64,000 nucleotides of DNA from Escherichia phage outra, in sequence record MN850645.1; one strand, written 5' to 3'. Below, in pieces: positions 1 through 64,000 of the stretch. The notes under the pieces are model-generated. The model had not been told where the DNA came from and did no database searches. It saw only the letters and a program-made list of their open reading frames with translations. Position 1 is the first letter of the stretch. Each line of letters begins with the position of its first letter. The translations under genes were made by a program, and so were the position numbers.

Positions 1-897
1 TTACTGTTGCACTTCCACCACGGCTTGCTTGTTTTGATGCTCCAACACTTGTCTCCATCCATTTCAGATATGGTAAAAGACCACCGTGAACGATACGGTT
101 GTTCTTAACACCTTGTCCTGTAGCACGGGTTTGGAGGTTAACACCAATACCTGCATTATTCAATGTATATTCATGAGCAAGATAGTTAGCAATTGCTAAA
201 GACTCTGCTGTATCATCTGCTCTAAACAGACAACAAGAAGCACTACCTTTAATCTTAGTACGCAAAGTTGTTAAATAAGGCGATGGTAAATTAATCTTAA
301 GATCACTTACGTAGGTATATAGACGTTTAATGTCTTCTACTCTGCGATCTTTTGGTTGAATTTCCATTACCTTCATTGCTACACCAATGAATAAAAACTG
401 TGGTGATTCAAAAACCACATCATTGATCGCATCTTTCACAAGATACTTATCAACCATCTGGCGCAGTACGGAATAACCATAAGTCAGGTTTTTATCATGA
501 TTGATAATTTTACCAATCTCAATAATTTCTTCTTCTGTATAATCCATCTTCCCCCAATAGCCTTTACTTACAGACATATTGTAGAAATCCAGGAGGGAGG
601 GGATATTGTGATATCCCCCATGAGCCTGTTTATAGATCATACCAAGAAGTAACCGACCTGCCATATCACTATATGCCTGATCTTTCTTATCAATACATGC
701 TGCTATCATAGCTTTATGTAAATCACGAGTAGGCACACCGTCGTAACAACGTTTAACAGCTTCGAGTTCGATTTCAGACCAATTTAATTTACCAGCAGCA
801 AACTCTGACCATTTACGAAGTTTTTCTGGATTAAATTCTTCTTTCTTGCCGTTTGTTTTTGTTACATAACGGATAGATTTGCTTAGATACTGAGTCA
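1..897 (-). CDS. nrdA: Ribonucleotide reductase class Ia large subunit, N-terminal ~299 aa; gene continues past window start
   Basis: Not in ORF track (no stop in window). Manual minus-strand translation from GTG at 895-897 (RBS AGGAGAGG upstream) gives VTKTNGKKEEFNPEKLRKW..., DYTEEEI, ESPQFLFIGVA, INLPSPYLTTLRTKIKGSASCCLF, ...SRGGSATV, matching E. coli NrdA landmarks (ATP-cone, SSC active-site region). Confidence 0.7.
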
Positions 898-909
898 CTT
901 CCTCTCCTA

Positions 910-1170
910 TTAATTGTGCATGTTTAGAACATCTACATCATAACCGCCACGCATCTCATTATATAAGCCATTTGCGTATAGAAAACCTTCAAAATGATCT
1001 ATACCTTCAAAACCTTTTGCCTTTGCTTTGCGGTCTGCTTCTTGTCTTTTTGGGGATAATCTTTTAGATGTATCAAGGATAACTGTTACATTGCAACCTA
1101 ATGTTTCATCAAAATAGACTTCAATTTCACAGCCTTCATATTTATTACTTTCTGTCATTTGGCCTCTCAA
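910..1170 (-). CDS. hypothetical protein (86 aa)
   Basis: ORF track; tightly packed with neighbours on same strand; no recognisable motif. Confidence 0.4.
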   Translation of the reverse strand: MRGQMTESNKYEGCEIEVYFDETLGCNVTVILDTSKRLSPKRQEADRKAKAKGFEGIDHFEGFLYANGLYNEMRGGYDVDVLNMHN

Positions 1171-1581
1171 TTAGAATTCAGAATCATCATCTCGTGATGG
1201 ATCATGTTCATTTCCGAAGTCTTCCATTTTGATATGAGAGCTACCCCAACCTGTAAAATCTTCTTCTCCAAAGTGCAAAATATCTACACCTTGATAGATT
1301 CGTTTATATTTATAGTCTTGTCGAACTGGGAAAGTATACAATGTAGTATTTGCAAACACCACACGTCGATTGTTGTTACTACGAATATTAACACCACGTT
1401 CTACTGTATAATGTCCATCGGTAGACATACCAAGCATTACTAATGCTGCTCGCAACGTAGTGTTATGATACTCGTGAGGAATTTTTCCTCCGTGCTTTTT
1501 AGCCATTTCTTTCCAGATCGGTGTAGCCTTAATGGTAGACATACTTACGGTCGCCCAAATGGTTGTATTAATTAGTGACAT
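1171..1581 (-). CDS. hypothetical protein (136 aa)
   Basis: ORF track; abuts upstream ORF end; no recognisable motif. Confidence 0.4.
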   Translation of the reverse strand: MSLINTTIWATVSMSTIKATPIWKEMAKKHGGKIPHEYHNTTLRAALVMLGMSTDGHYTVERGVNIRSNNNRRVVFANTTLYTFPVRQDYKYKRIYQGVDILHFGEEDFTGWGSSHIKMEDFGNEHDPSRDDDSEF

Positions 1582-1678
1582 AAATTCTCCTTCTCTCTTT
1601 TAAGGAGAGCATAGCTCTCCTAACGTTAGCCTATACTACACGAATCTCAATTAAAAGTCAACTATAATTTTAAGTTGA

Positions 1679-2650
1679 TCACCATTTTGTATGGTTAGTC
1701 AAAAGTTGACGATGTTGAATCCAACCACAGAAGTTTCCACTCCACAAACGATGTTTACGATCCATGTGTGTAATACCTTCTTCCCAAGAAGTAGGGAACG
1801 GAGGAATATTAATACCACCTTTCTGTTGTTTTAATCCTGACAAATCCATTTCTTTCATTGGCGTTGCCTGGTGTTCAAACGGAGATGCATGTACCTTTTG
1901 TCCAGACAGCAAACGAGAATAGATATCCAATGCTTTATCTTTAGTATCATTCAATTTACGATAACTTACCTGAGCGCAACAAGAAGCTGAAATAGCTTTT
2001 GCTTCCTCTTCTGTCAACATTTTCTCGTTGGAGAAGGTTTCACCCAAGAAATAACGGATCATACCAGTTTCTGGATCTCGATCACGATTAACGTAAGGTG
2101 TATGCCATTCCCCTGGGAAAAGAAGATATGGTTCAGAAGATTCATACAGTTTTTTAATTTCTTTAGCAAGAGCCTCAATAGTAGGATCTGCATCAGCATC
2201 TACGCGCAACCACAAGAAGTTTTCTAGCTCTGTAGTGGTTACTACAGTCTTCATACGCTGGAATGGTTCTAGTAGGCGGTTTGCAACCTGTTTATGATAT
2301 CCAGCAAGGGCAAACTCTTCTGCAAAACGTGCAGCACTTAGTGCAGCCAAGTCCCACCATTCTTTTGCAGTGTAACCTGCATCAATCAGGGCATCGTGAT
2401 CTGTGCCTTTATCTTGCATACCTGGTTGGTTAGCACCAAAACGATAAGGACGTGCTGGAGATTGCCGTACCATTTCAATTAGAGTTTTAACAGGGATAGC
2501 TCGACTTGATGCGGCATTACGAGAAAACAAACGATGCGTCATCAATTCAGAGTGAATGATTCGAGGATATTCAAGTTCAAAGGTAACAATATCCTTACCT
2601 TCAGATGTTTGAGAATGTGCAATAATTTTTGCTGAAATAGAGTTTGTCAT
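1679..2650 (-). CDS. ThyX-like flavin-dependent thymidylate synthase (putative)
   Basis: Motif ELMTHRLFSRNAASSRA resembles the ThyX RHRxxxxxxxS signature, but first Arg is Thr and the protein (323 aa) is longer than typical ThyX; sits next to thymidine kinase. Confidence 0.45.
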   Translation of the reverse strand: MTNSISAKIIAHSQTSEGKDIVTFELEYPRIIHSELMTHRLFSRNAASSRAIPVKTLIEMVRQSPARPYRFGANQPGMQDKGTDHDALIDAGYTAKEWWDLAALSAARFAEEFALAGYHKQVANRLLEPFQRMKTVVTTTELENFLWLRVDADADPTIEALAKEIKKLYESSEPYLLFPGEWHTPYVNRDRDPETGMIRYFLGETFSNEKMLTEEEAKAISASCCAQVSYRKLNDTKDKALDIYSRLLSGQKVHASPFEHQATPMKEMDLSGLKQQKGGINIPPFPTSWEEGITHMDRKHRLWSGNFCGWIQHRQLLTNHTKW

Positions 2651-2659
2651 TATTTCTCC

Positions 2660-3250
2660 TTAAGGTAGTAAAATACTTTCAATTTCTTCCCACTGATTAT
2701 CTAAACCAGTGATAATTACATTAGGAAGTTTCTTTAACTCTTCCAAGTATGGATCTTCGTAAATAGTGTTGAAATATATTTTCAACGTTTCATCTGGAAA
2801 TAGGACAAGATTTTCAGCCCTATCGTCAATAGTTACGTCGCAAGGTAATAAGTATTTTTCTTTTGTTGCGAAAAAGCCATTACCAGATGTTCTACTAAAG
2901 TCCACTTTATCTAAAGATCGTGTTACGTGTCTATATTTAGAACTAAGGTGTCCACCCTTAGTGTGGCTTGCTATAGATATATTAGCTCCATTTGCAATTA
3001 TACGATGAACAACATCTGTACTATTAGGTACTACTCCCATAGTATCATATAGATGTTGGTTATCCCAAAAAGAGTAAGGATCTACACCAAATTGCTTTTT
3101 AAAATCAGGAAAATATTTCGTAATATCATAATGCACAGTCTTTTGTGTCTTATCAAACTTGATATTAGATCTACTTACCGCATTTAACCAACTCAACCAT
3201 TCTATATCGGCAGGAGCTATTACTAAATCCCAATCACATACTAGACGCAT
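2660..3250 (-). CDS. hypothetical protein
   Basis: Track ORF 2660..3364 overlaps tdk by 131 nt; internal Met39 at 3250 has RBS AGGAGA 4-5 nt upstream, so the start was trimmed to 3250. Confidence 0.4.
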   Translation of the reverse strand: MRLVCDWDLVIAPADIEWLSWLNAVSRSNIKFDKTQKTVHYDITKYFPDFKKQFGVDPYSFWDNQHLYDTMGVVPNSTDVVHRIIANGANISIASHTKGGHLSSKYRHVTRSLDKVDFSRTSGNGFFATKEKYLLPCDVTIDDRAENLVLFPDETLKIYFNTIYEDPYLEELKKLPNVIITGLDNQWEEIESILLP

Positions 3251-3797
3251 TATTTCTCCTGTTATAACATTTTCTACACATTGTTTCGTAAATGTCTTCT
3301 CCCCCAATAACAATCTGTTCTTTAGAGTCGATAAGTCTAGCATTAAAAATAGCCTTTCTTCCACATTTACAAATGCTTTTCAATTCTGTAATTGAATCTG
3401 CTATGGCTAATAACCGTTCAGAACCTTCAAACAATTCTGTAGCAAAATCTGTTTTAAGCCCATAACAGAATACAGGAATATCGTAATTATCTACCACATC
3501 TCCAAGAATGTCAACCATATCTTTAGTTAGGAATTGTGATTCGTCCACAAATACTGCATCTACTGGATTTTCTTTAAGCTGTGTATAAATTTCCAGCATA
3601 TCTTCTTTTGTTTTAACTGGTTTTGCTTCCTCTTTAATACCTATCCTAGAAGCAATAGCACAACCAGATCTGGTATCTAAAGCCGAAGTTAAAAGAAGAA
3701 CTTTCATATTTCTTTCTTTATAGTTCCAAGCTGTTTGTAAAAGATGTGTGCTTTTACCACTGTTCATTGGACTATATCGGAAATAAAGTTTAGCCAT
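3234..3797 (-). CDS. tdk: thymidine kinase
   Basis: MAKLYFRYSPMNSGKSTHLLQ... P-loop, FVDESQFL, CYGLKTDF, CKCGRKA zinc motif; near-colinear with E. coli Tdk. Confidence 0.9.
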   Translation of the reverse strand: MAKLYFRYSPMNSGKSTHLLQTAWNYKERNMKVLLLTSALDTRSGCAIASRIGIKEEAKPVKTKEDMLEIYTQLKENPVDAVFVDESQFLTKDMVDILGDVVDNYDIPVFCYGLKTDFATELFEGSERLLAIADSITELKSICKCGRKAIFNARLIDSKEQIVIGGEDIYETMCRKCYNRRNNASSM

Positions 3798-3842
3798 ATT
3801 TTCTCCTCTAACGCTCCCATTTGTGGGAGCGATAATACTTTA

Positions 3843-4418
3843 TTATTTCTCTTCGTCAAGAAGAATTTTTACTATTTGTTTTCTTCGCTTACTTACTGTA
3901 CTTTCTGGTGAAATTCCGCGCTTTGTTAGCCAATTTTTATCCTTTTTAGACTGGCATAAAGCTATCGCTTCTTTCTCCGCTTTTGCTTCCCTGAATGTCA
4001 TATCGTGCTTGTCAGCATAAGCTAGGATAGCGTTACACTGCTTACAAACTACACGCAGGTCGTCTTCTGTTACATACAATAGGCGTAAAACAAAACTTGG
4101 GATATCTTCATAACAGGTTAATGTACCTGCTGCATTAATATGGTCTACTTGAAAGTCTTTCATACCTCCTGTATGTCCACACAATTCACATTTACAATTC
4201 CAAACCTGTTTCGGTTTGCCTGTTTTCTTATCTAAAACTACATTGCCATCTTTGTCCAATCTATCGGCTTTAAATCGTACAGATTGGATCTTTTTTATCT
4301 TATTCGGGTGTCTCACCCATGCTTTCCTTAAGCAACCCCTTAAATATGTATAAAAGGCTGCTTGAGTTTTCCAAGGTGTTCCATCTCCCCAAATAACTTT
4401 AGGTTCTTTATTTTCCAA
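3843..4418 (-). CDS. HNH homing-endonuclease-like protein
   Basis: CKCELCGH...DHINAAG...CKQCN HNH/zinc-finger pattern. Confidence 0.65.
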   Translation of the reverse strand: MENKEPKVIWGDGTPWKTQAAFYTYLRGCLRKAWVRHPNKIKKIQSVRFKADRLDKDGNVVLDKKTGKPKQVWNCKCELCGHTGGMKDFQVDHINAAGTLTCYEDIPSFVLRLLYVTEDDLRVVCKQCNAILAYADKHDMTFREAKAEKEAIALCQSKKDKNWLTKRGISPESTVSKRRKQIVKILLDEEK

Positions 4419-4602
4419 TAGTGCTCACCTTTTTAGCTACATAATCTCCAGGTGGAATGTTATATTTAAAGAAAAGCATACGGTCTAAACCAGCCTTACA
4501 CATATTTTCTGGGATTGTGATTGTATATAGGAGTTTATCTCCGCGTTTATTGTATATTTTATATACTTCACCCTCTCCGTATTGTTTACCGTGAGAAGCC
4601 AT
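4408..4602 (-). CDS. hypothetical small protein (64 aa)
   Basis: ORF track only. Confidence 0.3.
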   Translation of the reverse strand: MASHGKQYGEGEVYKIYNKRGDKLLYTITIPENMCKAGLDRMLFFKYNIPPGDYVAKKVSTIGK

Positions 4603-4987
4603 CTACACTCTCCTTCAATTGTTCAATAGCATCTGCTGCTTCAATATACTTACCTTTATACATTGCTTTTAAAGCCTTACGAACAAGATCATCGTCTGTA
4701 TATAAATCAATTAGTTGATTAGCTAACTCAATTTTTACAGGATTTTTTAAGTTAGGGTAGGCTTCATACAACATATTGTAATACTTATCACTTAATTCTT
4801 TTTCAATATGAATAACGTGAATCGCTTTGTTTAGGTTGATCACACGATCACCTTTGTTTCGACAAGCATACTTAGCTAACTTAGTGAAACAAGGAGTTGC
4901 ACCAATTAGATATGCAAGTTCCAAAGGTTGCATACGCATACGTTTGTAGTGATCACCATCAATTTGAATATCCAGTGCTGTAGTCAT
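4586..4987 (-). CDS. hypothetical protein (133 aa)
   Basis: ORF track; followed by hairpin terminator at about 5003-5026. Confidence 0.4.
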   Translation of the reverse strand: MTTALDIQIDGDHYKRMRMQPLELAYLIGATPCFTKLAKYACRNKGDRVINLNKAIHVIHIEKELSDKYYNMLYEAYPNLKNPVKIELANQLIDLYTDDDLVRKALKAMYKGKYIEAADAIEQLKESVDGFSR

Positions 4988-5026
4988 AAATCCTCCAAAA
5001 ATAAAGGGGCTTTCGCCCCTTTTTTA

Positions 5027-5989
5027 TTAAATTCCAATAACAGTGTTTACACGTTTCTCTTTGCTACGCAAATTAACACGTCCACGAGACAGGCTATTAC
5101 ATGATGTGCATCTTAGCACTTGGAATGTACTAACCGCTGTTGTGTAAACCTTACCAGGAACAACTTCAAGGTGCTCTTTACCGCAACGAGGACAACGAAG
5201 TTTTTCATCGTCATAGAATGCAGATACGTTAGGGTGTTGTGGAATCCACGCACGAAGTTTGATGTAAAGATCTCTAAGAGAAACAACATCACCATCGTTG
5301 TATGTTTGCATACGGAAGAAGGCGTGTCTGTCTCCTTCACAACATGCTTTCCACAAAGGAAAACCTTCATTATCAAGTTTAAAGTTTTCTGTATCAAAAT
5401 ACAAACACATTTCTTTAAGCGCATTAGAAGGTAGTGCAAACTGCTTCTTAGCAGCCTTGAGTGTATCAATTACAACGTAGTGTGATGGTGGCTCCATACC
5501 GTGAAAAGCAAAACGTTGGTTAATATAAGCCTTATCAAACTTAATACCGTTGTGCGCGATCACAATATCTGCATCGTCAAGCAAGTGCCACAGATCTTGA
5601 CATAATTCCCAATCATCTGTATGATCTATGTCAAACAGAGGATAATTGCTAAGGTTCTTACCTTCTACTTCTCCTGTTTCTAAATCAGCAGATGAATAGG
5701 AAAGCAAGTAACCTCGACGAATAACTTGTTCAGGTGCAATAAAGGCTTTGAAACGTGAGAAGCTATACACAATCTCCGGTGCTGTCTCTACGTCAATAAT
5801 TTTAATTACTGGCCCACCTTTATCTTGCGGAGCACCGCGATGCGGTGAATTTACACGAGCTAAGTAATCATTTACTGTGCTCTTCTTAGTAGAACTTCCC
5901 AACACCTCTTGTGCAATCTTACGCGAAGAATAACCTTGTGCTTTCATAGATACAATCAAGGCTTTCTGTTCGTCTGTTAATTTACTCAA
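5027..5989 (-). CDS. DEDDh-type 3'-5' exonuclease with N-terminal HTH and C-terminal zinc ribbon (putative)
   Basis: Exo I-like IIDVETAPE, Exo II-like IAHNGIKFDKAYI, C-terminal CPRCGKEH...CTSCNS; N-terminal SSRKIAQEV HTH-like segment. Confidence 0.5.
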   Translation of the reverse strand: MSKLTDEQKALIVSMKAQGYSSRKIAQEVLGSSTKKSTVNDYLARVNSPHRGAPQDKGGPVIKIIDVETAPEIVYSFSRFKAFIAPEQVIRRGYLLSYSSADLETGEVEGKNLSNYPLFDIDHTDDWELCQDLWHLLDDADIVIAHNGIKFDKAYINQRFAFHGMEPPSHYVVIDTLKAAKKQFALPSNALKEMCLYFDTENFKLDNEGFPLWKACCEGDRHAFFRMQTYNDGDVVSLRDLYIKLRAWIPQHPNVSAFYDDEKLRCPRCGKEHLEVVPGKVYTTAVSTFQVLRCTSCNSLSRGRVNLRSKEKRVNTVIGI

Positions 5990-7020
5990 TGTTCCTCCTG
6001 CTCTGAAATATATGCTTGTAGCATACTTTCAAAAGTTGTTTCATCATTCGCCCAACGTTTCATATATACCAACTGAAAAATTGTCTCTATCCATTCATCA
6101 GTTGTCATTTCTACTTCTTCACCATCCCAAGAAGTAAATTTAACGCCATCTGGGAACCATTCATAATACTGATCTTTAACTGTCTGAAAAAGTTCAGCCT
6201 GTGTTTTACATTTGGAAATAAGATTAAAGCAAGTAATATCTCCAAACTTAACATCGAAATCTTGGTAAGGTCGAATACTATCTGTCTTATCGCCCATTAG
6301 CATTTGATAAGCTAACCAGTAACTACCCCAGCCCTTAATTTCTTTTTTCTTACCTTTTTCTACGATCCAGATATCACCAATAGATTCATCAATCAGAATA
6401 ATACAAGGATTTTTATAAACACCATCCTCTTTATAAAAGTTAAAGAGTAAACTTGGTGTGTGCAAGCTATCTTTGTCGATAGACGCTACAATATGAGAAA
6501 ACTTACCAGTTTCCTTGTAGGCTTTATACCCTGCATATCCATAAATTTCTAAAGCATCATCTGCCTCAATACCAGTAACAACGTCACCGTTATGTTTTTC
6601 AACTAGATAATCTTTAGTATCTGATAAATGGATTGGTCTTAAATCTGATCGTTCTGATTTATATTCTTTTGGCATTTTGAAAGAATGCCGGAAGGTTTTT
6701 CCTACCCCGATGACACCGCAATACTTTTGAAGTTTTAGGTGATCCATCATCTGGGTTATTTTTGTCTTTGCAGCTTGAAACGTAAAAGAAATATTATCTG
6801 GGACTATTTGAACATCTTTTATTTCAAAATCTTCTCTAGAGAACAACTTTTTACCAGCAGCTTCGCGTTGCGCGTTAAGTGCTCCTAACCATCCTCCAAT
6901 ATTTTTTGAAGATTTACCCCAAAAATCTGTTCTTGTTTCAAACTCTTTTACATTACCGGAAGCCTTATGTACAGCGTGGATTTTTCTTTGTTCTAAAGCT
7001 GAAGACGCTTGGAACGCCAC
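5986..7020 (-). CDS. FEN-like 5'-3' exonuclease / flap endonuclease (putative)
   Basis: VTGIEADDALEIYGY resembles the GxEADD motif of T5 D15 / T4 RNase H; downstream SIDKDSL and MGDKTDSIRPY resemble the second acidic cluster and H3TH region. Confidence 0.55.
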   Translation of the reverse strand: MAFQASSALEQRKIHAVHKASGNVKEFETRTDFWGKSSKNIGGWLGALNAQREAAGKKLFSREDFEIKDVQIVPDNISFTFQAAKTKITQMMDHLKLQKYCGVIGVGKTFRHSFKMPKEYKSERSDLRPIHLSDTKDYLVEKHNGDVVTGIEADDALEIYGYAGYKAYKETGKFSHIVASIDKDSLHTPSLLFNFYKEDGVYKNPCIILIDESIGDIWIVEKGKKKEIKGWGSYWLAYQMLMGDKTDSIRPYQDFDVKFGDITCFNLISKCKTQAELFQTVKDQYYEWFPDGVKFTSWDGEEVEMTTDEWIETIFQLVYMKRWANDETTFESMLQAYISEQEEH

Positions 7021-7112
7021 TTGATCGTAGTCTATTGCAAGAATTGTGTTCTCGTCAACATATTTGTGCAGGTCTTCCGGTTGGATTAAAATGTAACCGC
7101 TAATATTACCTC

Positions 7113-7325
7113 CTATTCATCATCTGAACTCTCTGTTGAGAATGTTCGTGTGTAGGGACACTGACGACTTGCAGAAACCTCTATAACCTTGTCGTACATA
7201 CCGTTAGAGTAAAAACAGTATTTTGTACTTCCAGAAACTTGTTCTCCAGAATTAATTAAAGTTATTTGACCAGCATAAGAATAAGAACTGATTACTAAAA
7301 GTAAACCGACAAGAAGTTTTTTCAT
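7113..7325 (-). CDS. small secreted protein (70 aa) with N-terminal signal peptide
   Basis: MKKLLVGLLLVISSYSYAG hydrophobic leader, then 50-aa mature region with 2 Cys; own RBS. Confidence 0.45.
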   Translation of the reverse strand: MKKLLVGLLLVISSYSYAGQITLINSGEQVSGSTKYCFYSNGMYDKVIEVSASRQCPYTRTFSTESSDDE

Positions 7326-7399
7326 GGTGTGTCTCCTTAAAAGCCCACCTAACTAAGTAGGTAGGCATATTAACACATATTAAATTAGTAAGTCAAGTA

Positions 7400-8284
7400 T
7401 TATTTTTGAATAGTTGACTTGATAAGGTCTTGCATAATACCACGGATTTCATTAAAGCACAGAAGGACAGATGCTTCAAAAGATCCTTCTTCATCATTAA
7501 AGTATTTAGGGAATTTAATACCACTCAACTTAAATTCTTTATCAACAATAAAGTTAACGAATCCGTCATATTCCAGACCAATGGCAACAACGTGCTTACC
7601 ATCTTCCATAAGTTCTACTGCACGAGATTCATAAAGTGACTCTTTACTCCATACAACCACACCTTCCGAATCTTCAAGTTTAATATAATTACCAAGGGTC
7701 AGTCGTTCAGCCTCATGTTCTTCTAAGATGGTATCAAAACCTTTAATAATGGCTTCTTCGTGTACACTAAACGGCAGAACTGGGAAAGTACCCAACACCT
7801 CACGAAGAAATACAGCAATATCTTCACTAATTTTCTTAGAACCATTAAGAACATAGGTAATACTGTTTTCAGTGTCTACAACAACATAGTTATAGAAATC
7901 ATCTGCCTCTGTTTCTGGAAGCAGAGAAAACACGATATCAGCCTCAATTGCTTTTTTACTTTCTTTGTCCAAGAAAAATTCTTTAGTAGGGTTTGCAGCA
8001 ATAAACTCTTGTTCCATCTCTTGGAGTTTTTCATTAAGAATGCGTTTAACTTTTTTCTTGTTAACTTTCTTAACAGATTGCCCTACTTTAATAACCTCTA
8101 AACCAGAGAACACTTTTACATAGGAACCATCATCTTCAAAACGAACAAGACCAATGGTATGTGCTTGTTGACCCTGTGCCACAACAAAATCCAGCGGTTT
8201 GTCTGTTACTGTGTTCAGTGCGGAAATAGACAGACCATCACCAGAAATCAGGGTTACGCAAGATTTGAAATTTTTAGCAAACAT
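7400..8284 (-). CDS. RdgC-like recombination-associated protein (putative)
   Basis: ~295 aa; segments FAKNFKSC, SLLPETEADDF and GTFPVLPFS parallel E. coli RdgC landmarks; start trimmed to ATG at 8284 (RBS GAGGAG). Confidence 0.45.
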   Translation of the reverse strand: MFAKNFKSCVTLISGDGLSISALNTVTDKPLDFVVAQGQQAHTIGLVRFEDDGSYVKVFSGLEVIKVGQSVKKVNKKKVKRILNEKLQEMEQEFIAANPTKEFFLDKESKKAIEADIVFSLLPETEADDFYNYVVVDTENSITYVLNGSKKISEDIAVFLREVLGTFPVLPFSVHEEAIIKGFDTILEEHEAERLTLGNYIKLEDSEGVVVWSKESLYESRAVELMEDGKHVVAIGLEYDGFVNFIVDKEFKLSGIKFPKYFNDEEGSFEASVLLCFNEIRGIMQDLIKSTIQK

Positions 8285-8294
8285 AGTTTTCTCC

Positions 8295-8573
8295 TCAAAT
8301 AACAACTACAAAATATTTTACGCCATCATATTCGACAATATGATCAGGATATTTAAATCCTTTATAAGATTTACCAAACAGACTAACAGCCTCATTAGCT
8401 TTGTTTTGCGGATTACTCAGCCACTGTTCTTCTGTGTAAAACTTAAACTCTGTTCTCTTACCTTCTTTTTCTAAACCAACAATTTCCTGTGTGATATCTT
8501 CAATACCTGCATTCTTCAAGGATTTGATTACCTGACGCAAACCGTGTTTAAAGATATCTTCTGCTGTTAACAT
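8295..8573 (-). CDS. hypothetical protein (92 aa)
   Basis: ORF track only. Confidence 0.35.
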   Translation of the reverse strand: MLTAEDIFKHGLRQVIKSLKNAGIEDITQEIVGLEKEGKRTEFKFYTEEQWLSNPQNKANEAVSLFGKSYKGFKYPDHIVEYDGVKYFVVVI

Positions 8574-8609
8574 AATACCTCCAATAAGCCCCCGAAGGGG
8601 CTTTATTTC

Positions 8610-9332
8610 TTAAGCAATGATTGCTGCGATATTAGGTTTAACAAAGGTAGATGGTTTCATAATTTTACCTTTGTCATCAAAGAATACGTACACCTTTTGA
8701 ACTTCGTTATATACAGCATGTACCCCAGTATAAGAACCTTCTGCACGATCTTTGCTTCGCATCTCGATAGCATCGCACTCTTTTTCAAGAGCTTCAATAA
8801 TATCCTTAGTTTCCCAAATAGCCAGGAGTTGCTTCTTGGTAGGATACTTGGACTCATTGCTATTCAACACTTCACGCATAACTTTCTTCTCGTTATAAAC
8901 AGAACGCACCAAAGTATCTCGTGCCATACGGGTAAGTGTAAGAGACATTAAGGCAAATTGCAAGTCATTTTCTACCATTTTATCAAATTCAATGATAACA
9001 TCGTAAATGTTTTCTGCCAGAACATCCCCTGTCGGCATTTCCAGAGCTTTATCAACACCTTCTTTACCAAAGAACATAAATGCCAGGTAGGATGCTACCA
9101 CAAAAATATCTGCTGCTGCATCAAGTAATTCAACGTGATCATTTTCCTGTGCTGCTGCTTGGAACTCTTTAAGTTCTTCTCGTACAAAAGAAAGTTGAGC
9201 TTCAAACATCTCTTGAGTAAATTCTGGAGTTACTCCACCACGTGCCTTAGCATTCCAAGCAACAATTTGATCGGCAGCTTTGATAAAGAAGCTATTGTCC
9301 ACTTTTACTTGTTTGAAAAAATTCTCGATCAT
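8610..9332 (-). CDS. MazG-like nucleoside triphosphate pyrophosphohydrolase domain protein (putative)
   Basis: N-terminal EELKEFQAAAQENDHVELLDAAADIFVV resembles the MazG/HisE EExxE...D metal-binding helix pair; C-terminal half unknown. Confidence 0.4.
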   Translation of the reverse strand: MIENFFKQVKVDNSFFIKAADQIVAWNAKARGGVTPEFTQEMFEAQLSFVREELKEFQAAAQENDHVELLDAAADIFVVASYLAFMFFGKEGVDKALEMPTGDVLAENIYDVIIEFDKMVENDLQFALMSLTLTRMARDTLVRSVYNEKKVMREVLNSNESKYPTKKQLLAIWETKDIIEALEKECDAIEMRSKDRAEGSYTGVHAVYNEVQKVYVFFDDKGKIMKPSTFVKPNIAAIIA

Positions 9333-9529
9333 TGTTTCTCCTTATTTAAAATATTGTTCTAACAAAACACTAATGCGAACTACCGATTCGCCCATATACG
9401 CCCCAGCACAGAGGAAAACAACAAATCTACAAAAATTGCAGTACCATTTGTCCACTGGAAACGAGGCTAACATTATAATTGCAATAGCAATTAACATCAT
9501 AAGAACTGTTACTAATACCATATTACCTC

Positions 9530-10645
9530 TTACTCTGCTGGTTCCCAAGTACCTGGAATCATCTTACGTACACGTACCCCAACAGGCTTGGTAGGAATAC
9601 CTTCGTCTGAAAATTCTTCGTACTCTATTTCAACAAATTGACCAATAAGTGTCAAAGCATTTTCTTCTTTACGATAGTTAATGGTTTCATCTGAATCCTT
9701 ACGCATCAGGAATTCGACTACTTTACCATTTTCCATCTCGCCTGTCAATACCCCGTCACCATTTTTATCACGTTTTGCACTTACCACTTTAACTTCAAGC
9801 GTCTGACGTGGTTTACGTTTAATAACATCATAAGAACGTTTATCAAACTCGTAAACACCTTGTGCGTTACGATACACCACACCTTCCGCTTTTTCACGTA
9901 GAGCTTTTGCATAGAATTCATCAAACTGCTCTTGGTTTTCAATGTATTCTGTATGTACTACACAAATTAGTTCATCTAAACCTTTATCTTCAACAACTTC
10001 TTTTAGAGCAGCTAAAACTTGAACCCTCTTCTCAAATGGTACAGATGGCACAGGAACATCATATACATAGTATTTAAGAAGTGGTGTGTTAGCATTATGC
10101 TTTTTCCACGCACTATTAATTTGTTGAAGGCTAAGGACACCCAAACCAGCAAAAACTTCACCGTCAAGAGGATGACCAACTACTTCTTTAATGAAGGTTG
10201 GAATTTCTTCCCAGTGAGGTGGAAGTTTATATACCTCACCAGCTTTAGATAAACATTCACCTTGCATGTTAATCATTGAACGTAGACCATTCAATTTATA
10301 TTGTGCATAACCTGGGAACAAAACACGGTCAGCATAATCTTTATAATCCTGACATTTCATGGGTGTGGAAGGAACATGGTTTTCAGCTTCCTCTTTTGTT
10401 TTATAATACCCATTCTTAAGTTGCTTTGTCCATTTGGCAAGAGCTTCTATTTCAGCTTGTTCTTCTGCTGTTGTTTCATTGGAGCGACCAATATTTTTAG
10501 GTTCTGCCGTATAAGATTTGCTAGTGATCTTTCCACCTAATTGACCATGAGCAACAGTTACAACACTACCTTCGGTATAGACTGACCACTGTCTAATTTT
10601 ACCTGTAGAAGTTTTACCATATAATGTAGGATTAGTTTGTTTCAT
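9530..10645 (-). CDS. ATP-dependent DNA ligase
   Basis: Motif I KLNGLR (KxDG-type), ~370 aa; start moved to Met17 (10645) with GGAGG RBS, removing overlap with upstream ORF. Confidence 0.75.
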   Translation of the reverse strand: MKQTNPTLYGKTSTGKIRQWSVYTEGSVVTVAHGQLGGKITSKSYTAEPKNIGRSNETTAEEQAEIEALAKWTKQLKNGYYKTKEEAENHVPSTPMKCQDYKDYADRVLFPGYAQYKLNGLRSMINMQGECLSKAGEVYKLPPHWEEIPTFIKEVVGHPLDGEVFAGLGVLSLQQINSAWKKHNANTPLLKYYVYDVPVPSVPFEKRVQVLAALKEVVEDKGLDELICVVHTEYIENQEQFDEFYAKALREKAEGVVYRNAQGVYEFDKRSYDVIKRKPRQTLEVKVVSAKRDKNGDGVLTGEMENGKVVEFLMRKDSDETINYRKEENALTLIGQFVEIEYEEFSDEGIPTKPVGVRVRKMIPGTWEPAE

Positions 10646-10835
10646 CTCTAACCTCCAGTTGCGAAAGAACCCATTTAGCCATTTCAATTTCACCGTGTAG
10701 TCTGCCTAGTTCATAGGCATCATCAATATTACCACCAGTGTAATCATCCACCATAAAGTAAGGATCTTCACTACTGTTAGGCGCGTTTGCAATTCTCGTT
10801 AGTTCTTCAATAAATGTCATAGTTAACCTTACCAA
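10632..10835 (-). CDS. hypothetical protein (67 aa)
   Basis: ORF track only. Confidence 0.35.
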   Translation of the reverse strand: MVRLTMTFIEELTRIANAPNSSEDPYFMVDDYTGGNIDDAYELGRLHGEIEMAKWVLSQLEVRDETN

Positions 10836-11053
10836 TTATACACAAGAGTTTGAATTTCTTCCATCAAGTCTTCAAGATCTGTATCAACATATTCAGAAGA
10901 TGTTGCCATAAAGTATGTAATCATTGTAAACCCTTCCGAAGAAAGGGCATCAAGGATATCATTAAACATATCTTCCATTTCAGTATTCTCACCAAATGAG
11001 AATAACATTTGTTGATCTTCGCTTACACCTTTAACATAGATAGCTGTACTCAT
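10829..11053 (-). CDS. hypothetical acidic protein (74 aa)
   Basis: ORF track only. Confidence 0.35.
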   Translation of the reverse strand: MSTAIYVKGVSEDQQMLFSFGENTEMEDMFNDILDALSSEGFTMITYFMATSSEYVDTDLEDLMEEIQTLVYNW

Positions 11054-11056
11054 ATA

Positions 11057-11377
11057 TTAATCCTTAAGACGTTCATTTAAATCTGCAATAACATCACCTA
11101 AATCTTCACATTCCAGTGTTAATTCGGAAACTTGTCCACTCAAATAACAAACTTCTTCATTTAGATCTGAAATAATGTTTTCTAATGAATCTACTTGGTC
11201 ATCATATGAACGTTTTGTTTCTTCAAGTTCTTCCGTAAGATCATTAATCAAACGGAGCAAAGATAAGATATAACCGTCTCCTGTTTCGTTCCTCCACTCA
11301 CTTCCGTAGCGATAAATAATAATTTCACCATTATCGACTACTGTAAAATACTTACCTTCACCAGAATAAATTTCCAT
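11057..11377 (-). CDS. hypothetical coiled-coil protein (106 aa)
   Basis: ORF track; heptad-like LxxLxxE pattern. Confidence 0.35.
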   Translation of the reverse strand: MEIYSGEGKYFTVVDNGEIIIYRYGSEWRNETGDGYILSLLRLINDLTEELEETKRSYDDQVDSLENIISDLNEEVCYLSGQVSELTLECEDLGDVIADLNERLKD

Positions 11378-11386
11378 ACACTCTCC

Positions 11387-11791
11387 TTATTGTAGCTTAA
11401 GTGAACTGCGAAGACGTTTCTCTTGCTGATCACGAATATGTTGTGGAACCTCGTGAATTGAGTCGTTACCGTGCCTATTTTCAACAACTAAAGAGATAAC
11501 TTGATAACCAAACTCTTCGGCAAGAGTTAAATAAGGTTTAAGTTCTTTCTCTGTGGTTGAAGTGTTAGAGACAATAATCTTTTCAACACCATACTGCATA
11601 TATTTTTGTACTTTGACACGACACCATTGGTGTGCTTTATGGATATTCTCTTCCTTCCACTCATACACACCATCTTCAGTGTAGTGGTATTGATCTGCCT
11701 CACAAATAGGCCAATGATTTTCAGAAATAATTTCTGCTACTGTAGATTTACCTGCGCCTGAAACACCACGTAAAATGATAAGTTGTTTCAT
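11387..11791 (-). CDS. P-loop kinase (polynucleotide/nucleotide kinase-like)
   Basis: Walker A LRGVSGAGKSTVAE at N-terminus; 134 aa; immediately downstream of RNA-ligase-like gene. Confidence 0.5.
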   Translation of the reverse strand: MKQLIILRGVSGAGKSTVAEIISENHWPICEADQYHYTEDGVYEWKEENIHKAHQWCRVKVQKYMQYGVEKIIVSNTSTTEKELKPYLTLAEEFGYQVISLVVENRHGNDSIHEVPQHIRDQQEKRLRSSLKLQ

Positions 11792-12724
11792 TTAGCCTCC
11801 AAAGAAGTTTTCTATTTCTTTACGTCGCTCTTGTGGATCTAGAGCAGCCCATTGAACCTTCGTAAAATTATTTCGAAGCCATTCTAGCAAAGTATAATAT
11901 TCTTCGTCAACAATTTGTTTAGCATTTTTTGGGTTGTCCCAAATCATATCCCACTTCTTATTGCCACCACGCATAAGGAATTTCTTAGCAAGATAGTATG
12001 GTGACTTAATCTTTAAGAGTAAGTTAAACGGATAGTTTGTTTCACGAACAACAAAGCCTTCGTGTCTACAATGTTTAGACATTTCAACAACATCTGAAAA
12101 TTTAATCATCGGATAAACTTCAGGACGTTTAAACTTTGTAACAGATGCAATCCCATCAAGAACACCTTCAGGTAACATGAAACTTGTCCCATCAAGATTT
12201 TGAATTCTTGCTCCAATTAAGTATGCGCCTGGTTCTTCTTCGACAATATGTGGATCAGAAGGATCACAGATTTCAAAAAGGAAAGTTGCTTTTGCACTTT
12301 CTGTCCACTTAATGAAATACTCTATGTCGTCACACTCGGAAACAATACGGTTCTTTGCCATAATTGCAAAATCTGATTCTAGGCTCCCTGTTGTTGATAC
12401 AACAAGTTTCCCTTTGTACACACCTACAGATGCCATAAAACCGTTTACTTTACGGACAACATCTACAATTTCGTCTGCTGGAAGATCTGTACCATTTTCA
12501 AAACGATTAAAGATTTTAGTAAAAGGCCAAATAACAACATTGTCTTCTGAGTCAACAACCAACCCACGACAATCTAGAAGTCGTTTGTCAACGTTCCACA
12601 AATTATCCCAGAATACATTGTTTTTGTATTTAAGCACAGCAAGACCAGCATACTCTCCAGATTTAACTTCTTTTTTATGCACTAAACCTTTTGCAATCAG
12701 GTCATCACAATTGAACTTAGCCAT
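11792..12724 (-). CDS. RNA ligase-like nucleotidyltransferase (Rnl2-like, putative)
   Basis: Covalent nucleotidyltransferase motif I KVNGF (KxNG); 310 aa; flanked by phosphoesterase and kinase. Confidence 0.45.
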   Translation of the reverse strand: MAKFNCDDLIAKGLVHKKEVKSGEYAGLAVLKYKNNVFWDNLWNVDKRLLDCRGLVVDSEDNVVIWPFTKIFNRFENGTDLPADEIVDVVRKVNGFMASVGVYKGKLVVSTTGSLESDFAIMAKNRIVSECDDIEYFIKWTESAKATFLFEICDPSDPHIVEEEPGAYLIGARIQNLDGTSFMLPEGVLDGIASVTKFKRPEVYPMIKFSDVVEMSKHCRHEGFVVRETNYPFNLLLKIKSPYYLAKKFLMRGGNKKWDMIWDNPKNAKQIVDEEYYTLLEWLRNNFTKVQWAALDPQERRKEIENFFGG

Positions 12725-12725
12725 C

Positions 12726-13277
12726 TTAATCTCCTTTGATTATCTTATGATGGTCTACAACAACAATATCACGCTTATCCATAATAGAGATGATTTCGTC
12801 AAAATGCAAGATTTTACCGTGTGCATCCCAACCAACATCCAACATCTTCCCATACAAATGATCAGGGAATGATCCGTGAGAGTGTCCGTGTAGCATGATT
12901 GATCCATGCCCTTGTTTATTCCAGGCAGCCATAGGGTAATGGCTTAAGACGAAAAACAGCTTCTGATATTTCACTTCGTCATAATAAACCACTTCTCCAT
13001 ACTCTGCAAGCACTTTTCTGTGTTTACTGTAATCATGGTTCCCAACACAGTAAGTAATATCCCCTTGGAGACGGGAAGCAATCTTACGGGTATCTTCTTC
13101 AGTCCCGAAACAGAAGTCCCCAAGATGGTACATCTTTACTCCTGGTGTTGTGGCACATTTATTCCATGCTTCGATCAGTGCTTCTGTCATATGCTCCATA
13201 TCTTCCCACGGGCGATATTCAGGAGCAAACTCTCGGATACGTTTGTGCATAAAATGCAAATCACTTGTAATAAACAT
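12726..13277 (-). CDS. calcineurin-like metallophosphoesterase
   Basis: SDLHF...GDFCFG...GNHDY...GHSHG metal-binding motif series. Confidence 0.7.
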   Translation of the reverse strand: MFITSDLHFMHKRIREFAPEYRPWEDMEHMTEALIEAWNKCATTPGVKMYHLGDFCFGTEEDTRKIASRLQGDITYCVGNHDYSKHRKVLAEYGEVVYYDEVKYQKLFFVLSHYPMAAWNKQGHGSIMLHGHSHGSFPDHLYGKMLDVGWDAHGKILHFDEIISIMDKRDIVVVDHHKIIKGD

Positions 13278-13639
13278 TAGTATAATCCCTCGCTGAATAG
13301 TTCACTGTTGTGACCATTTCTTTCGTAGTTAATTTGTTTGGCGTTATCTGCAATGATATAAGCATCTTTTCGACTCCACCAATTGTAATACTGATCAATA
13401 AACCCTTGATTATCAGGTAAGCAAAACAGTTTATCGATCAATCCTGCATCTTTTAAAACATTAAGTTGTGCAGATAGTATAGGATTTGCATGCCTAACAC
13501 AAGGAATAATTAACTCTTCACCATTGTTGAGAATATACTTATTCGCAGCGCAGACTATAACACGTTGAGCATAGTGATCCTCACCAATCCAGGTAAGAGG
13601 TTGGTAACAAATATCATGTTGATTAGTAGCGCACATCAA
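13277..13639 (-). CDS. hypothetical protein (120 aa)
   Basis: ORF track only. Confidence 0.4.
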   Translation of the reverse strand: MMCATNQHDICYQPLTWIGEDHYAQRVIVCAANKYILNNGEELIIPCVRHANPILSAQLNVLKDAGLIDKLFCLPDNQGFIDQYYNWWSRKDAYIIADNAKQINYERNGHNSELFSEGLY

Positions 13640-13794
13640 TTTTCTCCATACTCTTTTAGTCTATCAGCGAAAAAACTGTAATCAGGAAGTAAAAGATCAT
13701 TACTCGTATCGCTCCAGTTCTCTTCCTCTCTATAGATAAAATGCCCTTCATCCTCTTCTTGCTCTGACCAAACTGAATAATGCATAATACCTAC

Positions 13795-14169
13795 TTAATA
13801 GTTAACACGTTTAATTTCAACACCATAGGATGAAATAAAATTTTCCTTAGCTAACATATATTTACCAGCAGCAGAAGGATTTGATGTATGAACATAGATA
13901 GTTTTAAGAGCATCCCATTCACCCGCGTACAACATACATTCTACATCCAAGAACGCATGATATCCTTCTTGATCTTCTCCAAGATCATTATCGAAGTGTA
14001 TCTCTGAGATAGTATTGAAATTATCTTCATCTGAAACAAAAGATGACCAATCCTCAAAAGATTTTAACCAAATGGCATCCTCATAACCATAATCTTTAGG
14101 ATCTCTTAAATCGTCTAACCAAAGAATTTTAGCCACTATCAACCTCCTTCCTGTTTCTCTTCTTTCCAA
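13795..14169 (-). CDS. hypothetical protein (124 aa)
   Basis: ORF track; ILWLDDLRDP / IHFDNDLGE segments of unknown significance. Confidence 0.4.
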   Translation of the reverse strand: MERRETGRRLIVAKILWLDDLRDPKDYGYEDAIWLKSFEDWSSFVSDEDNFNTISEIHFDNDLGEDQEGYHAFLDVECMLYAGEWDALKTIYVHTSNPSAAGKYMLAKENFISSYGVEIKRVNY

Positions 14170-14330
14170 GTTTTACCTTTATCTACCAATTTCTTAGAAA
14201 CAGCAAATCTTTCCCCATTGATATAAAACAAATAAAGAATAAAGGATTTTCCTATAGTTACAGTATCTACTACTTCTACACGCTTCACACCTTGCATGTA
14301 TTTGGCTTTACCTGAATAAATAAGAAACAT
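14139..14330 (-). CDS. hypothetical small protein (63 aa)
   Basis: ORF track only. Confidence 0.3.
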   Translation of the reverse strand: MFLIYSGKAKYMQGVKRVEVVDTVTIGKSFILYLFYINGERFAVSKKLVDKGKTWKEEKQEGG

Positions 14331-14608
14331 TACTTATTCCTTTTGTTGTTGATCACATCTAAAGCTGTGTAAGGCTTGTTTGTACCGCTGTATTCAAGAA
14401 TAATTGGTACATATTCATAGACCAACTCAAAAGTGCCATACACAGAATCTGCAACTGAAATAAGCATTTCAGTGCCTTCGTCGTTCTTAATTAATGAAAA
14501 TCTTGCCCCTGGTTTATTGAGCACTTCATATTTCTTACCTGCTGTCAGCAAACCTGAATACCATTCATTTTGCACAACAGACAAACACTTCAGATATGTT
14601 TTTCTCAT
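14330..14608 (-). CDS. hypothetical protein (92 aa)
   Basis: ORF track only. Confidence 0.35.
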   Translation of the reverse strand: MRKTYLKCLSVVQNEWYSGLLTAGKKYEVLNKPGARFSLIKNDEGTEMLISVADSVYGTFELVYEYVPIILEYSGTNKPYTALDVINNKRNK

Positions 14609-14946
14609 TTCTTTTTGCTCCTTCTTTTAGGCTTCTCGTATAAACCTAACACAGCCGATTCTTTTGCACAAATAGGAACTGACTTCATTCCTCGTTTTTT
14701 AGCTTCTGGTAGATTCAAAACCCACCAGCCAAACCAGTACAATTCATCCTCTGTAAAAGGATTTGCCATAGGATCTGCATCACGTTCTTCAAATTTAGCA
14801 AGAGCTTCTTCTATCTTTTCTATTGGAGTATCAAAGACAAAAGCCTCTGTGTCAAATTTTTGTTTCTTAGGAGCGGCTTTTGCCGCCCCATCTTTAGATG
14901 CGTGCTTTGTTACGGATCGCTTCTTCGGTGTTTTCGCCATCAACAA
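14605..14946 (-). CDS. hypothetical basic protein (113 aa)
   Basis: Lys/Arg-rich N- and C-termini; possibly nucleic-acid binding. Confidence 0.4.
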   Translation of the reverse strand: MLMAKTPKKRSVTKHASKDGAAKAAPKKQKFDTEAFVFDTPIEKIEEALAKFEERDADPMANPFTEDELYWFGWWVLNLPEAKKRGMKSVPICAKESAVLGLYEKPKRRSKKK

Positions 14947-15133
14947 CCTCCATGCGGTGTAAGAAATCTTGCTGGAATCGCCAATACTGTTGACCAGTCC
15001 TTACATCTTCGTAGATCACAACAGGATCAAATACTTTAGATACACCTGCTGGTTTAGGGAAGCCAACTACACGATATAAACCACCTTTGCTAATACAAGA
15101 ATATGTTACATCAGTTAAAATTTCTTTTTTCAT
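14894..15133 (-). CDS. hypothetical protein (79 aa)
   Basis: ORF track only. Confidence 0.3.
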   Translation of the reverse strand: MKKEILTDVTYSCISKGGLYRVVGFPKPAGVSKVFDPVVIYEDVRTGQQYWRFQQDFLHRMEVVDGENTEEAIRNKARI

Positions 15134-15327
15134 TTCTTAATAAACTCCAATACAGGTACGTGATCAGCAGTTAAAGTTACACAATTGTAACTCACCTTTT
15201 CAACTTCAGAGAATGCTTCAACCCATAGCAAGAAATTCTCTTTAGCTTCTTCATAATTCAATGTTGACTTAACAACATGGAACTCACCAAGGATTACTCT
15301 ATAGATTGTTTGCATAGTTTGATTCAT
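15130..15327 (-). CDS. hypothetical protein (65 aa)
   Basis: ORF track only. Confidence 0.35.
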   Translation of the reverse strand: MNQTMQTIYRVILGEFHVVKSTLNYEEAKENFLLWVEAFSEVEKVSYNCVTLTADHVPVLEFIKK

Positions 15328-15393
15328 TTATTTTTCCTTTGTTTAAAATGTGTTAAACAATCGCAAATGCTTGTGACGCACTTTGTGATTCCA

Positions 15394-15762
15394 CTAATTA
15401 ATGTCAGCACTATGATTGTTGAGAGTATAGGATACTCCATCGCCCAAGTCAACATGAATCTCAACTCCTAACTGTCTTTCTAATGGTAAACGTTTTGAGA
15501 ATTGATAATTACAAAGTTTACAGTCTAAGTCAAGCAACTCATGTTTGCTTAAACCTGCAACGATAACTTTGCTCCCCACTGTCCACTCAATACCTTCAAA
15601 ATTATCTCTTCTTTTCAAAATGTCAAGTAAGAAGATGATTTGTTGCCATTCCGTAGACAAGTCTTCTTCATAGAATGCAGAACAAAAAGTTTTATCATCG
15701 TAGAAAGCATACATTATGCCTCCATCTATTGTTTCACTTCTAACGTAACGTGTGACCCTCAT
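15394..15762 (-). CDS. hypothetical protein (122 aa); first gene of the minus-strand early block
   Basis: ORF track; RBS GGAGGAAATAATG at start. Confidence 0.4.
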   Translation of the reverse strand: MRVTRYVRSETIDGGIMYAFYDDKTFCSAFYEEDLSTEWQQIIFLLDILKRRDNFEGIEWTVGSKVIVAGLSKHELLDLDCKLCNYQFSKRLPLERQLGVEIHVDLGDGVSYTLNNHSADIN

Positions 15763-15893
15763 TATTTCCTCCTGTATGGCTCTGTAACGAGCTAATCGCC
15801 TTTAAGATATGCAATCACCTTACCTCACAGTAAAACTCGTTACAATCGTTTTTAGGAGGTTTAGGTTGTACTTAAAAATAATCTAAAAAGGTG

Positions 15894-15922
15894 TTGACAA
15901 ACGCAAAAAAGTATGCTACCCT
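15894..15922 (+). promoter_or_regulatory. sigma70-like promoter candidate (TTGACA-N17-TACCCT)
   Basis: Consensus -35 hexamer, weak -10; followed by GC hairpin ACCCCC...GGGGGT. Confidence 0.3.
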
Positions 15923-16103
15923 AACCCCCGAAAAACGCCGAGCGCAGCGAGGGGGTGTTATCTAATCTTGTGATACATGATCTAACAGACAACTGAGTAG
16001 TCTACATATAGCATTATGTTATGTCTCTAATACTAACATACATACTCTATACTAACAATAGATTCTTTATTAATTTTATTATTAATTAAATAATAAATAT
16101 CTA

Positions 16104-16132
16104 TTGACTTTAGATCTATCTGTATGTAGAGT
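16104..16132 (+). promoter_or_regulatory. sigma70-like promoter (TTGACT-N17-TAGAGT) with A/T-rich UP-like region
   Basis: Hexamers at correct spacing ~40 nt upstream of the Prs-like gene; preceded by ~60 nt A/T tract. Confidence 0.5.
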
Positions 16133-16171
16133 AGAGAACATAAAGTCCTAACTCAACTAAGGAGATAAACA

Positions 16172-17065
16172 ATGAAAGTTAGTATTCTACATGGTGTTGG
16201 CTGTTATGTTACTGATGTAGACGTTAAAGTCTTTACATTCTCTGGTGGAGAACAACATGTTCAACTAGACACGAATCTATCAGGTTTCAATCATGCTACA
16301 GACAGAATCTTACTCTCTTTAGAAGTAAGATCTGCTAAAGACTTGATGACTTTGGTTATGACTAAGAATGCATTGGACAATATGCTATATCATAAACCAT
16401 ATTGTGTTGATTTGCTCATGTTGTATGTGCCATATGCACGACAAGACAGAGTGTGTGAACCTGGGGAAGCATTCGGAGTTAAAGCATTTGCTTCTATAAT
16501 TAATTCATTAAATTTCTCACGTGTTATCGTTGCTGATCCACATAGTGATGTTACTCCAGCAGTGTTTGACAGACTCTGTGTAATATCTCAAGAAGAGATT
16601 GCTTACGAAACTTTAAAGTGGAAGTTACGTATGGAGAATTTTGCTCTTGTTAGCCCTGATGGTGGTGCTCTTAAGAAAATATTTAAATTATCTAAGAAAA
16701 TGTCTTTAGATGTGTTCTGTGCAGAGAAGGTTAGAGATACTGCAACAGGTGCTATTGTTCGTACAGACATTTCTGTACAGGATTTCAATAAACGTAACCT
16801 GATGATCGTAGATGATATCTGTGACGGCGGTAGAACTTTTATTGAATTGGCTAAAGTGCTACGTGCTCGTAACGCAGGTAAGATTGAGTTATATGTTACA
16901 CACGGTATCTTTTCTAAAGGTCTTAAAGAGTTAAGTGAGCACTTTGACTGCATTCATTCTCTTAATGTGTGGGAAGATAACATCCAAGAAGATTCCGGTG
17001 TTCTTGTTAAGAATCAGTCAGATTTGCAACAACAAATTGTATCTCCATACGTGTGGAATTTTTAA
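16172..17065 (+). CDS. ribose-phosphate pyrophosphokinase (Prs) homologue; candidate ADP-ribose pyrophosphokinase
   Basis: YVPYARQDRV (Prs Y.GYARQDR motif) and LMIVDDICDGGRTF (PRPP-binding loop); RBS AAGGAG. Confidence 0.8.
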   Translation: MKVSILHGVGCYVTDVDVKVFTFSGGEQHVQLDTNLSGFNHATDRILLSLEVRSAKDLMTLVMTKNALDNMLYHKPYCVDLLMLYVPYARQDRVCEPGEAFGVKAFASIINSLNFSRVIVADPHSDVTPAVFDRLCVISQEEIAYETLKWKLRMENFALVSPDGGALKKIFKLSKKMSLDVFCAEKVRDTATGAIVRTDISVQDFNKRNLMIVDDICDGGRTFIELAKVLRARNAGKIELYVTHGIFSKGLKELSEHFDCIHSLNVWEDNIQEDSGVLVKNQSDLQQQIVSPYVWNF

Positions 17066-17075
17066 ATAATAAGTG

Positions 17076-17104
17076 TTGACAATAGGGAGTATGCTTAGTA
17101 AGAT
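17076..17104 (+). promoter_or_regulatory. sigma70-like promoter (TTGACA-N17-TAAGAT)
   Basis: Sits in the 70-nt gap between the Prs-like and Nampt-like genes. Confidence 0.5.
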
Positions 17105-17136
17105 ACTCCCACACTAACAAACAAGGAGACATAACT

Positions 17137-18870
17137 ATGAATATTTTTGCACCTTTTGCTACTGATTGGTATAAACCTGGTCACAAGCAGATGTACAACC
17201 AAAATACAAAACTCATTTTCTCTAATTTAACTCCTCGTAATGATAAAAACTTTGCACACTATGCAGATCGTGAAGCACGTGGTGTGATTGTTTTAGGTAT
17301 TCGTCGAGCAGTCACTGATGCTCTTGTAATTATGTGGGACAGCTTCTTTAAAATGTCTCGTAGTGCAGCAGTAAATAAATTTTATCGTATGTCTAAAAAT
17401 GCATTAGGTGCTTCTGCTCCTTCTGCTGAATGTTGGGGAGAATTGCACGATTTAGGTTATCTTCCGCTAGAAGTTCGATCTCTGCCAGAAGGTGTTTTGT
17501 GTCCTATTGGTGTTCCTGTGTTTACTGTGCATAATACTTTAGAAAAATTCTTTTGGTTAACTAACTATGTGGAAACACTCTTGTCAGATGAAACTTGGAA
17601 GACAATGACTAATGCCACAGCAGCTTTTCAGTATAAGCGTATCGCTATGGCGTATGCGATGGCAACGTGTGATAACATTGATCACGTTAATTTCCAGTGT
17701 CATGACTTTAGCCTACGTGGTTTAAGCAATATCGAAGATGGTTATAAGAGTGGTATCGCTCATTTGGCATCTTTCACAGGTACAGATAATATTCTGGCTA
17801 TTGAAACTGTGCATGATTACTATGGTATTGATTATGATCAGTTTGTTGCAGGTTCTATTCCGGCAACAGAACATTCAGTAGCAACGACTAACATTGGAGC
17901 TATTGTTGAAGATCTAAAGGAACATTTTCCACGTCTTAAAGCTGATGTAGATTGGCTTCGTTATGTAGCAGAAAAAGAGTTTCTTCGTCGTTATATTGAA
18001 GAAATTGTTCCAGAAGGTTTTTGTTCATATGTAGCAGATTCTTATGATTACTGGACTGTATTGACTAACATTCTGGTAGAGTTGAAAGATTCCATCATGT
18101 CACGAAATGGTCGTCTTGTTATTCGTCCAGATTCAGGAGATCCGGTTAAAGTTGTTGCAGGGTACAATGTTGAATCTTTTGATAACTATGAAGATCTTTT
18201 AAATAATGGTATTGCTACAGCCACTGAAGTAGTACATTTGGCTGATGTTAATAAGTATTACAATGTTCTTCAGGATTGCAGTGTTGCTGATTGTATTGAT
18301 GAAACTTATGAGATTCCTTATTGTGAAGCAGTAGGTTCTATTCAAATCCTTTGGGAAGTGTTTGGCGGCACTATCAATCGAAAAGGCTACAAGGTTCTTG
18401 ATCAGCACATCGGTATGATTTATGGTGATTCTATTACTGTTGAACGAGAACACGAAATCTTACGCCGACTGAAGAAGAAAGGCTTTGCTGCTTCCAATAT
18501 TGTATTTGGTGTTGGTAGTTATACTTATCAGTTCAATACACGAGATACTTTTGGTTTTGCTGTTAAAGCAACAGGTAGTATCATCGGTGAACACGAAATT
18601 TTGGTAAGTAAGGAGCCTAAAACTGATCCTGGTAAACGCTCTGCAAAAGGTTTTATTAAGGTTGTTAAGGATACAAATGGTAAACTTTCTCTTGTGGATA
18701 ATCTTTCTTTTAAAGATATCCAAGATGAAGACAATGAGTTAAAAGTTATCTTCAGGGATGGTACGGTTATTACACCACAAGTAGAAGGACGTGATGAAAC
18801 ATTTACTGATATCCGTAACCGTGTTGATGTAGAGGTTCTTCGTACTATGGGAACCATCCAGGTTGACTAA
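17137..18870 (+). CDS. nicotinamide phosphoribosyltransferase (Nampt/NadV) homologue
   Basis: FATDWYKPGHKQMY N-terminal Nampt signature, 577 aa; RBS AAGGAG. Confidence 0.8.
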   Translation: MNIFAPFATDWYKPGHKQMYNQNTKLIFSNLTPRNDKNFAHYADREARGVIVLGIRRAVTDALVIMWDSFFKMSRSAAVNKFYRMSKNALGASAPSAECWGELHDLGYLPLEVRSLPEGVLCPIGVPVFTVHNTLEKFFWLTNYVETLLSDETWKTMTNATAAFQYKRIAMAYAMATCDNIDHVNFQCHDFSLRGLSNIEDGYKSGIAHLASFTGTDNILAIETVHDYYGIDYDQFVAGSIPATEHSVATTNIGAIVEDLKEHFPRLKADVDWLRYVAEKEFLRRYIEEIVPEGFCSYVADSYDYWTVLTNILVELKDSIMSRNGRLVIRPDSGDPVKVVAGYNVESFDNYEDLLNNGIATATEVVHLADVNKYYNVLQDCSVADCIDETYEIPYCEAVGSIQILWEVFGGTINRKGYKVLDQHIGMIYGDSITVEREHEILRRLKKKGFAASNIVFGVGSYTYQFNTRDTFGFAVKATGSIIGEHEILVSKEPKTDPGKRSAKGFIKVVKDTNGKLSLVDNLSFKDIQDEDNELKVIFRDGTVITPQVEGRDETFTDIRNRVDVEVLRTMGTIQVD

Positions 18871-18941
18871 ATAAAAACTTCGTGATAAGATTAAGGTAAG
18901 GAGAGCCTGCAACTGCCCTGGATGGGCTTCACGAAGGATTT

Positions 18942-19163
18942 ATGAAACAACATAATTTTTATTTTCGTTGCCGAGCCTGTAACAGACACTTGACTAATCA
19001 CTCCCGTAGAGACAGGAATGGTAATATTCAAGAGTCGGATCTATGCTCGATTTGTACAAGTTTGGCATTCGACGACAGTCCCGAAAGGGTTTATCAACAT
19101 CAAAGTGTAACTGATCTTCTTCTAAATTACACAGCACCAGAGGAGGAATTAGATTTCACATAA
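18942..19163 (+). CDS. small zinc-ribbon-like protein (73 aa)
   Basis: CRACN...CSIC paired Cys motifs. Confidence 0.35.
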   Translation: MKQHNFYFRCRACNRHLTNHSRRDRNGNIQESDLCSICTSLAFDDSPERVYQHQSVTDLLLNYTAPEEELDFT

Positions 19164-19283
19164 TTAAGGAAACAGTATGTCTACAGAAATTATTTTTGGC
19201 TTATCTGTTTTTATTGCTATTGTATCTTTTGTATGCGGTTATACACTAGGTTACAGATCAAGAAAAAATATTGTAAAAACTAG

Positions 19284-19313
19284 TTGACAACATAGCTAGT
19301 TATTTGCTAAGAT
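19284..19313 (+). promoter_or_regulatory. sigma70-like promoter (TTGACA-N18-TAAGAT)
   Basis: Upstream of ORF 19344 and the tRNA array. Confidence 0.45.
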
Positions 19314-19343
19314 AGGCACAAGTTAAACAAAAAGGAGAAAACT

Positions 19344-19610
19344 ATGACAGAACGTACTTATGGTAAAGAATTGATTGAGAAGCACGTATTGATTGATAAT
19401 AAAGGTGGAGCAATCTTTATTTTTGAACCTGAATCAGTTCTTACTGAAAACGAAAATGGTAGCGTTAGCCTTAAAACAGAAAGTTTGGTAATTGACTTCC
19501 TTGCTCTTCTGGATGAAATGGGGCTTCCTCACGAAGAAGAAGCAGCTATTGCTTTGATTGCAGTTCTTCTGGAGAAACGCGAAGCTGGTGAAATGACCCA
19601 GTATGCCTAA
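19344..19610 (+). CDS. hypothetical protein (88 aa)
   Basis: ORF track; RBS AAGGAG. Confidence 0.45.
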   Translation: MTERTYGKELIEKHVLIDNKGGAIFIFEPESVLTENENGSVSLKTESLVIDFLALLDEMGLPHEEEAAIALIAVLLEKREAGEMTQYA

Positions 19611-19617
19611 TACTCAA

Positions 19618-19693
19618 GGTTCCATAGCTCACTGACGAGAGCGCACACCTCATAAGTGTCGAGGGCAGGGATTGTAACCCTGGGGAACCACCA
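19618..19693 (+). tRNA. tRNA, anticodon CAT (Met or Ile-lysidine)
   Basis: Hand-folded cloverleaf: acceptor GGTTCCA, D-loop with GG, anticodon loop CTCATAA, encoded CCA; coordinates +/- 2. Confidence 0.6.
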
Positions 19694-19724
19694 TTTAAAA
19701 GGAGGTGCTATGCATCTCCTATAT

Positions 19725-19810
19725 GCAAGTGTGGTGGAATTGGTGATACACATTGTGCTTAAAACGCAACGCTTAAATGATTGAGGGTTCGAATCCCTCC
19801 ACTTGCACCA
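19725..19810 (+). tRNA. tRNA-Leu (TAA), type II
   Basis: Acceptor GCAAGTG/CACTTGC, anticodon loop CTTAAAA, long variable arm, T-arm GAGGGTTCGAATCCCTC, CCA. Confidence 0.65.
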
Positions 19811-19812
19811 AC

Positions 19813-19921
19813 GCCTAGTAGGGTATTTGGTAATTCCGAGGCCATCAAAGCCTGAAAAATATGTTAGACCGCTTTGTCTAACTAAATACGAAATATGGTT
19901 CGATTCCATAACTAGGCTCCC
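19813..19921 (+). ncRNA. atypical ~105-nt tRNA-like element (possible anticodon UCA); may be a pseudo-tRNA
   Basis: Perfect 7-bp acceptor pairing GCCTAGT/ACTAGGC and canonical T-arm TATGGTTCGATTCCATA, but oversized internal region with extra 6-bp hairpin; putative anticodon loop CATCAAA is non-canonical (A at position 33). Confidence 0.3.
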
Positions 19922-19953
19922 AATTTAAATAGTAATTTTTTAATAAAAATATC

Positions 19954-19982
19954 TTGACATTTACTTAGTTTTTTGTTATAGT
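19954..19982 (+). promoter_or_regulatory. sigma70-like promoter (TTGACA-N17-TATAGT)
   Basis: Near-consensus hexamers ~12 nt upstream of next tRNA-like gene. Confidence 0.5.
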
Positions 19983-19993
19983 CATTATGAAAA

Positions 19994-20075
19994 CGGGGTG
20001 TATCTCACCTGACTTCTAATCAGGCGTTAACCGAGTAATTGGAGTATGCAGGTTCGAATCCTGTCACCCCGGCCA
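19994..20075 (+). tRNA. tRNA-like gene, possible Arg (TCT); structure atypical
   Basis: 7-bp acceptor CGGGGTG/CACCCCG, T-arm GCAGGTTCGAATCCTGT, CCA, and clean anticodon arm CCTGA-CTTCTAA-TCAGG; D-arm spacing could not be folded canonically by hand. Confidence 0.35.
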
Positions 20076-20093
20076 AAAAGTTTTAAAAACTAC

Positions 20094-20122
20094 TTGACAA
20101 GCAAGATAGTTTTATGTTAGAT
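20094..20122 (+). promoter_or_regulatory. sigma70-like promoter (TTGACA-N17-TTAGAT)
   Basis: Upstream of tRNA-Ser. Confidence 0.4.
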
Positions 20123-20138
20123 TTAAAGTATGGTAACT

Positions 20139-20228
20139 GGAAGGTAGGGCGCAGCGGTGCGCAACCAGGTTTGAACCCTGGCCCATTGTAGCGATACGGT
20201 GATGGTTCGACTCCATTATCTTCCTCCA
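20139..20228 (+). tRNA. tRNA-Ser (TGA), type II
   Basis: Acceptor GGAAGGT/ATCTTCC, anticodon arm CCAGG-TTTGAAC-CCTGG, long variable arm, T-arm GATGGTTCGACTCCATT, CCA; 3' end anchored to track ORF 20199. Confidence 0.7.
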
Positions 20229-20246
20229 AATTCTCTTAGGAGCTTT

Positions 20247-20399
20247 ATGAATTATAAAACTATTGGACAGGTTGTTACCGGAGTTAAGATTGTAAATAAT
20301 AAAGTTGTTTATGAGTATTCTAATCTTCAACAATCTGAAGATGGTAAGAATATTCGTATGGTAAAAGCAGAACAAAAAGATTCCGGTTGTTTTGAATAA
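20247..20399 (+). CDS. hypothetical small protein (50 aa)
   Basis: Track ORF 20199..20399 starts inside tRNA-Ser; internal ATG at 20247 with RBS TAGGAG is the more plausible start. Confidence 0.3.
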   Translation: MNYKTIGQVVTGVKIVNNKVVYEYSNLQQSEDGKNIRMVKAEQKDSGCFE

Positions 20400-20407
20400 T
20401 TAAGAAC

Positions 20408-20493
20408 GGTAGATTGGTGAAATGGTAGCCACAACAGTTTGCTAAACTGTCGTCGGAAACGGCGTGTAGGTTCAAGTCCTACATCTACCGCCA
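20408..20493 (+). tRNA. tRNA-Ser (GCT), type II
   Basis: Acceptor GGTAGAT/ATCTACC, anticodon arm ACAGT-TTGCTAA-ACTGT, T-arm GTAGGTTCAAGTCCTAC, CCA. Confidence 0.65.
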
Positions 20494-20664
20494 AGTTATC
20501 TTTAATGTAGCTTGTTGCTCTTAGTTGCTTGGTGTAACTTTTTGGAAGGATGGCTGCAACCATCTTACTTTAATAGAGTAAACTTTCGGCAGATGGCCCC
20601 CCACCATCTTACCGATACCTCATAGTTAGTGGTGCGAACACTGGCTATTTTAAAGATAATTTAT

Positions 20665-20740
20665 ACATCGTTAGCTTAGTTGGTAGAGCAAGGGGCTTTT
20701 AACTCCAAGGTCGAAGGTTCGAATCCTTCACGATGTACCA
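20665..20740 (+). tRNA. tRNA-Lys (TTT)
   Basis: Acceptor ACATCGT/ACGATGT, D-loop AGTTGGTAG, anticodon loop CTTTTAA, T-arm GAAGGTTCGAATCCTTC, CCA. Confidence 0.65.
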
Positions 20741-20745
20741 AACAC

Positions 20746-20832
20746 GTAGGTATCGCATAGCGGCAATTGCTGGAGACTGTAAATCTCCTGCCCTTCGGGG
20801 CTTCGTTGGTTCGAGTCCAACTACCTGCACCA
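20746..20832 (+). tRNA. tRNA-Tyr (GTA), type II
   Basis: Anticodon arm GGAGA-CTGTAAA-TCTCC, long variable arm, T-arm GTTGGTTCGAGTCCAAC, CCA. Confidence 0.65.
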
Positions 20833-20839
20833 AATTAAA

Positions 20840-20924
20840 GATGGATTGGCCTAGTGGTTGGGCGACGGACTGTTAATCCGTGAACGAAAGTTCTAGCAAG
20901 GTTCAAATCCTTGATCCATCGCCA
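20840..20924 (+). tRNA. tRNA with anticodon GTT (Asn-like) and an unusually long variable arm
   Basis: Acceptor GATGGAT/ATCCATC, anticodon arm ACGGA-CTGTTAA-TCCGT, variable hairpin GAACGAAAGTTC, T-arm CAAGGTTCAAATCCTTG, CCA. Confidence 0.5.
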
Positions 20925-21003
20925 AATAGTGCTTGTAGAGTTAATAGAAACCTCTAGAATTTTCTAGAATTGTAGGTATCAAATCCTACCAAGCAAATAT
21001 TTT

Positions 21004-21078
21004 GCTCCTATCGTATAACGGCTATTACGGTTGCCTTGTAAGCAACTTATCAGGGTTCGAGTCCTTGTGGGAGCACCA
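21004..21078 (+). tRNA. tRNA-Thr (TGT)
   Basis: Acceptor GCTCCTA/TGGGAGC, anticodon arm GTTGC-CTTGTAA-GCAAC, T-arm CAGGGTTCGAGTCCTTG, CCA. Confidence 0.65.
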
Positions 21079-21095
21079 ATTTTAACTCTAAAGGA

Positions 21096-21425
21096 GTGTA
21101 TGTGACAGAAAAAGAGTTAGAGAAATATTTTAATATCAATGTTTTCGATGGTTTTGATGATATCGAAGATGTTGAAAGATATTATGAAGTAGAGTTAGAT
21201 AAGGATAACATTGTAATTCTTTCTGCCACTTATGATTGTGCATATTATGAAGGTGAATCTCACGTTTATTTTTATGATATGAAAACATCTTTGTTTTATG
21301 AAGTACACGCATATCATTGTTCTTGTTATGGCTTAGAAGGTCAGTGGGAACCTGAAGAAATAGGTGATTTGGACTTTACTATTGCATATCTAAACAGACG
21401 TGGTGCATCTAATATTTTAAAATAA
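21096..21425 (+). CDS. hypothetical protein (109 aa)
   Basis: ORF track; GTG start adjacent to AAGGAG; HCSCYG Cys/His segment. Confidence 0.45.
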   Translation: MYVTEKELEKYFNINVFDGFDDIEDVERYYEVELDKDNIVILSATYDCAYYEGESHVYFYDMKTSLFYEVHAYHCSCYGLEGQWEPEEIGDLDFTIAYLNRRGASNILK

Positions 21426-21439
21426 ATATCAAAAGCCTC

Positions 21440-21469
21440 TTGACAAAGAGGCTAATAATATGTTAGAGT
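21440..21469 (+). promoter_or_regulatory. sigma70-like promoter inside an 8-bp inverted repeat (AGCCTCTTGACAAAGAGGCT)
   Basis: TTGACA lies in the loop of a perfect palindrome; -10-like TAGAGT about 18 nt downstream; upstream of tRNA-Gly. Confidence 0.45.
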
Positions 21470-21480
21470 AATATTGTTAA

Positions 21481-21555
21481 GCGGGTATAGTGTTAATGGT
21501 AGCATATGAGGTTTCCACCCTCCAGGTGCAGGTTCAAGTCCTGTTACTCGCTCCA
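21481..21555 (+). tRNA. tRNA-Gly (TCC)
   Basis: Acceptor GCGGGTA/TACTCGC, anticodon loop TTTCCAC, T-arm GCAGGTTCAAGTCCTGT, CCA. Confidence 0.6.
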
Positions 21556-21655
21556 AGATTATTTAAATGGAATCGCTAGAGAAAATTTCTCTTTTCGCTC
21601 ATGGTTTTCTCCTTCAAACTCTAGCGGTTCTTTTTAAGTGATTTTTTAGTTTTAT

Positions 21656-21730
21656 TGGAGATTAGCCTAGTGGGAAGGCAACGGCCTTTGAAGTCGTGAT
21701 GACTAGGTTCGATTCCTAGATCTCCAGCCA
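21656..21730 (+). tRNA. tRNA-Gln (TTG)
   Basis: Acceptor TGGAGAT/ATCTCCA, anticodon loop CTTTGAA, T-arm CTAGGTTCGATTCCTAG, CCA. Confidence 0.65.
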
Positions 21731-21737
21731 ATATTTA

Positions 21738-21813
21738 CAGTGCGTAGCGCAGTTGGTAGCGTGGGAGCTTTGGATGCTTCGGGTCGCAGGTTCGAGTCCT
21801 GCCGCACTGACCA
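21738..21813 (+). tRNA. tRNA-Pro (TGG)
   Basis: Acceptor CAGTGCG/CGCACTG, D-loop AGTTGGTA, anticodon loop TTTGGAT, T-arm GCAGGTTCGAGTCCTGC, CCA. Confidence 0.65.
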
Positions 21814-21818
21814 AATTT

Positions 21819-21893
21819 GCAGAGATAGCTGAGACGGATTAGTGCTACCCTGAAAAGGTAGAAAGGATGGATCGTTACCATCTCTCTGCACCA
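21819..21893 (+). tRNA. tRNA-Phe (GAA), non-canonical T-loop
   Basis: Acceptor GCAGAGA/TCTCTGC, anticodon arm CTACC-CTGAAAA-GGTAG, T-arm GATGG-ATCGTTA-CCATC, CCA. Confidence 0.55.
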
Positions 21894-21970
21894 AATAACA
21901 CCATCCAAGGAGTAGACTTGGTTAACTGTCAATAGCACATTGAGGCTTCTTACAGTGGTGTATTTATTAT

Positions 21971-22055
21971 GGCTAAGTGGTGGAATGGTATACACGATAC
22001 GCTTAGAACGTATTGCCCCAAGGGATTGTGAGTTCGAGTCTCACCTTAGCTACCA
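21971..22055 (+). tRNA. tRNA-Leu (TAG), type II
   Basis: Anticodon arm ATACG-CTTAGAA-CGTAT, long variable arm, T-arm GTGAGTTCGAGTCTCAC, CCA. Confidence 0.65.
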
Positions 22056-22143
22056 TATCTAAGAGATATCATAGGGTTTGCAACGGATATCTACCGTCCT
22101 GTTAAGGATACCACGCCAAGACGGGTTATAAAGGGTTAGCCAT

Positions 22144-22219
22144 TGATAGTGTGAAGCTGGCGTTTCGAGTGCTTTCATAAGGCATTGCGAGAAGAGTTCG
22201 ATTCTCTTACTATCAACCA
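22144..22219 (+). tRNA. tRNA, anticodon CAT (Met/Ile2 class)
   Basis: Acceptor TGATAGT/ACTATCA, anticodon loop TTCATAA, T-arm AAGAGTTCGATTCTCTT, CCA. Confidence 0.55.
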
Positions 22220-22234
22220 AATTACTACAGATTG

Positions 22235-22313
22235 CGCGGGATAGAGGAGTCTGGTCGTCCTCGCCAGTTTCATATGCTGGAGATCATCGGTTCGAATCCG
22301 ATTCCCGCCTCCA
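22235..22313 (+). tRNA. tRNA, anticodon CAT; unpaired 1:72 position (initiator-like feature)
   Basis: 5' CGCGGGA vs 3' TCCCGCC leaves a C:C mismatch at 1:72; anticodon arm CCAGT-TTCATAT-GCTGG; T-arm ATCGGTTCGAATCCGAT, CCA. Confidence 0.5.
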
Positions 22314-22371
22314 TTAAATACCTCCCTTCTGGTGTAATGATTAAATTGCATTGACACTTCAAGGAACTCAT

Positions 22372-22454
22372 AGCCGGGTAGATTTAAAAGAGTATGGTAC
22401 TCAATATGGCTCCAAACCATAGATCAAGGGGTTCGATTCCTCACCTTGCTGCCA
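22372..22454 (+). tRNA. tRNA-Trp (CCA) candidate; boundaries uncertain
   Basis: Clean anticodon arm TATGG-CTCCAAA-CCATA and T-loop GGGGTTCGATTCC with CCA end, but acceptor pairing is imperfect by hand. Confidence 0.35.
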
Positions 22455-22459
22455 ATTAT

Positions 22460-22535
22460 TGTGGTATCGTACAGATGGTTAGTACACTCGACCGATAATC
22501 GAGAAACAACGGTTCGATTCCGTTTACCACGACCA
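22460..22535 (+). tRNA. tRNA-Ile (GAT)
   Basis: Acceptor TGTGGTA/TACCACG, anticodon arm CTCGA-CCGATAA-TCGAG, T-arm AACGGTTCGATTCCGTT, CCA. Confidence 0.65.
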
Positions 22536-22646
22536 AACTCCGTGCCAGCGGTGTCTTCGAAGAACAAGCCTAGTTCCTTCTGAGATGGAGGGGTGCGACT
22601 CCTTAACGCACAACATACTACTACTAAATACTTATCAGGAGATATC

Positions 22647-22916
22647 ATGTATACTTTAAAAGTAATTCGCAAGTTTCCTCAAGAAGAGGAAGTAAGAATT
22701 TATAACACTGTACCATTCGTAGTAAATGAAGAAGAATTCTTTTATTGCTTAGAAGATGAAGTAATTATTCAATATCATTGGGAAGGTTACGACAGACAAG
22801 ATGGTGTTGTAGCTTCTGTGCTTGCTGGTGACAGAGTGTTATTCATTCACAAAACTGAATCAGCATATCTAATGAATGATAAAGGACAAACTGTTAAAGT
22901 AATTAACAGACCATAA
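22647..22916 (+). CDS. hypothetical protein (89 aa)
   Basis: Track ORF 22593..22916 starts with GTG in tRNA-flanking sequence; ATG at 22647 has RBS AGGAG. Confidence 0.4.
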   Translation: MYTLKVIRKFPQEEEVRIYNTVPFVVNEEEFFYCLEDEVIIQYHWEGYDRQDGVVASVLAGDRVLFIHKTESAYLMNDKGQTVKVINRP

Positions 22917-22928
22917 AGAATTTTATAA

Positions 22929-22953
22929 AAGCCTCCTTTTTGGAGGTTTTTTA
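22929..22953 (+). terminator. rho-independent terminator (GCCTCC-TTTTT-GGAGG + T-tract)
   Basis: GC hairpin followed by TTTTTTATT immediately after ORF stop. Confidence 0.6.
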
Positions 22954-23022
22954 TTATCTATAAAATAAAGATCTTTACAAAACGTATAAAATATGTTATC
23001 CTTAAGTAAGGAGGTGCATATT

Positions 23023-23313
23023 ATGCCTAAATTGAAAAGAGGTCGAGGTAGACCTACAGCCGAAATGCAACAGATTTATGCTATGGATGCTGCACAGGCG
23101 CAAGTAAAAGAAATTTTTGCTGGTCGTTATTTAGATGCTATGCGTTACATTGCAGATCTTGTTGTAGATGAAAAGGCTTCTGCTAATATTAAGTTGACTG
23201 CTTCTAAGATCATCAAAGAACAAGTAGAAGAATGGCTGGAAGAACATTATGAATCTATGGAAGAAGAAGATATTCTTCCAGAAAATTCTCCCCCTCAAAA
23301 AATCGTTATCTAA
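23023..23313 (+). CDS. AT-hook-like DNA-binding protein (96 aa, putative)
   Basis: N-terminal PKLKRGRGRPT; RBS AAGGAGG at internal ATG 23023; function unknown (small terminase is one possibility). Confidence 0.35.
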   Translation: MPKLKRGRGRPTAEMQQIYAMDAAQAQVKEIFAGRYLDAMRYIADLVVDEKASANIKLTASKIIKEQVEEWLEEHYESMEEEDILPENSPPQKIVI

Positions 23314-23359
23314 TTCTCCTCTCTTGGGAACTTTGTTCCCCCTCTCCTTGTTAATTAAC

Positions 23360-23390
23360 ACCCCTTTCCGAAAGGTTAGGGGTTTTTATT
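23360..23390 (+). terminator. rho-independent terminator (ACCCCT...AGGGGT + T-tract)
   Basis: 6-bp GC stem with nested CCGAAAGG mini-hairpin, followed by TTTTTATTTAT. Confidence 0.5.
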
Positions 23391-23657
23391 TATACCTATT
23401 GCTTTTATATATGTTTTTATGATATGATTAATACAGGAGGATTATAAAATGAGAAACTATGTAGCTAAACACGATTTTAATAGGGCTTCTTATCACAGAG
23501 ATAAGAAGAACAGTTATTCGCGTAAATGGGATCTGGAGGAAGAGTTAGACTATGATTACAGAAGAACAATGGAAGGAGATTTTGGAGAATGCACAACCGA
23601 TGGTAGTGAAGAAGATAGTTAATAATTCACCAAATCTGCCTAAAGTAAAATTTAAAG

Positions 23658-24089
23658 ATGATGATACTGACTATGTTAATAAACCTACTGAAGAATAAAT
23701 GGGTTAGGTATTTTGTTCTTATTATAGCACTGTTTGGTGGTTTGTATGTTGGTTTAAACAAATTACACGATGACGTGTATGCACAAGGCTACAACGCAGG
23801 TGTTGCTAAACAAGAACAAATATTACAACAAAACCAAATTAAAGCAAAACAGCAATTCGATATCTTACAAGCAAAAGCAGATTCAGAAAGATCTAAATTG
23901 AATGAAAAAATTCATTCATTAACGAAAGAAAGAAATGATCTTCTTACACAACTGGATAAGAAGAGTAATAACATAACACAAGAGAGAATAGATTATGCGA
24001 AAACATCTTCTGGCGCTATGTCTTGTTTTAGCCCTAATGATGACGGGTTGCGCATCATCAACAACAGCTTCCCAGCCTCTACTGATTGA
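23658..24089 (+). CDS. Rz-like inner-membrane spanin (putative)
   Basis: N-terminal TM segment VRYFVLIIALFGGLYVGL followed by coiled-coil-rich periplasmic domain; overlaps the next lipoprotein ORF out of frame. Confidence 0.5.
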   Translation: MMILTMLINLLKNKWVRYFVLIIALFGGLYVGLNKLHDDVYAQGYNAGVAKQEQILQQNQIKAKQQFDILQAKADSERSKLNEKIHSLTKERNDLLTQLDKKSNNITQERIDYAKTSSGAMSCFSPNDDGLRIINNSFPASTD

Positions 24090-24324
24090 GCAGTGTAAAG
24101 CTGTAGCAACACAACAAATAAAAGCCCCTGATTCTGTCAGTATGGAAAAACCATCTACCCCTGTTTTATATACTCCTAATCAAATAAAGAAAGGAGTTAC
24201 AAGATCAGAGGTAGTTGATAATCAAACTTTAAATAACGCTTTGTGGGAAAAAGATAGGATAAAACTTATCAGTTTGCAAAACTATATTAAAACATTACAA
24301 AGCGAAGGAATAATTTCTAATTAG
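23995..24324 (+). CDS. Rz1-like outer-membrane lipoprotein spanin (putative)
   Basis: Signal peptide with lipobox LMMTGC; starts inside the Rz-like ORF in another frame. Confidence 0.55.
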   Translation: MRKHLLALCLVLALMMTGCASSTTASQPLLIEQCKAVATQQIKAPDSVSMEKPSTPVLYTPNQIKKGVTRSEVVDNQTLNNALWEKDRIKLISLQNYIKTLQSEGIISN

Positions 24325-24332
24325 GAGGAGAT

Positions 24333-33826: not shown

Positions 33827-35233
33827 ATGGCAACTTTTCGTGATAAGGTAGTTTCCGTAACCCTTACCTACGGTGCTACTTCAATTAGTGAAACACAGTT
33901 TGATATCCCTCTAATTCTTACAGGGCATAACGTTACTGGCAATCTTGTAGATTATTTCACTTCTTCAGACGCACTTCTGCAAGCAGGTTTTGGCACTGCC
34001 GATCCAGCTTATAAAATGGCAAAACTACTATTTGACGGTCTGTTCGCACCAGAACAAGTTATCGTCGGTAAGCGTGATGTTTCTAAAACAACTCTAACTC
34101 CAGTAGTTGAAGATAGTGCAACTTACGTTATCACTATTAAAGCAAATTCAAAAAGCAAGGACTTCAAGTTTGTTGCCGATGATACTGCAACTGCTCAAGA
34201 GATTGTTGTTGGTTTAACAGAAATGATCAACGCAGACGTAGTGTATAAAGAATTTTTCACTGTGTCAAACGATGGTAGTGTTATCACTGTAACCCCAGTT
34301 GCAGGTAAATACGCTACTATGGATAGTTCAGGATTCACAACTAACGTAGAATATGCAAATGATATCTTAGAAGATATTGCTAAAATTGCAGACTATGAAA
34401 ACAGTTGGTTCTGGTTACTATCTGATTCTCACGCAGAACAAGATATTATCGATCTAGCAGGTTATGTAGAAGAGCACGATAAAGTGTATTTCTTCTCTAC
34501 CTCACAACCAGGTGTTCTAACTAAAGAAGAAGATAACATTCTAGAACGCTTAGGTGATATGGGCTACAATAACACTTGTATGGCATTGTGGATGACTAAC
34601 GCTGACACAGTGTTCCCAGAGGCTGCTGTAGTTGGTTCTATCTGCTCTGCAACACCAGGTACTACTACCCTGCATGGTAAAACCCTTGTTGGTATCGAGA
34701 TTGAAAAACTTGGTCAGACAGCAGAAAACTTTATCGTTCAACAGAATGGTAATATTTACCGTAAAGAACACGGTGTTCTGTTCTACCGTGATGGCTTCAT
34801 GGTTAGTGGTTTCTATGTTGACTATGTGGTACACGCTCTGTGGTTCAAAGCTCGCGTAGAAGAATCTCTGTTCGCTCTATTCAAACAGCAATCTATGCTT
34901 GGTAGTGGTGTTAGAGCAACTTCTGCTGGTCTTGCTTTGATTCGTCAAGCTGTTACTGCAAACCCAATCCAAGTAGGTATTAACAATGGTTCTATTGCCA
35001 ATGAGGTAGTAACTTCAGAGGAAACAGGACTTCTGGTAAGCCTTAAACCTACTATCTATATCCCATCTCGTGCAGATATGACTGATGCTCAAATCAATGC
35101 ACGTTTGGTTGATGGTATGGTTATTGAATACGTATATGCTGGATTCTTCCACTATGTTAAAGTGCAGGTAAACGTTCTGACGAACCGCACTGCAAATAGC
35201 CAGAATTCCAATAGCTCTACTGTATCTTCATAA
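33827..35233 (+). CDS. tail sheath protein (putative)
   Basis: 468 aa followed by a 159-aa tube-sized gene, chaperone pair and tape measure: canonical contractile-tail gene order; biased codon usage. Confidence 0.55.
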   Translation: MATFRDKVVSVTLTYGATSISETQFDIPLILTGHNVTGNLVDYFTSSDALLQAGFGTADPAYKMAKLLFDGLFAPEQVIVGKRDVSKTTLTPVVEDSATYVITIKANSKSKDFKFVADDTATAQEIVVGLTEMINADVVYKEFFTVSNDGSVITVTPVAGKYATMDSSGFTTNVEYANDILEDIAKIADYENSWFWLLSDSHAEQDIIDLAGYVEEHDKVYFFSTSQPGVLTKEEDNILERLGDMGYNNTCMALWMTNADTVFPEAAVVGSICSATPGTTTLHGKTLVGIEIEKLGQTAENFIVQQNGNIYRKEHGVLFYRDGFMVSGFYVDYVVHALWFKARVEESLFALFKQQSMLGSGVRATSAGLALIRQAVTANPIQVGINNGSIANEVVTSEETGLLVSLKPTIYIPSRADMTDAQINARLVDGMVIEYVYAGFFHYVKVQVNVLTNRTANSQNSNSSTVSS

Positions 35234-35239
35234 TTAAAA

Positions 35240-35262
35240 GCAGCGGGGGAAACCCCGCTTAT
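35240..35262 (+). terminator. hairpin terminator/attenuator after sheath gene
   Basis: AGCGGGGG-AAA-CCCCGCT hairpin; weak T-tract. Confidence 0.4.
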
Positions 35263-35291
35263 ATGAAAAGTAGTATAAAAGGAGATCCACT

Positions 35292-35771
35292 TTGGATAAA
35301 ATGCTTACTGGCGTAATGGCCTATGATCCTTCTCAAGTAATCCTGTCTTTGGGTGGTTGGGAACCTTGGGGTTTCGCCGCAGATACCAAAATTGTTATTA
35401 ACAAAACTAACGATATCATCAACCCATATTCAGGTACTGATGGTGACGTTTCCTTGGCTCTTAGTCGTAACCGTTTAGGTACGCTAACAATGTCACTGCA
35501 ACGTACTTCCCCAGCAAACGAAGTTCTTGCTGCTTATGCACAAACGATGTATTCTACTCGTCAAGTAGCATTTAGCGTATATCTAGAAGACCCTCGCGGA
35601 TATTATATCAGCACAATTGGTTGGATTCAAAGCCAACCGGACGACACTATTGGTGAAACTATTCAAGAAAACCAATGGGTAATTGGTCTTAAAGATGCAA
35701 GCCTACTTCGTTCTACTGTAGGTGTTGGTGTTAACGCACTTAACTCTATTAGTGCTCTAACTATTCAGTAA
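35292..35771 (+). CDS. tail tube protein (putative)
   Basis: 159 aa directly after sheath-sized gene; followed by terminator. Confidence 0.5.
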   Translation: MDKMLTGVMAYDPSQVILSLGGWEPWGFAADTKIVINKTNDIINPYSGTDGDVSLALSRNRLGTLTMSLQRTSPANEVLAAYAQTMYSTRQVAFSVYLEDPRGYYISTIGWIQSQPDDTIGETIQENQWVIGLKDASLLRSTVGVGVNALNSISALTIQ

Positions 35772-35774
35772 TAA

Positions 35775-35800
35775 AAAGGGCAGAAATGCCCTTTATTTTT
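35775..35800 (+). terminator. rho-independent terminator
   Basis: AAGGGCA-GAAA-TGCCCTT then TATTTTT. Confidence 0.55.
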
Positions 35801-35814
35801 AAAGAGAGGAAATA

Positions 35815-36297
35815 ATGGAACAACAAAAAGATAATACTATTGCAAAATTTGCTCGTCCAGAAGTAATGGTTGAAATTGATCTGGATGAAGGACGCAGTGT
35901 AAAATTTAGAGTTCTCAAGTGGAGTCCAACTAAAGTTTTTGAAAGGATTCCAGAACTAGGTAGTGTACTAGCTGTTCCTATGACAATGTATAATACTGCT
36001 CTTATGTCAGCAGATGAAGATCTAGAAGCTCGTATTGCTATGGCGCTGATCCAGTTATTCAGTGGTCTGGAAGAAAAAAACTTAGCCGCATTCTTACGTA
36101 AAATTTTAGATGAAGTTTACACAGAAGCAGGTCATAGTGTTTCCGATAATTTTGATGAATTGTTTTTTGCTCACCCAGAATTAGTTGTTGATTTAGCTGC
36201 AAAAGTTCTTGAGGTGAACTATGCCCCTTTTTTCAAACGAGGTTTCGGAAAACTGTTGACCCAATTTCAAGGAATAGAGACTCTAGCGAAGAGTTAA
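35815..36297 (+). CDS. tail assembly chaperone (gpG-like, putative)
   Basis: 160 aa immediately upstream of tape measure; slippery-like TTTTTTC near 3' end; -1 frame stays open into next ORF. Confidence 0.45.
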   Translation: MEQQKDNTIAKFARPEVMVEIDLDEGRSVKFRVLKWSPTKVFERIPELGSVLAVPMTMYNTALMSADEDLEARIAMALIQLFSGLEEKNLAAFLRKILDEVYTEAGHSVSDNFDELFFAHPELVVDLAAKVLEVNYAPFFKRGFGKLLTQFQGIETLAKS

Positions 36298-36344
36298 GTC
36301 CGGCAATTAAATCAGCAATTGAAATTGCCTCACAAACCCTTAGC

Positions 36345-36572
36345 TTGACATGGTATGAAGTAATTCTTTGTAAGGTAGTTAAGAATACCTCCGAAACCTT
36401 GTCCTCGTTAGATAATTACGGTGTAGATTATCTACTTAAAATTTATGAATATTTAACATTTGAAGACTATGTACAAGATCTTCACGTTAAAGATGCGGAT
36501 ATTAAACGTGGTCAACAGAGAACAATAAGAGAACTGGATACGGCTATGAAAAAATTAATTCCAGATTCATAA
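36345..36572 (+). CDS. probable frameshift extension of tail assembly chaperone (gpGT-like)
   Basis: Starts at TTG with no RBS; frame is -1 relative to upstream chaperone and open back into it. Confidence 0.4.
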   Translation: MTWYEVILCKVVKNTSETLSSLDNYGVDYLLKIYEYLTFEDYVQDLHVKDADIKRGQQRTIRELDTAMKKLIPDS

Positions 36573-36591
36573 GTAATACGGAGGATTACCC

Positions 36592-38571
36592 TTGTTAGAA
36601 ATTAACACTTCCAAGATTAAGAATACAGTAACGTTTACTGTAGATAAAGACAGTTTAAAAAATACTAAAGACGCAATTAAAAACCTTAAAACTTTTACAG
36701 AATCTATTGAACCATCTTTAAATATGACTAAAATGCGTCGTCAGTTTAAAAGTATGGAAGAGTATGCTAAAAGAATAAGGCAGCAAATGTCAGGTCTTGG
36801 CGGCGGTAATCCTCCACCAATCCCACCAACCGGAGGTTCAAGTGGTGGTGGAAAAGGAGGAAGTGGCAGAGGTGGTTCTGGATCTTCTGGAGGACGTAAG
36901 ACACCGGAGGAAAGAGCCGCAGAAGCCGCCGCTAAACGTGCAGCACTTGCTAATATGAAGCAAGACGATTTTAGTTTTAAAGCTATGCCTTTTACAAAAG
37001 CAGACAGTAGAATTCTAGAAAAATCTAAAAAGATTGTAGAAGAAACTGTTGAACTTTATCGTAAAGGCGTGATTACTAGCCAACAAATGAACAATACTTT
37101 GGCTAGACAGTTAGAAGAACTACGCAGATCTCATAGAGAGAAGAATGCACAACTTCTTGATGAAGAGAGAGCTAGACGTAGAATTGCCCGTCTGCAAGAA
37201 GCAGAAGATAAAAGAAGACAGCGTGTTCGAGAAAGAGAAAGAAAGGAGTTCGAACGTCAGCAAAGGAGGGAAAAAGAAGCAAGACAGCGAGATAGACAAC
37301 GTAAGTTATCTGGTGTAGGTAATGCTGCTATTGCTCTTAACCCTGCTATGTTTGGTGCTGCTCTTTTAGGTGCTGGTTTATATCAAGGCATAAGCAAAAT
37401 AGCTGAAAGCATCACAACTGCGGCAGAACGTATTAATATGGTTAGTAAAGGTGGTCAGAACGTACAGGTAAACCCTAATGCAATTTTAACAATGCGTACT
37501 TGGGGTGAGATGAACGGTGTAGACTCTGCCAGCATTATTAAAGCCATTGACAATATTAAAGACGTTCGTGAACGTTTAGGTAATACTGTACTCCACTCTG
37601 AATTTGATGAAAAATCAGGTAAATGGAAAGGTGGAGATAGTGGTATTAATGAAATCATGAACCAATTTGGTTGGTCGAAAGAAGATGTTGCTAAATTCCA
37701 GAACAGACCTTTAGACTTTGTTCAAGCACTTGTTAATGAAGGTCAAAAAAGAGGAATGAACTCCGCGCAAATTGGTCGTTTGATGGAAAACCTTGGTGAT
37801 GACTTAATGCACTACCAACGTATGTTTTTGGATAACGGTAAAGAGTACATGAAAGTCTTGGATATGTTAAAAAATTCAGGAGCCACTCTTAACGATGAAA
37901 ACATCAAAGCAGCACAAGATTTTGTTAAGCTAAGAGCACAAATTAGTGCAGCAGGAGAAGGTTTTACCAATAACTTACTTATAGGATTTATGGATGGTTT
38001 AAAATCTGCACCAGATTTTGCAGAGAATATGAAAACTTTCCAAGAAGCTGCTCGTGGTCTTGGTGAAATGTCTGGTAGTATTGTAAGTAGCCTTGCAAAA
38101 ATTGCGAAATATTTCCTTGATTTTTCAAATAAGGTTGGGCCAAAAAACAATACTAAAGAAGCTGTAAGAGATTATTATAATGGTACGCAGTATGGGTACG
38201 ATGCACAGGTTGGTGGTAATCCTTGGGCTTATTGGCCTATTGGAAGAGATCAACATCTGCCTGAAAATCAACCTTTAGGTAACTTTGATAGTAGTTTCTT
38301 AACTAGTGCCTTAAATCCAAGTGCTTCTAGTATTGGTTACAATAGACCTGATTTAACAGCATCTATGCTAACACCACGCCAAGGTGTTCCAGTACCGTTA
38401 AGTGTAGAGAATACGGTTGTTATCCCAGACAACGCATTCCAGATTAATGTTATTCCAGATGGCTATGGTTTTAGTAATTATCTAGATGCGACAATGAATA
38501 CCAGTTTTAGTAACTTCTCACAAGGTTTAACTCTTCAGTTAAGCAGTGGACAATCTTCTACTGGTGGTTAA
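36592..38571 (+). CDS. tail tape measure protein
   Basis: 659 aa after chaperone pair; Gly-rich low-complexity and RE/RQ-rich charged helical segments; followed by terminator. Confidence 0.6.
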   Translation: MLEINTSKIKNTVTFTVDKDSLKNTKDAIKNLKTFTESIEPSLNMTKMRRQFKSMEEYAKRIRQQMSGLGGGNPPPIPPTGGSSGGGKGGSGRGGSGSSGGRKTPEERAAEAAAKRAALANMKQDDFSFKAMPFTKADSRILEKSKKIVEETVELYRKGVITSQQMNNTLARQLEELRRSHREKNAQLLDEERARRRIARLQEAEDKRRQRVRERERKEFERQQRREKEARQRDRQRKLSGVGNAAIALNPAMFGAALLGAGLYQGISKIAESITTAAERINMVSKGGQNVQVNPNAILTMRTWGEMNGVDSASIIKAIDNIKDVRERLGNTVLHSEFDEKSGKWKGGDSGINEIMNQFGWSKEDVAKFQNRPLDFVQALVNEGQKRGMNSAQIGRLMENLGDDLMHYQRMFLDNGKEYMKVLDMLKNSGATLNDENIKAAQDFVKLRAQISAAGEGFTNNLLIGFMDGLKSAPDFAENMKTFQEAARGLGEMSGSIVSSLAKIAKYFLDFSNKVGPKNNTKEAVRDYYNGTQYGYDAQVGGNPWAYWPIGRDQHLPENQPLGNFDSSFLTSALNPSASSIGYNRPDLTASMLTPRQGVPVPLSVENTVVIPDNAFQINVIPDGYGFSNYLDATMNTSFSNFSQGLTLQLSSGQSSTGG

Positions 38572-38577
38572 TGCATA

Positions 38578-38606
38578 AAGCCTCGCTTCGGCGGGGCTTT
38601 TTATTT
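38578..38606 (+). terminator. rho-independent terminator after tape measure
   Basis: GCCTCGC-TTCG-GCGGGGC hairpin + TTTTTATTT. Confidence 0.6.
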
Positions 38607-38609
38607 GTC

Positions 38610-38639
38610 TTGACAAAGAGTTGTTTTTCGTGATAAAAT
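38610..38639 (+). promoter_or_regulatory. sigma70-like promoter (CTTGACAAAGAG...-N-TAAAAT)
   Basis: Shares CTTGACAAAGAG core with promoter at 21440. Confidence 0.4.
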
Positions 38640-38686
38640 GAGTGATAAGGGAGAATGTTTCTTATCACATTAAGAGGTAAAATTAT

Positions 38687-39397
38687 ATGGCAGCAAACAC
38701 TCCAGAACAACACGTTCAAGCGGTTTATAAAGCGGAACAAGATATAAATTCTACAAAAAACACAAATAACTCTGCCTCTACTGTGAAAGGGGAGAATGGT
38801 TTTTGTATTTTAGCAAGTGTTTACAATAGTGCAAGTGATCAATATATTCAAAACTACCAAGCTATAGTTTTTGATGCTGTTCCAAATATCGGTGTAAAAC
38901 GTCAAGCAGATGTTACTAGCTATCCTGTAGAAAATGGTGCTAATGTATCGGATCACGTTCAAGTTAAGAATAATACTTTCTCTTTATCAGGAATGATTAC
39001 AGAGACACCTGTAAGATTGATGCGAGATATGCTATATAGTGCTGGTGTTAACGGTACTCGTATCAGTCAAGCAATTACTTATTTAGATAAAATATTTGAT
39101 GAAAGACAGCCTATCATCTTAATAACAGAACATAAAGTTTATGAGAATGTTATTTTGAAAGGTATTTCTTATGAATATCAAACAGAATATGCAATGCAAT
39201 TTGACTTGGAATTTGAACAAGTAAGATTAGTTTCTTACGGGGAAACAAATGCTATTGCACTTAAGACAAAACCAAATAAGAATACAGGTGTTAAAAACAA
39301 GAAAGGTACTAGTCCAGATGCTGATTTGGATGCAAGAACAGGGAAAGCAACTGGTACAGAACATCTTAGTGATCACAGTGCAGATGGTAAAAAATAA
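38687..39397 (+). CDS. tail/baseplate structural protein (236 aa)
   Basis: Position after tape measure. Confidence 0.4.
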   Translation: MAANTPEQHVQAVYKAEQDINSTKNTNNSASTVKGENGFCILASVYNSASDQYIQNYQAIVFDAVPNIGVKRQADVTSYPVENGANVSDHVQVKNNTFSLSGMITETPVRLMRDMLYSAGVNGTRISQAITYLDKIFDERQPIILITEHKVYENVILKGISYEYQTEYAMQFDLEFEQVRLVSYGETNAIALKTKPNKNTGVKNKKGTSPDADLDARTGKATGTEHLSDHSADGKK

Positions 39398-39408
39398 GGA
39401 GAAAATTT

Positions 39409-39828
39409 TTGGCTATTTCATCTTATTCAAAGATCAGTAGAAGCACATCTAATAGTGGCTACAATGCAGTATTTATTGATCGAAATTTAGGTTATTATTC
39501 TTGGTACTTACCTACAGAACAGTACCCAGACCAAACATATACAGTAACTCTCGATGGAGTAGATTATGATATACGTTTGAGATGGAATACAAGAGATCAA
39601 GCGTGGCAAATGCAATTAGGGTTATCAGGAGACAACCCTAGTGTAACTTTTAAAGTAACCAATGGTTTAGATCTTCTAGAACCATATAAGTATATAGAAT
39701 CTGTGCCGGATGGTCAACTTTATTTGGTAGATACTGTTAAAATAAATGGTAGACCTAATTACTATGACACAGGTGTAGATAAAAGATTTGCTTTGGTTTA
39801 TATCGACGCTCTTCCATATCAAGCATGA
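39409..39828 (+). CDS. tail/baseplate structural protein (139 aa)
   Basis: Position. Confidence 0.4.
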   Translation: MAISSYSKISRSTSNSGYNAVFIDRNLGYYSWYLPTEQYPDQTYTVTLDGVDYDIRLRWNTRDQAWQMQLGLSGDNPSVTFKVTNGLDLLEPYKYIESVPDGQLYLVDTVKINGRPNYYDTGVDKRFALVYIDALPYQA

Positions 39829-39844
39829 TAAAAGGAGTTTTTAA

Positions 39845-40855
39845 ATGGCAGAAGAAAGAAATTACACAAAAGCTCCTGCACCCAATCTAAACAGAGCATA
39901 CAAACTGTTAATAGGTACAGCTACTAATACTAAAGAAAAAAGGACAAAAAATTCCTCTTTCAAATCTACAGTAGACTTAGATACTAAACTAGGGGATGCT
40001 AAAAAATCAACCCCTAATTTGTATGTTATTACGGAGCACCAAATATCTTTCACAATAAGAAAAGATAATAATAAAGATCCTAATCAAGCCGAGATAACTA
40101 TTTATAACCTAAGTGATGATACTGTTAATTATATTAACAAAGGTATTCGTAACAACTTGGCTGTTGCTTTGGCAGTAGGTTATGAAGGTCAAGAGTTAAT
40201 TATGATCTTTAAGGGAACGGTGCAATGGGTGAGTGATACTTTTAACAATACAGACAGACGTACAGTGTTACATTGTCTGGATGGTGGTATTAACATCTCC
40301 GAAGCAAGGACAAGCAGAAGTTATCCGAAAGGTACAAAAGTAAGTAAGGTTGTTAAAGATTTAGTTAAAGATTTAGGTACTACAGAAGGTAATATTCACG
40401 TAGACACAGAGAAAACTTTATCATCTGCAACAGCTATGTGTGGTAACACATCACATTACTTAGAAAGTATCTGTAAAGGTATTGATCATAATGTGTCAAT
40501 ACAAGATGGATCTGTTTACGTAACACCAAGATCACAAATGTCTAGTGCAAGATGCGCATATATTAGTGCAGAAACAGGTTTAATTGGTAGTCCAGAACCT
40601 TTCCACAACGATATTAAACCGACACAAAAAGTAACTAAATCTTCTAAGAAAGCTAAAAAGCCTACTGATGGTGTTAAGTTCAGATGTGAAATGAACGGTG
40701 CTATCTTACCAGAAAAAACTGTTTGGCTCAAGAGTCATAACTATGATGGTGGTTTTAAGGTGGTGTCTGTTGTTCATACAGGAGATAGGGAAGGTAAAGA
40801 CTGGACAACTGAAGTAGAGTCTGTATCTGTATCTGCAATTATTAAGAAGGGCTAG
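39845..40855 (+). CDS. baseplate hub-like protein (putative)
   Basis: 336 aa preceding spike-like gene. Confidence 0.4.
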   Translation: MAEERNYTKAPAPNLNRAYKLLIGTATNTKEKRTKNSSFKSTVDLDTKLGDAKKSTPNLYVITEHQISFTIRKDNNKDPNQAEITIYNLSDDTVNYINKGIRNNLAVALAVGYEGQELIMIFKGTVQWVSDTFNNTDRRTVLHCLDGGINISEARTSRSYPKGTKVSKVVKDLVKDLGTTEGNIHVDTEKTLSSATAMCGNTSHYLESICKGIDHNVSIQDGSVYVTPRSQMSSARCAYISAETGLIGSPEPFHNDIKPTQKVTKSSKKAKKPTDGVKFRCEMNGAILPEKTVWLKSHNYDGGFKVVSVVHTGDREGKDWTTEVESVSVSAIIKKG

Positions 40856-40857
40856 AA

Positions 40858-41595
40858 ATGGATGCTTTAAATTTTGTAACAGCAATCCGTGGATTAATCA
40901 ACGAACAAGTTGCGGAAGTACATACATCTTTACCTGTAAGGGTAATTGGTGTAGATTATGGATCTAAGACAGTAACTTTAGAATCTATCGTAAAAAATAC
41001 CAGATCTACTGAAGATGAAATAGATTACCCAACATTCCACGATGTTCCTTTTATGGTAAATGGTGGTGGTACAGGTAGAATTTCATTTCCAATTAAAGCA
41101 GGAGATATTGGTGTTGTTGTCTTTTCAGAAAGAGATCCGTCGAATGCTTTCCAGACAGACGGAGATACAGCCAGCAGCGGAACATTAATTCAACCTTGTG
41201 GTTTGTATCCAGCCTGTTTTATTCCTAAGATAGCAACAGCTACAGATTCTTCTGAAGAAGTAGACTCTGAAAAAGTTGTTATCTCAAATAATAAGCAAAC
41301 TTACGCTTCGTTTGATCCTAACGGTAATATATCTGTGTACAACACACAAGGTATGAAAATAGATATGACACCAAACAGTATCGTTCTTACTGATGCAGGA
41401 GGAGGAAAACTTACACTGCAAGGTGGGACTATGACATATAAAGGTGGTACTGTAAATTTAAACGGTTTAACAATCACACCTGACGGTCGTATGAAAGATA
41501 GTGGTGGCATTGGTTTACACACACATACACACCCTGTACGCGGTGTTGAAACTGGTGGTAGCACTGTTACTTCCGACAAACCAAATGGAGGTTAA
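40858..41595 (+). CDS. baseplate central spike protein (gpV-like, putative)
   Basis: C-terminal GGIGLHTHTHPV resembles the HxH metal-binding apex of spike proteins; Gly-rich beta region. Confidence 0.45.
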   Translation: MDALNFVTAIRGLINEQVAEVHTSLPVRVIGVDYGSKTVTLESIVKNTRSTEDEIDYPTFHDVPFMVNGGGTGRISFPIKAGDIGVVVFSERDPSNAFQTDGDTASSGTLIQPCGLYPACFIPKIATATDSSEEVDSEKVVISNNKQTYASFDPNGNISVYNTQGMKIDMTPNSIVLTDAGGGKLTLQGGTMTYKGGTVNLNGLTITPDGRMKDSGGIGLHTHTHPVRGVETGGSTVTSDKPNGG

Positions 41596-41598
41596 CAG

Positions 41599-42234
41599 AT
41601 GGGAATACCATTTGATTTAAAACTTGATGGTTCTAACGATTTAGTAATGGTGGATGGTGATTTAACACTAACCACAACTAAAAGTGAAATTGCAGCACAG
41701 ACGCTTGGAATAACACTTAGAACTTTCCGTGGAGAATGGTTCCTCAACTCTAATTTTGGGGTTCCATATCTGCAAGAGATTATTGGTGTTGCCAAGAAGA
41801 AAGAGATTGTTGATCGCATTTTCTTATCAACTATCGCAAGTAATGTTTATATAGATAATATCAATTCCTACACATCCTCTTATGATAGAGATGATAGGTA
41901 TTACTCAATGAATGTTACTGTTACAGTTGGTGAACAAGTTGTTAGTGCTCTATTCAGTACACAGCCGTCTGAAGAATATATCTATCCAGAAGCTGGTGAT
42001 GATAATGCAGCAATCACTTGTGAAGCATTTGAAATTGTTGAATCTGCAAATAGACTCTATCGCTTTATTAACATTGTTGGTCTTCCTAAAGATACTTATT
42101 CTACTTGGTGGAATGAGTGGTCTAACGAGGCATTGATTGAAAAATACCTTGTTAACGAAGCCAATAAAGGTCTTGCAACCAATTACAACTATGCTATAAC
42201 AGCAACAATGGGAGCTACAAATAATAATGGCTGA
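41599..42234 (+). CDS. baseplate assembly protein (gp25/W-like family, putative)
   Basis: N-terminal GITLRTFRGEWFLNSNFGVPY pattern typical of small baseplate wedge proteins. Confidence 0.4.
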   Translation: MGIPFDLKLDGSNDLVMVDGDLTLTTTKSEIAAQTLGITLRTFRGEWFLNSNFGVPYLQEIIGVAKKKEIVDRIFLSTIASNVYIDNINSYTSSYDRDDRYYSMNVTVTVGEQVVSALFSTQPSEEYIYPEAGDDNAAITCEAFEIVESANRLYRFINIVGLPKDTYSTWWNEWSNEALIEKYLVNEANKGLATNYNYAITATMGATNNNG

Positions 42235-42700
42235 TTTAACTACAATCAAGGTGTCTGATCTACCTGTAACAACATCTGTTTCAGACACAGATTATTTTGT
42301 AACAGATCAATCAGGCATCACTAAGAAAACATCCTTACGTGTTCTTCTTGCGGGTGCTGGTGTTACACGAAATCGTCTTTCTGCAAGGGGTACTGTTACA
42401 AATACCCTAGCTTTAGATATTAGCACGGCAGAGTATTTCTCTGCCACTTTATCTAGTCCAACTTGCAGTATTTCATTTAGTAATGTTCCAGTTACAACTA
42501 ACATTGTTCAAAACTTTACGCTATCCCTACGTCAAGGCAGTGGAGCAAATAAAGTAACGTGGCCTCAATCTGTTAAATGGAGTTTTGGTCGCGCTCCTGT
42601 TTTGAGTTATAAGCAGGGAGCTACAGATATTTTTGAATTTGTTAGTTATGATAATGGAGCTACCTGGATAGGTAGTTTAGTGATGGCAGGAGTGATTTAA
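42227..42700 (+). CDS. baseplate-associated protein (157 aa)
   Basis: Position; overlaps neighbours by a few nt. Confidence 0.4.
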   Translation: MADLTTIKVSDLPVTTSVSDTDYFVTDQSGITKKTSLRVLLAGAGVTRNRLSARGTVTNTLALDISTAEYFSATLSSPTCSISFSNVPVTTNIVQNFTLSLRQGSGANKVTWPQSVKWSFGRAPVLSYKQGATDIFEFVSYDNGATWIGSLVMAGVI

Positions 42701-45576
42701 TGTCAAGAATTAAGCACAGAATTGACAATGTTTTTCAACTGATCGATGGACATATTCAGTTCTTAGATCGTAATACAGGTTTAACTGTAGATCCTACAGT
42801 GCAACACTATGTATTAAACCCACAAAACGTTCTAGCTAATAACAGACACTTTATAAACTGGACTGCTCAAGAAGGGCAACCAAACGGGGATGCTACAACA
42901 GAAGGTCAATCCGTGCTTATTCTTGGTTGCGCTTATGCATACCTAGCTTCCGGCGATACAAAGTATTTAGACTCTGCTAAAAAATATTGGCAAGCCTATA
43001 TAGATTACTTCTTTGGTGGTCAACCTATCCCAGATCCGCCAGCAAAGTATCGCCCTAACTGGATTATTAACGGTAAAGAACCACGTCTTGCACATTATCC
43101 TCTTACAGATGATGGCTACCCTACACACGGAGGTTTTAAGGGTAGCTTAATGACGTGGACTAACGGTAGAACAGTTATTCCTCATGGTGCTCCACATTGG
43201 GGAGAATACCTTGATAAAGCATGGTTTGCTTTTAATGGTAATCTAGGATGGAACTCTGTAAACGCTACAGTATATGCTGTTAATGCAGATGGTACAACAG
43301 ATTGGTCTAAGAAGGGAGATCAATGGGATGTTGATTGGATCATTGATCGTCTAGGACGTAAAGTTGATTGGGATGGAAATATCTTAGAAGAAGGTTTTCC
43401 AACATCTCAATACGGAACAGTTCAACTAAAAAATACTTCTGTAAATGGTACATATAAATTTAACTATGCGACTTGTAACCCTGTTGAACACGGTGGTTAT
43501 TTAATGGAGCGTAACACTATGTGGCATAACAGACCAGTTAACGTTCCGGTAGAAATGGGCTTTCAGGATAATGCGTCAGATGCCGAAACTTGGTGGTGTG
43601 ATGCTAATTACCTGATGTACCAAATTACAGGAGAAAGAAAATATTGGCTATGCTGGCAGTCTTCACTGTTAGTGTGTCAAGATTATTCAAACATTGATAT
43701 GTTTGATAAATTCTTCCGTAAGTCTACATATGCAACTATCCCGTTTACAGATGGCATCTCTTACGATTATTCGTATCCATCTACAGCAATACCTAAATAT
43801 TCAAGAGATACTTTAGGTTATATTGTTATTAGACAAGATGTTGCTGCTCAAACAACATTAGAACAGCAATCTATTTGGTTTAAAGTTGATCAGAACTCTA
43901 AGTTACGAGTTCAGTTCCAAGGCGTAGATGACGCAGGACATGGTATTCTTTTCCGTCCAGAATTGGAGCTAAGTAAGACCAAAGATGAAAATAACACAGT
44001 AACTTACCGTTGTGGCTTACCATTAGGTACAGCTAATATGACAAGCATGGATATTCCATTATCCAGCTTTATGAGAAGTACCCCTCCGAATGGTGGAACA
44101 TATATTATCGCAGATCCGCGAATTATTGTTGACTGGGGTGACAATACTGTGGTACAATTTAAGTATGTAACAGGTATTGCTGGAACTAATAATGACCAGA
44201 TTGTTACTGCATCAATGGATACGGATGGTGGTGTCACTGTTGGTTTTTGGTTAACTCCTACATCAAAAGCTAATGTTAAGTCTATTACATATAGAACATA
44301 TGAAGATGACTTTAACATGACTATCACGGATGCTCAAGGTTGGAGATGGTGGGCTATGCTGCCTAAAACGCAAGGAGCATGGAGTACGAAGACTTTATCA
44401 GCTTCTGATTTTCAGTTAAGTGCTTACCAGCCTAATCATCCAGATACAGATCCTAAACCTTCAGCAATAAATCTTACTGCGGTAGATCAGGTAAATTTAG
44501 TTCTTGATACGGCTCCTGTCAATGGTTTAACAGGAACAATAGATTTCTATTGTATTAATGATGTACCTGAAAGATATTCGTCATCTTCTGGTGATGATTA
44601 TACCATGTACTTCCGTATTACTGTACAGGCTTCAAGTCCTCATACTGCTAAGTTAGGTGATTGTACTATTATTGACTATAAGTTAAATAGTCTTAATTAC
44701 ACACCAGGAATAATTCCATTCTCTAATATCAGTGACCCAAACACTGCATTATACGATGGATGGCGTGGTATTCCATACCCAGGATACCAGTATCCTTCCT
44801 TATACTGCTTCGCAGGTAGGGATATTGATTGGACACGTTTAAACAACAGTATTGATTTCTTGTATGATGCTCAAATGTGGTTTTATAACACGTTTGATCC
44901 TGTGATGCCTGGGCCTATGGCACAAGCATATGTGTGGGATCGTTGGGATGCAAGAAAATACGGTGAACCTAATACGTTTACAATGAAACACTGGAATGAA
45001 AAAGCGTGGGATGGTTATGAAGCTCGTGCATTCTACTGTGCTTGTCATGCTGTATACGAACTTGTACAAAGAGGAGAAACACCTCCTGAAAAACTAGTAA
45101 CTGTTTGTAAAAATTGGATCAACTACCTTAAATGGTTCCAAGACAATAATGATGGAAGAACACCAACTATCTTTAACCCAGATGGTACAGTTCTTGCGCC
45201 TATAGATGACTTTACTAGTCATATGTCTGCACTGTTTATGGCGGGTTGTTCAATCATGGGCTTGGCAGGTTATGATTCACAAATTCCAAACATTGGTATT
45301 GTAGCAGACAGATGTTTTGATCTGATTCAGCAAAACTATATTGTGCTCTCCCCTAACCATCCAATGAATGGTTGCTGGAGTGTTGCACCGCGTCCAGATT
45401 CAGATAACGGAATGTTCTTTGGTTTCCATGCTGGAGAACTATTACGTGGTTTTGGTTTATATGCTTTATATCGTAAACTAAATCCTCAAAACGCCTTACC
45501 AATTTTGGACAATAGTAACATACCGACACTAACTGTTCTAACTATGAATGATATTAGTGTTGATGTAACCAAATAA
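42700..45576 (+). CDS. large tail/baseplate protein (958 aa) with possible glycan-processing domain
   Basis: Trp/Tyr-rich segments (AYAYLASGDTKYLDSAKKYWQAYIDYFF; FYCACHAVYELVQRGE) suggest a helical carbohydrate-active fold; unverified. Confidence 0.4.
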   Translation: MSRIKHRIDNVFQLIDGHIQFLDRNTGLTVDPTVQHYVLNPQNVLANNRHFINWTAQEGQPNGDATTEGQSVLILGCAYAYLASGDTKYLDSAKKYWQAYIDYFFGGQPIPDPPAKYRPNWIINGKEPRLAHYPLTDDGYPTHGGFKGSLMTWTNGRTVIPHGAPHWGEYLDKAWFAFNGNLGWNSVNATVYAVNADGTTDWSKKGDQWDVDWIIDRLGRKVDWDGNILEEGFPTSQYGTVQLKNTSVNGTYKFNYATCNPVEHGGYLMERNTMWHNRPVNVPVEMGFQDNASDAETWWCDANYLMYQITGERKYWLCWQSSLLVCQDYSNIDMFDKFFRKSTYATIPFTDGISYDYSYPSTAIPKYSRDTLGYIVIRQDVAAQTTLEQQSIWFKVDQNSKLRVQFQGVDDAGHGILFRPELELSKTKDENNTVTYRCGLPLGTANMTSMDIPLSSFMRSTPPNGGTYIIADPRIIVDWGDNTVVQFKYVTGIAGTNNDQIVTASMDTDGGVTVGFWLTPTSKANVKSITYRTYEDDFNMTITDAQGWRWWAMLPKTQGAWSTKTLSASDFQLSAYQPNHPDTDPKPSAINLTAVDQVNLVLDTAPVNGLTGTIDFYCINDVPERYSSSSGDDYTMYFRITVQASSPHTAKLGDCTIIDYKLNSLNYTPGIIPFSNISDPNTALYDGWRGIPYPGYQYPSLYCFAGRDIDWTRLNNSIDFLYDAQMWFYNTFDPVMPGPMAQAYVWDRWDARKYGEPNTFTMKHWNEKAWDGYEARAFYCACHAVYELVQRGETPPEKLVTVCKNWINYLKWFQDNNDGRTPTIFNPDGTVLAPIDDFTSHMSALFMAGCSIMGLAGYDSQIPNIGIVADRCFDLIQQNYIVLSPNHPMNGCWSVAPRPDSDNGMFFGFHAGELLRGFGLYALYRKLNPQNALPILDNSNIPTLTVLTMNDISVDVTK

Positions 45577-45584
45577 GGAAAATA

Positions 45585-47660
45585 ATGAAACAGGCTATTT
45601 TTACTGTAACTCGAAATACGAGAGTAAATGCCAGTTCATTCAGCTATAAGACCGTCGATGGAACGGCGGTCGCTGGTAGAGATTATGTAGCTAAACAGGG
45701 AACAGTAACGTTCCCTTCTGATGCAGATTCTGCTACTGTAGTGGTTGATGTATATGAACGTCCGGCAAACTCTTTAGATCTTTATTTTACTCTTGAGATT
45801 ACTAGCATAAGTCAAAATAACATGATGATCAACGAAGAAATTCGTTGTGTTATTACGACTGATCAATCGAATACAACCCCGCTAACTTGGCCTGTTGTGA
45901 AGTCTAGAATGTTTGATCCTAAGTTTTGGACAATAGATTCTCAAGCAACAGAAAGTTGTTCTATTATCTCTAATGGTGATTCTTTCACAGCAAGAATGGT
46001 TAATAGGACAGTGGCTGGTCTTGCTGGGATTATTTGGTCAACTTACGATAAATATGATCACAAAGGATTAGGCTACCAAGAACATTCTGACTTAAGTAAA
46101 GAGAAACTTTGGTTTAAAATGGAACTTAGTCAAGGTGTTCCTGGATTAAAAGAAGAAAAATTAATGCCATCCTTAACAGTGACACTGAAGGATGAAACAG
46201 TTCATTATGTATCTCTAAACTTTTATGCAGAAGAAGTTTCAGAGGACGGTAAAACAGCAATAATCAAATTAGATTTCTCAAATTTAAAATCTGGGCCAGA
46301 AAATGATATTGTTGTTGACACTACACAGATAGATAACATGTTCTTCTCCTTGATTTCCGCAAGGTATCAAGAAATTGAAGATGTTATACCAGTAGACAAT
46401 ATAGATCTTTCCTTTAAGTTTACCATACTAGAGCCTGATACTGGTTACAGTATGATGAATATGGGTAATTTAAATGTTCCGGCGCACACCATAAGAATGT
46501 GTACATCTTATGATGATATGTATAACCTAACACCAGAGCGAGTTATTTCTAACACCTATAGATTAGGTTATAGAGATATGATTAACCATTATAATGGTAT
46601 GTCACACTATTATCAATTTAGTTGGGATGCCGGATCTAATAAATGGGCTTTGAATAGAACAGAATATTTAAACCCAGCAACAGAAGCCTGGTTTGATAAT
46701 TTCCACGCTAATGCAAAAGCTATGGGCTACACAGTAATGAACTCCTTAAGTTTTGAACTTATGAGTACAGTGTGTCCTGTAGAATGGGTACAACATACTT
46801 GGAATGATGATCTGGCTGCTACAGGTTATGAGCCACCAAGTTATGTTTTATCTCCTTCAATTGATGAAGGGATGAATTATTTACAAGGTGTAATAAATAA
46901 GATAGCTTCTATATCCGCTGCCAATGATCTTCCTGTTATTATTCAGGTTGGTGAACCGTGGTGGTGGTATAACACAGCTACCAATCTACCGTGTATCTAT
47001 GATTATACAACCAAAGTTGCATTTAATAATGAAACTGGGTTATATGCACAAGATGTTGGTACAGTTAAGAATTATAAAACTGGTACACCATATGATGAAT
47101 ATTATGCATTCCTATCTAAAACATTAGGACTGCGTGTTGCTAAATTTGCAACAGATACTAAATTAGCCTATCCTGGAGCTAAAGTTACATTATTACCATT
47201 TGTGCCATCCATTTTAGGTAACGGTATGATGGAGTTTGTTAACTTCCCTAAAGATCATTATATCCCAGAAAACTTTGACTTTTATTGTTCAGAATGTTAT
47301 GACTGGTTGTTGGAAGGTCAGATGGAAAGATCTTTCGACGCTATCAAAATACCTAATGAGCAACTAGGTTTTAGTTATGATAAGATACATTATCTTGCAG
47401 GGTTTGTTCCAGATGCAACTCTAGCACCATTATATGGCTTTGATCCTGAATCAGACTACAGAACATATTTGTGGAAAATGATTATAGGTAATATTGTATT
47501 GAATGACCAGAAGTTTGTTGGTTTGTATCAATACATATGGGCTTATCCACAAATTATGGCAGATTCATTAACTGTTCTTAATTCAAAATCCCAAGTTTTT
47601 TATATGGGTAACGTACCTCTGAATGTCTTTTTACAAGATACAGTATATGTTTCTTCTTAA
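45585..47660 (+). CDS. large tail/baseplate protein (691 aa)
   Basis: ORF track; aromatic-rich GEPWWWYN segment; function unknown. Confidence 0.4.
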   Translation: MKQAIFTVTRNTRVNASSFSYKTVDGTAVAGRDYVAKQGTVTFPSDADSATVVVDVYERPANSLDLYFTLEITSISQNNMMINEEIRCVITTDQSNTTPLTWPVVKSRMFDPKFWTIDSQATESCSIISNGDSFTARMVNRTVAGLAGIIWSTYDKYDHKGLGYQEHSDLSKEKLWFKMELSQGVPGLKEEKLMPSLTVTLKDETVHYVSLNFYAEEVSEDGKTAIIKLDFSNLKSGPENDIVVDTTQIDNMFFSLISARYQEIEDVIPVDNIDLSFKFTILEPDTGYSMMNMGNLNVPAHTIRMCTSYDDMYNLTPERVISNTYRLGYRDMINHYNGMSHYYQFSWDAGSNKWALNRTEYLNPATEAWFDNFHANAKAMGYTVMNSLSFELMSTVCPVEWVQHTWNDDLAATGYEPPSYVLSPSIDEGMNYLQGVINKIASISAANDLPVIIQVGEPWWWYNTATNLPCIYDYTTKVAFNNETGLYAQDVGTVKNYKTGTPYDEYYAFLSKTLGLRVAKFATDTKLAYPGAKVTLLPFVPSILGNGMMEFVNFPKDHYIPENFDFYCSECYDWLLEGQMERSFDAIKIPNEQLGFSYDKIHYLAGFVPDATLAPLYGFDPESDYRTYLWKMIIGNIVLNDQKFVGLYQYIWAYPQIMADSLTVLNSKSQVFYMGNVPLNVFLQDTVYVSS

Positions 47661-47671
47661 GGATCTCTAGT

Positions 47672-47917
47672 ATGAGAAAATTTTTAATAGGTATGTTTTG
47701 TACATATCCTGATAATAAAGTCAGTTCTACTAAAGTTTGGAATGCTATTGGTATGATTGTTATGTCCAGTATGTTTATTTATTTGGGAATTGATAAAGAA
47801 ATTCCTGAATGGATGGGCTGGGCTTTTGTTTTTATGATCACACCATCCAGACTAATGAAGAATTTAATAGATTTACGTTGGGGCAGATCACCTGCCCCTG
47901 ATAAGGAGGATAACTAA
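47672..47917 (+). CDS. small membrane protein (81 aa, two hydrophobic segments)
   Basis: IGMIVMSSMFIYLGI and WMGWAFVFMITP hydrophobic stretches; embedded in baseplate cluster. Confidence 0.4.
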   Translation: MRKFLIGMFCTYPDNKVSSTKVWNAIGMIVMSSMFIYLGIDKEIPEWMGWAFVFMITPSRLMKNLIDLRWGRSPAPDKEDN

Positions 47918-49404
47918 TGGCAGATTATGGTTTAACAGATGCTGGTTTTGTCATTCCAACGTTTGATGATATTCTAAATAATTATATGACAGCATTGAAA
48001 AACACTTTCGGTGCAGATACAGCTACATCTGAAGATACTGTCTTTGGTCAACTGTTTCGTATTATTGCATATACAGATTACACCCTTTGGGAAGGTATGC
48101 AAGGTGTTTACAATACCCAAACCTTAGATGGTGCAGAAGGTATTTACCTTGATGAAATTTTCTCTAAGAGAGGTTTTTATCGTAAGGCAGCTTCTGCTGG
48201 TAGTGGTTATGCTTATGTTAAATCTAACAATAAGGCAGCTTGGACTTATGAACTAAGCACCGATGTTTATTTTAATGCCGATAACGATTTGACATATTAT
48301 GTCAGTGCACCAACAATGTTGAATGCTAAGATTGGAGCATATACCATTTCTAAAGCAAACGCAACAGCTTCTGGTGAAACTTCTATTACTTTCTACATTC
48401 AAAGTGCTATTGATGGTGGTCTTAACAGTAAAACACTAAGTCCTAGCAATACAAACTTTATTTTAGATCTCACGAATTTCATTAAAGCTAACGTATCAAC
48501 AACAGATCGTGCTTTAGTATGGAATGATGCCAGTAATGTTTACATGGGTTATAATCCAGAAGATAATGTTAACCCAATAGGTCTAGTAACACCAGTGAAA
48601 TTTTACGCATCTATTGCAATTGGTACAAAATGGAGTGAAATCCCAGTTACGTGTTCAGACGTTGGTTATAATCCAGTAGGTACAGAAAGTATTACAGGTA
48701 TTTCTTCAACGTTTACAGGCTTTTTAGATACAGGTAACTTCTATCCATTCTCTCCAGGTACGGATGTTGAAACAGATGCAGAATTCCGTTCTCGTTTCAA
48801 TGATAATATGGATGAAGCTAATGCTGCTACTCGTGCTGCTATTGTTAAAGCTCTGCTACTGACAGATGGTGTGACAAAGGTTAAGATTTATGATAACCCT
48901 ACACTACATGATCAGGAACATGCTCCAGCTATGACATTCCAGACTATTGTGTATGGCGGTACAGCAGAAGAAGTTGCACAGGTTATTTATAATACTAAGC
49001 CTATTAACACCTTAACCTATGGTACAACAGCAATTACTATCGTAACAGAAGATGGCGGTCAAGAAGTAATTCGTTTTTCTCCTGGTGACAATGCTGAATA
49101 TTCACTTAAACTAGTATATCAAACTGGCAATGGTAGTGTATTAAGTACAACAGAAAGAGAAAATATTGTTTCTGCTCTTTCAAATCTACAGGCTTATTTT
49201 GAGTTAGGTTCAACAGTAACTAACGATCAGATAAAAGGTGTAATTTATTCTGCACTTGCGTTCGGACGCTTGACTTCTCTCCGTGTTTATGTTAAACTTA
49301 ATACTGAGGATGACAGTAAATATAATGAGGGAGATATCACTCCAGCGTACAATGTTGTACCATCCTTTGACCTTGATAATATTTCCTACGAGTACGGAGT
49401 CTAA
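47917..49404 (+). CDS. baseplate J-like protein
   Basis: 495 aa; N-terminal MADYGLTDAGFVIPTFDDILNNY... typical of gpJ/gp47-like baseplate proteins (recalled pattern). Confidence 0.5.
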   Translation: MADYGLTDAGFVIPTFDDILNNYMTALKNTFGADTATSEDTVFGQLFRIIAYTDYTLWEGMQGVYNTQTLDGAEGIYLDEIFSKRGFYRKAASAGSGYAYVKSNNKAAWTYELSTDVYFNADNDLTYYVSAPTMLNAKIGAYTISKANATASGETSITFYIQSAIDGGLNSKTLSPSNTNFILDLTNFIKANVSTTDRALVWNDASNVYMGYNPEDNVNPIGLVTPVKFYASIAIGTKWSEIPVTCSDVGYNPVGTESITGISSTFTGFLDTGNFYPFSPGTDVETDAEFRSRFNDNMDEANAATRAAIVKALLLTDGVTKVKIYDNPTLHDQEHAPAMTFQTIVYGGTAEEVAQVIYNTKPINTLTYGTTAITIVTEDGGQEVIRFSPGDNAEYSLKLVYQTGNGSVLSTTERENIVSALSNLQAYFELGSTVTNDQIKGVIYSALAFGRLTSLRVYVKLNTEDDSKYNEGDITPAYNVVPSFDLDNISYEYGV

Positions 49405-49406
49405 AA

Positions 49407-50036
49407 ATGGCAGTGAGTGTTGACCATGTGACAACGTGGGATAGTATCAATGAAGATGTTAAAGACCTACTGATTGAAGATTTTAAATCTTCTCCGAACA
49501 TTGTCAAACTACTCTATATCATTTCTAGCGAAAAACAAAAGATAGATCAGGCAATGATCTATCTTGCCAAACACCGCTTAATCTCTACTGCAACTGGTAA
49601 GTATTTAGATCTTATTGGTGAAGAGATGGGGATGGAAAGAAATGGTGCTACAGATGAAGAGTATCGTACAATATTAAAAATCAGGGCTTATCGTGTTGCG
49701 TCTTCTGGTACGCGAGATGATATCATTGATATGTTCGCTCGTTTTACAGGAACAGAAAAAGAAACGATTAATACATACGTTGGATTAAATAAAACATTCG
49801 ACGTATTCTTTTATAATTTGTGTCTACAATCCGATCAGGCAGTAGCACAGTTACTTAACGTTTTCCCGATCCTAAGTAGTTATCGCTTAGGTGCGAAAGC
49901 GGGTGCAGCCTTTGGTTTCACTTCCTATTATGCCACAACTCCACCTCATGGTATAGGTGGTTTAGGTTCTCTTTACACAGAGGCTGAAGGAGATGATACA
50001 GGGCGAATGACTATGCTGATAGCTCAAATAGAATAA
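49407..50036 (+). CDS. baseplate/tail protein (gpI-like, putative)
   Basis: 209 aa immediately after J-like gene. Confidence 0.4.
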   Translation: MAVSVDHVTTWDSINEDVKDLLIEDFKSSPNIVKLLYIISSEKQKIDQAMIYLAKHRLISTATGKYLDLIGEEMGMERNGATDEEYRTILKIRAYRVASSGTRDDIIDMFARFTGTEKETINTYVGLNKTFDVFFYNLCLQSDQAVAQLLNVFPILSSYRLGAKAGAAFGFTSYYATTPPHGIGGLGSLYTEAEGDDTGRMTMLIAQIE

Positions 50037-50049
50037 GGAGTTACTCTTA

Positions 50050-51033
50050 ATGGCAAAGCCACAATACTACCCTGACTGGGCGACACAAACAGTAACCCTC
50101 CCAGGAACGGGAAACACAAACAAGATTAGACCAAAAGAAACCATCCGTAATGTTGGTATGGACTTTGGTCAGATTATGACTTGTGAAGAAATGAACTGGA
50201 TCTTAAACAATATTGGGTCTTGGATTCGCTATATGCAAGATGAATTCTTCCCAACATTGCCTACTACATATCTTCCTATAGTCGGTACTAAAATTACAAT
50301 GGCAGGTGATGCTACAGGTGAAGTCACATGGAATGGTAATGCTGCTGTAACATTATCTATTCAAGTAGTAGATAACAGCCATAATCACTTATCAGCTAAC
50401 ATTACAGACGCAACATCAAACCAAGTTGTAGGGAATGTCCTTGTTAAGCGTGATAATGGTGGTGCTATCTATGCAGGTGATATTTACACTTGTGGTACAG
50501 GTGCTACAGATCCTGCAACATTATTTTTTAGAAACTACAACGGACAAACAGTAGGTAATATGTCCTCTGAACCAGGTGCAGGTGGTCAACTCTATATTTA
50601 TAGAATGAACCCATCAACTGGAGGAACATCTTGTGCAGTCCGTTTATATGATGCAGGTTATGTTTTAATAGACAACCCTCGTTCTAATTCTGGTCAAGAT
50701 ACTGGTAATGGTAATGCTCTTGTAAGATTAGACTATCTTAACTCCAGACTAAACTCATTGCAAAGCACACTGCAAAATAATATTAACAACGTTAATAGTA
50801 ACTTGCAAGGCCAAATTAATAGCATTAACAATAGAGTTTCTTCTGTTGTGTCTGCTATCCGTCTTGGAACACGTATCCAAGCTGGTGTATCTGAGTCTCG
50901 TTTCTATGCTGGTCACGTGATCACAGGTTGGGGTTTTGGTGACAAGAAAGAACTTCGTGGTGCTTGGTATTGGTCAGCCCCGCTACAATATTATATTAAT
51001 GGTAGCTGGATAACAGTAACCAACGTTTCGTAA
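50050..51033 (+). CDS. tail fibre protein (short)
   Basis: 327 aa, Gly/Asn/Thr-rich, NxxNxxLQ repeats; follows baseplate J/I genes. Confidence 0.45.
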   Translation: MAKPQYYPDWATQTVTLPGTGNTNKIRPKETIRNVGMDFGQIMTCEEMNWILNNIGSWIRYMQDEFFPTLPTTYLPIVGTKITMAGDATGEVTWNGNAAVTLSIQVVDNSHNHLSANITDATSNQVVGNVLVKRDNGGAIYAGDIYTCGTGATDPATLFFRNYNGQTVGNMSSEPGAGGQLYIYRMNPSTGGTSCAVRLYDAGYVLIDNPRSNSGQDTGNGNALVRLDYLNSRLNSLQSTLQNNINNVNSNLQGQINSINNRVSSVVSAIRLGTRIQAGVSESRFYAGHVITGWGFGDKKELRGAWYWSAPLQYYINGSWITVTNVS

Positions 51034-51042
51034 GGAGAGTCT

Positions 51043-51594
51043 ATGAAAAAAGACGTTATTTTTACAGGTTTTGAATTGTATGAACCAGAATTAACAGAAG
51101 AAAATATTCTTTATCTTTCTGTTGGTGGTGGTTTTTTGCAAGACAAAGATGGTAACGACTGGTATCAGCTTCAAAAAACTTTGATGGTAGAATATCCCGA
51201 CGCTTATTTTATTACCTTAGATGATAATAATATTGTACGTGGTGCTACTAAAGATGTTACTACCTATTTCCCTGCCGGACAATCTATTTTAGTTACATAT
51301 AATGTACCAGATAAAATAGAAGATGAAAGTAACATTGGCTCTTGGCAATATGTTGAAGGTAAGTTTGTTCCTCACAATAATCTTGCTATTGAAGATGCTA
51401 CTCTTAAGTTAGAAAAGGAGCTAACTTGGGCTACGAATCAAGTGTCTGCGATTCAAGATTTAGAGGAATTACAAGGTTTATCTGAAGAACAAAAAGATTG
51501 GTTAGGAAAAGTTAAACTCTATCGTGCAACATTAATTCAAATTAACGTTGAAGATGCACCTAATATAACTTGGCCTACAAGACCTAAGAAATAG
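51043..51594 (+). CDS. tail fibre assembly/accessory protein (putative)
   Basis: Position between fibre genes. Confidence 0.35.
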   Translation: MKKDVIFTGFELYEPELTEENILYLSVGGGFLQDKDGNDWYQLQKTLMVEYPDAYFITLDDNNIVRGATKDVTTYFPAGQSILVTYNVPDKIEDESNIGSWQYVEGKFVPHNNLAIEDATLKLEKELTWATNQVSAIQDLEELQGLSEEQKDWLGKVKLYRATLIQINVEDAPNITWPTRPKK

Positions 51595-51603
51595 GGGCAA
51601 TGT

Positions 51604-51945
51604 ATGGAGCTAACAGAAGTATGGGATATCGCTAAAGAGGCGATTATCCCTCTTATTGGCGTAATCTGGGTGGTCTTCAAACAGAAGATAGATGATATGG
51701 CAAGTGATTTGGATAAAATGGAAGACAAATACCGCGAACTAGAAAAGAAGTTGGTGTTTGTTGAATCCACTTATGCTACCAAAGCAGAACTTGCTCAAAT
51801 GCTTAACCAGATCAACTCTACATTAATGGCAAATAATACTGCCTTAGAACAGAAGATTGAAAAAATAATGGATTTAAAAAATGCTCCTGTTCAATTAATG
51901 CTAGAGGAGATTACAAAGCGCACACAAAGTAAGGACAAAAATTAA
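51604..51945 (+). CDS. small coiled-coil protein (113 aa)
   Basis: N-terminal hydrophobic segment plus heptad-rich region. Confidence 0.35.
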   Translation: MELTEVWDIAKEAIIPLIGVIWVVFKQKIDDMASDLDKMEDKYRELEKKLVFVESTYATKAELAQMLNQINSTLMANNTALEQKIEKIMDLKNAPVQLMLEEITKRTQSKDKN

Positions 51946-54359
51946 TGGCGAATTTTCCAACATATCCTGCTACGACACTAGAACAAGGTGTTGATCTGGT
52001 TATATTCTCGTCTAACCAGATGCATGATGTTATTAATGGAGATGCTACAGCAACTGTAGAAACCGAAACAGGTTTAATACCTACACTGCGTAAAGCACTT
52101 GTTGATAACTTCTTCTTTAAGAGTCCTGTTGCTTGGTCAGCAGGATCAACTGAAACTGTATTTAACCAGTTACGTTATTTTGAAAACGGTATCTTGAGTG
52201 GGTACTATTATGCCCCATCTGCCACTACTGCTAACCCTGTACCTATGCAGGGCACACCTGTAGGGGATAGTAACTGGACTCTGTACGCTCTTAAAACTGA
52301 ACAGTTAGCTTCAGATGTGTATCCTTGGTATTTTAAAGGTGCTACAGGATATGAAACAGAAATCAGTCCTCCTTATATCTTTGATAATGCTATTGTCACC
52401 ATTAACGGTGTAATTCAGATTCAAGGTGAAGCATTTACTATCAAAGATAGTAAAATTATTCTGGCAGAACCATTAGGTTTAGATCCGTCTACTGGTCTAC
52501 CTAACAAATTGTTTGCTTTTATTGGTAAAACAACAGCCTCTACTTCTTACGTAGAGAAAAACCTTTTGTCATCCACCACTGGTGCAGCAATGGTTGGTCT
52601 TCCATCTGGAGGCAACCTGTTACAAGCTCAATACTTTGTAACGCCTGAGCAGTTTGGTGCAATTGGTGATGGAGTTACCGATGATACTCAAGCAATTTTA
52701 AAAACCATTACTTTCGCTAACACGAATAACATTCAAGTACGTGCAGATAAGAATTATAGATTCACAAGCTCAATTGCTATGTCTGGTATTCGTTGGTATG
52801 GTGGTACATTCACTGGTAACGGTGGAACAATGATTTCTACTGTGTCCTGTTGGATGGAAAACGTTCGCTTTGAAAAATGTTATGTTAAGATGTTAGGTGG
52901 TGATTGCCGATTCTATCGTAATATCTTCTCCAACGCAACATCTACAGCAGCATTCTTAATGCAAGCAATGACAAGTGAAGGTACGTTGGACTTCAGTTAC
53001 AACGAAATGTATGGTTGTAAATATGCGATCCTGCAACAAGGTACTGGAGAAGTAATGACCTACGGGCGTTACTCTAACAACTATATTCACGATATTAAAG
53101 GTGATGCTATTGAACTTAACGTAGTTCAAAAACACTACACTGAAGGTTTGATTATCGAGAATAACCACATTGCTAACGTAGATGCTTCTGGACAAGGGGC
53201 AAACTGGGGTATTGGTATTGGTGTAGCAGGTAGTGGCCCATATGGTGTTGATGTTCCTGACTCACAATATGTACGTAATTTCAGTATCGTTGGGAATAGG
53301 GTTTACAATTGCCGTCAATGTCTACACGTTGAAATGGGTAAAAACTTCACAATACGTGATAACGAAGTTTATCCTAACACAGCAGTTTCAACAGGTACAG
53401 GTTTAACTACTTGTGGTGTTGCATTATACGGATGCCAAGATTTTGAAGTTGATGGTTTAACTGGTTATCTGCTTAATGATCCGTCTGTTTCAACACGCAT
53501 GGTCTTTATTGACTGGGGTGTTAACAGTGGAAGATATGCGGGGCCACCAATTAACTTTACAATTAAGAATTTGGATATTCCAGAATCTTCAATTGAGATT
53601 GCAACGGCTGGATCAGATGCCTGGGAAAACTCTACAATTGTTAGTAACATCAATTGTAATGTTTTTAAATGGCGTGGGCTACCATCTAGCTCTACCTTTA
53701 ATAATATTCGTTGCCGTAGTATTGACTTTATTGGTCAACACGGAAGCGGAGAAGGAAGTGGTGGCGGTTTCTATACTCGCAGCCAATTCACGTATATGAA
53801 GTGGGTAGGATGTACAGCACTTAGCGGAGATGAAACAACAGTTTCTTTTGCTAAAATCTACACTGATCGTTGCGATCAGGTTGGAAATAACTTTGGTGTT
53901 CCAACTGCTGTTGATGGTACAGGTCATCGTGGGCCAGTTTTAACTACTATTTCTGAACAATATTTTACAGCTTATGATGAATTCCCAGGTGGGCGTGAAT
54001 TCCCTACTGGAACAGTTATTCATTGTGCAAGCGGTAAAAAACATGTTGTTACAGTAGGTGGTGCTTTCTTTAGTGCCAACGAGAAAATAAAAGCAACTGT
54101 TACAGGTCAAACCTATCTACAGTCTAATGCTTTAAACTGGGCTAGTAATGGCTACGCTAAAGCAGCAGGTACTAAGATTGTTATTCCAGGTGCAGGTGCA
54201 AATGGCGGCGATCTTGTGACAACTATAGCACGTGCTACATACGTGACAAATAGTTTGTACACAATAGATATTGCAGATCCAATTGTAACACCTACAGCAG
54301 AGAATACACAAATTAAAGCTCTGAATCCTGTTACTTTTGTTACTGTCAATAATGCTTAA
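51945..54359 (+). CDS. tailspike with pectate-lyase-like right-handed beta-helix (putative depolymerase)
   Basis: PEQFGAIGDGVTDDTQAIL signature of pectate-lyase-superfamily tailspikes; 804 aa. Confidence 0.6.
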   Translation: MANFPTYPATTLEQGVDLVIFSSNQMHDVINGDATATVETETGLIPTLRKALVDNFFFKSPVAWSAGSTETVFNQLRYFENGILSGYYYAPSATTANPVPMQGTPVGDSNWTLYALKTEQLASDVYPWYFKGATGYETEISPPYIFDNAIVTINGVIQIQGEAFTIKDSKIILAEPLGLDPSTGLPNKLFAFIGKTTASTSYVEKNLLSSTTGAAMVGLPSGGNLLQAQYFVTPEQFGAIGDGVTDDTQAILKTITFANTNNIQVRADKNYRFTSSIAMSGIRWYGGTFTGNGGTMISTVSCWMENVRFEKCYVKMLGGDCRFYRNIFSNATSTAAFLMQAMTSEGTLDFSYNEMYGCKYAILQQGTGEVMTYGRYSNNYIHDIKGDAIELNVVQKHYTEGLIIENNHIANVDASGQGANWGIGIGVAGSGPYGVDVPDSQYVRNFSIVGNRVYNCRQCLHVEMGKNFTIRDNEVYPNTAVSTGTGLTTCGVALYGCQDFEVDGLTGYLLNDPSVSTRMVFIDWGVNSGRYAGPPINFTIKNLDIPESSIEIATAGSDAWENSTIVSNINCNVFKWRGLPSSSTFNNIRCRSIDFIGQHGSGEGSGGGFYTRSQFTYMKWVGCTALSGDETTVSFAKIYTDRCDQVGNNFGVPTAVDGTGHRGPVLTTISEQYFTAYDEFPGGREFPTGTVIHCASGKKHVVTVGGAFFSANEKIKATVTGQTYLQSNALNWASNGYAKAAGTKIVIPGAGANGGDLVTTIARATYVTNSLYTIDIADPIVTPTAENTQIKALNPVTFVTVNNA

Positions 54360-54363
54360 TTAA

Positions 54364-54386
54364 AAAGGGGCGAAAGCCCCTTTATA
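54364..54386 (+). terminator. hairpin terminator
   Basis: AGGGGC-GAAA-GCCCCT hairpin after tailspike gene. Confidence 0.45.
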
Positions 54387-54400
54387 AAAGGAGTAGTAAA

Positions 54401-56362
54401 GTGATTTTAACACGTCCAAATAGTGCCATTGCAGACATGGTAGAGTCTCGCTATAGAAAGCGTAGAAGTTTTGCAAGTGGTTTTACCTTAAGAGATGCTC
54501 GTGAAGCATTGCTCTTTGAAACTGACGGTAACTACTATCAGTGGAAAGGTTCTCTACCTAAAGTTGTACCTGCTAACTCTACTCCTACATCTACTGGAGG
54601 TATTTCAGATACAGCTTGGAAAAATGTGGGTAATGCAGATGACATTGCTCAAATAGAATCAGAATTAGATGCTATTGAAGCTGAAATTGAAGATCTTAGA
54701 GAATCCATTCCAGAAGCTGGTAAATCAGCTTACCAGATTGCCGTAGACAATGGTTTCCAAGGTACTGAGACAGAGTGGTTGGCTTCTTTAAAAGGTGATC
54801 CAGGTGCTCCATTAAAGCTGCTAGGGACGCTATCTAATACCAACCAATTACCTACAACTGGAAACAATGCAGGAGATGCATGGATTGTAGGCGAGAATAT
54901 GTATGCTTGGGATGGTACTGCTTGGAGAAAAGTAAACTCACAGGGGCCAGAAGGTAAATCAGCTTATCAAGTTTGGCTTGCAGCAGGAAACCAAGGTACA
55001 GAACTAGATTATCTTGCTTCAATTAAAGGTGATAAAGGGGAGCCTGGCCCAGAGGGGCCACAAGGTGTACCAGGTAACAATGCTAATGGTTTTGATTACC
55101 AAGGTGCAGCTAATTCCGTTTCAGATCTTCCTTCTGCATCTCCTGGAAACACATCTCAAGCATGGAGTATTGGTACATATCTATACGTGTCAAACGGTGT
55201 AGAATGGATCAATATGGGTGCTATAGTGGGGCCAAAAGGAGATAAAGGCGACAAAGGAGATAAGGGTAACACTGGTGATTCAGCTTATCAAGTCTGGTTA
55301 AACGCTGGTAACGTTGGTACTATTGACGAATATATTGCCTCTCTGAAAGGAGAAAAAGGTGATAAGGGAGACAAGGGTGATCAAGGTGAGCAGGGTATAC
55401 AAGGCTTGACGGGGCCAACTGGTGCAGGGTTGACCATTATTGATATTCTGACTGACACTTCTGAACTACCACAAACTGGAGAAGATGGTGATGGTTATCT
55501 GATCAATAATGAACTTTGGGTTTGGTTGCAAGGAGCCACACAGTGGACAAATGTTGGTCGTTTAGCTGGTACTCCAATCACTGCAAAAGGACACGTTGCG
55601 TCTGCAAGTGCACTTCCTCCTACATCCAATTACGGTGATGCTTATCTAACGGAAGACACAGGTCATCTTTACATTTACACCTATGATGAACAAACTCAAA
55701 CTGCTGAATATGTAGATATGGGCAGTTTGAAAGGTGATAAGGGTGAGAAAGGTGACGCTGGTACTAACGGTACAGACGGTGCAACTTGGATTGTTAAAAC
55801 AACAGATCCAATCTCTAGTGATGGTAAACAAGGGGATTATGCCTTTAATATCTCCACTGGCGAGGTGTTCTTAAAAACATCTGCAACTGTCTGGACTTCT
55901 CAAGGTACACTACCTAGCATTACAGATGCACCTAGTGACGGTAAGATCTATGCTCGTAAAGATGGAGCATGGGAAGAACTCACCAGTTCTGTAGATGGTC
56001 AAGATATAGTTCCAACAAAAGTAACAACTAATTTTATAGAGGTTACAGCATATACCAACAACTCTGTTACAGGTGACTGGACACCTCCAGGAACACATAA
56101 CATGAATGTGTTGAATCTTACTGGTAACTCTACTATAAAAGCATGGCCTGGTGTCGAAGATAGCACAAAACCTAAACCATTCTCTGCAATAGTTTATCTT
56201 ATCCAAGATGCCACTGGAGGTCGTACTGTTACTTTAGATCCATCTTATAAAGTAATTGGTTCTAGTGATATTAATACAGATCCTAACGGAGTAACAATAC
56301 TACAACTAACATATTGTGGTGTTGGTGATTACGTGGATGCTATTGTTGCTAAACGCACATAA
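54401..56362 (+). CDS. tail fibre protein with collagen-like G-x-x repeats
   Basis: GPKGDKGDKGDKGNTGD, GEKGDKGDKGDQGEQGIQGLTGPTG, GDKGEKGDAGTNGTDG; 653 aa. Confidence 0.55.
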   Translation: MILTRPNSAIADMVESRYRKRRSFASGFTLRDAREALLFETDGNYYQWKGSLPKVVPANSTPTSTGGISDTAWKNVGNADDIAQIESELDAIEAEIEDLRESIPEAGKSAYQIAVDNGFQGTETEWLASLKGDPGAPLKLLGTLSNTNQLPTTGNNAGDAWIVGENMYAWDGTAWRKVNSQGPEGKSAYQVWLAAGNQGTELDYLASIKGDKGEPGPEGPQGVPGNNANGFDYQGAANSVSDLPSASPGNTSQAWSIGTYLYVSNGVEWINMGAIVGPKGDKGDKGDKGNTGDSAYQVWLNAGNVGTIDEYIASLKGEKGDKGDKGDQGEQGIQGLTGPTGAGLTIIDILTDTSELPQTGEDGDGYLINNELWVWLQGATQWTNVGRLAGTPITAKGHVASASALPPTSNYGDAYLTEDTGHLYIYTYDEQTQTAEYVDMGSLKGDKGEKGDAGTNGTDGATWIVKTTDPISSDGKQGDYAFNISTGEVFLKTSATVWTSQGTLPSITDAPSDGKIYARKDGAWEELTSSVDGQDIVPTKVTTNFIEVTAYTNNSVTGDWTPPGTHNMNVLNLTGNSTIKAWPGVEDSTKPKPFSAIVYLIQDATGGRTVTLDPSYKVIGSSDINTDPNGVTILQLTYCGVGDYVDAIVAKRT

Positions 56363-56365
56363 TCA

Positions 56366-56390
56366 AAGCCCCTTCGGGGGCTTATTGTTT
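56366..56390 (+). terminator. hairpin terminator
   Basis: AAGCCCC-TTCG-GGGGCTT hairpin. Confidence 0.45.
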
Positions 56391-56401
56391 AAGGAGATTA
56401 A

Positions 56402-58288
56402 ATGTATCCTATTCCTTTATTTATGTCAACAACATCAGCTTCAGTAGTAACAGCTACATCTATAACCACTTCCTCTATTGGCATTGCAATAGTTGGTAGT
56501 AAAAAACAACTGACATATACAGTTACACCCGAAGATGGTGCGTTATTTGATATAGCTTTTTCATCTTCAGATAATACCAAAATGGTTATAGATAATAATG
56601 GTATGATGGAGTTTGTTGCTGAAGGTGGTTTTGATGCAATAATGACAGCTAAAAATAATTTAGGTGCTGTCTTAACTGATCAATCTGGTGGTTATGCTTC
56701 AGAATTAAGTGTGTACACTGAAAGTCTATCGGCTATGGATGTAGGCACTACTCAACAGTTGGTTGCTACAATCAGTCCAGAAGGTGCTAAAGACCTTCCA
56801 GATATGGTAATTACATACACCACAACAGATCCAGAAGTAGCTACTGTAAGCCCTACAGGATTAATAACTGCTCTTAAAGATGGCAATTGCCGTATAGGTT
56901 GTACTGCAACGTATCAAGGAACAGTTGTGGCCTCTGATAGTTCTTATTTAGGTGTTAATGCTATTCCTGTTATTTCTAATGTAACAGCCGTGGCAAACAG
57001 TTATGGAGACGTTCGTGTTGCTTGGGATGTAACTGATCCACTAGACGGTGATACTTATACTGTAGAAGTATTAGATTTAAGTGATAATAGTGTTCAGTGG
57101 ACTACAACAACCACGAATACTTACGCTTACTTTGATATCTCTGACTCTATTCCTCTTTATGGGTTTGCTCCAACATACCTTAAAATTAGCGTTAAGAGCA
57201 CCAAAGCAGCAGCCGTTATCTTTAATAACTCAATAGCTACAGATGATTCGTTCATTAAAGAAGTTATTGTCTTTGCTGGACAAGATAACGTAAATGCACA
57301 CTTTACAGAATTATCTGGTGCAAATAAAGCAGTAATGAGTAGCACAACAACCCGTAATGCATATGCTACGCAACGTGGTTTAGCAAATGCTGAAGTTCTT
57401 CCGTTAAATACAGCTTCTGGATCATCAGCAGCAGATAAATATGCTGACGATAAAGCTGGAACAGGTACACCAGACAACTACTGGTATGATCTGGATAACA
57501 CAGCAGATGGGCCATGCTTAACTAACTTTATCACTAAAGTCACACCTTATGCAAGTAAGGTTAAAGCAATTATTTGGGGACAAGGTGAAAATGATGCTGT
57601 ATCAGCATCTTCGACTGTTGCAGGTAGGTACAGTAACACTACACGTTACCATGATGCTACGATAGCTATCTTTGATAAGATGCGTACAATAGTTCCTGCT
57701 TCTCAAGCAAAAATTGTTTGGCAGATCCTAGGACGTTCTTATTTATATGGTGTAGAAGTTAATGGTGTGGATTGGCAGAAGTACAGAAATGTACAAAGAA
57801 CCATCTCTACAGCACGTGATGATGTTATCATTGGTTCTTGGGTAGATGGTGCTGAACGTTACAGTGGTTATGTTTATGAAGAAGGTATTGATGGTCGTAT
57901 CCATTATATTTCTTCTGTATATCAAACAGCAGCTACAAAACTTGCTAAATCAGCAGCAGACGGTACAGATTTAACATCAACACCACCTGTTTGGGTTGAT
58001 ATGTCTGTTCCAACAGGAGGAGCCGCTGTAAGACAAGCTAACCAAGATGCAATTATTTCTTGGGAACCAGCAGGATATACCAAACATTACTTCCGAAATG
58101 TAAACGTCCTCACAGCAGCAATTCTTACAGAACAAACTCTTGATACTAACACTTACACATTTACTTATGCAGATCAGGTTGAACAATACGGGTTTGCAGC
58201 AGGTACAGCAGTGTTTGATGTTGCACACTATGATGCTGATAATGACGTGTTATCACCTCTTGTCAGATTTACAGTCAATGTTACATAA
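56402..58288 (+). CDS. tail protein with Ig-like N-terminal region and SGNH/SASA-type esterase-like C-terminal domain (putative glycan deacetylase)
   Basis: VIVFAGQDNVNAHF (GQSN-like) and IIWGQGENDA (WxQGExD-like) resemble sialate O-acetylesterase/SGNH motifs; N-terminal Thr/Ser-rich beta region. Confidence 0.5.
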   Translation: MYPIPLFMSTTSASVVTATSITTSSIGIAIVGSKKQLTYTVTPEDGALFDIAFSSSDNTKMVIDNNGMMEFVAEGGFDAIMTAKNNLGAVLTDQSGGYASELSVYTESLSAMDVGTTQQLVATISPEGAKDLPDMVITYTTTDPEVATVSPTGLITALKDGNCRIGCTATYQGTVVASDSSYLGVNAIPVISNVTAVANSYGDVRVAWDVTDPLDGDTYTVEVLDLSDNSVQWTTTTTNTYAYFDISDSIPLYGFAPTYLKISVKSTKAAAVIFNNSIATDDSFIKEVIVFAGQDNVNAHFTELSGANKAVMSSTTTRNAYATQRGLANAEVLPLNTASGSSAADKYADDKAGTGTPDNYWYDLDNTADGPCLTNFITKVTPYASKVKAIIWGQGENDAVSASSTVAGRYSNTTRYHDATIAIFDKMRTIVPASQAKIVWQILGRSYLYGVEVNGVDWQKYRNVQRTISTARDDVIIGSWVDGAERYSGYVYEEGIDGRIHYISSVYQTAATKLAKSAADGTDLTSTPPVWVDMSVPTGGAAVRQANQDAIISWEPAGYTKHYFRNVNVLTAAILTEQTLDTNTYTFTYADQVEQYGFAAGTAVFDVAHYDADNDVLSPLVRFTVNVT

Positions 58289-58292
58289 ACAA

Positions 58293-58320
58293 AAAGGAGC
58301 CAATAGGCTCCTTTTCTTTT
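58293..58320. terminator. bidirectional rho-independent terminator between convergent genes
   Basis: AGGAGCC-AATA-GGCTCCT hairpin flanked by A-run and T-run. Confidence 0.6.
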
Positions 58321-58323
58321 ATC

Positions 58324-58755
58324 TTAATCAGTGAAAATTACGCTCACATCTTCTTTAGAGAAGAGTTTATGATCTTCACCTTTTGTCTCAAGAGTTTCAT
58401 ACAGGTTAAGAAGTTCTGAAACATCTTTCTCTACTAGTTTCTTCAATGTTGCAATTTTCTGTTTGCGATTTTTAATACGTTCAGCTACAACCTTACGTTG
58501 GTATCCGGCAGTACGATAACCTGAGAAAGTTACACCAGTGAGACTTGCAGTTACAGGATCGTAATGACGTTCAATCTGAAATTTATTAAAAGGTACAGCG
58601 TCATCACGAATAATCTTACCGCCATTACTTACTTGACGAAGACCAGTAACTTGTTCTAGTCGTGCCATAGAAATCTTTGGAGACAGACCAGAGTCCAGGT
58701 TCATACCGTTGTTAATCAGTGCTTTCAGGGTGATTTTGCTGTTCAGTGTACTCAT
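58324..58755 (-). CDS. hypothetical protein (143 aa; start may be Met18 at 58704)
   Basis: ORF track; overlaps methyltransferase 3' end unless internal start is used. Confidence 0.4.
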   Translation of the reverse strand: MSTLNSKITLKALINNGMNLDSGLSPKISMARLEQVTGLRQVSNGGKIIRDDAVPFNKFQIERHYDPVTASLTGVTFSGYRTAGYQRKVVAERIKNRKQKIATLKKLVEKDVSELLNLYETLETKGEDHKLFSKEDVSVIFTD

Positions 58756-59443
58756 TTAGTCGTTCCTCCGCTTGCTTAAAAATATTTACATCGGCTTCAC
58801 AGCCTAAGTATTCTCTACCTGTTAAAAGTGCCGCAACTTGTGTTGTTGCACTTCCAGAGAAGAAGTCTAAGACTACATCTCCTTCGTTGGTATGTATATT
58901 AATAAGGTCACAAAACAAAGTCAAGTGTTTTTGTGTCGGATGAAAACGATCTGCTCCTTGATAGATAGGATACTCAAACACACCCTTGTGGTAGGAGGCA
59001 TTGAAGGTTGGCTTAGAACCTTTAACACAAACAATAGCCATCTCTTTAGCGTTACTAAGGTAGTTAACACCACTGTTGATGGGTACAGGGTTTGTTTTAA
59101 TCCATTCAATAGTACGGAACATACGAAAACCAAGCGGTTCAAGGATTTCACGTAGCTCCTGGATCTTCCAGATATCATACCAAACTATGCAAGTACCACC
59201 TTTTCTAAGCACCCTATAGGCTTCTTTGAATACTTCTTTAAAGTAAGGAATATCTACAACATCCCAATCCCCAAAGTTGTAAGATACACGGAATCTATCT
59301 GTATCTTTTCCAGTAGGCTCTCCAGATTGAAAATTTGTGTCACGAGAAATAGCATATGGTGGGTCAGTAAGAATCAAATCTACACTATTGCTTTCGAGGG
59401 TTTGCAGGTAGTTTAACGCGGTGTTGTTTACAAATTCGCTCAT
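58712..59443 (-). CDS. DNA N6-adenine or N4-cytosine methyltransferase (beta-class)
   Basis: DPPY catalytic motif near N-terminus and DFFSGSATT AdoMet-binding motif near C-terminus. Confidence 0.7.
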   Translation of the reverse strand: MSEFVNNTALNYLQTLESNSVDLILTDPPYAISRDTNFQSGEPTGKDTDRFRVSYNFGDWDVVDIPYFKEVFKEAYRVLRKGGTCIVWYDIWKIQELREILEPLGFRMFRTIEWIKTNPVPINSGVNYLSNAKEMAIVCVKGSKPTFNASYHKGVFEYPIYQGADRFHPTQKHLTLFCDLINIHTNEGDVVLDFFSGSATTQVAALLTGREYLGCEADVNIFKQAEERLNEYTEQQNHPESTD

Positions 59444-59461
59444 TATATCTCCTTCAAAGAA

Positions 59462-59490
59462 AAGGAGCCGTTAGGCTCCTTATATTTACA
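59462..59490 (-). terminator. hairpin terminator downstream of SSB-like gene
   Basis: AAGGAGCC-GTTA-GGCTCCTT hairpin. Confidence 0.45.
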
Positions 59491-59503
59491 CAATATTTAA
59501 CTA

Positions 59504-60451
59504 TTAGAAACAGTGCAGGAAGTTTCGACCATACTGCAAACCAATAGGAGCAAATGGGATATCATCATCGAAATCTTGAACAACAGGTTCTGGTTCTTTC
59601 GGTGCTGGCTCTTTCTTCTCTACTTTTTTAGTTTCTTTCTTAACTTCTTGTACTGGGGTAGACATTCCACGGATAGCAGCAGCTACTTTATCAGACAAAG
59701 CAAGAACTTCACGAGCAGCTTCAATAATCTCTTCTGCCGTTACAGTTTTACCTGTATGATCACGACAAGCGTTAAGAATTGCGTGTCCAACTGAAGCACC
59801 AAGATCATAGTCAGTCACATCAACGCCACGATCTTTAGCAATTTCTGCTTTCAGAGTAACAGTTGCAGATTGTACCACACCAGCCAAGTCGAAAGCATCA
59901 CCTTTCACACCAGCACGTAGAAGCTCCAGAGCGCCGTTTACAGCGTGTCCTGTTTCAATCCCTACGGTATCACGTTTTTTGTAGTTAGGCTTGCTACCTT
60001 CGTTATTAGATGGCTTATTTCCACCTTTTGAAGAAGATTGTGCTTGCTGAACACCTTCTGTTGAAAGAATAGTGATTTTACCTTTAGAGGAATTGTAGTA
60101 TGTTTTGCCATTCCATTCAGAAGGTTTAACATCCATAGTTAGTTCTACACCTTTTTCGATAGTAACCCACTTGTCACCATCTTTAACTTGCAGGTTTTCA
60201 TGTTCTGGATGCAGTTTAACTTCACCTAGGCTAACCCAAACACCTTTATCATCAGCACTAGCACCTTTCTCTTTAATAAGCAGAGATGCTTTGTGAGTTG
60301 ATTCAATTTTCTTATCTGGCTGACCTGCAACCTTAATATAAGAGACTTTCATTTCATCAAACTTATCCAGTTTGACATATTCAACGATACCTTCAGCCCA
60401 GAATGCTTCTTTTTTAGTACGACGGTCGATTTCAGAATTAATTACTGGCAT
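59504..60451 (-). CDS. single-stranded DNA-binding protein-like
   Basis: Acidic DFDDDIPF motif (matches bacterial SSB C-terminal tail) 15 aa from the C-terminus; Gly/Ser/Asn-rich linker; biased codon usage. Confidence 0.5.
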   Translation of the reverse strand: MPVINSEIDRRTKKEAFWAEGIVEYVKLDKFDEMKVSYIKVAGQPDKKIESTHKASLLIKEKGASADDKGVWVSLGEVKLHPEHENLQVKDGDKWVTIEKGVELTMDVKPSEWNGKTYYNSSKGKITILSTEGVQQAQSSSKGGNKPSNNEGSKPNYKKRDTVGIETGHAVNGALELLRAGVKGDAFDLAGVVQSATVTLKAEIAKDRGVDVTDYDLGASVGHAILNACRDHTGKTVTAEEIIEAAREVLALSDKVAAAIRGMSTPVQEVKKETKKVEKKEPAPKEPEPVVQDFDDDIPFAPIGLQYGRNFLHCF

Positions 60452-60467
60452 AAATTCTCCTCTATAA

Positions 60468-60866
60468 TTACATTACTTTAACACAAAACTCTCGTAAAAG
60501 AGTAGCGTCAGTTTCTTCCAACAGGTATTTACCAAGACCAATACCAAATCCTATTTCACCACTTTCGAAATGGAGGATTTGTATCTTTTCTCCACCAAGG
60601 TTAATTACTTTTGCTTTTCCAGGATTATCCAAAACATCTCGTATTGTATCCTGTAGTAACATAAGCTCACGTTTTGTGATAGTGGTTTCAGATATCTCTT
60701 TGTTTTCTACCCGCACTGTTAAACGGTTGTATCCACCAAAGAGACATAGTATTTGAATAAAAAAGGTATTATCTTGAGGTTCAACATCTTTTTTAGTTAG
60801 CTCAAGACGGTTAGTTTCCCTACTGTAGAACGTCTCGACTAAGATTTTAGAACGATTATCTGTCAT
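60468..60866 (-). CDS. hypothetical protein (132 aa)
   Basis: ORF track only. Confidence 0.4.
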   Translation of the reverse strand: MTDNRSKILVETFYSRETNRLELTKKDVEPQDNTFFIQILCLFGGYNRLTVRVENKEISETTITKRELMLLQDTIRDVLDNPGKAKVINLGGEKIQILHFESGEIGFGIGLGKYLLEETDATLLREFCVKVM

Positions 60867-60909
60867 TCAAGTCCTCATAATAACACATAATTATAATGTT
60901 TGTCAACAC

Positions 60910-61503
60910 TTAAATCTTAAATTCTTCGTTGTTAAATGAATCCAGTGTACGTACTTCTGGTTCTTTGGGAATGAAAACGTCTTTTACAAAGCGGAACATA
61001 GGGAAACGTTCTGCCATTTTACGGACGTGTGCTTCCTTACCTGTGTATCGGTGATTAATAGTACAAATATTAGTTTTCAGTGCAAATTCAAAGTCTGGAT
61101 GATATACATAATTTTGACCATCCCAGTAACACAGGCAAATAGCCACATCAAAGTTCCATACGATTTCACTGCGTACACCCTCTTCCATGATCATAAAGTT
61201 AAACTTAAGATCTTTATAGTATGCTTCAAATACCCATTTCAAATGTGGTAGTTCGGCATAAGTGTGTTCTGTTTGCTTAGTAAGTTGTTTAACATTACGT
61301 GCACCAACACCCAACATCAAAAATTTCTCTACTAGTACGAGTGTATTGTGGTTAGGCATACGCAAGTAAATGTCAATATCTTGCGCAGGTTTCTCTAATC
61401 GCCAATCACGTACAGCGCCGCCAGCTACAATTGCAAACGGATCTACCAGTTGGCACATACGTAATACTTCTAAAGCTCGTACTTTTTGATCTTCAATATT
61501 CAT
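60910..61503 (-). CDS. Pol-beta-superfamily nucleotidyltransferase (CCA-adding-enzyme head-like, putative)
   Basis: GGAVRDWRL...DIDIY resembles GGxVRD...DxD of tRNA nucleotidyltransferases; start trimmed to ATG 61503 (RBS AGGAGA). Confidence 0.45.
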   Translation of the reverse strand: MNIEDQKVRALEVLRMCQLVDPFAIVAGGAVRDWRLEKPAQDIDIYLRMPNHNTLVLVEKFLMLGVGARNVKQLTKQTEHTYAELPHLKWVFEAYYKDLKFNFMIMEEGVRSEIVWNFDVAICLCYWDGQNYVYHPDFEFALKTNICTINHRYTGKEAHVRKMAERFPMFRFVKDVFIPKEPEVRTLDSFNNEEFKI

Positions 61504-61687
61504 ATTTTCTCCTATCGTGTCCACTCTTTGTGTTGTTCTACATACTCAAGCATTTCATTATATAGTGCTTTTTCATATAATGCGGCGTTAGTTTCTTACT
61601 ACCAGGTAGCGTACTCTCGCCTTCCAAATCATTAATACCTTCACCATATACGGTAAGCATAAAAACTCCTTTAAAATCAAAGAGATG

Positions 61688-64000
61688 TCAGTGACAAGAC
61701 GCCCATGAGTTACCAACATCGTAACCAGCAGTGAGAGGTACATTAAGATTGTAATACTCACCAGCTTTATTAACAGCGATAGATGCTAATTCTCCAGCAC
61801 GACTGTAGGCTGTAAACCAACCACCTTTCGGAGATTCATGTACGTTAGCCCAAATCTTGCCAGTACGTTTCTCTTCCTCTTCTTTCCAGGCATTAACTTT
61901 ATCCAAACATTCTTTATCAATTTTCTTTTGTTCTTCTGGATCATCAACTTGAGTCCAACCTAAAGATTCTTTAGAGAACCATTTAAAATGCACCAGATCA
62001 CGAGTTACTTCAAGCTGTGCTTCATCGTGATATGCAATCATTTGTTGAACGAATGACTTATTTTTCCAGTCATCAACAAAAAAGTCAACAGCTAATCCTT
62101 CTTCTTCGATAAGATCGTCGTAGATAACCATTGCTCTTTTTGCACAAATAACACCACCACTCTGGAACAGAGAGTTAAGTATTGCGTGTGCAGATCGTGT
62201 AGGTACTTTCCTACCATCAATACCCAGAATGTATTTCTTACCTGTTTTAACCCAAAAGTCATGCAGACGTTCTTTAAGAAGCGCAAGAGGTTTTGCAGCT
62301 TCCCAGAAAGCATCGTATACAAGCTGTCCTGTATACATATCACTACCTATAGTTTTTGCTACTTTTGCAGCTTGAGCACCATAAGTAATACCATACTTAA
62401 CAGATTTAGCAGGGCTTCGTTCAAACTTACGACCAATAGTGTCAGAAATACGTCGAGCCATCATTGTATGAACGTCATTAGGTTTTTCCAATAACAGAGC
62501 ATTACAATATTCGTGTGGTTCCTGCTCGTACCGCCAACAGTAGTGTGATTCTATTTTTGCCTCAAGAGAATCAAAGTCATAACCAATTTGGAAGTATTTT
62601 GGAACTTCTACACCAAATAAGTTACGCATTTCATATCCGTACAGAGATGTTACACGTGGGATATTTGCTACTAGCCTATGTTTCATACGAGACGTAGCTG
62701 CATCACACGTTGCAGCAGGAGTTGGTATACGACCATCAGCCCTTACTGCTGCCAGATAACCTTTATCGTAATCCTCTTCATCTTCTTCCCAATCAGCACC
62801 ACCCCCTAGAATAGAGTTCCTACGGTGTTTATACGTAAGATACTGCACAATCTGCGTAGCATAAGGAAACTTTTCACCTAGTGCTTCCAAGTTAGGACAA
62901 ATATCTTTCTCTTGCCCTTTTGTAAAGGAAGGGTTCGTAAGCACTTTAACACCACGACCTTTAGCTTTAGCAATACGATCTCTTAGTTTCCATTCCAAAG
63001 TTTCTGGTGTGCACTCCAGATGATCACATCTGTCCTGGCAGAAGTTAGATGCTAATGTTTGATCAACATAGTCACGAATAGCTTTCTCCATTTGTGCTTC
63101 ATCTTTCTTAATCTTAGTGCCAGATTTAAGAGTGATATCTTTATCTTTATATTCAGATGGACTCCAACCTAAACCAACTAACCAGTTTTTAATATGTGTA
63201 GTGTCGTCTAAAGTAGCAGGTACTGTAGGATCACAAATAGGTTCTTCTGCTGGAATAGGTAGTTTAAACTCTTTACCTAATGCAAATAGCCACCAACCAT
63301 CTTCTTTTTGTACAAGTTCACCAGAATGTTTCTCTGCAAACTTTATCATGTTACTTGAAGGTTCACCATTCTTTTTAAACTGTAGTTTAGGTGGAATGAA
63401 TGATTTCAAATAACCTTTAGTAGCAGGTTTAGGAGGTAGCACAGGTTCTGCCTCTAAACGACATGCTTCCATTCGAGCATCCAGATCACGAATATTATCT
63501 TCTGCTTGTTTCATATTGAAAGCAAAGCCACGGTGCTCTTGACGTGTAATAATATCAGCTACACGTTGTTCTAAGTTAAATGGTTCAGACCACTTGTTAT
63601 AATCACCCCACTCTTCCATCAAATAACGGAACACTGCGGTGTTAGCTTTGTTATCGTAAATACAGTAATACAGCATATCTGCTGCAAATGTTTTAAATCT
63701 TTCAGTTTCAGGAATGTTTTTTCTAAAATCAATTTTAACATCCCCTCCAGCTTTCTTAGATAACTCTGCCAGACTATGACCACCGAAGCGATCAGGGTTT
63801 AGTGTCTTACTTAAGATCATAGTATCACAAATTTCAATGTTACTATTACCCCAAGTATTGTACTTAATACTGTAGTTGAGTTTAAAAAATAATTTAATTG
63901 CCAGTAAGTCAAAGTTAATGATGTTATGTCCAACTACTTTGGTAATTTTATAGTTTGAATTACCTTTAAATTTACCTGTTCCATTTACAAAATCAGGAAA
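61688..64000 (-). CDS. DNA polymerase, family A (T7 gp5-like); N-terminus lies beyond window end
   Basis: DRFGGHSLAEL (cf. T7 KRFGSHALEAWG), motif A YDFDSLEAKI, motif B KYGITYGAQAAK, motif C AYHDEAQLEV, C-terminus NSWASCH (cf. T7 NWAICH). Frame is open upstream of track start 63820, with a VVGHNIINFD-like Exo II segment near 63900-63930. Confidence 0.8.
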   Translation of the reverse strand, partial: FPDFVNGTGKFKGNSNYKITKVVGHNIINFDLLAIKLFFKLNYSIKYNTWGNSNIEICDTMILSKTLNPDRFGGHSLAELSKKAGGDVKIDFRKNIPETERFKTFAADMLYYCIYDNKANTAVFRYLMEEWGDYNKWSEPFNLEQRVADIITRQEHRGFAFNMKQAEDNIRDLDARMEACRLEAEPVLPPKPATKGYLKSFIPPKLQFKKNGEPSSNMIKFAEKHSGELVQKEDGWWLFALGKEFKLPIPAEEPICDPTVPATLDDTTHIKNWLVGLGWSPSEYKDKDITLKSGTKIKKDEAQMEKAIRDYVDQTLASNFCQDRCDHLECTPETLEWKLRDRIAKAKGRGVKVLTNPSFTKGQEKDICPNLEALGEKFPYATQIVQYLTYKHRRNSILGGGADWEEDEEDYDKGYLAAVRADGRIPTPAATCDAATSRMKHRLVANIPRVTSLYGYEMRNLFGVEVPKYFQIGYDFDSLEAKIESHYCWRYEQEPHEYCNALLLEKPNDVHTMMARRISDTIGRKFERSPAKSVKYGITYGAQAAKVAKTIGSDMYTGQLVYDAFWEAAKPLALLKERLHDFWVKTGKKYILGIDGRKVPTRSAHAILNSLFQSGGVICAKRAMVIYDDLIEEEGLAVDFFVDDWKNKSFVQQMIAYHDEAQLEVTRDLVHFKWFSKESLGWTQVDDPEEQKKIDKECLDKVNAWKEEEEKRTGKIWANVHESPKGGWFTAYSRAGELASIAVNKAGEYYNLNVPLTAGYDVGNSWASCH

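Follow-up and report, generated by a model that had tools for sequence, protein, structure and literature searches.

The closest described systems are the tail proteins gp65 of phage N4 (9lc0, 9yf4) and ORF69 of phage phiAxp-3, which share an FN3-SGNH-like-FN3 module with the protein studied here at ~22-30% identity. N4 gp65 (1382 aa) combines an NCTSP_N domain and a partial TIM barrel with four FN3 domains and two SGNH-like copies. It forms a heterodimer with gp64, wraps the tail of a podovirus, and likewise has SGNH-like copies that lack a complete triad. Adsorption is blocked, and a host LPS preparation bound, by residues 795-1195 of the phiAxp-3 TSP, which are both required and sufficient for these effects (PMC5862860). 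The SASA/CE6 esterases (PF03629; 1zmb, 2apj At4g34215, NanS 3pt5) use a Ser nucleophile. Their hallmark is a QGE motif, and the Gln beside the nucleophile and the (H)QGE of block III form an inverted oxyanion hole; NanS indicates that SASA enzymes can function without the block-V Asp (PMC9487903). Several phage tailspikes and fibres also place an SGNH-fold esterase domain on the adsorption apparatus with a surface polysaccharide as target, including G7C gp63.1 (4qnl), Possum, Moo19/B2 and the epsilon15 petal domain. Finally, the CE2 esterase CtCE2 (2wao/2w9x), which belongs to the cellulosome and not to a virion, shows that the active-site cleft of an SGNH enzyme can double as a non-catalytic glycan-binding site (PMC2661963), although its own catalytic Ser-His dyad is intact.

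We analysed a window of 64,000 nucleotides from Escherichia phage outra (MN850645.1), which by the taxonomy of the records is a Justusliebigvirus, a phi92-like myovirus with a contractile tail. The first-pass annotation had described the reading frame at 56402..58288 (+) as a tail protein that joins an Ig-like region to a SASA/SGNH-like esterase domain. The open reading frame is real, with exactly these coordinates and strand, and encodes a 628-aa mosaic protein of the tail-fibre cluster that we refer to as the short allele. It is 100% identical at the nucleotide level in phages ESCO8 and ESCO32, and phrog_32204, 'tail protein', matches its product over the full length. Its placement at the end of the fibre cluster also holds: upstream lie a colanidase tailspike (51945-54359; phrog_6117, E 1e-269) and a collagen-like fibre whose N-terminal anchor is of the gp66/TSP1 type (54401..56362, +; Pfam Tail_spike_N 3.6e-21, Collagen 7e-8), and the genes that follow are on the opposite strand. 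The collagen-like fibre and the 628-aa protein are encoded by a conserved gene pair. The ESCO5 fibre is 60% identical to the collagen-like fibre over its full length, and the C-terminus of this fibre is also kept in the upstream gene of phage 19-1-2.

From the N-terminus, the protein comprises a short flexible peptide, a pair of Ig-like (Big_2) domains and an SGNH-fold domain of the SASA type that is flanked on either side by an FN3-like domain. The N-terminal peptide, MYPIPLF... (residues 1-19; 56402..56458, +), is disordered over residues 1-13 (pLDDT <50). Its motif is conserved in orthologs as MYPIPCF in phage 19-1-2 and MFPIPIF in ESCO5, and we regard it as a putative docking peptide. The Ig-like character proposed for the N-terminal region was borne out: residues ~20-101 and ~102-188 (56459..56965, +) match PF02368 in two stretches (E=1.9e-13; 50.6 bits against a gathering threshold of 22.8) and are modelled as beta-only sandwiches with pLDDT >90. 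This pair is 62% identical to ESCO5 residues 411-590 and is a conserved scaffold that also occurs in Phapecoctavirus tail proteins. The first FN3-like beta-sandwich (residues 189-278; 56966..57235, +), with beta-strands spanning 190-277, repeats the domain found at the C-terminus; FN3 columns 269-346 of the family profile match residues 189-269 (iE 2.8e-10). It is followed by the SGNH-fold domain (residues 279-525; 57236..57976, +), which has no serine nucleophile, and by the second FN3-like beta-sandwich (residues 530-628; 57989..58285, +), for which Foldseek finds FN3 domains and N4 gp65.

The C-terminal half has the three-layer alpha/beta/alpha, flavodoxin-like organisation of the SGNH fold. 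A phmmer search against the PDB matched N4 gp65 (E=2e-25), the profile match to gp65 reached 9e-143, and Foldseek aligned the SGNH and FN3 domains with it at 1e-26 and a TM of 0.79. The FN3-SGNH-FN3 part is thus the module that is repeated in gp65, the N4-like 'non-contractile tail sheath / receptor-binding protein'. Residues 270-628 gave just two near-identical fragments in a word-indexed protein search, and it took an exhaustive HMMER scan to find the family. Its profile matches the solved SASA esterases 1zmb (9e-8), 2apj (3e-6) and 7kmm (4e-5), and 12 of the 22 family members match Pfam SASA (PF03629) independently (E<=0.01; best 8.4e-9). Searched alone against Pfam and NCBIfam, the 628-aa protein gave no significant esterase match, its SASA score of 15.1-16.1 bits lying under the gathering threshold of 24.8, so the link to SASA is made through relatives and profiles. 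These comparisons agree with the resemblance reported in the first-pass annotation, and on this sequence evidence the resemblance is homology, not chance. Compared with the SASA/CE6 enzymes, the domain carries Asp instead of the Ser nucleophile and is set between FN3-like domains of a predicted virion protein.

Unlike gp65, the 628-aa protein belongs to a contractile-tailed phage, has an Ig-like N-terminus and a single SGNH copy, and gives no Pfam match to NCTSP_N (PF23844) or TIM-barrel_NCTSP (PF23845). The N-terminal and TIM-barrel parts are instead found in a separate gene at 45585..47660 (+), which carries the remaining N4-sheath modules as Calx-beta, NCTSP_N and NCTSP TIM barrel (PF23844 5.5e-21; PF23845 3.7e-81). 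These modules correspond to the gp65 N-terminus plus gp64, and tblastn of N4 gp64 and gp65 also finds this gene. We discarded the BASEL 'glycan deacetylase tail fibre shared with N4' as a prior description of the gene at 56402-58288, because the proteins meant there are N4 gp64 and the TIM-barrel protein (PMC8594841). That the C-terminal module is the N4 gp65 repeat unit, that the protein is a mosaic, and that the domain has been lost in two isolates had all escaped the first-pass annotation.

The two motifs on which the esterase proposal was built are present, GQDN at residues 293-296 and IIWGQGENDA at residues 390-399. Block I (57278..57289, +) reads GQ-D-N and not GQ-S-N, a detail that had been passed over and that matters most. 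In the profile alignment, G293-Q294-D295-N296 falls on G29-Q30-S31-N32 of 2apj, with Asp295 opposite the nucleophile Ser31; in the structure model, Asp295 lies at the beta1-to-alpha1 junction, between strand 287-293 and helix 295-303. Ser occupies this position in 42 of the 58 family copies. All 19 of the other sequences in the core alignment have it too, and Asp is confined there to the clade of the protein studied here. Close relatives with Ala or Met at this position (GQAN, GQMN) also exist. Asp295 is encoded by GAT (57284-57286). A sequencing error or polymorphism was ruled out, as phage 19-1-2 and five Justusliebigvirus alleles all have GAT, a codon at least two substitutions away from any Ser codon.

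The rest of the pocket is retained. Block II, G340-S341-S342 (57419..57427, +), is the conserved oxyanion-hole Gly region and aligns with GGS/GSS of the family, the Ser after the Gly being nearly invariant in the core alignment. Block III, W392-G-Q394-G395-E396-N-D398 (57575..57595, +), contains the SASA-specific QGE motif; in the core alignment its W, Q and G are invariant, and conservation of its E and D is 90% or higher. Together with the conserved Q294, it reproduces the Gln and block III arrangement of SASA enzymes. Block V, G498-R-I-H501 (57893..57904, +), aligns with D235-N-L-H238 of 2apj, so that Gly498 occupies the position of the canonical Asp at His-3. His501 is invariant in the core alignment and is modelled just ahead of the last helix (504-520). 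The placement of the triad rests on secondary structure and profile alignment, and the structure-model alignment was built without two rows from phage loci. On this basis, the canonical Ser-His-Asp triad is judged absent, with His501 the only one of its residues kept; Gln294, the block II Gly and Q-G-E are retained, whereas Asp295 replaces Ser and Gly498 replaces Asp. The first-pass annotation had named absence of the triad as what would refute its proposal, and deacetylation as an adsorption step is accordingly unsupported in the form in which it was put forward. From established SGNH/SASA enzymology, we infer that the standard acyl-enzyme esterase mechanism cannot run with both Ser and Asp replaced. 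The combination that defines G7C gp63.1-type esterases, a catalytic Ser-His(-Asp), a trimeric spike and an N-terminal adaptor domain, is likewise not seen in this protein.

Conservation indicates that the domain must nevertheless do something. The SGNH domain has the lowest dN/dS in the gene (0.064), GQDN, WGQGEND and RIHY are invariant across five alleles, and Asp295 is fixed in every allele examined, including an ortholog of 41% identity. The surrounding sequence is mosaic. The second FN3-like domain, which forms the C-terminal end of the short allele, is a recombination joint with long alleles, and its dS is 0.50 compared with 0.06-0.07 in the remainder of the gene. Beyond this joint, the long alleles continue into an added fibre-tip domain with homology to 'Tail fiber protein gp17' (9occ, 2e-19) and to the RcGTA head-spike fibre (1.4e-12). 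The short allele is intact, and of the 25 matches listed the best 24 extend through its stop codon. The positional ortholog in ESCO5 keeps the N-terminal peptide and the Ig pair and has an RCC1 propeller and a DUF285-like end in place of the rest. In phi92 and Salmonella phage UAB_1, out-of-frame deletions have deleted or disrupted the SGNH domain, so the gene product is dispensable on some hosts.

Taken together, we propose, with a probability of about 55%, that the protein is an accessory, mosaic receptor-binding protein whose lectin-like pseudo-esterase domain is predicted to act without catalysis. The domain more likely grips a cell-surface sugar than deacetylates it. This reading is favoured by a conserved domain without its nucleophile and by the phiAxp-3 counterpart, where the equivalent region binds the host: TSP residues 719-1083 are homologous to residues 270-628 here, and the next FN3 lies at 1094-1182. 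The phiAxp-3 fragment that was used begins inside the SGNH fold, which makes its folding state uncertain. The protein, whose presence in the virion is predicted from gene position and homology, would be attached to the particle by its conserved N-terminal peptide and its Ig scaffold, with the collagen-like fibre encoded upstream as a possible anchor point. The SGNH domain would then bind an acetylated surface polysaccharide without cleaving it, allowing reversible attachment. The N4 glycan receptor NGR may, speculatively, be one candidate ligand, and a requirement for nfrB/wecB/NGR is common to N4, Justusliebigvirus and Vequintavirinae (PMC8669472, PMC11990801, PMC11984140). At the sensitivity of tblastn, the SGNH module is missing from Phapecoctavirus and most Vequintavirinae, some of which are NGR-dependent, and the module truly common to all NGR-dependent groups is the gp64-like TIM-barrel protein, represented here by 45585-47660 (PMC8594841); the assignment to NGR is therefore weak. 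The ligand reported for the phiAxp-3 fragment is an LPS preparation, not NGR.

The same conservation bears on other readings. A pocket kept except for its Ser, a fixed Asp and strong purifying selection would also be expected of a non-canonical active enzyme, and a carbohydrate O-acetylesterase that uses Asp295 as nucleophile or general base with His501 to deacetylate O-antigen, capsule or NGR at adsorption would fit the otherwise intact SASA pocket. Such an enzyme would also be in line with the activity of NanS without a block-V Asp, the frequency of esterase tailspikes in phages (G7C gp63.1, Possum, Moo19/B2), and the KMB37 and ALITA records, which label the gene an esterase. We consider it unlikely, however, since the literature searched held no SGNH/SASA enzyme with an Asp nucleophile, and block I and III substitutions abolish activity in characterised SASA enzymes (PMC9487903). 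Moreover, in phage 19-1-2, a sister lineage that also has the Asp, three further residues are gone (the Gly of block II, the Gln of block III and the His), so catalysis is apparently not maintained, and Ala or Met in close relatives points the same way. A true sialate-O-acetylesterase assisting an endosialidase on O-acetylated polysialic acid was rejected, as the Ser is missing and the gene is disrupted in the endosialidase-bearing type phage phi92. Those disruptions in phi92 and UAB_1, both of which survive without the module, could also suit a purely structural shaft, spacer or decoration, in which Ig, FN3 and SGNH 'beads' give length and rigidity and recognition resides in the long-allele tip or in other fibres. 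A dedicated tip domain is present in long alleles, the wall of the N4 sheath is built from gp65 domains (PMC13434306), and Ig-like domains are typical decoration modules (phrog_215). Yet the tipless short allele is widespread, invariant pocket residues and the gene's lowest dN/dS are unexpected for a mere spacer, and the equivalent phiAxp-3 region binds the host, which makes a solely structural role quite improbable.

By analogy with gp65, the ligand might be not a glycan but a protein receptor, namely an NfrA-like protein of the outer membrane. gp65 is reported to bind NfrA directly (PMC8669469, PMC12892993), and nfr mutants reduce Justusliebigvirus infection of K-12 (PMC8669472), but knocking out nfrA stops NGR export as well, so genetics cannot separate the two (PMC11990801). 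The conserved features are those of a sugar-ester pocket, and the LPS core, contacted by short tail fibres, is considered the terminal receptor of these myoviruses (PMC8594841). We therefore regard a protein receptor as highly improbable. A wider proposal, which we hold only as a doubtful speculation, is that the gp65-type SASA-fold module is an esterase turned receptor lectin, a determinant for NGR/NfrA common to N4-like podoviruses and phi92-like myoviruses. The myovirus would have redeployed the two halves of the N4 sheath (45585-47660 and 56402-58288) as separate baseplate or fibre components; in a more unusual variant, Asp295 and His501 would be a working, previously undescribed SGNH catalytic pair.

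Host ranges of Justusliebigvirus (phi92-like) phages are among the broadest of coliphages, and these phages are considered for therapy, while their receptor-protein pairs are largely unassigned. In a 2026 structure of the phi92 virion, several fibre proteins reportedly could not be placed. Against this background, reading the gene not as a plain esterase but as a nucleophile-less SASA-fold module corrects the labels 'tail carbohydrate esterase' and 'glycosidase' and provides a concrete candidate for recognition of a glycan, possibly NGR. phi92 and UAB_1 are natural knock-outs for comparison. If the module is a lectin, it would be a compact binder of ~350 aa, probably a monomer, with potential uses in detection or in engineering host range; a catalytic Asp295 would mean a new SGNH mechanism.

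Candidate expression signals flank the gene. A GC-rich hairpin, AAGCCCCTTCGGGGGCTT (56366..56383, +), lies between the upstream fibre gene and the gene at 56402-58288; its T-tail is weak, and it may be a putative partial terminator or attenuator. Translational fusion to the upstream fibre gene was ruled out by the stop codon, this hairpin, the strong ribosome-binding site and the presence of separate genes in all relatives. On the downstream side, a terminator scan picked out a hairpin at 58292..58315 on both strands, a predicted bidirectional intrinsic terminator between the gene and the convergent gene at 58324-58755. The Shine-Dalgarno sequence AAGGAG (56391..56396, +) is located 5 nt before the ATG at 56402, and the phi92 record annotates the same site, there for gp152.

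We identified in the tail gene at 56402-58288 (+) an esterase-like protein of 628 aa with an altered catalytic centre, which we read, with a probability of about 0.55, as a pseudo-esterase with a lectin-like role, carried on a mosaic accessory fibre protein. Phage tails are already known to bear SGNH domains, and the gene is present in more than 50 GenBank records under varied labels ('tail protein', 'tail carbohydrate esterase', 'non-contractile tail sheath', 'lateral tail fiber protein with intimin and glycosidase domains'). Our analysis adds a SASA-type Ser-to-Asp variant and its tie to the sheath proteins of phage N4.

The full-length AlphaFold model (pLDDT 88.7) shows a disordered N-terminus (residues 1-13), beta-sandwiches (about 20-101, 102-188 and 190-277), an alpha/beta domain (287-520) and a C-terminal beta-sandwich (538-627). 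Two Big_2 Ig-like domains lie above the Pfam threshold (E 1.9e-13), and, since the profile of the family's C-terminal sandwich also matches residues 189-269 (iE 2.8e-10), an FN3-like domain stands on each side of the esterase-like domain. HMMER, run exhaustively against 1.84 billion representatives, returned only 75 relatives of residues 270-628, and a model of this part built on an alignment with 21 relatives reached pLDDT 94.4 and pTM 0.90. The core profile matches 1zmb (9e-8), 2apj (3e-6) and the Xanthomonas sialate 9-O-acetylesterase 7kmm (4e-5). Taken alone, the protein is sub-threshold against Pfam SASA (about 16 bits versus 24.8); 12 of 22 relatives match it individually (best 8e-9). 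Both SASA-defining features, the nucleophile-adjacent Gln and the (H)QGE block III that form the 'inverted' oxyanion hole (PMC9487903), are kept as Q294 and Q394-G395-E396. The first-pass annotation had described an Ig-like region joined to an SGNH/SASA esterase domain; the Big_2 matches and modelled sandwiches support the former, and the models, the core-profile matches to solved SASA proteins and the relatives' Pfam matches support the fold and family of the latter.

The same annotation had proposed deacetylation as an adsorption step, with a catalytic Ser-His-Asp triad as the check. The profile GQSN aligns to G29-Q30-S31-N32 of 2apj and block V to D235-N-L-H238; we take the 2apj triad to be S31, D235 and H238. 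Their counterparts here are D295, G498 and H501, so that only the His is kept. Both models place D295 precisely where strand beta1 (287-293) meets helix alpha1 (295-303), and H501 immediately before the last helix, which are the canonical SGNH locations. Ser occupies position 295 in 42 of 58 family copies, and in all 19 other sequences of the 20-sequence core alignment, where Asp occurs in our protein only. Thus, fold, family and Ig-like N-terminus stand, whereas the triad is unsupported, and with it the proposed deacetylation.

The Asp is no accident: the window, four other Justusliebigvirus alleles and the ortholog in phage 19-1-2 (41% identity) all have GAT as codon 295, at least two substitutions away from any Ser codon. 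Computed over five intact alleles, dN/dS is lower in the SGNH-like domain (0.064) than in the other domains of the gene (0.12-0.15), and selection therefore maintains this domain. Further catalytic positions have also drifted in the Asp-bearing sister lineage (19-1-2 and the relative P0004), the nucleophile position is Ala or Met in two close relatives (P0008 and P0017, respectively), and second copies of several gp65 proteins lack the motifs wholly. This phage-tail clade has thus lost catalytic residues repeatedly with the fold kept, the hallmark of a domain that is preserved for a binding or structural role. The module's closest Ser-bearing relatives (P0005, P0013 and cluster members; 35-46% identity) have GQSN intact in proteins of 1100-2270 aa; some are named 'non-contractile tail sheath protein' by NCBI. 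These relatives lie in Xanthobacter and Roseixanthobacter chromosomes and are therefore probably prophage-encoded.

These observations bear on the alternatives to a lectin-like role. An active esterase with non-canonical chemistry could make use of the kept His501 and SASA-defining residues, and we regard it as unlikely given the repeated catalytic loss among relatives. To a purely structural role, which the retained fold would also fit, we give still less weight in view of the binding mapped in a related phage, and least of all to binding of a protein receptor.

By sequence, the best solved relative is N4 gp65, the 'non-contractile tail sheath' (E 2e-25; 9e-143 with profile), and the Foldseek alignment with gp65 spans the entire SGNH+FN3 unit (E 1e-26, TM 0.79). 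When N4 proteins were compared with the window by tblastn, gp65 residues 428-1062 mapped to our gene, and gp65 residues 55-416 with gp64 residues 107-367 to the ORF at 45585-47660; in this myovirus, the N4 sheath repertoire is therefore divided between two genes. The second ORF (+, 691 aa), just 5' of the baseplate wedge genes, fuses its gp65 and gp64 parts in a single chain and carries Calx-beta, NCTSP_N (PF23844, 5.5e-21) and TIM-barrel_NCTSP (PF23845, 3.7e-81) domains. This ORF presumably encodes the BASEL paper's 'sugar deacetylase lateral tail fibre' (PMC8594841). In N4 itself (NC_008720), the first SGNH-like copy of gp65 (residues 437-601) carries the nucleophile-position Ser (GESQ) but extends over no more than profile positions 10-166 of 233; gp64 residues 16-78 match the C-terminal third that this copy lacks, with the block-V His (GQIHF) included (E 4.8e-4). 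This suggests that a gp65/gp64 heterodimer completes one SGNH domain in trans over two polypeptides, and the N4 TIM barrel appears to be likewise split.

N4 gp65 is the receptor-binding protein (PMC12892993, PMC13434306, PMC8669469). Truncations of the 54%-identical counterpart in phiAxp-3, TSP, found residues 795-1195 necessary and sufficient for adsorption block and binding to the host LPS preparation (PMC5862860). Residues 270-628 of our protein correspond to TSP 719-1083, followed by an FN3 at 1094-1182, and the measured binding region therefore falls within a module of this type. In E. coli K-12, the pathway of the N4 glycan receptor, NGR (nfrB, wecB), is needed by Justusliebigvirus, Vequintavirinae and N4 (PMC11984140, PMC8669472, PMC11990801), making NGR a candidate ligand. 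As the ligand of our protein it is speculative; the SGNH module is missing by tblastn from some NGR-dependent groups, and the 'deacetylase' homology described in the BASEL paper is that of gp64 and the TIM-barrel protein and does not involve our gene (PMC8594841). The ORF at 45585-47660 is the stronger candidate for a module common to NGR-dependent phages.

The gene is also mosaic. Its positional ortholog from Phapecoctavirus ESCO5 (890 aa; extracted-locus positions 3714-6386) has in common with it only the Ig pair (62% identity) and the N-terminal peptide (MFPIPIF in ESCO5). Where our protein has FN3-SGNH-FN3, this ortholog has an RCC1-like beta-propeller and, at its C-terminus, a DUF285-like part, a case of domains shuffled on a conserved scaffold. 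The upstream fibre shares 60% identity with that of ESCO5, and its C-terminal domain is conserved in phage 19-1-2; this conserved pairing suggests that the two products associate physically. Justusliebigvirus has a short allele (628 aa, in the window) and a long one (939-942 aa) in PaulScherrer, KMB37, alia, Antha and VivaForever. The extra approximately 311 aa (locus positions 10885-11817 in KMB37) are homologous to a T7-gp17-like 'tail fiber protein gp17' tip (9occ, 2e-19) and the RcGTA head-spike fibre (1.4e-12); the window holds no remnant of them. dS is 0.50 in the last FN3 domain (57989-58285) versus about 0.06 elsewhere in the gene, an approximately 8-fold rise that marks a recombination joint near residue 530. 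In phi92 (NC_023693; locus positions 4958-6620), a 218-nt out-of-frame deletion (gene nt 591-808) and a second frameshift yield the annotated gp152 and gp153, and Salmonella phage UAB_1 (4958-5735) has a 1112-nt deletion (gene nt 569-1680). These independent disruptions both begin directly after the Ig-like pair, leaving an Ig-only ORF. The module is thus accessory, which would be expected of one among several alternative receptor-binding devices that these phages bear.

The source is a phi92-like myovirus of the genus Justusliebigvirus (Stephanstirmvirinae). A nucleotide search found the gene at 80% identity or more in 57 phage records, with 100% nucleotide identity in Escherichia phages vB_EcoM_ESCO8 and ESCO32. 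It closes the rightward tail/fibre block, ahead of leftward replication and methylase genes; the ORF list and domain matches agree with the first-pass description of the locus, including the motifs GQDN and IIWGQGENDA. The block comprises baseplate wedge genes (47917-50036), a fibre (50050-51033), a fibre assembly protein, a small lipoprotein-like ORF, a colanidase tailspike (51945-54359) and, directly before our gene, a collagen-like fibre (54401-56362, +). The latter has a Tail_spike_N anchor (gp66/TSP1-type), several G-x-y collagen runs, repeat units of about 45 aa (SAYQ...WL...LKG) and a weak Fibritin_C-like match (E 1e-3); its last approximately 130 aa are kept even in the distant phage 19-1-2. 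Terminator scanning and sequence reading located a GC-rich hairpin between the two genes (56366-56383), which may set the stoichiometry of their products, and a strong ribosome-binding site (AAGGAG, +) lies 5 nt 5' of the ATG. Beyond the stop, a perfect bidirectional terminator hairpin (58292-58315, both strands) is common to the convergent gene at 58324-58755 (-, 143 aa). This ORF overlaps by 44 nt a DNA methyltransferase-like ORF upstream of it (58712-59443, -, 243 aa), annotated in KMB37 as a type III R-M methylation subunit, and the pair is conserved beside this cluster in every relative that we compared. Records labelled 'Campylobacter phage' A150, C3, A110a and A145 (MG065639, MG065656, MG065689, MG065645) and 'Serratia phage KKP_3264' (OK210077) are 98-99% identical to these E. 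coli Justusliebigvirus genomes over the locus; their host labels look doubtful, possibly reflecting contaminating coliphages or mislabelling.

Follow-up and report, generated by a model that had tools for sequence, protein, structure and literature searches.

The 197-aa protein encoded beside the DNA polymerase gene of Escherichia phage outra represents the class II nucleotidyltransferases in a reduced and rewired form, and it is not a canonical CCA-adding enzyme. Throughout its family (~1,000 clusters), the elements specific to CCA addition have all been lost, yet the site for metal and NTP is still strictly conserved. We tentatively predict, at somewhat less than an even chance, an active enzyme that adds nucleotides to 3′ ends without a template and is tied to a replication and nucleotide-metabolism module. 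All positions refer to the window, the whole stretch of 64,000 nucleotides of sequence record MN850645.1 that was analyzed. An earlier note made from these letters had pointed to a GGxVRD/DxD catalytic core in a protein of about 200 aa and had proposed that it may restore tRNA 3′ ends together with the tRNA array of the phage. The motif stands, and the predicted fold is like that of class II enzymes, but the proposed ties to the tRNA array and to the restoring of CCA ends were not supported.

The gene and its motif A

The gene is a minus-strand ORF at 60910-61503, with a TAA stop at 60910-60912 and an ATG at 61501-61503 (Table 1). This start is backed by an AGGAG sequence and by RefSeq, which annotates the same 594-bp CDS in phage alia under the name 'nucleotidyltransferase'; a longer ORF from a GTG at 61524 is possible and lacks Shine-Dalgarno support. 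Motif A reads GGAVRDW-x8-DIDIY (GGAVRDWRLEKPAQDID), and the spacing of eight residues from GGAVRD to DxD equals that of E. coli Cca (GGAVRDALLGLPVKDRD). The protein thus carries the motif A of class II CCA-adding enzymes, GGxVRD followed by DxD. A pattern of the form GG..RD-x6-12-DxD was found a single time when the 64-kb window was translated in six frames, and 200 shuffled windows contained it nowhere, which bears out the motif observation of the earlier note.

As a sequence, the gene is not new and has already been catalogued. Its product has the same sequence as phi92 gp158 (100% identity), a protein named "nucleotidyltransferase" in RefSeq, and falls into PHROG 1614 ('nucleotidyltransferase') with E=2e-34 across residues 7-193; the outra copy itself is ordinary, since phi92 was deposited with an identical gene. 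Over this region, outra shows 100% identity to Escherichia phage vB_EcoM_ESCO8 and about 98-99% to alia and others of the phi92 group (Justusliebigvirus). Curated cellular models barely recognize the protein. The Pfam PolyA_pol head model PF01743 gives 19.1 bits where 23 are required and extends over residues 26-81 only, and the NCBIfam CCA equivalogs NF009814 and TIGR03671 score 15 bits against 290 and 13.9 against 281, so that all of these curated thresholds are missed. Homologues carry a precomputed assignment to Pfam PF26128, of which we found no mention in the searchable literature, and PADLOC returned nothing for the nucleotidyltransferase. Some GenBank records of homologues use the name 'putative tRNA nucleotidyl transferase/poly(A) polymerase', which is probably misleading for this family.

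Table 1. Positions in the window of the nucleotidyltransferase gene, its sequence elements, and the neighboring genes
Feature	Position	Strand	Basis
CDS, predicted stand-alone class-II-type nucleotidyltransferase, 197 aa	60910..61503	-	ORF list and sequence, identity to phi92 gp158, PHROG 1614, AlphaFold model
Shine-Dalgarno AGGAG, 5 nt 5′ of the ATG	61509..61513	-	Read from sequence
Motif A GGAVRDWRLEKPAQDIDIY (G28-Y46): NTP-binding GG turn and metal-binding D42 and D44 (predicted)	61366..61422	-	Invariance; aligns with motif A of E. coli Cca and PcnB
Beta4-beta5 hairpin LKWVFEAYYKDLKFNFMIM; N102 at the third-carboxylate site, E93 opposite	61186..61242	-	Model strands 88-96 and 99-106; HMM alignment
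Segment SEIVWNFDVAIC; RRD replaced by VWN at the putative motif B (RRDFTxNA) site	61135..61170	-	Secondary-structure order and Cca and PcnB sequences (inferred)
C-terminal helix EAHVRKMAERFP, probably the first neck helix (carrier of EDxxR in class II)	61000..61035	-	Conservation; correspondence inferred
Family A DNA polymerase (PolA) gene, immediately upstream, running past the window end	61688..64000	-	PHROG 17, E=4e-97; annotation of alia and ESCO8
HNH homing-endonuclease gene remnant, 40-aa ORF, between polymerase and nucleotidyltransferase	61538..61660	-	Comparison with ESCO8 and alia
132-aa protein, function unassigned	60468..60866	-	Gene order in the window
SSB-like protein, 315 aa, two positions downstream of the nucleotidyltransferase	59504..60451	-	Weak match to a PHROG SSB family; strong match to phrog_4477
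DNA methyltransferase	58712..59443	-	Gene order in the window

Conservation of the family and its restriction to phages

When 1.84 billion cluster representatives were searched exhaustively with HMMER, 997 relatives passed a threshold of E≤1e-3 and 280 passed E≤1e-10. Because nearly all of the 150 relatives listed among these 997 matches are 175-230 aa long, the nucleotidyltransferase is, judging by length, a stand-alone domain; ten longer members (261-400 aa) contained no extra recognizable Pfam domain. The outra protein belongs to PHROG 1614 as a stand-alone protein of ~200 aa that matches the profile over its full length. The signature of that family is AGGA[PV]RDW...A-D-[LI]-D-x-Y, and the query has every element looked for: AGGA[PV]RDW...DxDxY, Y82, K162, and FP at 167-168. 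Conservation was read from an alignment of 127 members that are 23-46% identical to the query, and a separate alignment of 139 sequences served for column counts. G28, G29, W34, D42, and D44 are invariant in the 127 members, and Q6, A10, A27, A30, R32, D33, Y82, and K162 are conserved in at least 90% of them. Such strict conservation across sequences this divergent indicates an active enzyme.

The family is essentially restricted to phages, since a survey of 185,579 bacterial and archaeal species, one genome each, gave only 12 matches, all of them on contigs of metagenome-assembled genomes. The lengths of several of these 12 contigs come close to those of known phage genomes that carry the family. 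IMG/VR contains 95 confirmed loci, and among isolated phages, carriers of the gene are known in the phi92 and phAPEC8 groups, in ICP1, in Zobellviridae vibriophages, and in a Curvibacter phage, among others. The ICP1 member, ORF223 (locus L045, 5959-6372; BFVD F1D1P7), is truncated to 137 aa and matches residues 3-126 only, leaving a head that lacks the C-terminal third; its gene is placed close to the genome end, away from replisome genes, and in several ICP1 isolates the family match runs across two annotated ORFs.

Fold and catalytic residues

With the 127-sequence alignment, AlphaFold gave a model with a pLDDT of 92.6 and a pTM of 0.85, whose structured part stops near residue 175. A word-indexed search with the single protein sequence had returned only 2 relatives, and AF2 run on that 3-sequence alignment reached a pLDDT of 63; the exhaustive HMMER search and the 127-sequence alignment superseded both. 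The elements of the model follow in the order helix, β1, GG-helix, β2 (DxD), helix, β3, β4-β5 hairpin, two strands, helix, strand, and helix. Matched against the class II head (PMC11646218), which carries two extra strands, this order identifies the predicted structure as such a head, with both strands, together with the first neck helix.

The earlier note had proposed a structure comparison, and when Foldseek was run against the PDB, the first 43 matches were all class II enzymes. Lower in the fold ranking came TENT5 (8.0), Pol X (7.4), ANT(6) (7.1), and MenT1 (6.6), together with the MNT-like TM1012 (5.7) and CdnE (5.6). The model thus has the head-domain fold of both the class II CCA-adding enzymes and poly(A) polymerase I. 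Against BFVD, Foldseek found many similar phage proteins of 165-215 aa (LKD16, PP2, phiAS7, Cd1, and ICP1 ORF223) and also proteins of pithoviruses.

The predicted active site departs from the usual one at its third ligand. The third acidic residue of the fold sits on strand 5 (PMC11646218), which in the model comprises residues 99-106 (LKFNFMIM), and the query has N102 there in place of the h[DE]h pattern. The position was mapped from the strands of the model and from the family HMM, which aligns D114 (EIDVLF) of fHe-Kpn01 gp22 to column 102. In the 139-sequence alignment, column 102 holds Q in 115 members, N in 17, and D in 5, and pair counts from the 127 sequences agree. Column 93, on the neighboring strand, holds E in 81 and D in 15 and is acidic in 69% of members; three of the five members with D at 102 have K or R at position 93. 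About 28% of members lack an acidic residue at 93 and 102 alike, and together with the N/Q at the third-carboxylate position, this pattern suggests that the polymerase-type chemistry may be altered.

Beyond motif A, residue correspondences were inferred from secondary-structure order, because comparing profiles with profiles and with sequences (E. coli Cca, E. coli PcnB, and the PDB) gave alignments of the motif A region alone. The C-terminal helix carries residues whose conservation is specific to the family, namely H159, K162 (K or R in 99%), R166, F167, and P168. The protein is slightly acidic, with a pI of 6.3, which is also the family median, and has few conserved basic residues; this would be uncommon in a nucleic-acid-binding protein that works by itself.

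Elements of CCA-adding enzymes and poly(A) polymerase I

Other hallmarks of the cellular enzymes were absent. The RRD of motif B occurs in none of the 127 family members and in no frame of the window. A conserved [ED]DxxR (motif D) was not found either: such strings turn up in 11 of the 127 members, scattered over different positions as chance would predict, and in no frame of the window. The PAP I signature [LIV][LIV]G[RK][RK]Fx[LIV]h[HQL][LIV], as defined in PMC8208693, matched 0 of 127 members, and PcnB, used as a control, matched it (LVGRRFRLAHV). The query, with only 197 aa, has none of these three motifs and is too short for a neck, a body, and a tail domain (about 340 aa or more). Without RRD, EDxxR, the PAP I signature, and the body and tail, the protein cannot, by the known mechanism, choose C, C, and A or keep a tRNA in place.

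Genuine phage CCA-adding enzymes look different. A tblastn search with E. coli Cca retrieved 463 phage records, and the positive control, phiAS5 ORF0088, has 351 aa, GGAVRD...DRD, RRDFTMN, and EDPVR, with an RNA ligase gene 2.3 kb away.

Gene neighborhood in outra and its relatives

In outra, the gene lies among genes for a DNA polymerase, an SSB-like protein, and a DNA methyltransferase (Table 1), and in relatives a primase/helicase follows just beyond the polymerase. The SSB-like gene is annotated as SSB in ESCO9 and ESCO32. Its product has no Pfam match, and its ...DFDDDIPF motif is followed by ~15 residues, so the acidic tail motif is not terminal.

The HNH remnant upstream of the nucleotidyltransferase marks a deletion. 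Compared with ESCO8, alia, and all other relatives, 448 bp are missing at about 61570/61571, inside a 597-bp HNH gene; the length is not a multiple of 3, and a short T run flanks the site. ESCO8 and the window are otherwise essentially identical, with one mismatch in the 7 kb compared. In relatives, the PolA gene is named 'DNA polymerase, part I' or 'intein-containing DNA polymerase precursor' and is often flanked by HNH genes, marking the region as a hotspot of selfish elements.

The tRNA array (19618-22535, plus strand) lies ~38 kb from the nucleotidyltransferase, with the structural module in between. All 16 tRNA genes of the phage encode the 3′ CCA. Three of the tRNAs have a CAT anticodon, and in relatives the arrays are interrupted by HNH endonuclease genes and small ORFs (annotation of VEcB). 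Just upstream of the array, at 16172-17065 and 17137-18870 on the plus strand, are a ribose-phosphate pyrophosphokinase-like gene and a Nampt-like (nicotinamide/nicotinate phosphoribosyltransferase) gene, a pair that resembles a phage NAD+-salvage pair; we saw no NMN adenylyltransferase in the window. A role of the nucleotidyltransferase as that missing step of NAD salvage was considered and rejected in view of its synteny with the replisome, its presence in small phages without an annotated Nampt, and its being a Pol-beta protein and not a HIGH-motif enzyme.

Synteny across the family

The family is linked to replisome genes rather than to tRNA genes. We clustered the ORFs neighboring the gene at 80 IMG/VR viral loci and found a primase/helicase at 58 and PolA at 46, the only widely common neighbors besides the homing HNH endonuclease. 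After dereplication at 60% identity, with 3 kb or more of flanking sequence required on either side, 37 lineages remained, and 26 of them had a primase/helicase or PolA within 6 kb, on the same strand in 25 of the 26. The gene order varies (helicase-polymerase-nucleotidyltransferase, helicase-nucleotidyltransferase-polymerase, nucleotidyltransferase-helicase-polymerase, and polymerase-nucleotidyltransferase-helicase), and the strand is almost always the same. At the remaining loci, the gene sits amid small early-type ORFs with a thymidylate synthase, DNA methyltransferase, or phosphoesterase gene nearby.

tRNA genes, by comparison, lie within 6 kb of the nucleotidyltransferase at only 6 of 54 loci. 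Vibrio phage 402E50-1, with a genome of 46.9 kb, lacks tRNA genes altogether and carries a family member downstream of helicase, polymerase, and 5′-3′ exonuclease genes. The one locus where a tRNA link looks plausible (L011, 9155-11108) belongs to a divergent relative on a 148-kb contig, with an array of 10 tRNA genes 2.6 kb downstream and a phosphoesterase gene in between. We found no family member in KP34, a close relative of fHe-Kpn01, and the gene therefore behaves as an accessory gene. The synteny may also reflect nothing more than residence in the region of early and middle accessory genes.

Proposed mechanism and alternative explanations

We propose that the gene encodes the stand-alone catalytic head and first neck helix of a class II Pol-beta nucleotidyltransferase. 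In this predicted site, D42 and D44 would bind Mg2+ and an NTP, and E93 on the neighboring strand, assisted by N102 (N/Q), would take the place of the usual third carboxylate. The enzyme would then transfer nucleotides, without a template, onto the free 3′-OH of a nucleic-acid end, leaving short tails on RNA ends, and possibly DNA ends, that are made during phage replication or host takeover. A partner protein would probably be needed for substrate binding. In E. coli, PAP I (pcnB) controls ColE1 plasmid replication via tailing of antisense RNA I. A tailing enzyme is made less secure by the acidic character of the protein, by the altered third ligand, and by the chance that the synteny is passive. 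A more far-reaching version of the proposal, which we regard as rather unlikely, is a phage-only branch of class II cut down to the catalytic head, with the third ligand moved to E93 and with a predicted activity unlike any described for this scaffold: untemplated addition to RNA primers or DNA 3′ ends at the fork with PolA and helicase, or tagging of host RNA for takeover or counter-defence.

The reading of the earlier note, a minimal CCA- or A-adding enzyme that repairs damaged CCA ends of phage or host tRNAs, draws on the likeness of fold and motif A to class II tRNA nucleotidyltransferases, on the 16 tRNA genes of the phage, on the name given to GenBank homologues, and on the divergent locus with its array 2.6 kb away. 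We judge it improbable. Motifs B and D and the body and tail are missing from a protein that stops at 197 aa, the NCBIfam CCA models stay at 15 and 14 bits where 290 and 281 are called for, and the distant array consists of tRNA genes that already encode CCA; a member exists in a phage free of tRNA genes, and tRNA genes are rare near the gene across the family. Phage enzymes that truly belong to this class have at least 350 aa, can be retrieved with E. coli Cca as the BLAST query, possess motifs A, B, and D, and are encoded near an RNA ligase gene. Restoration of tRNA ends in concert with the array was thus not borne out. The same note had offered a minimal signaling or antitoxin nucleotidyltransferase as its alternative, and this too has fallen away: an MNT-type antitoxin or CD-NTase-type signaling enzyme, for which small size and membership in the Pol-beta superfamily alone would speak, is effectively refuted by the fold ranking, with TM1012 and CdnE lower down, and by gene context, and we consider it extremely improbable. 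The protein has neither the features of an MNT antitoxin (GSx10DxD, about 100-140 aa, an adjoining HEPN toxin gene) nor those of a CD-NTase/CBASS cyclase (a two-lobed fold, about 300-400 aa, an adjoining effector gene).

Two further readings keep the class II head and change its task. The protein could transfer nucleotides onto a small molecule or a protein (adenylylation or nucleotidylylation) or could make a nucleotide signal or decoy, serving host takeover or counter-defence, which we hold to be unlikely. It could also be an NTP-binding subunit of the phage replisome, accessory or regulatory and with weakened catalysis, a pseudo-enzyme that keeps the head fold; the N/Q at the third-carboxylate position in about 95% of members, the tight synteny with helicase and PolA, and the lack of a nucleic-acid-binding domain are consistent with such a role. 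However, DxD, GG, R32, and D33 are invariant or nearly so in very divergent sequences, which is the pattern of a selected active site, and E93 supplies a neighboring carboxylate in 69% of members, so that we take a pseudo-enzyme to be very doubtful. The addition of nucleotides to 3′ ends by an active enzyme remains our preferred reading.

Short 'PolyA_pol head' nucleotidyltransferases are annotated in hundreds of phage genomes, among them phi92-like and ICP1 myoviruses, Zobellviridae, and T7-like podoviruses. We found no paper testing the biochemistry of any of them, and a search of the literature on the function of the family, phi92 gp158, the LKD16 nucleotidyltransferase, 2LA3, and phage PAP-like enzymes returned only the report of Gp22 toxicity described below. 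A link to DNA modification through a paper on glycosylated 5-hydroxycytosine was rejected, as that paper concerns unrelated sugar nucleotidyltransferases. The family is a well-defined target for biochemistry, and its study could show the class II scaffold put to a new use, in host takeover or in phage replication.

Comparison with known systems

The class II CCA-, A-, and CC-adding enzymes (B. stearothermophilus 1MIV, T. maritima 3H37, A. aeolicus 4WBY, and phiAS5 ORF0088) have in common with the outra protein the head fold with two extra strands and an N-terminal helix followed by GGxVRD-x8-DxD. The outra protein is half as long, has no body or tail and no RRD or EDxxR, and has N102 at the third carboxylate; its similarity to these enzymes is limited to ~45 residues around motif A, and its gene is not near RNA ligase or tRNA genes. 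Compared with E. coli PcnB (3AQL), it lacks the PAP I signature, RRD, and EDxxR as well as the neck, body, and C-terminal RNA-binding region, and it is acidic, not basic. A bacterial counterpart in architecture is S. pneumoniae NP_344798.1 (PDB 2LA3), a stand-alone 'CCA-adding enzyme head domain' of 191 aa whose function is likewise unassigned; the two proteins are 9% identical, and the family profile does not detect 2LA3.

Other parallels in organization are phage proteins. Gp22 of Klebsiella phage fHe-Kpn01 and the proteins of LKD16 (Pseudomonas), PP2 (Pectobacterium), phiAS7 (Aeromonas), and Cd1 (Caulobacter) are likewise stand-alone, 165-215 aa long, and encoded in the replication module, but in sequence they are no more than distant relatives. 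Gp22 is a CCA-enzyme-like protein of 182 aa whose gene directly follows PolA, and its expression in E. coli is toxic (PMC7291057); among the short phage 'PolyA_pol head' nucleotidyltransferases, toxicity in E. coli has been shown for Gp22 only. A passage in PMC11760895 describes E. coli PAP I, too, as toxic on expression. With 16 bits against the family HMM, Gp22 is a distant relative of the outra protein, from which it differs in keeping an acidic residue, D114, at the third catalytic position and in having GGCIRDEY instead of GGA[PV]RDW.
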